Shown piece after piece: positions 1 through 29,032 of a stretch of DNA of 29,032 nt (positions are counted from its first letter, which is position 1; each line of letters begins with the position of its first letter). Origin of the DNA: Atractiella rhizophila. Taxonomy: Eukaryota. The position numbers and the translations under genes were made by a program. Below the pieces are notes generated by a model. The model searched no databases. It worked only from the letters and a program-made list of their open reading frames with translations, and had not been told where the DNA came from. The stretch covers positions 62,001 to 91,032 of the forward strand of contig MU271313.1 in the NCBI GenBank assembly GCA_021432655.1. Reading direction: 5' to 3'.

Positions 1-1197
1 ACTCAATTGTCAAATGTATAGTCCAGATAGTCCTACACAGCTAAGCACTGTGAAAGACGTCAGGAAGCGATTGAGAAACGTGCGATCGCATCCACCGAGA
101 GCACGGATATCTTGTGAATAAAGTGCCTTGATGTGATCATAATGGTGAAGTGATCGAGACTGTTTGAAAGTCCACGACTATAGCATTGCTCAGACATTAT
201 GCAGAAATCTTAGCCAACAGACCTCCCACTCCTACGAGCTTCAGGTCTTGAATTGTTGCGCCGGTGAATTGAAGTAATAGCTTGATATCTCTCCAGAAAT
301 ATCGATGACTAATCCTACATGAGTATTTTGTAGCAACTATATTCAGGGAAAAGACCATTCCAACAAGAATTCAAGTTACCAAAGGGGAGGGGGAGCGAGC
401 GAGCGAAAGTAGTGAATCAGAACCCCCATAGTTTCATTTCTGCGTGGACCGTAGCCCGTATAAGATATCAACAGGGGAACCAGTTGAGGCATGGCGAAAG
501 AACGTTTCCGCGTTCAAGGTGAGGTCCTACACAGATTATGATATTTCGGTCACTGTCCAGATGGTATCTTCGAAGTTCCATTTTGAGGTAACAGGCAAAG
601 AAACAATGTCCTGCACGTTCCTGCCTGATTTAGCACCACAGGACTGCAAAGGACGCGACCAGTTGTGATAAATTGATCCCTGGCTGGAACATGATGGGTG
701 TGACGGAGAAGAGAAGAAGAGGTTCGGTTCAGCTTCCTTCCACAATTCATTGCTCTTGCTGCTGCAATCAGATGATGGACCTAACGGTTGTGCCCTATTG
801 CCCAAAAACCCCGCACACAGATGGTCTTTCAGTCATCTGAAATCGGGTCAGCTTGCAGGCTGCCGCCTCCCTGCCCGTCTCCCCATCGAACTCTCAGCAG
901 TTTCCATGCTTCATACAGGCCAAGAACTTGCTGTACCATCCCGACCCAGCCTCCTTGGCCTCTTGTCCTTCCCGTGGCGGTAACATCCTGCCTTTATCAG
1001 GCGCTATTTTTGTCATCAGCTTCGGTAAGAGATTGTTTCTAGATTGCCACCATCATTCCGACCTCATGCTGCTGTTTTTAAGCCGATCTAACGGCACCGG
1101 TGGAGTCAAAAGCGCCTTAGCTTTCATTTGCTTGTCTGTCACCCTCAACTTACGGAAAAGCTGTTGGTTGGCTTTAAGTTTGGCGTCGTGACAAGAT

Positions 1198-3478
1198 ATG
1201 GCAGACGAGAAGATCACCGCTGTTGATGTCGAGGCTGCCCCCGTCGAGGTGAAGCAGGCAGGAGAGAAGAAGCCTCGCTTTGGGTATGGCAAAATCGGCA
1301 ACGTTAGTATCTCCTTCCACCCTTTCAGGCCCAAGCTCTGATCGTTTTGCCCCAGGTCTTTGCCTGCGGAACTGCGCTGTTCTCTGGTACCCATCATCCT
1401 TCTGCACGCGCTGTCCCAAATGCTGAAAATGCATCACAGATGGTTATCAAAACGGAGTCGTGGGAGATGTCAACACGATCTTGGGCATCCTCTACCCAGA
1501 CACCGTCGCAAAGAAAAACTATGCGAAAGCTTTCAGGAGTACAGCATTCGCTGGAACGGTCGTTGGACAATTGGTCTTTGGGTACTTCTCCGATTCGATC
1601 GTTCGTCGCTCGATGTCTTCATCTCCCTGGATCATAAGACCAGAACTGACAGGAATAACAACAGGGAAGAAAGTTCGGAATGATCCTGGCGACCCTGATC
1701 GTTGCAGTATTCGCCGCCCTCAGTGCCGGCAGTTACGGAGGTGGAACGACGGGAGGGATGTTGAGTGCACTCGCGGCATGGCGTTTCTTCATCGGGATCG
1801 GTATTGGAGCAGAATACCCAGCAGGGTCTGTCGCCTGTGGAGAGAGCTCTGAGGATCCTGCGATTAAACAAGGCATCCGACATGGACTCTTTGCTCTCGC
1901 CACGAACAGGTACGCTTTTCACGCGACATATATTGCATGACTGAATCCATCGCTCGACTGTAGTGCCATCGACTGGGGATTCGTCATTTCCTCCTTTGTC
2001 CCGCTCGTCTTCCTCTGGATCTGTGGAGAAGACCACCTCCGACTCGTTTGGCGCCTTTCACTCGGTTTCGGTGTCATCCCTCCCCTGCTCGTTCTCATCT
2101 GGCGATTCGGAATGCAGGAGCCGGAAAGGTACAGGAAGGAGGCCATCGTCAGGGGCAAGACTCCTTATTGGCTCATCATCAAGAAATATTGGATCCCGTT
2201 CTGCGCTCTTTCCCTCTCCTGGTTCATTTACGATTTCATCGTGTACCCCTTTGGTGAGCTAATTCCTCTCAATCATTCTACAGAGTGAGTTCTGATTGCA
2301 ATTCAGGTATTTACTCTTCGACCATCATTAACCAAATCATCGGTGCTGACGCTTCGTTGACAACCGTCTTCGGTTGGAACGTCGTCGTAAGTCCCACCTC
2401 GCTCAATCAAGAGTCTAGCTTATTGTGAGCAGGTGAATCTATTTTACATCCCTGGAACAATGGGCGGCGCATTGCTTGTCGACTGGGTTGGGCCCAAACG
2501 CTTAATGTGCATCTGTCTGATCCTCCAAGGTGAGCCTTCATTGTCTCTCTGTGCACAGTAGGCGGTAAGAATAGGAATACACTGACTTGTTATCGCTTAG
2601 CTATCCTCGGATTCGGCATGAGCGGAGGATGTTAGTTTCTTCACCTCCACCTCAATCTTGAACACGAACTGACCAAATCTCAACAGACGATCATCTCATC
2701 AAACACATTGGCGGATTCACCGTCGCCTACGGTACTGGATTGATTCTTTGTCAATATTGTCAGAAATCTGATGTGGCGACGACATAGGTATTTTCCTTTC
2801 CCTTGGAGAAGCAGGCCCAGGAAACTGTCTCGGACTTCTAGCCGCCAAAGTCTCTCCAACAGCATTCAGGGGAAAGTGTAAGTCTCGCTCTATCGCTGAA
2901 GACAAAGAACGTATTCTAAGTATAAGAAATAGTCTACGGCGGAGCAGCAGCTGTCGGAAAGATTGGAGCCTTCGTCGGTAAGAACTCTCATCTCATCAGC
3001 CTCCGCTCATACAGCCGATAACTGATGAAAATGATGGTTTTCAGGAACCTGGGTGTTCCCAGTGATCATTGACGACTTTGGAAGTGGAACAGCTGGCCAA
3101 ACTGGACCCTTTTACATCGGGAGCGGTCTCGCAATCCTGTCCGCCATCGTCGCTTGGTTCTTCCTTCCCGAAATCGGCGGTAACCATCTCCTCGATGCCG
3201 ACGCTGAGGTGCGACCCCTTCTATTCCTCTTCCATCTCTTTCTCTGTGTCAGAACAGCACGGAATAGAGTCTGATGAGCGTTGTGGGTGCTGCAGTTCCG
3301 CGCTTATTTGGAAGCGAATGGATACGATACGTCGACGATGGGCGTGAAGGAGGGAGAGGAGAATACACTTGAGAAATGGTTCGCTCCTGGGCCGAAGAAC
3401 GAGGATGTCGACAGTCTCGACGATAAGGAGAAGTCACCGGAGGTGGATGCTAGGTCGGACGTCAAGGAGGTTCTCTAA
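1198..3478 (+). CDS. GIT1: MFS glycerophosphodiester/glycerophosphoinositol permease (GIT1-like), multi-exon
   Basis: Spliced reading MADEKITAV...[31 protein letters not shown]...[22 protein letters not shown]...[25 protein letters not shown]...[11 protein letters not shown]...[24 protein letters not shown]...[12 protein letters not shown]...DVKEVL*. These motifs match the PHS/Git1 family of MFS transporters. More than ten short GT-AG introns. Confidence 0.85.
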
Positions 3479-3714
3479 TGGAAACTTTTATGTTCTGGGT
3501 GACAAGCATGGTATTACACGATCTTTAAAGCTAATTATAAAATACATTTGGCAGTTATCTCATTGTTCCAAGCGGTAATGTGTGGAAAGCAAGAGCGTGG
3601 ATACTAACATTGGTTCATCGAACTTGGTGTATGAGGAATTTGCAAGATGGATATTCACATTGATTTTTCCTATCAACACTCTCTCATATCTACATAACCT
3701 CAGAATTGAGAACA

Positions 3715-4175
3715 TCAAAGTGCTCCACCTCTATCTGCGTGCGACTTCTGCTGTGTCTCCTTTCCACCGTGAAGAATTTCCCGATCTAACGCAGTGAATG
3801 TCAACAATCTTTCCATTGACCAAAAAGAGACCAACTCACTCGCATCTGAGCCTCCGAGTCCACTCGTCCCAGAAGAAGGATTTCCAGTGACGAATTCCCC
3901 AGCTTTATCCGCGAAGGAATTCACGGTATCCTTCGCCCCATGAGCAAGGGCAGTGAGACCCGTCGCGTTCTTCTTCCTGTGGGACAACCACAGTGAAATT
4001 CGAAATTTGAATGATGAGTGCTGATAGACAGGTTAGGGGGAGTGACGCACTCGTATGCCTCCCAGTTTCCGCCTCCTGCTCTGTTGTGTGGGTTCGGGAC
4101 GTGAGAGGGGTTGGTGGATGGTTCGCGGGCGGGAGAGGTGGACGAGTTTTGTTGGGGACCGTTGAGGAGCGACAT
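3715..4175 (-). CDS. Small hydrophilic hypothetical protein (~110 aa), 3 exons
   Basis: Exons 4175-4051, 3976-3840 and 3785-3715, joined across introns GTGCGT..CAG (74 nt) and GTGAGT..TAG (54 nt), give one open 333-nt frame: MSLLNGPQQ...NWEAYEKKNATGLTALAHGAKDTVNSFADKAGEFVTG...SDANREILHGGKETQQKSHADRGGAL*. Confidence 0.6.
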
Positions 4176-4394
4176 CGCTTATTTCTATACCTCAAAGCTT
4201 CAAAATTGACTTGTTAGTGTGAGGGTGACAGCAATAAAGCGCTTTTTATGCACTGTGAGAGAGATGAAGAGGTAAAGTGACGTCACTTCAACACTTCCGC
4301 CCGTTGCTTGATGGCAAGAAGGCCGCCTAGTTTCCCGTAATCCAGCTTTAATCTCTTGCGGACATCCCGATCGCCTCCTTCTTCTTCACCAGCA

Positions 4395-6876
4395 ATGGAG
4401 ACGACGCCATTCCCATCTCCCCCACGCTCTCCCTTCCTCCCTCCCTCTGCCGCCGACCTCCCGGAGCCGGAATCTCCGACACCGTCCTCGCCCATCTCTC
4501 CGATCTCGCCCACCTCTCCGACCTCCGCCACGGGTGCTGCCTCCCCTCCGCCCTCCGTGCTGTCGAAGACGTCGCCGTCGGAGCCCCCGTCGCTGCTAGA
4601 GAAGGAGAAGGCGCGAGGGTCTACCCTCACTCTCCAGACGTCGGCATCGGTGGAGGCGGAGGTCGCGCAGAGTCAGAGTCAGAGGCAGAGCGTCGCTTCT
4701 ACGTCGACGTCGTCCAAGGAAAAGGAGAAGGAGAAGGAGAAGAAGCCGAAGAAACAGCCACCGTCCCTCGCTACGGCAGTGTGGAGACAGAGCTTGGTGC
4801 CTGCCATTCCGTCCCCAAAGAGTTTGGCGGACATCACGCTCGACTCTCCCATCCGCGAATCGACATCGTTACACTCGTTACATGAGGTCGTCGAAGGTGA
4901 GGAGGAAGGGGGAGGTGGAGATGGAGAGTATGGGTTCATCACGAGACATGCGAGAGATGTGGAGGGGTTGAAGAGTCCGGTGTCGGTAGAGGGGGAGGGG
5001 AGGAAGCTGATTGAGGAGATGATTGCTGGTTCGGGTGGTGGTGGTGGTGGAGGAGGAGGAGGGAGGACTGGTGGAGGGATGGAGGAGGTCGTAGATTGGG
5101 AGTTCTGGAGCGAGGTAGTGAGCGACTACGAGTTCGTCTCATCTATCTATCTTTCTTTCTAGACACTAACATGACCTGCCAACCTCCACAGACAGGTAGC
5201 AAAAACCCGTCGTTCGTCGTTCTCTGTCCTATAAGACGTTGTTACCTATCGTTGACTCCTTTGCGAAACAGCTCGCGCAGGCCATCCAGTCCGGCATACC
5301 TTCTTCCCTCCGTGGCCTCCTCTGGCAACTCATGTCCGCTTCAAAGGACCCTTCACTCGAAGAATTATACCATGACCTCTTGTCTCAGACTTCTTCTCAT
5401 GAAAAGTCCATCTCGCGCGATCTGTACGTCTTTCTCATTTCCCTTACCTCTCCCATCTTCCTAATTAAATGTAGTGCGAGGACATTCCCCACGCACCCTT
5501 ATTTCTCTCAAGAGGGAGGACTGGGACAAGAGAACTTGTTCTCACTAGCCAAAGCGTACTCTTTATACGACGAAGAAGTGGGATACACTCAAGGGATGCA
5601 ATTCGTCGCAGGGGTGCTACTACTCAACGTTTGCCTTCCCTGCCACCCCATTCCACTCCATCTCGCAAACTGATGGAGTCATGGATTGAATGATAGATGC
5701 CAGACGAAGAAGCCTTTTGCGTTCTCGTCCGGCTAATGAAGTCCTATGACCTCCGCTCACACTTCGTTCCCAACATGCCAGGGCTGCAGCTACGGCTCTT
5801 CCAATTCGACCGACTCCTCGAAGAAATGTGTCCAACCGTCTTCCTACATCTCATCCGTCAAGGAATCAAGGTTTGTCTTCGTTCACCCGCGCATGTGCCA
5901 TGCGAAAGAGAATGAATGAGCGAGGCTGAGAGAGAAGATAGAGTTCGATGTACGCCTCCCAGTGGTTGCTCACACTCTTCTCCTACCGCTTTCCCCTCCC
6001 CCTCGTATCCATAATCTACGACCTAATCTTCGCCGAAGGTCTCGAAGCAGTCTTCCGTTTCGCGCTCTCTCTCATGAAGAACAACGAGGCGAAACTGGTA
6101 CAGCTCGAGTTTGAGCAGTTGCTCAACTTTTTGAAGAGCGGAATGTACGAGGGGTATCGCTTAGGTGACGGAGGGGGAGGTGGGAGCGTGGGTGCGAATG
6201 GGGGAGCGAATGGGGAGGATTGGGACACCAAACGGTTCGCGGAGGATGCGTTGAAGGTCAAGATCACGCCTTTCATGTTGGACGGATTCGGTTCGTTCCT
6301 CACTCTGTTTCTCCGTTTCTCTCCCTTTCGAGACCATTGTTGATGAGATGGGTCGGTATGATGTAGCTCAAGAGTGGGCCGAGATTAGAGATCAACAAAA
6401 TGGTCCGTTCTCCTCCTTCTTCTCTCTTTACCTCTTCTGGGTTGAAAGCAAGCTAAACACCGTCGTCGGTTGTATAGCCCACGCTCAGGAGCTGGCGAAT
6501 CTGCGAGCCGTGAATGGACAGCTTTCGGCTCAGGTTAGGAGATTGGAGGTTAACCTGGCTCAGATCAACGAGGAACATGTCAAATTGGTGAAGGAGGTCC
6601 GTTCCCTCTTCTCACCTGAAACGATACACCTGTAGCTGATGGGGTTTGATGGACAGTTGGTCCTGATAAAACTAGACCGTGAAGGCCTAGAAGAAGAATT
6701 AGTAAAATGTACGTCCCTCACCAACCAAACTTCTACCAACTCACTTCTCCTCTTCTTCCGTTCGACAACGCATAGATAAACTCGCATTTGCAGACCTGGC
6801 GCACGAACGGGCGCTTGCAGACAGTCATCGGGCTAGCGTCGCCAGCAGCTTGAACTTTTCGTCAAGTTCGCGTTGA
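4395..6876 (+). CDS. GYP5: TBC-domain Rab GTPase-activating protein (Gyp5/EVI5-like) with Pro/Ser-rich N-terminus and C-terminal coiled coil
   Basis: TBC motifs VDWEFWSEVVSDY, GIPSSLRGLLWQ, IxxDxxR finger (ISRDL|ARTFP), YxQ finger (EVGYTQGMQF), MPDEEAFCVLVRLM, MPGLQLRLFQFDRLL and YASQWLLTLF. Last exon reads YKLAFADLAHER...SSSSR*. The orthologue name is tentative. Confidence 0.85.
5034..5062 (+). repeat. (GGT)n(GGA)n coding microsatellite (poly-Gly) in the TBC gene
   Basis: ggtggtggtggtggtggaggaggaggagg lies in frame in exon 1. Confidence 0.8.
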
Positions 6877-7186
6877 AGGCTGAATGGAGAGGTGTCGTGG
6901 GGAGGCGGGATGGTGTTCTTTGCAGTCACAGTAATCATTTTGTAGTGAGTCGGTGCATTAAGATCGTGAACTTCATTTCATTTCTATTCATTTCGTCAAC
7001 TTTCGCCGTGCCTGACGGAGCAGAACAGTTATGGGGTCCTGAAATGTGTCAATACTACTTGGCCTTTTGGCCTCTTCTTTACAAGAGCGATACATTGACG
7101 TTGATTACAAGAACATCTACAACAAAACTCGCTCGACAGTACGATCAGGTCAACAGGCAGAGTGCTAAACAGCAATGGGCTTCGCC

Positions 7187-10027
7187 TTAAAAAGTTTGTT
7201 CATACCCCTTCCCACTCCTCATCTTCGTCCGTTTATTCACCTTAAAATGTTTCTTTCCATCTTTTCCGGTCTGCACTCCTCCGCCTCCTCCAACCAACGC
7301 AGGATGATTGACTCTACTGAATCCCTCTTTTCCCAGCGCCGCATTCGCTGCCACACCCTTCACCATCGGCCTCGCACTCAAGCTTTTGAATTCCTCCACG
7401 GTCTCCCCATCCCTTTCAAGGTCAATGAAGGTATCCGCTCCTTTCCGCACTCTCGTCGTCGGAGCTTTCTTATTGAACTTGGTCAGCGTTTTCAGCCTCT
7501 CAAGATCCCGATTCGGTGCGTTAAACTCGTCCACTTCTGTTCCGGGTGGAGGATGACAGTACAGTAGCTTGGCATTCACATAGTCTTTGAGTATTTGACG
7601 CGCCGAACGATGCTCATCCGGATTTCCTTGTCCTGACGTGAAGTATCCTCTCGCCACTGCGGATATATCAGCCTCCACTCTCTAGAACTACTCCGTCGAT
7701 AGCTATCTGGAGTGGCCACTCACCTGCGAAAGCTTCAAGCAATTCGTCAGCCGCTAATTCCCCCACTTCTCCCAAACTCAGACCATAGACACCTCCAAGG
7801 ACCTTTCTCCCGATTCTTTTAGCAACAAGGTCTACTGGAGCCCTCGCCTCTCTCATTTGATCAATGGGTAAGACGCCATCGCAAATGAGATCTGCGGTCG
7901 TCTTCGCGAACTGCGGAAAGACGAGACCTGGACAGTCGCACAGAACAAAATCAGGCAGGTGGTGGGTCTGGAAGTGTTTCGTTTTTCCCGGGGTAGAGGA
8001 GACGGATACTCTTTGCGTTTGCGAGGTTTGAGGAGCGAGAGCGAGGAGCAAAGAGTTGAGCGTGGAAGATTTCCCGACGTTTGGGTACCCAACAAGGCCT
8101 ATAGTTGGCTTCCAAGTGGTGCTGGTAGCCGTGGAAGGAGGAGACGAAGCTGATGGTGGAGAAGAGGGAGAGGGACAGTTTGCGACGAACAGTGTGGCGA
8201 GCTCGTGCGCTGTGAGCACGCGAGATCGGTCGTTCGATTGTGAAGCTGATGCCTTGGATTCCTCCGCTGGAGCTGGAGCGGGCTCTCCCTCTGGTTTAGC
8301 GGCAACCTCGTCGTCAGTAGCCTCCTCATCTTCACTCTCGTCGTCTTCCTCCTCGCCTTCCATGAGGTCCTCGTCCTCTTCTTCGAAAGTCGCCATATTT
8401 GCCGAATAAAAGGCCACTTCCACTCCTTGACCGTCAAAATATTCGAGCCACTTCTCCCTATTCACCATCCAGCATTATCAGCAAATTTCACCTATGCTGC
8501 AACTGAATCGTGGGATAACCTACCTTTGTTCTGCTGTCAGCAAGTCACTCTTATTGATCAACAACAAGTTTCTCTTCTTTCCCCTTCCTTCCACTCCCTC
8601 TGCTTCTCCATCCTTGCCCCCTAGTTCATCAACATACCTCTCCAAATCCTTACATCTAAACACCGCCGGATTCCTCGCATCCACAATCTGAACCACGACC
8701 TCCGCTCTCTCAATCGTCCTCCAAAGCTGTCTCCAGACCTCCAAATTCCTCTCAAAAGGTGTCAACAACAACTGATCCTCCCCTTCTCCCTGTTCCAACT
8801 CCGCCAATCCTCTCCTCCACTCGAGGAATGACGACCTCTCCAACCGTTCCAATTCGGCGGGAGAAGTGGTCGTGGTCCATTTTGGACGGCGGGGTACCAA
8901 CAATGCGGATTGGTGAGTCCGCATGGCCCGATCGCTGGAACGGGGAAGAGTGGAGGTCGAGGAGGCATCTTCGATGACGTGAGTGTTTTGTTTCGTAGCT
9001 GTGAAGTCGGTAGCGGCTAGGAGAGCGGTGGAGAGGAAGTTGGAGAGTGAGGATTCCTGGGTTATTGAACTATTGGGACGAGATCAGTTCTGGTCGTTAA
9101 CAGGTTTCCGCGCATGGGAAGAACGATGGACAACCGTGGTTCGCGATAGCTTTGTAAAGATATTACGATCATTTGTGCAATGAAGGTTTAATCGAAAGTC
9201 ATTTTGAATCAGCGTGAAATAACTTGTTTGGTGCTCATACGCCAAGAGTCAAACAAGGACAGTCAAAGCATCTGAAGAAAGAAGTTTTCAAAACTTCTTC
9301 TCATGACTCCAGTTGGAAGCTTAACAAAAGCCTCAAAACTGATCTACTTTGATGTTCTTTGGAGTTATGCACAGCATAAAACTATCAGATGGAAGGCCTC
9401 GTTCAAAAAACCTCCTTAGGAATAACAAATAAAGTGGCCCCTTTTGTAATTCTGGACCGCTGGGACTTCAGACAATATTTGATAAAGTTGAAAATTACGC
9501 AAAACAGCCCTGTTGAACGATCAAACGGCAATGTGTCTACTGAATTATGACAAAGGGACTCTTTTGGATGTCAATTGAGATGACTAAAGATGGAAGTAAA
9601 ATCAAGACAAGCTCTCATATATGATATGAGGCGGCACTTCTGCATATGATCAGAGTAGATTATGATGTCAAAGCAGGACTCCAAAATCGAGTCAAGCAAA
9701 TCAGGTCAGAATTGGGATTGGCAAGGAAAAAGGTGAAAGAAAGTCGTACTTTTTCCCATGTGGTAAATCAGTCGTATGCTATCTCAACAGCCAATCCATC
9801 AGTCATAAATTCATAATGTAGGGTGCGAGAGAAAGAGACGGACCAAGGCCCTCTCATACTCTGCTGCCTGGGCTTTCCTTCGATGATTTTGCAACGCCTT
9901 TCCCAGGTGTGAATCTGATTTCTTTGGGGGCTATTTAACACTATGGTCAGAGATCTAGAACACGGTGGCAGACATTCGATGTTGTTCGTATTGAGTCTGA
10001 TTTGTCTGAAAAGTAGAGACATACCAT
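7187..10027 (-). CDS. LSG1: Large-subunit GTPase 1 (circularly permuted YlqF/YawG-family GTPase, 60S maturation)
   Basis: Motifs LTPFERNLEVWRQLWR, VQIVDARNP, G4 INKSD before G1 GYPNVGKSS, VSSTPGKTKHFQT, LCDCPGLVFP, GVLPIDQMR and ARQILKDYVNAKLLYCHPPP. 5' exons found by hand: ATG only (10027-10025), PPKKSDSHLGKALQNH...(9930-9844), HTTDLPHGK (9778-9750), then SITQESSLSNFLSTALLAATDFTA from 9069. Confidence 0.93.
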
Positions 10028-10287
10028 TGGTTAAACTTACTCTTTTGAGCCCCTTTTGTGCTGCTTTCGTGAGTAGTTAATGCGATAAACGCCAGGTATC
10101 CGGTAGTAGTAATCAATGAGTCTGGCGATAAGGCTAGTAATAAAGCGTTGGAGAAATCGATGATTGATAATGGTGGTGAGTTGATCGAAAATTTGGTTGT
10201 CCAAAATGCGTTTGCATTCCCACACTCAGACACACTGGTTCGGCTACAGGAGGATAAACAGACATCACAACCAATAAGAGCATCAGC
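10028..10287. promoter_or_regulatory. Probable bidirectional promoter region between LSG1 and SEC3
   Basis: The divergent start codons at 10027 (-) and 10288 (+) are only 260 nt apart. No specific motif was identified. Confidence 0.55.
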
Positions 10288-13200
10288 ATGGCCTCTCCTT
10301 CGCTGATAGCCCCAACAATAATCACATCTCTCTTCCCACCGTACGGCTCCATCAGAGACGAATCCTACATCTCCCACCTAAAAATCCTCGAAGAAGGTCC
10401 AGCGCCGTCCCTCCCACCGACACTGCCCAATCCGCTCAACCCCAACGCTCCCCCTCCCGCACCTTCCAACGATGCCAAACGGCGATTCATAGTGCTTTCC
10501 GTCTCGAGCAGCGGGAAATGTAAACTGCACAAGACGAAGCAGAACCCGAATGGCTCGTTCTCGGTTGGGAAGACGTGGGGACTGGAAGAGTTGAGGAGCG
10601 TGGAGGTCCTGAGCGAGTCGGCGTTCTTGATTGGGTTGGGGAGCAAGAGTTATACGTGGAAGACGAATGAGAGGAATAGGAGGGAGCAGCAGGACTTTTT
10701 GGTCATTTTGGTCAGGGCTCAGAGACAGATGATGGGAAAGGCGGCGACGGTGAAGACGAAGGGATTCAGGGTGGATGAGGGAAAGGGAGGTGAGTGTTTC
10801 TGATTCTGCTGTTTCGGGGTGTTGCTGTGATTGGTGCGATTCTATTCATGGTTATGATTGTATTATTGCCATGGATTGGATGAAGTAGTTCATGCGCAAG
10901 TTCGTAATCAACAGTGGATAGTTGTCTTTGTTCATAAAAGATGAAAGCGAGCTTGGAGATGAGCAAGCAGATGACTGTCCAATCTTCCTTCCTTCATTTA
11001 GCGGGGATGCATGCGTGCAGCTCATCTTCTAATTTCCTTGATTATTTAGTTTAGTTTATTCCCAGTGATGTATGTTGTGATATGACAGACACAGTCTAGA
11101 GCAGGTCACATATCACAAGGAGCAATCGCCCCTGCAATTCCTCTGAGGCATCGTCATCCTCCTTAGCTGCCTTTCAGTCATAACTCGCGCCAGATACATC
11201 AATCTGTGAGAGCTGAATTGACGCAGCTAATGTTATTGTGCCTGCTGTTTCTGAGGAGCTAGAACGAAGCAACTCTCGTGTCCCACTTTCTTGATTAAGA
11301 GAAGTCATAACGTCAGCCAGCCTAATTCGTTTTAGCTCTTCTTCTACCTCTCGTAGTCATCTCACTCCTTGCTGCTCCTTTCCTGATGAACTAACTCTCA
11401 AGAAAGTTTATCGATGTAGCACAAACTGTACTCCTTGCTCTGAGCATCTGTTCTTCTTTGTCCTAGTGAATACGAGGCGCGCAGAGTAATTCCTTAACAT
11501 ATTCCGGTTGAGTTCGGATTTCGTTTGAGCTGATTGCTTCATATTGGAATGATCTCTCAATTGCGTGAAGCAGAGATTCAATTAGTCTCTTGTTGACAGA
11601 TGCCTATGAAAATCTTTACTCTCCTGTAACCTATAGTCCTCTGGAAGGTTGTGCTAAGGTACACTACCTGCAGGCGCTCCAGTCTACGAAATCCCTCGTT
11701 TCCCTTCCCCAGGCCCTCCAAGATCACCAGCACCACCTCGCTCGCCCCTACCTCCAAGCATCGGTGGCCCATCTGCGCCTCCTTCATCCCTACGTCCCGG
11801 CGCACCTAACGGGCCTTCCTCTCCTATGCCATCTCCTTCTCCGATGCGGCCATCGCTACCACGAGATCCTCGTCTTGACGGTCCTCCAACCCTGTCGACT
11901 TCTTCGCTCCCACCATCCTCCGTTTCCTCTCTCCGATCTCCCGTCCCATCCTCATCTGGCGGACCTCCTCAAATTCCACCACTGAGAGTCTCCGGAGCGC
12001 CACCTTCGAACGCTCCAACGCCACGCCTGAACGATGTCCGCCGTGGTCGTTCGGGAAGCGTTACCAGCACCGGGAGCGGAGGACGCCCTTCGATTCGTAC
12101 GGATGTCGGTCTGCCACCATCGATTCCTGCTCAGTTCGATCGTCCTGGAACAGCTGGTACAGATGTTAGTGATCGACGGCCCAGCGAGTTAGGGTCTGTG
12201 ACTGGGCGGAGGACTCCGAGCGATATGGGTAGACCGCCTCCGCTTAACACGTCGGTAGGAGGCAGTAGCCTCAGGAACAATGGTGTTGCTTCTCCCTCAC
12301 CTAATGGACCCCGCGGCGAGTCGTCCCCTAAGAGATCATTGCCCCCCAATGGAGTAGCGGGCAGGCGAGAAAGTGACGAGCGCGATCGGGAGCGTCGAGG
12401 CACGCCTCCGCCCCGCCCATCCTTCTCGAACGTGAACGGTTCGCCTAAGGCTAATGGGAAAGAGCGCAGAACGGGACAGTCTTCATTCGATGAGGGCCCT
12501 TCAAAGAAGTCGGAACAGAGCATCCCACCTGCTGCTGTGCAACCCGCTGTCCCATCACAATCAATCACGGCAGGCATTAGAACTATCGCACCAAAGAAGC
12601 AGATGGGAGGGAGGGACGAGCCAGAAGCGGTTGGGAAAAAGAAAGTCCCTGGTGGGATAGAGAAACCTGAGTTGCGGGTAGTGGAAGAAAAGAAGGATAA
12701 AGATGAGGATGTTGAGATAGACGAGGAGAACATCCTTGCAAATGTCGAGGAGATGCTGGAAGGGTTTGAGTGGAGGAATGCTGGTAGTAGCAAGGGGAAA
12801 GGAGGTGCCGGATCGAGCGACCAGATTGAACGACGGCTTCTTAGAGAACTAAAAGCTCTGGAGGAGGTTTGTACTTCCTGTTAGAACGACATGATGATTG
12901 TCCTGATGAACCCTTCAGGCAAGTATCTTTGCGATCATTGAGAGCGACGAACGGGTGGCGGCGGTGGTCAAGGACCTCGATGAAGCTATCGCGGAACTTG
13001 ACAGAATGGACCAGATGATTTCTTTGTATAAGACTCAGCTTTTGGTGCGTTCCTCTGAGATGCACATTGAGTACCTGCTGAAAGCAAATGAACAGACAAT
13101 GTCAGACGATATCAATCACATTGAAGGTCAAAATCGCGGTTTGCAAGTCCAGACTTCCAACCAGCGAGCTCTTGTCGCTGAACTTGATCGCCTTCTGGTA

Positions 13201-15476
13201 CGTCAACCCCTTTGCGTGTGAAGTGTGAACCTTTGCTTATGAGCGCTGTAGTCAACTGTGAATATACCAGCCGAAGACCTAACCATCTTGAAGAAGGAAC
13301 CTATGGAGAGTACACAGAGCATCCAAAGGTTGGAAGGTTCAGCAGCGACGCTGTACAAAGCTTTGTTGTCGACGAGAGACATGGGTGAGTTTCCCGCCAT
13401 CTTGGCCTTCCGATAATTGATGGATTATTAGGTGTCGGCGACATGGTTGTTGCCAATGAACGCCTTGCTGAATACCGTGAAAGGGCTTCACAATTCTGTG
13501 TGAGGGTACTCGAGTTCCTGGCGGTGATGTTTAAGTTCCAGGTCCGAGTTCACTACCTTCAGCTGCCTTTCTGATCCATCCTGTAGATCGACCTGATGGA
13601 GAAAGATTCGTCGCGAGCAATAGACAAGAACAAGCCTTCCTTGCCGACTCACGCCAAGTTGGAAGAGTACCTGGGTCGCTATTGTGGGCTTATGCTTTTC
13701 GTGAAGGAGGTAGATTATCAACGCTTCCAACAGATATGTTCTGTAAGCTGCCTTCCTCGACTCGCAGGGTAGTGTGCTAACATCCTTGCACAGGCTTATT
13801 ATACCGCTGCAAGTGATCTCCATCGGAAAGAGATGACGGAGCTCTTTGCAGCTTACAGAAAGCTATCGCGCAAACCAACTGAGGATGAGCAAGAAGCTAG
13901 TAGGCAACTCTTTCTTCCAGCAGAACTGCGCTCAGTTGGGTCACGCAGGCTTCACTTATCAATCTGTCAATGCACCAACTGTACTTAACAAATCTGCAGC
14001 TGGGAAGAAGACGAAGATTGGCGATGTTAACAAAGGCGGAATGCCAGCTCATCAGGTCAGAATGCGCCACCCGCCCTTTAGCTGATGCTCACAGTTCATG
14101 ATATCCAGACCTTCAGCAAGCTAGTCGAAGTGATTGTGAAACAAATAGAGACAGAGCAAGCCTTCATAGCCGATTTCTTGCACACCTTTTCCTCCCCTCT
14201 GGACCCGTTGATGACCTTTGCCGACTACATGGACCTCGAATCGTACTTTAAGCAAGGAGCCGCTGCTGCTATGACAGGACAGCAGGCTCGGTTTAAGGAT
14301 ATTCGACAGTCGCTTGACATGATATTTGGGTTCATGGTCACCGAATTCACTACTTGGATCGACTCCGAAATCGCTAAAGACGGATTGTATGGTCTATCTG
14401 ATTTGTCGCTTCGGTTGCTGATTGCTGGGGATAGCCAAATCGTCGGTATTCTCGCCGTCTTGGATCGAGCAGCCGCGCGTGCGGAATCACGGAGGAATGA
14501 CTTCCTTGCTCGAGTGATGCAGAAACAACATCAGAAAGCCAGCGGATTGTTGGAGAAAATCTGCAAAGAGCAGATTAAAGCTATCGAACAGACGAAGCTT
14601 ACTCTCAAGAAGCGGAAAGGAGTTGTTCCCTTTATGCGCGTCTTCCCAGTGCGTCTTTCGTCCGAAACTGGGTCGCATCCAGGTGCTTATGCTAGTTGAT
14701 GTTAGCGCTTTGTGGACCGCATAGAATCCCAAGTCCTCCCATCGGATGATAGGCTTCCGACGCGCAAACTTGTCAATGATGTTTACGACAGAATCGTCTC
14801 ATCGATGCTGGAGAGTTTGCAGCAGATGGCCAAGATGGATGGGGATGCTGGAGCTGGAGAGGATAGCAAAGATCAACTGAACTACCATGTCATCCTCATC
14901 GGTGCGTTTTGTCTACATCCCTCTCATCCTGGCTGAACTCCACCGCCAGAAAACATGCATCACTTTCTCACGACGATTGGTCCAAAGAAGATTGCTCCCC
15001 TCAAACCTTCTCTTGATCGTGCTCGCGATTTGTATGACCAGAATCTCAACCTGTACATCAAGGTTGTCCTTCGCCGTCCCCTCTCTCGTCTTCTCGACTT
15101 CTTCTCTGGGATGGAGCAACTACTTCGGACCACACCAGCAAACGAAGTCTCGTTACATGGAGCATATACCAAATCATCACTCAAAAAGACTATCTCCTCC
15201 TTCGACTACAAAGACTTGAAGAAAGGGATGGAAGCACTCTCAAAGCGGATCGACAAGCATTTTGGGGACATTAGCAATCCTTCAGCTGAAAATTCAGAAG
15301 CTGTCCGGACCGTTTGGAAAGCTTGTGAAGAAGAAATGACAAGGTTGATAAAGGAGTGGGCCGCTTTGATCGTCAGGTGCTTCCCTGATGACAAGGTAGC
15401 ATTCGATTTTGGAGTTGAGGAAGTCCAGAGTGTGTTCAAGAAGAATGTACCTCAGTCTGCAGGTTCAATGTCGTAG
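10288..15476 (+). CDS. SEC3: Exocyst complex component Sec3
   Basis: N-terminal PIP2-binding PH-like domain (YISHLKILEE...RFIVLSVSSSGKCKLHKTKQNPNGSFSVGKTWGLEEL), long Pro/Ser/Arg linker, coiled coil with MSDDINHIEGQNRGLQVQTSNQRAL, and Sec3 C-terminal region (QIKAIEQTKLTLKKRKGVVPFMRVFP, KDQLNYHVILI|ENMHHF, ALSKRIDKHF). First intron 10790-11673. Confidence 0.92.
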
Positions 15477-15666
15477 TTCGTGTTGCCAATGTATTTTGGG
15501 ATGGTTCAATCTGTCAACATTCACACGTGTTCATCCCTCATTACCGTCGAGAACATCACAGAAAACGACTGCTAATAATTTCTTCTTCCTCTAATTTATG
15601 CACACCCAAACCCGAACAGCAAAACAGCAGCCTAAAAGTCCACGTCTGCAACTGCAATAATCGTCA

Positions 15667-16993
15667 TCAAGACTTCTTTCTTCTCTCTCGTAGCTCGGTC
15701 TTAGTTCCTTGTCGCCCAACTGGAGCAGACTGGATAGCTTTCTTGCTCTTTGATTCCTTCGATTGACGCTCCACTTCCTCTTCTTCATCCTCCTCACTGT
15801 GAAGACAGAGGTTAGTCGGTGCCATGATACGAAAGAGATCCGGAGTAAGCAATAAAGGGAGACGTACTCTTCATCGTCGCTCCTCACATCCTCTAATCCC
15901 TCTCCAGTAATTGCCTTTTTCACTGCGACGACCAAAAAGTAAAGCCATCCCAGCAAGAGAACTTGAAGGAATATGAGAAGTCCAGAAAAGATCCTGTGGA
16001 CAGAGGAGTTGAAGAAATAGGCCCTGGCGGGATCCCATTCGTAAGGAATCCTTTGTTTTGCTTCGATTACTGCGGAATACAGAAGGCGTCCATATAGGAC
16101 GTGTCGGGTCAAGACCCAGGAAACAGCGAAGATGGCGAAGAAGGCGTCGCATAGGGTTCTCAGATTGGCATATCGGAAGAGTTTGGCTGCCTGTTCACCC
16201 ATGTATCGATATTCATGATACAACAAGACGGAGAGGGGCGGAGAAAACGAACCGGAAGAAAAATATCGCACAGGTCCATGCATACCAGTATAGCATTCCC
16301 GACAGGGGTGATGTTACAGCAGTAAGAGAGAGAAAGAAGGGTGATCGTTATGATGTGATGGAGAAGCATGTGTGGATAGTCCTTTCGCTTCTTCTCCATG
16401 TTCAGTACAATGAGCTGTTGGATCCAGAAGCCTGTTTGAACGAGATAGTACCACTTCTGCAGCCACGGAAGTTTGTCGTAGGGATACCGGTCCCAATATT
16501 CGCGGGTGTTAAAGTTTTTCCAGGGAGACGTCTGCATAATGTACTAATCCGTTCCAGCGCCGACAACAGCGCGCTTCAGCCTTCTGTCTGGTAGGTAGCA
16601 AGCAAGGCAGAAAAACTCACCAGTCCCAAAGACCAGCTGCAGACGGGATATACTAAAATCCACCCCTGCTCCGCAAAGCGAAGTTGTTTTCCTGGTGCTT
16701 GAATCCCACAAAATCGTGCCAGTGGAGTAAACAGGAGTCTCATGACGAGCTCTCGGAGAATAGTGAAGTAGAGGACCCAAGCGAAGACAAAAGGAATATC
16801 GGACTAGATTGCATCCAAACCCACATCATAAGCACATCAGCACAGGTAACTTAGACACTTCCATCTCCCTTAACTCTTCATTAAGCAATAAGGAAGAACG
16901 TACAATGCTTTGGCCATACAACCCTGTCGAAGGGTCTCTGCCCTGAAGGTGAATAAGAGATTCAAAATGCATCGTCTTTGAATTCCCTTCTGT
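15667..16993 (-). CDS. LAG1: Ceramide synthase, TLC/Lag1p-motif protein (LAG1/LAC1 family); 5' end uncertain
   Basis: Spliced reading GLYGQSI|SDIPFVFAWVLYFTILRE...QLRFAEQGW...KWYYLVQTGFWIQQL...RKDYPHMLLHHIITITLLSLSY...GNAILVCMDLCDIFLP|AAKLFRY...WVLTRH...EDVRSDDE, with an acidic then basic tail. Further upstream exons (possibly from an ATG near 17505) could not be resolved. Confidence 0.88.
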
Positions 16994-17639
16994 CTAGATA
17001 CGCTTCTAACACACTTTATGCAACTCCTTCCTTATGAACCTTCAATACACAACCGAGAACCCTAGAGGACGAGAAGCTTGGTATTTAATAATATCTGATG
17101 CAACAAAATGGATGTCGAGAGAGTCTAAGCCACTAACTCCCGTTCGTACCGAAAGAGTATGTACTTTGTCCTCCTTTTGAGTACTGTGTTGGCGTGGAGG
17201 GCACAGAGGAGCTGAGAAGACGCAGTTGCCGCTGAGAATGGTCGTTTCGAGGTTGAGTTGGAACTGGTGCCCCAAAGTTTTGAGATCACGGGACTGAACG
17301 CGATCGAACACGTTCCTGGATCATTTCATTTGAGATGCTTCTTTTAAGCCTTGTAACCTGCAAAAAGCGGTGGACTGGACGGTGTTGAGGACACGAATGG
17401 TAAAGAAAGGATGATTCAATTCAAAGAGGGTGAGAATGATGACAATGAGTAGGCCGAATCTACTGACGATTCGAGAATGGCAATCCACGACGCCAGAAAG
17501 TCCATGATGTGATGTGAATGAGAATGATGTGAAGGACAGACAGGAAAAGAACAACTGTGCACCCGAGCCCAAGACAAAAAAGAACTTGAATAATAACAAT
17601 GATGGAGCACCCGTCTCCCATGGGAGCTTTGTCGGGTGA

Positions 17640-19122
17640 TTACACATCCAAACACTGTGAGAAATAGTCGCCTATCCCCATGAATGCATCAGTTTCTTCT
17701 TCTGCGATGGGAGTGAGGAAGCTCACCAGAGGCGACACACGTCCATCCATCTTGGCAGCAGGTTGTCCCTAACCAACCTTTGCCTCCGCACTGTCCATAA
17801 TTCGCACTACACTGCAGCTTCCCGACGTTGGGGACACAGGTTTTGAGAAGGCTCGTTCCTTCGCAATGGTAGCCGTTATGACACGTTGTTGGACCGCTAT
17901 AAAGCAGTCCACCGCATTGAAGGTAGGCACCAACCGTCGGCGTCGGAGCAGAAGCTGCGGTGGTTTTGGTGGCAGTCGCGGTGGCAGTAGTTCGCGCCGA
18001 AGTAGTAAATTGTGCGTTCTCCACTTTCACTACTGCTTCCTTATTGTAGGTGACTTGTCCCTCTGAAACCAATTTCAGCACCTGGAATTGAGTAAGAAGG
18101 AAGCTACATACCACATTCGCACTGACAATTCTGGCACACTGGCGGTTGGCCGCCTTCTCCCCAATGCTGATTGTAATCGGAGCTCTAAAAAGCACACGTT
18201 CATTCATCAATTCATGGGACAGAAGGAAGACGAACCTGGACCCAAGTAACACAATAGCTGCCTCCGAAGTAGTTGTATGCACCTGAGAAATCGTAGCAGG
18301 ACTTTCCAATGTATTTGCCACTCGGTTGGTTGTTCAGAGATTCGAAGTGGGTGCCAAATGAACTGTTCACATCGCCCAATAAACACATCAGTAACTATCC
18401 TGGCTAAGGATGGAATGGAGCTCACGCTGGAGTCCAACCTGAATTAGACTTGTAGGTTTGTCCACATTTGTATTGACTGCAAGGGATGGCCTGTCCACCC
18501 CATGGCATTAGCGTGTTCCTGAAAGAGGGAGGAAGCACACACCTGATAATTCACATGCCCACCATCCGAGAACGTCTTGCCAGGGGGAAGAGTTAATCCA
18601 TTGATGCCATTGGAGCAAGTGTTCCCAATGGTATACGGAGTGCAGCCGTCTGATCCCTACAGTCACACATAGGTAAGAAGTGGATCGATAAGGCGAGGAG
18701 AACGGTATACTGACACCACCAGAGTTGCAGGTTGTACCAGTCCACGTACCAGGGCACGTTGCGGCAGGGGGCGGAGAGGTCGTGGTCATGGATGGTTTAC
18801 CACGCTTCCATTCCTGATGATATTGACCTTGTCTCGCGTGGCCATTGCGAGGAGAATACTGATTTCTCCTTATCCTCTCCTCACCAACTGTCAAGCGCTT
18901 CCGTCAACTCACTTTTCGCTAAAATGAAGACAAAGTCATACGGTTGTTCGAATGAATACCTGTGTCAACCTCCTTTCCTGAATCATCGAACCCCCATGCG
19001 TCTTTCTCGTTCAAGAAGGACCCAATGTTTGCACCGGCAAGTTGACGCTCGTTTTTTGGGAGTGCTGCTTCCGCAAGGAGAGCAGCGGATGAGAGAATTA
19101 TCGCGGAAAGAGAGACAAGCAT
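17640..19122 (-). CDS. Secreted protein (~366 aa, 8 exons): signal peptide, propeptide, uncharacterised Cys-rich domain, Thr-rich linker, two CBM1 modules (complete copy)
   Basis: Exons 19122-18942, 18887-18715, 18656-18543, 18490-18426, 18362-18236, 18184-18112, 18062-17727 and 17671-17640. All seven introns are GT-AG, 49-63 nt and phase-compatible (1101 nt total). N-terminus MLVSLSAIILSSAALLAEA. CBM1 patterns YLQCGGLLYSGPTTCHNGYHC and [36 protein letters not shown]. Confidence 0.85.
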
Positions 19123-19901
19123 TATTGGCGATAAATACAGAGACGAAGGAAGCTGACAAACCAAAGGAATAGAGATTCTTCAACAAGACGTGCGGATTTT
19201 ATAGACCACAGCTATTGGGTCAGATTTCGCCCGTGAACTGAGTAACGACTTGTATAGTCAATAATTAACACAGAACCAGCGAATAACATACCTTCTTCCC
19301 ACACGCATCTCACGATTACGTGCTGAGCACTGAGGGCATCAAGAACCTGGATTGGACCGGTAGAACTGCTAAGCATGAACTGTATCGAAGCAAGGCTGGC
19401 CTTTCCAGCGCAAGCACGCGATTGACGGGGCTGCTAAGAAGGTATGCGAACTGCCGAGACGCCAAATTACGGGTCGCTTAGGCACCAGAAACGGCTGGAG
19501 GAAGAGAAGCTGTCGTCATTCCGAGTTCGGTTTCTTTTGCTTCTATGCGGAAACTCGGGCATCAACACCTCAAAGGAATGCCTCAGCGTTTGAGCCATTG
19601 ATAAAGAGGCAACAGGACCAGTGCTTCCTTTGAATGGAAGGAGTAGAACTCAACAGATATTCATTCAATGTTACAGAAATGGCACCAAGAGACTCGAGAA
19701 AACCAAAGTACTGAAGCATGATCCACTTCGCGAAACGAACGAATGAACTTCTAGTTATTAGGTGTGCTGGGTTACGGTCGCGGCGGAGACATTTGCTCCA
19801 TTGGGCTGGAGTCGGCTCGACATATCATCTGCGAGAGCACGTTCCGTCAACGTCGTCAGACCCTGGTTCTTGGTTTCGGAGAGAATATTTGTGACCTCCT
19901 T
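17725..19901. repeat. Tandem segmental duplication, unit 1 (~2.18 kb)
   Basis: Near-identical to 19903-22078 at an offset of 2176-2178; the ORF track repeats at the same offset. Confidence 0.95.
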
Positions 19902-21298
19902 AACCAGAGGCGACACACGTCCATCCATCTTGGCAGCAGGTTGTCCCTAACCAACCTTTGCCTCCGCACTGTCCATAATTCGCACTACACTGCAGCTTCC
20001 CGACATTGGGGACACAGGTTTTGAGAAGGCTCGTTCCTTCGCAATGGTAGCCGTTATGACACGTTGTTGGACCGCTGTAAAGCAGTCCACCACATTGAAG
20101 GTAGGCACCAACCGTCGGCGTCGGAGCAGAAGCTGCGGTGGTTTTGGTGGCAGTCGCGGTGGCAGTAGTTCGCGCCGAAGTAGTAAATTGTGCGTTGTCC
20201 ACTTTCACTACTGCTTCCTTATTGTAGGTGACTTGTCCCTCTGAAACCAATTTCAGCACCTGGAATTGAGTAAGAAGGAAGCTACATACCACATTCGCAC
20301 TGGCAATTCTGGCACACTGGCGGTTGGCCGCCTTCTCCCCAATGCTGATTGTAATCGGAGCTCTAAAAAGCACACGTTCATTCATCAATTCATGGGACAG
20401 AAGGAAGACGAACCTGGACCCAAGTAACACAATAGCTGCCTCCGAAGTAGTTGTATGCACCTGAGAAATCGTAGCATGACTTTCCAATGTATTTGCCACT
20501 CGGCTGATTGTTCAAAGATTCGAAGTGGGTGCCAAATGAACTGGCTCACATTGCCCAATAAACCCATCAGTAACTATCCTGGCTAAGGATGGAATGAAGC
20601 TCACGCTGGAGTCCAACCTGAATTAGACTTGTAGGTTTGTCCACATTTGTATTGACTGCAAGGAATTGCCTGTCCACTGGCATTAGCGTGTTCCTGAAAG
20701 AGAGCAGGAAGCACACACCTGATAATTCACATGCCCACCATCAGAGAACGTCTTGCCAGGGGGAAGAGTTAATCCATTGATGCCATTGGAGCAAGTGTTC
20801 CCAATGGTATACGGAGTGCAGCCGTCTGATCCCTACAGTCACACATAGGTAAGAAGTGGATCGATAAGGCGAGGAGAACGGTATACTGACACCACCAGAG
20901 TTGCAGGTTGTACCAGTCCACGTACCAGGGCACGTTGCGGCAGGGGGCGGAGAGGTCGTGGTCATGGATGGTTTACCACGCTTCCATTCCTGATGATATT
21001 GACCTTGTCTCGCGTGGCCATTGCGAGGAGAATACTGATTTCTCCTTATCCTCTCCTCACCAACTGTCAAGCGCTTCCGTCAACTCACTTTTCGCTAAAA
21101 TGAAGACAAAGTCATACGGTTGTTCGAATGAATACCTGTGTCAACCTCCTTTCCTGAATCATCGAACCCCCATGCGTCTTTCTCGTTCAAGAAGGACCCA
21201 ATGTTTGCACCGGCAAGTTGACGCTCGTTTTTTGGGAGTGCTGCTTCCGCAAGGAGAGCAGCGGATGAGAGAATTATCGCGGAAAGAGAGACAAGCAT
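19900..21298 (-). CDS. Second copy of the secreted CBM1 protein, C-terminally truncated (lacks the last exon)
   Basis: The first seven exons appear intact with the same splice sites. The duplication junction reads TCT GGT TAA, so the product ends ...WTCVASG* without DYFSQCLDV. It could be expressed or an incipient pseudogene. Confidence 0.7.
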
Positions 21299-22078
21299 TA
21301 TTGGCGATAAATACAGAGACGAAGGAAGCTGACAAACCAAAGGAATAAAGATTCTTCAACAAGACGTGTGGATTTTATAGACCACAGCTATTGGGTCAAA
21401 TTTCGCCCGTGAACTGAGTAATAACTTGTATGGTCAATAATTAACACAGAACCAGCGAATAACATACCTTCTTCCCACACGCATCTCACAATTACGTGCT
21501 GAGCACTGAGGGCATCAAGAACCTGGATTGGATCGGTAGAACTGCTAAGCATGAACTGTATCGAAGCAAGACTGGCCTTTCCAGCGCAAGCACGCGATTG
21601 ACGGGGCTGCTAAGAAGGTATGCGAACTGCCGAGACGCCAAATTACGGGTCGCTTAGGCACCAGAAACGGCTGGAGGAAGAGAAGCTGTCGTCATTCCGA
21701 GTTCGGTTTCTTTGCTTCTATGCGGAAACTCGGGCATCAACGAGCTCAAAGGAATGGCCTCAACGTTTGAGCCATTGATAAAGAGGCAACAGAACCGGTG
21801 CTTCCTTTGGACAGCAAGATTAGAAGTCAACAGATATTCATTCAATGTTACAGAAATTGCACCAAGAGACTCGAGAAAACCAAAGTACTGAAGCATGATC
21901 CACTTCGCGAACGAACGAAATGAATTTCTAGTTATCAGATGTGCTGGGTTACGGTGGCGACGGAGACATTTGCTCCATTGGGCTGGAGGCGGCTCAACAT
22001 ATCATCTGCGAGAGCACGTTCCGTCAACGTCGTCAGACCCTGGTTCTTGGTTTCGGAGAGAATATTTGTGACCTCCTT
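19903..22078. repeat. Tandem segmental duplication, unit 2
   Basis: Begins accagagg (as at 17725) and ends gtgacctcctt (as at 19901). Confidence 0.95.
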
Positions 22079-24830
22079 GTTGAAATCGTCGTAGGAGGGA
22101 GCATTCAAGTTCTTTTCTTCTCGGGGTCAGAAGTCATGAACGAACTTGGCGGAAGTAAGTCTCAGAGAAAGATGGATGGATGCTGATAGCGTACGACCAC
22201 GACCAGTTTTTGTTGAGTGAATATTGCATTGCGTAGTACGTATACGCTGCAGCTCCGCAAGGTCTGATGGGAGCGCGTGAGGAGATGACTGGTTCTTTTT
22301 GCAGGCTGAGGAGCGTCATGATGCTCTTCAGATGGCAGTAGAATTCCTCATCCCAAGTCGCGGAGCTCACGGAACCTTCTCATCGCGTCCATCCGGAGAG
22401 ATAACTTCTATGAGCTTTCAGCTAACATCATATTTCTTATCCACTCACAACCTGCGAACGCCCCTGATGAAAGGATAGATAAAATTGTTTCTGCCCTGAG
22501 GAATACGTGGATAATGACACTGAGCACTCTCTAGCGTGTAGCTACCAACGAACGCGATCCAAGATGCCAGTGCATGGTGTTACAACAATATAAGATCCAT
22601 GGTATGAATCGAAGAGGAGAGGGGAGGTTGAAACGCTCGAAGAATTAAGTCGTTATATCCAAGCATTGTGAAAGCAGTCGCCTGTCCCTTCAGCCAATCG
22701 ACCCTCCTTGTTTGGAATGATGAAAACTCGCCGGAAGCGACGCATGTCCATCCTTCTTGACACAGGTTGTCCCCATCCAATACCTATCCCCCATTGTCCG
22801 TAATTCGCACTACACTGCAGGCTTCCGACATTGGGTAAACAGGTTTTGAGAAGGTTGTGCGCTCGCAGTGATAGCCGTTATGGGGAGTGAACCCTATCGT
22901 ATCTGAAACAGGACGCAAATCCGCTGCATAATGGTTGTCACGTCCTTGTCCTAGTAATGATCGACTCTGTAGATCGTCTCCCGCAGAGAGTTGAAGGATA
23001 CTTCCTTAGCAAGGCCAGGTAAGGAAGGCTCTGATCTCCCTCCGGTGAGTTAACCATCAGAACTTCGGGCTTTTGCTCGTTACGCAAACGTGCAATGCAG
23101 GAAACCGAGTTAATGACCAGAAGTCTAGAAAGGTTAGAGAAGATTTGATGCGTCGAGTTTAACAAGATCTTGACGACGGTCAGAAAAACCTAGCTGGATG
23201 CGGTGTCGCGATGTCAGGTATTTTGACCTGTGACCCTACAAAGTAAGGCGTGAGCAAGGAATACCGCAGTTCTATCATTTGGAACTGCTGAATGTAAGGG
23301 AGATTGAGAGATCCACGAGGACATCGGGAGCACGCTCAATCCTTGAAAGCCCTAGTCAAGATCACATCGTAAACATGTCTTTAGCCACTTCCTCGACCCT
23401 CAACACCCAACGCTCTCGCTACTAAGCAGAACGTGAAGGTTTGTCCACATAGAAGCCTCATTTAACAATGACTGAAGACATAGTTCCTGAGCTCTCCTGT
23501 CATGGAAATAAGGATATTCAACAGGCAGCAATTATGGTGGCCTTTGTACAATCTAGATGCAATCCAGAAACAGCTCTGATGACCCCCCAAAGTGCGATAC
23601 AGTTCTCGCTGCTCCTTTAAGGGTTGTTGGATCTTTCTGCTCGAACTCCAATGATAGATGACATGAAGACAGGCGACGCAAAACCTCCAGTATTCAAGCT
23701 ACAAGCTACTGGCAAGAGCCTAAAGAGGTAATCTCCGACTCTGTCCAAACTCGGGCAAACTCTTGCGACCTCCTCGTTGGCCCATCTGAACGTAAAATCG
23801 TCTCGAAAGCGACAACTTGAACACACTCAGGATGGATTCAAGTTCTGAAGTGCGGCCAGCAAAAGGGCTGAATGGCTTACAAACCTTGGAGGAAGAGATG
23901 GAGCGAGAAGAGTTCGTGTGGAGTACGGGATTTGGGGGATTGGATAAATGCTTACATGGAGGATGGAGGCGAGGTCGAGTGATAAACATTATTGGAGACA
24001 GGGGAGTAGGCGCATCGGTATGTTCTGTTCTTTGCTTTACACCTCCTTGTGCTTGTACTGCCTGTGTGGCTCTTTTCGAACATGAAGGATGCCTTTACAG
24101 CTTTGCCAATACAGCTGCATGGGACCTCCAGTCTTGGTCCTTCAGGCTGTTAACGCATTAATATCAAGGCGAAACTCTTATGTTTGCTGCCCTCCGAGTC
24201 TCTTTCCATCGTGGAGTCGCTATAGCGCCAGCCGGGGAAGTAGTCCTGTCTCTCATCGGAGCAGAGGCTCCGGTTTGTGAGGCCCGAAAGTGGCTCGTCA
24301 CGTTACGCTCACTTCGATTCAACTTCAACTTCATTGGAGCAGAGCAAAGGTTCAATGCCGGATGACGTCCCTCCAGCCTCTTGTTCCTGTCTCTTCTCTT
24401 TATGCGTTTTGAGCGGTCCTGAAATACATTTTCGATCAATGCCGTCTTCAATACACGCCTTATGATTGATGACGGTCCAGTTAGTGCTGTCCTGCGTCCT
24501 CCAATCTCTCATCTCTTCACAAACTTTCAAGGCCTTCTACGTTGGCCCATCTTCTTCTTTCCCCGCCAGTCTCTGCTTCGATATTTTACAACGGAGATTT
24601 CCTGTATCCTTTCAGCCTTCCCCGACGCCAGACGACGAAGCAATCTATAATTTTGCTGCCAGAGTCCTCGATCGAGTAGAAGTCGCAGGGTGGGATGCTC
24701 GAGTAGTCCTTCAGGAGAAGCAAGATATTCACTGGGTTCTGGTCGATGTCGATGCCAAAGAAGTGAACTTACCGGAGCTCGTCGAGTTCATCCTCATGTG
24801 TAGACGAAAAGGAGTAATCACCTTCGTGCG
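21830..24830. repeat. Second segmental repeat, copy 1 (matches 26060-29032)
   Basis: Colinear with 26060-29032 at an offset of about 4200-4250. True ends are hidden by the gap and the window edge. Confidence 0.93.
22653..22882 (-). pseudogene. Degenerate 3' fragment of the CBM1 gene
   Basis: Reads HNGYHCE..KTCLPNVGSLQCSANYGQ followed by frameshifts. It retains remnants of the last intron (donor now GCGAGT) and of the last exon (GCGACTGCTTTCACAATGCTTGGAT vs GCGACTATTTCTCACAGTGTTTGGAT). No upstream exons are present. Confidence 0.8.
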
Positions 24831-25092
24831 GTTTCTCCTCACCGCTCACGTTTCATCGATAATCATAATCGCAGCTCCTATCCCCGGCCCTCCCTCAGCT
24901 GGTAGACCTTGATATCCACCTAAAGGTGCAAGGTCTGAAAGCAACCATATCGGTGAGTTTCTCTTTCAGCAACTCCTACCCGAGGGAAGCTCAGTCAAGT
25001 CCGGTTGCTTACAGCTTCAGCGCAATCGGGAAGGCAGGGATGGTTCATTCAACGCTTCCTGGGTCTGCCGCCCTCCTCCTGACTTTTCCTAA
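23832..25092 (+). CDS. Divergent RecA/RAD51-fold protein (RAD51-paralogue-like, ~228 aa) with degenerate Walker A
   Basis: Exons 23832-24017, 24481-24825, 24875-24952 and 25015-25092, all joined by phase-0 GT-AG introns. WSTGFGGLDKCLHGGWRRGRVINIIGDRGVGAS matches the RAD51/RadA pattern STGxxxLDxxLxGG..GxxGxGKS; WVLVD is a Walker-B-like motif. Confidence 0.72.
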
Positions 25093-25357
25093 GACAATTG
25101 ATGAGTTGGCGTAGGACGGAATTGAGCTGTCGGAGTCTCGACGTTGACCGTTTCATTCAGCTGGCACCGTGCGAATGATAGGCTGACAGATAGAGCAACT
25201 TCCAATCGTTGAATGATGCTGAATGACGGTGCTCGGGCACCAGCGGAGTTGAAGGGTTTTGGATTGTCGCTCATGATGGACGTTGGCTATCACTTTGAAA
25301 TCAAGGGATCGGATCTCCTCTGCGCCCCGTTTCAACAGTCAATGTCTGCACTCCTAC

Positions 25358-26059
25358 NNNNNNNNNNNNNNNNNNNNNNNNNNNNNNNNNNNNNNNNNNN
25401 NNNNNNNNNNNNNNNNNNNNNNNNNNNNNNNNNNNNNNNNNNNNNNNNNNNNNNNNNNNNNNNNNNNNNNNNNNNNNNNNNNNNNNNNNNNNNNNNNNNN
25501 NNNNNNNNNNNNNNNNNNNNNNNNNNNNNNNNNNNNNNNNNNNNNNNNNNNNNNNNNNNNNNNNNNNNNNNNNNNNNNNNNNNNNNNNNNNNNNNNNNNN
25601 NNNNNNNNNNNNNNNNNNNNNNNNNNNNNNNNNNNNNNNNNNNNNNNNNNNNNNNNNNNNNNNNNNNNNNNNNNNNNNNNNNNNNNNNNNNNNNNNNNNN
25701 NNNNNNNNNNNNNNNNNNNNNNNNNNNNNNNNNNNNNNNNNNNNNNNNNNNNNNNNNNNNNNNNNNNNNNNNNNNNNNNNNNNNNNNNNNNNNNNNNNNN
25801 NNNNNNNNNNNNNNNNNNNNNNNNNNNNNNNNNNNNNNNNNNNNNNNNNNNNNNNNNNNNNNNNNNNNNNNNNNNNNNNNNNNNNNNNNNNNNNNNNNNN
25901 NNNNNNNNNNNNNNNNNNNNNNNNNNNNNNNNNNNNNNNNNNNNNNNNNNNNNNNNNNNNNNNNNNNNNNNNNNNNNNNNNNNNNNNNNNNNNNNNNNNN
26001 NNNNNNNNNNNNNNNNNNNNNNNNNNNNNNNNNNNNNNNNNNNNNNNNNNNNNNNNNNN
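25358..26059. other. Assembly gap (702 N)
   Basis: Run of n characters. ORFs crossing it are artefacts. Confidence 1.
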
Positions 26060-26164
26060 ACAGATATTCATTCAATGTTACAGAAATTGCACCAAGAGAC
26101 TCGAGAAAACCAAAGTACTGAAGCATGATCCACTTCGCGAACGAACGAAATGAACTTCTAGTTA

Positions 26165-26599
26165 TCAGATGTGCTGGGTTACGGTCGCGGCGGAGACATT
26201 TGCTCCATTGGGCTGGAGTCGGCTCGACATATCATCTGCGAGAGCACGTTCCGTCAACGTCGTCAGACCCTGGTTCTTGGTTTCGGAGAGAATATTTGTG
26301 ACCTCCTTGTTGAAATCGTCGTAGGAGGGAGCATTCAAGTTCTTTTCTTCTTGGGGCCAGAAGTCATGAACGAACTTTGCGGAAGTAAGTCTCAGAGAAA
26401 GATGGATGGATGCTGATAGCGTACGACCACGACCAGTTTTGTTGAGTGAATATTGCGTTGCGTCGTACGTATACGCTGCAGCTCCGCAAGGTCTGATGGG
26501 AGCGCGTGAGGAGGTGACTGGTTCTTTTTGCAGGCTGAGGAGCGGCATGATGCTCTTCAGATGGCAGTAGAATTCCTCATCCCAAGTCGCGGAGCTCAC
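26165..26599 (-). pseudogene. Possible fragment of an unknown gene
   Basis: 144-codon open frame with protein-like composition (FVHDFWPQEEKNLNAPSYDDFNKEVTNILSETK). The copy at ~21935-22370 has a 1-nt indel and the copy at ~19760-19901 is cut by the duplication junction. No recognisable domain. Confidence 0.3.
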
Positions 26600-26894
26600 G
26601 GAACCTTCTCATCGCGTCCATCCGGAGAGAACTGACTGATAACTTCTATGAGCTTTCAGCTAACATCATATTTCTTATCCACTCACAACCTGCGAACGCC
26701 CCTGATGAAAGGAAAGATAAAATTGTTTCTGCCCTGAGGAATACGTGGATAATGACACTGAGCACTCTCTAGCTACACTACCAACGAACGCGATCCAAGA
26801 TGCCAGTACATAATGAAGGCGTTACAACAATATAAGATCCATGGTATGAATGCAAGAGGAGAGGAGAGGTTGAAACGCTCGAAGAATTAAGTCG

Positions 26895-27128
26895 TTATAT
26901 CCAAGCATTGTGAAAACAGTCGCCTGTCGCTTCAGCCAATCGACCCCTCCTTCTCGTTTGGAATGATGAAAACTCGCCGGAAGCGACGCATGTCCTCCGT
27001 CTTGACAACAGGTTGTCCCCATCCAATACTTATCCCCCATTGGCCGTAATTCGCACTACACTGCAGGTTTCCGACATTGGGTAAACAGGTTTTGAGAAGG
27101 TTGTGCGCTCGCAGTGATAGCCGTTATG
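26895..27128 (-). pseudogene. Second degenerate 3' fragment of the CBM1 gene
   Basis: Homologous to 22653-22882. It retains WMGTTCCQDG but carries partly different indels. Confidence 0.8.
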
Positions 27129-28070
27129 GGGAGTGAACCCTATCGTATCTGAAACAGGACGCAAATCCGCTGCATAATGGTTGTCACGTCCTTGTCCTAG
27201 TAATGATCGACTCTGTAGATCGTCTCCCGCAGAGAGTTGAAGGATACTTCCTTAGCAAGGCCAGGTAAGGAAGGCTCTGATCTCCCTCCGGTGAGTTAAC
27301 CATCAGAACTTCGGGCTTTTGCTCGTTACGCAAACGTGCAATGCAGGAAACCGAGTTAATGACCAGAAGTCTAGAAAGGTTAGAGAAGATTTGATGCGTC
27401 GAGTTTAACAAGATCTTGACGACGGTCAGAAAAACCTAGCTGGATGCGGTGTCGCGATGTCAGGTATTTTGACCTGTGACCCTACAAAGTAAGGCGTGAG
27501 CAAGGAATACCGCAGTTCTATCATTTGGAACTGCTGAATGTAAGGGAGATTGAGAGATCCACGAGGACATCGGGAGCACGCTCAATCCTTGAAAGCCCTA
27601 GTCAAGATCACATCGTAAACATGTCTTTAGCCACTTCCTCGACCCTCAACACCCAACGCTCTCGCTACTAAGCAGAACGTGAAGGTTTGTCCACATAGAA
27701 GCCTCATTTAACAATGACTGAAGACATAGTTCCTGAGCTCTCCTGTCATGGAAATAAGGATATTCAACAGGCAGCAATTATGGTGGCCTTTGTACAATCT
27801 AGATGCAATCCAGAAACAGCTCTGATGACCCCCCAAAGTGCGATACAGTTCTCGCTGCTCCTTTAAGGGTTGTTGGATCTTTCTGCTCGAACTCCAATGA
27901 TAGATGACATGAAGACAGGCGACGCAAAACCTCCAGTATTCAAGCTACAAGCTACTGGTAAGAGCCTAAAGAGGAATCTCCGACTCTGTCCAAACTCGGG
28001 CAAACTCTTGAGACCTCCTCGTTGGCCCATCTGAACGTAAAATCGTCTCGAAAGCGACAACACACTCAGG

Positions 28071-29032
28071 ATGGATTCAAGTTCTGAAGTGCGGCCAGCA
28101 AAAGGACTGAATGGCTTACAAACTTTGGAGGAAGAGATGGAGCGAGAAGAGTTCGTGTGGAGTACGGGATTTGGGGGATTGGATAAATGCTTACATGGAG
28201 GATGGAGGCGAGGTCGAGTGATAAACATTATTGGAGACAGGGGAGTAGGCGCATCGGTATGTTCTGTTCTTTGCTTTACACCCCCTTGTGCTTGTACTGC
28301 CCGTGTAGCTCTTTTCGGACATGGAGGGTGCCTTGACCTCCAGTCTTGGTCCTTCAGGCTGTTAAAGCATTAATATTAAGGCGAATTGCTATCCTTCGAG
28401 TCTCTTTCCATTGTGCAGTCGCTATAGCCCCAGTCGGGGAAGTAGTCCTGTCCCTCATCGGAGCAGTTTGTGAGGCCTGAAAGTAGCTCGGCACGTTACG
28501 CTCACTTCGATTCTACTTCAACTTCTTCGGACCTGAGCAAAGGTTCAGTGCCGGATGACGTTCCTCCAACCTCTTGTTCCTGTGTCTTCTCTTTATGCGT
28601 TTTGAGCGGTCCTAAATTCATTTTCGCTCTACGCCGTCTTCAATACACGCTAAACGCAGCCTTATGATTAATGACGGTCCAGTTAGTTCTGTCCTTCGTT
28701 CTCCAATCTCTCATCACTTCACAAACGTTCAAAGCCTTCTACGTTGGCCCATCTTCATCTTTCCCTGCCAGTCTCTGCTTCGATATTCTACAGAGGCGAT
28801 TTCCTTTGTCCTCTCAACCTTCGCCGACGCCTGACGACGAAGCAATCTATAATTTTGCTGCCAGAGTCCTCGATCGAGTAGAAGTCGCTGGGTGGGATGC
28901 TCGAGTAGTCCTTCAGGAGAAGCAAGATATTCACTGGGTTCTGGTCGATGTCGATGCCAAAGAAGTGAACTTACCGGAGCTCGTCGAGTTCATCCTCATG
29001 TGTAGACGAAAAGGAGTAATCACCTTCGTGCG
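28071..29032 (+). CDS. Second copy of the RecA/RAD51-fold gene (runs off the window end)
   Basis: Exon 1 (28071-28256) encodes the same protein sequence. Intron 28257-28682. Exon 2 from 28683 is open: LVLSFVLQSLITSQTFKAFYVG...GVITF. Confidence 0.7.

Follow-up and report, generated by a model that had tools for sequence, protein, structure and literature searches.

A spliced CBM1 protein of Atractiella rhizophila carries a small Ig-like domain shared with sortase-anchored proteins of actinobacteria and phages

We analysed a window of 29,032 nucleotides from contig MU271313.1 of Atractiella rhizophila (positions 62,001 to 91,032) and found on its minus strand a gene of eight exons (17640..19122), whose predicted secreted product of 366 residues joins an unnamed domain to two carbohydrate-binding modules of family 1 (CBM1). 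The domain is common to a family of proteins that in actinobacteria and phages carry sortase anchors. We tentatively read it as a non-catalytic, lectin- or CBM-like glycan-binding tip, and the fungal protein as a two-handed adhesin of the CBEL kind, a reading that we prefer without giving it the greater part of the probability.

The gene, its product and its second copy

Spliced by coordinates, the gene comprises exons at 19122-18942, 18887-18715, 18656-18543, 18490-18426, 18362-18236, 18184-18112, 18062-17727 and 17671-17640 (minus strand). Its seven introns are all GT-AG and measure 49-63 nt, and the 366 codons run without an internal stop. A database query with exon 5 alone recovered P0001, an A. 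rhizophila "carbohydrate-binding module family 1 protein" identical to the product at 365 of 366 residues, the sole change being E259D. RNA contigs were examined from four of the 24 listed runs (X1, X4, X5 and X13). All seven introns are skipped in the contigs of X1 and of X4, both of which we counted as RNA by guess; six of seven are skipped in the soil metatranscriptome X5, in which intron 6 is not bridged, and likewise in the root metatranscriptome X13, in which intron 4 is not bridged. Intron 1 appears in these contigs in its 54-nt form (18888-18941); a 72-nt alternative would also keep the frame and is absent from them. An artefact or a chance open reading frame is ruled out by the match to P0001, the open spliced frame and the intron-skipping contigs, and this is a genuine spliced gene. 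A preliminary description of this DNA, made from the letters alone, had proposed the eight exons and called the gene hidden: its exon model agrees with the open frame and with the junctions used in RNA, all seven of which are covered, and the epithet fails, as the public annotation already holds the gene as P0001.

The protein begins with a putative signal peptide (residues 1 to about 20; 19063..19122), whose hydrophobic stretch reaches an 11-residue mean hydropathy of 2.4 from residue 7 and whose cleavage site is presumed. A propeptide follows and closes with K88-R89 (18802..18807), a candidate Kex2-type dibasic processing site; of 13 further fungal members checked, 11 show the pattern W-x-[KQN]-R at the propeptide end and one more has a near form of it. 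The conserved core of the unnamed domain, G119-C237, is encoded by exons 3-6 (18134..18656). Behind the domain come a Thr/Ala-rich linker with 11 Thr in 28 residues (17929..18009), a first CBM1 (17824..17928) and a second one divided by intron 7 (17649..17802; PF00734 at residues 333-359, protein E 2e-13). In P0001, PF00734 scores 50.3 bits over two stretches, against a gathering cut-off of 20.6. By sequence reading, the aromatic triad of the cellulose face is complete in the second module, and the first is degenerate, its C-terminal aromatic residues being absent. The putative signal peptide, KR-ended propeptide, Thr-rich linker and middle domain split over five exons of the preliminary description are all present (residues 104-244, the 141 residues that it quoted, extend across exons 2-6), and its two CBM1s are there too, if only one of them intact. 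The same 141 residues hold 12 Cys, 3 His and 3 Glu, so the count behind its "12-Cys domain" was right. As a family trait, however, it does not stand: only C215 (245 of 258 aligned domains) and C237 (211 of 258) are family-wide, and these two are the top covarying pair. To judge from the alignment, the Cys richness is mostly specific to Atractiella.

The gene lies in a tandem repeat of 2.18 kb (17725-19901 and 19903-22078), whose units are about 98% alike, with 45 differences in 2171 aligned bases, and whose breakpoint falls exactly at the border of exon 7 and intron 7. The second copy (19903..21298, minus strand), 2.18 kb upstream of the first, is truncated at its 3′ end: exons 1-7 are open and differ from copy 1 by 11 synonymous changes and one replacement, exon 8 is missing with a stop right after exon 7, and the loss truncates the intact CBM1. 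An X1 contig joins copy-2 letters at five sites with exon 8, and the copy 1 gene and its paralog are each represented in the database by two near-identical proteins; the two copies may therefore be alleles, set in a row by recombination or assembly. Further along the window, a second duplication (21830-24912 and 26060-29032), with a spacing of 4.2 kb, 90-99% likeness and an N gap at about 25359-26059 between its halves, looks like two haplotypes scaffolded in tandem. Remnants of CBM1 exons at 22700-22900 and 26940-27150 (minus strand), with frameshifts and stops and no middle domain nearby, are traces of earlier duplications of the copy 1 gene. Between 5200 and 16543 the window holds housekeeping genes and no CAZyme cluster: a RabGAP-TBC gene (5200-6340, plus), an MMR_HSR1 GTPase (7671-8474, minus), exocyst Sec3 (10258-15473, plus) and a TLC-domain gene (15594-16543, minus).

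An unnamed domain of bacteria, phages and fungi

No catalytic family matched P0001 in Pfam or NCBIfam at E 0.1. Of 71 domain rows, none matched NCBIfam, and against Pfam they returned two single weak, unrelated rows. PHROG holds no family for the middle domain, the plasmid search had no match, and sequence searches of the PDB, including a profile, gave only rows at E 0.33-0.68. AlphaFold2 models the Oerskovia domain as a small beta-sandwich (pLDDT 91, pTM 0.83) and residues 121-240 of P0001 with the same elements (block pLDDT 92-97); the core measures about 120 residues in P0001 and about 105 in bacteria. These models confidently place the fold in the class of small Ig/FN3-like sandwiches. Foldseek found no PDB match at E 0.001, and the likeness in the fold search was generic for FN3 and Ig domains and at noise level, with a top Z of 5.5 (interferon-gamma receptor) for the bacterial model and 4.4 for the fungal one; the rows from GH64 and GH76 proteins align to accessory Ig-like domains of those proteins. 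In BFVD, the one strong match is an unnamed viral protein of 734 residues (48% identity), that is, a family member. For the bacterial domain, the ESM Atlas offered only weak Big_13-type models and unnamed clusters (0.76-0.80); for the fungal one it had no usable match. The absence of a fold match does not imply a new fold. The results agree with the preliminary description, which recognised no GH, CE, PL, LPMO or expansin motif here: Pfam and fold searches gave no confident full-length match to a characterised one. In the literature, where subscription journals mostly lay outside the search, we found no description of the domain; CBM1 is reported in Rhodotorula endophytes, and the accessible part of that article does not mention the middle domain (PMC6476726). 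A CBM1 with an accessory domain is a known kind of protein, and within the sources searched it is the domain family and its tie to actinobacterial and phage surface proteins that appear to be undescribed.

Searching 1.84 billion representatives with a profile built from 71 domains of bacteria and viruses gave 324 proteins (clusters at 50% identity) at E 0.001, and the best 150 of these were listed. Of the 76 loci in GTDB, 75 are titled as Actinomycetota and most come from Cellulomonas, Isoptericola, Oerskovia, Cellulosimicrobium and Promicromonospora; IMG/VR has 14 loci, and five Microbacterium phages in GenBank carry the domain. It is present in 36 of 121 genomes around Cellulomonas (Cellulomonadaceae; six of the 36 by weak matches only), in 3 of 151 Microbacteriaceae around Agrococcus, and in 1 of 201 genomes of a phylum sample, namely the centre genome. 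Among 163 non-fungal proteins, the domain starts within 70 residues of the N-terminus in 160, after a signal peptide and before a Pro/Thr stalk, and the chain ends with an LxxTG-type motif in 131 and a hydrophobic tail in 135; bacterial mature chains start near G-G-S-D. By motif, 205 of 260 domain-bearing rows have the sortase-anchor layout, and PF00746 exceeds its cut-off in two scanned members and falls below it in others. The domain is mainly a surface module of bacteria and phages. None of 59 longer non-fungal members carries a CBM, GH, CE or PL family of Pfam. Gene neighbours are not conserved and do not form sugar-use loci; the largest common neighbour cluster counts seven loci, and a P-type ATPase cluster, found at five Oerskovia loci only, is the one recurrence of metal-transport genes. 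On phage contigs, the domain gene stands among anti-repressor, recombination or recombinase, methylase, helicase and HNH genes, that is, in the early or replication region, and none of 48 phage neighbours scanned had a structural family as its best match.

Several members stand apart from this picture. The phage protein Big4 gp260 (751 residues; L001:3665-5920) and P0091 have an extra Excalibur calcium-binding domain near the anchor, and one genome (G045; loci L105 and L109) has the domain three times, in two near-identical copies and a divergent one. A match on a contig titled Saccharibacteria MAG (L006) adjoins a Mu Gam-like gene and may be phage or misbinned. More distant sortase-anchored proteins of Cellulomonadaceae and Microbacteriaceae make up several subfamilies (L094, L098, L099, L102 and L108; L095-L097 and L104; L101, L103 and L100), in which the strand motifs recur and the residues of the pocket are altered. 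Judged by their motifs, they would form, with the domain family, an unnamed superfamily.

On the fungal side, word-based searches of limited sensitivity and length range gave 17 clusters and no other fungal group: two Atractiella paralogs, proteins of seven Rhodotorula and six Rhodosporidiobolus species, and two unnamed metagenome proteins. An unspliced fragment, P0019, adds one further fungal row. PF00734 accompanies the domain in all 17 clusters, with up to seven CBM1s per protein. In the yeasts the domain is C-terminal, behind two to seven CBM1s, whereas in Atractiella it precedes them, which means that the link to CBM1 outlived a rearrangement. P0013 is labelled "cellobiohydrolase II" or "proteophosphoglycan ppg4" and P0187 "putative cellulose 1,4-beta-cellobiosidase", yet CBM1 is the only Pfam family in them, and they have neither GH6 nor GH7.

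P0001 is 65% identical to Oerskovia-type proteins and another fungal member up to 76%; the mean identity is 67% within the fungi and 49% within the non-fungal rows. High identity together with a narrow distribution in either kingdom would be difficult to account for otherwise and points to horizontal transfer between kingdoms. An insert of 15 residues occurs in most fungal members and also in Agrococcus jejuensis and at four Lacisediminihabitans-type loci. Trees were built from subsets of 117, 61 and 46 of the more than 238 distinct domains, selected according to the origin of the locus and to how closely they resemble the fungal profile, over 112-124 columns. The fungal domains form one branch (support 99/95 in one tree, 100/99 in another). 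Oerskovia is their sister in a quick tree (SH-aLRT 86), but a careful tree leaves the sister open within a 100/99 group, and AU tests rejected neither fungi outside the Oerskovia/Cellulomonas group (p 0.59) nor, when the distant paralogs served as outgroup, fungi outside all core bacterial rows (p 0.63); each constrained tree had a slightly higher score than the unconstrained one. The trees thus show neither direction nor donor. We favour a direction from bacterium to fungus, since the greater diversity is bacterial and so are the distant paralogs.

Conserved residues and possible functions

Conservation was counted in an alignment of 258 domains, which are partly redundant (effective number 186). 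Near-invariant are S120, D121, P125, Y126, H152, N154, H183, G197, C215, W218, Q220, H227, G229, E230, G231 and Q233. In the strand motif H152-V-N154 (18549..18557), His is kept in 241 rows and Asn in 257, and the 17 substitutes of H152 are Asp (14) or Glu (3) only; H183 (18347..18349) is kept in 254, W218 and Q220 of the strand motif W218-V-Q220 (18236..18244) in 256 and 253, and H227, E230 and Q233 of the loop H227-x-G-E230-G-G-Q233 (18146..18166) in 255, 255 and 254. The position of E185 is Glu in 169 rows and Asp in 68. The bacterial consensus at the H152 strand is H-V-N-x-R/K; at position 156, bacteria have R or K (195 of 246) and fungi Q (11 of 12 rows), and at position 226 bacteria have E (224 of 246) and fungi Q or P (12 of 12). 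The distant paralogs in Cellulomonadaceae mostly keep N154, H183, W218, Q220 and H227 and have lost E230 and often H152. The covarying pairs 151-184, 155-180 and 156-179 put H152 opposite H183 on neighbouring strands, the pairs 156-215, 156-217 and 158-214 set strand 214-221 on the other side, and the 225-233 loop covaries with V216 and the N-terminal G117 and G119. From this geometry and the secondary structure we infer that H152, N154, H183, W218, Q220, H227 and E230 lie on one face. Three His and two Glu had been put forward earlier as a possible metal or catalytic site: all five (H152, H183, E185, H227 and E230) are conserved across kingdoms and they probably cluster on a shared face, with H152 opposite H183, and the idea holds to that extent and not as far as catalysis.

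A stalked tip domain above a sortase anchor is the usual layout of sortase-anchored adhesins. In Micrococcales and phages, the domain would be exported, raised on its Pro/Thr stalk and fixed to the wall by sortase, so that the pocket is displayed. An ancestor of Atractiella and Sporidiobolales would have taken it up, probably from an actinobacterium; in fungi it would have gained introns, and CBM1 modules would have replaced the sortase anchor. The fungal protein would be secreted and probably trimmed at KR, and would grip cellulose with one to seven CBM1s. Its pocket, beneath the two terminal loops on one face of the sheet, would be offered to another glycan, for example one in the wall of the fungus itself or a sugar of the plant matrix, so that the protein would act as a CBEL-like adhesin with two hands for roots and leaves. 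We conjecture that the ligand is a sugar that the walls of actinobacteria and of red yeasts have in common with the plant matrix, such as rhamnose, fucose, galactose or mannose, which are suggested by the compositions of these walls; it would explain why each of the three groups uses the domain, with phages masking receptors among these uses. We favour a binding module on account of the bacterial tip layout, the Ig-like fold, the core of Trp, Asn, Gln and two His, the phage context and the absence of CAZyme families as partners. The most deeply conserved set, Trp with amides and His, would be typical of sugar binding, the phage gene context would suit a protein that binds or masks a host surface, and up to seven CBM1s are more than enzymes usually need. 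There is also evidence against binding. At 49% mean identity, the domain holds eleven polar or aromatic residues nearly invariant within a length of about 105, more than most CBMs keep, and such conservation looks like that of an active or metal site; the domain is enriched in the cellulolytic Cellulomonas family; the likeness to CBM56 falls with the fungal model; and 89% of two-domain CBM1 proteins of fungi carry a catalytic GH domain, according to the accessible part of PMC3532174.

The same conservation would also suit a small new enzyme of metal or acid-base type (esterase, deacetylase, lyase or oxidase), with H152, H183, H227 and E230 as its site, aimed by CBM1 at plant walls and held at the surface in actinobacteria, and we regard this as doubtful but worth keeping, because the residues are conserved above the level of most CBMs, H152 gives way only to Asp or Glu, which could still ligate metal, and the CBM1 partners of fungi are mostly catalytic. 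The five conserved residues, the cross-strand pair of H152 and H183 with the H227-E230 loop coupled to the same sheet, the constant CBM1 of fungal members, the enrichment in Cellulomonadaceae and the transcripts in a root metatranscriptome all fit such an enzyme. Against it, about 105 residues are few for a CAZyme catalytic domain, the distant paralogs lack E230 and H152, the bacterial E226 and R/K156 are changed in fungi, and bacteria have neither a CBM fusion nor a sugar-use neighbourhood; no enzyme fold stands among the VIA or Foldseek rows, although this absence is weak evidence, and the early or replication region of phages is a poor fit for a plant-wall enzyme. The new plant-wall-active family of the preliminary description thus retains its novelty and its CBM1 partners, and gave no sign of catalysis or wall activity. 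Its boldest form, in which the domain founds a class of very small (about 105 residues), metal-dependent, polysaccharide-active enzymes on an Ig-like sandwich, born on Cellulomonas-type surfaces, spread by phages, captured once by Pucciniomycotina and aimed at plant walls by CBM1, we consider unlikely; if so, it would be the true activity behind the "cellobiohydrolase" labels in Rhodotorula genomes.

X325/Bim1-type copper proteins are surface-placed metal binders, and on their model the domain might capture or detoxify Cu, Zn, Mn or Ni, or remove superoxide, at the cell or cellulose surface with no action on polysaccharides. Three conserved His with Glu or Asp on one inferred face would serve this, and a role at the host surface would benefit bacteria, phage-infected cells and fungi alike; still, we think it improbable, given the lack of recurring metal-transport neighbours beyond the Oerskovia loci, a mature chain with no N-terminal His, an invariant Trp and Gln/Asn left unexplained, and several CBM1s that would be unusual on such a protein. 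Least credible, and very improbable, is a non-hydrolytic loosening of cellulose as by expansin, swollenin or loosenin. A CBM1 with a small non-GH domain is the layout of swollenin. Expansins, too, moved between kingdoms (10.1101/637728, in its accessible part). Nevertheless, Pfam gave no DPBB or expansin match, in accordance with the preliminary description, the middle domain is modelled as an Ig-like sandwich, bacterial members are fixed to their own wall, and phage members exist. A thioester or Thr-Gln ester adhesin, an idea drawn from the invariant Ser, His, Glu and Gln, was discarded: Pfam has no such match, and C215 and C237 covary in the manner of a disulfide pair.

Whichever reading is right, the domain corrects the "cellobiohydrolase" annotations in Rhodotorula. 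An adhesin would give a concrete candidate for the attachment of red yeasts and Atractiella to plants, and an enzyme would be a new CAZyme class. Following unknown domains attached to CBM1 has led to new plant-wall proteins before. This one is small, foldable and expressed in roots and soil, has an ortholog in the tractable yeast Rhodotorula toruloides, and ties together three sharers of plant litter and roots, namely Cellulomonas-type bacteria, phages and Pucciniomycotina fungi.

Comparison with known systems

Unlike the LPMO and X325 families (AA9-AA17), P0001 has no His as first residue either after the signal peptide or after K88-R89, and the earlier exclusion of an LPMO is upheld at both candidate mature starts. 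The galectin site reads H-x-N-x-R ... W-x-x-E, and only the H-x-N-x-R/K strand of the domain is similar to it; galectins were absent both from the Pfam scans and from the 50 fold rows that were listed. CBM56, a beta-1,3-glucan-binding module, is likewise a small Ig-like sandwich and gave three of the top eight rows with the bacterial model (5h9y, Z 5.1, rmsd 3.0, 73 aligned; 6a6c, Z 4.9; 5t7a, Z 4.7), but the identity is 5-8%, the Z scores do not rise above noise and are equalled by those of FN3 receptors, and they drop to 3.7-3.9 with the fungal model. CBEL of Phytophthora, in which CBM1 is joined to a non-catalytic PAN/Apple lectin with a role in adhesion (PMC3532174, in its accessible part), resembles P0001 in secretion, which for P0001 is predicted, and in combining two CBM1s with a small non-GH domain; P0001 has no PAN/Apple match in Pfam, and the sequence relation is limited to CBM1.

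The closest relatives are those that share the domain itself. Sortase-anchored proteins of Oerskovia, Cellulomonas, Isoptericola, Cellulosimicrobium and Agrococcus have it with the same invariant residues (up to 65% identity to P0001), as do the LxxTG-anchored Microbacterium phage proteins Big4 gp260, Zooman gp245, A3Wally gp278 and Magritte gp249. These homologs, uncharacterised and without a family name, differ from P0001 in their single exon, in a Pro/Thr stalk and sortase anchor in place of CBM1, in having 2 Cys instead of 12, and in R/K156 and E226 where fungi have Q. The multi-CBM1 proteins of Rhodotorula and Rhodosporidiobolus share with P0001 the domain (54-66% identity), the CBM1 and the W-x-K-R-type propeptide end, and differ from it in carrying the domain at the C-terminus rather than the N-terminus.
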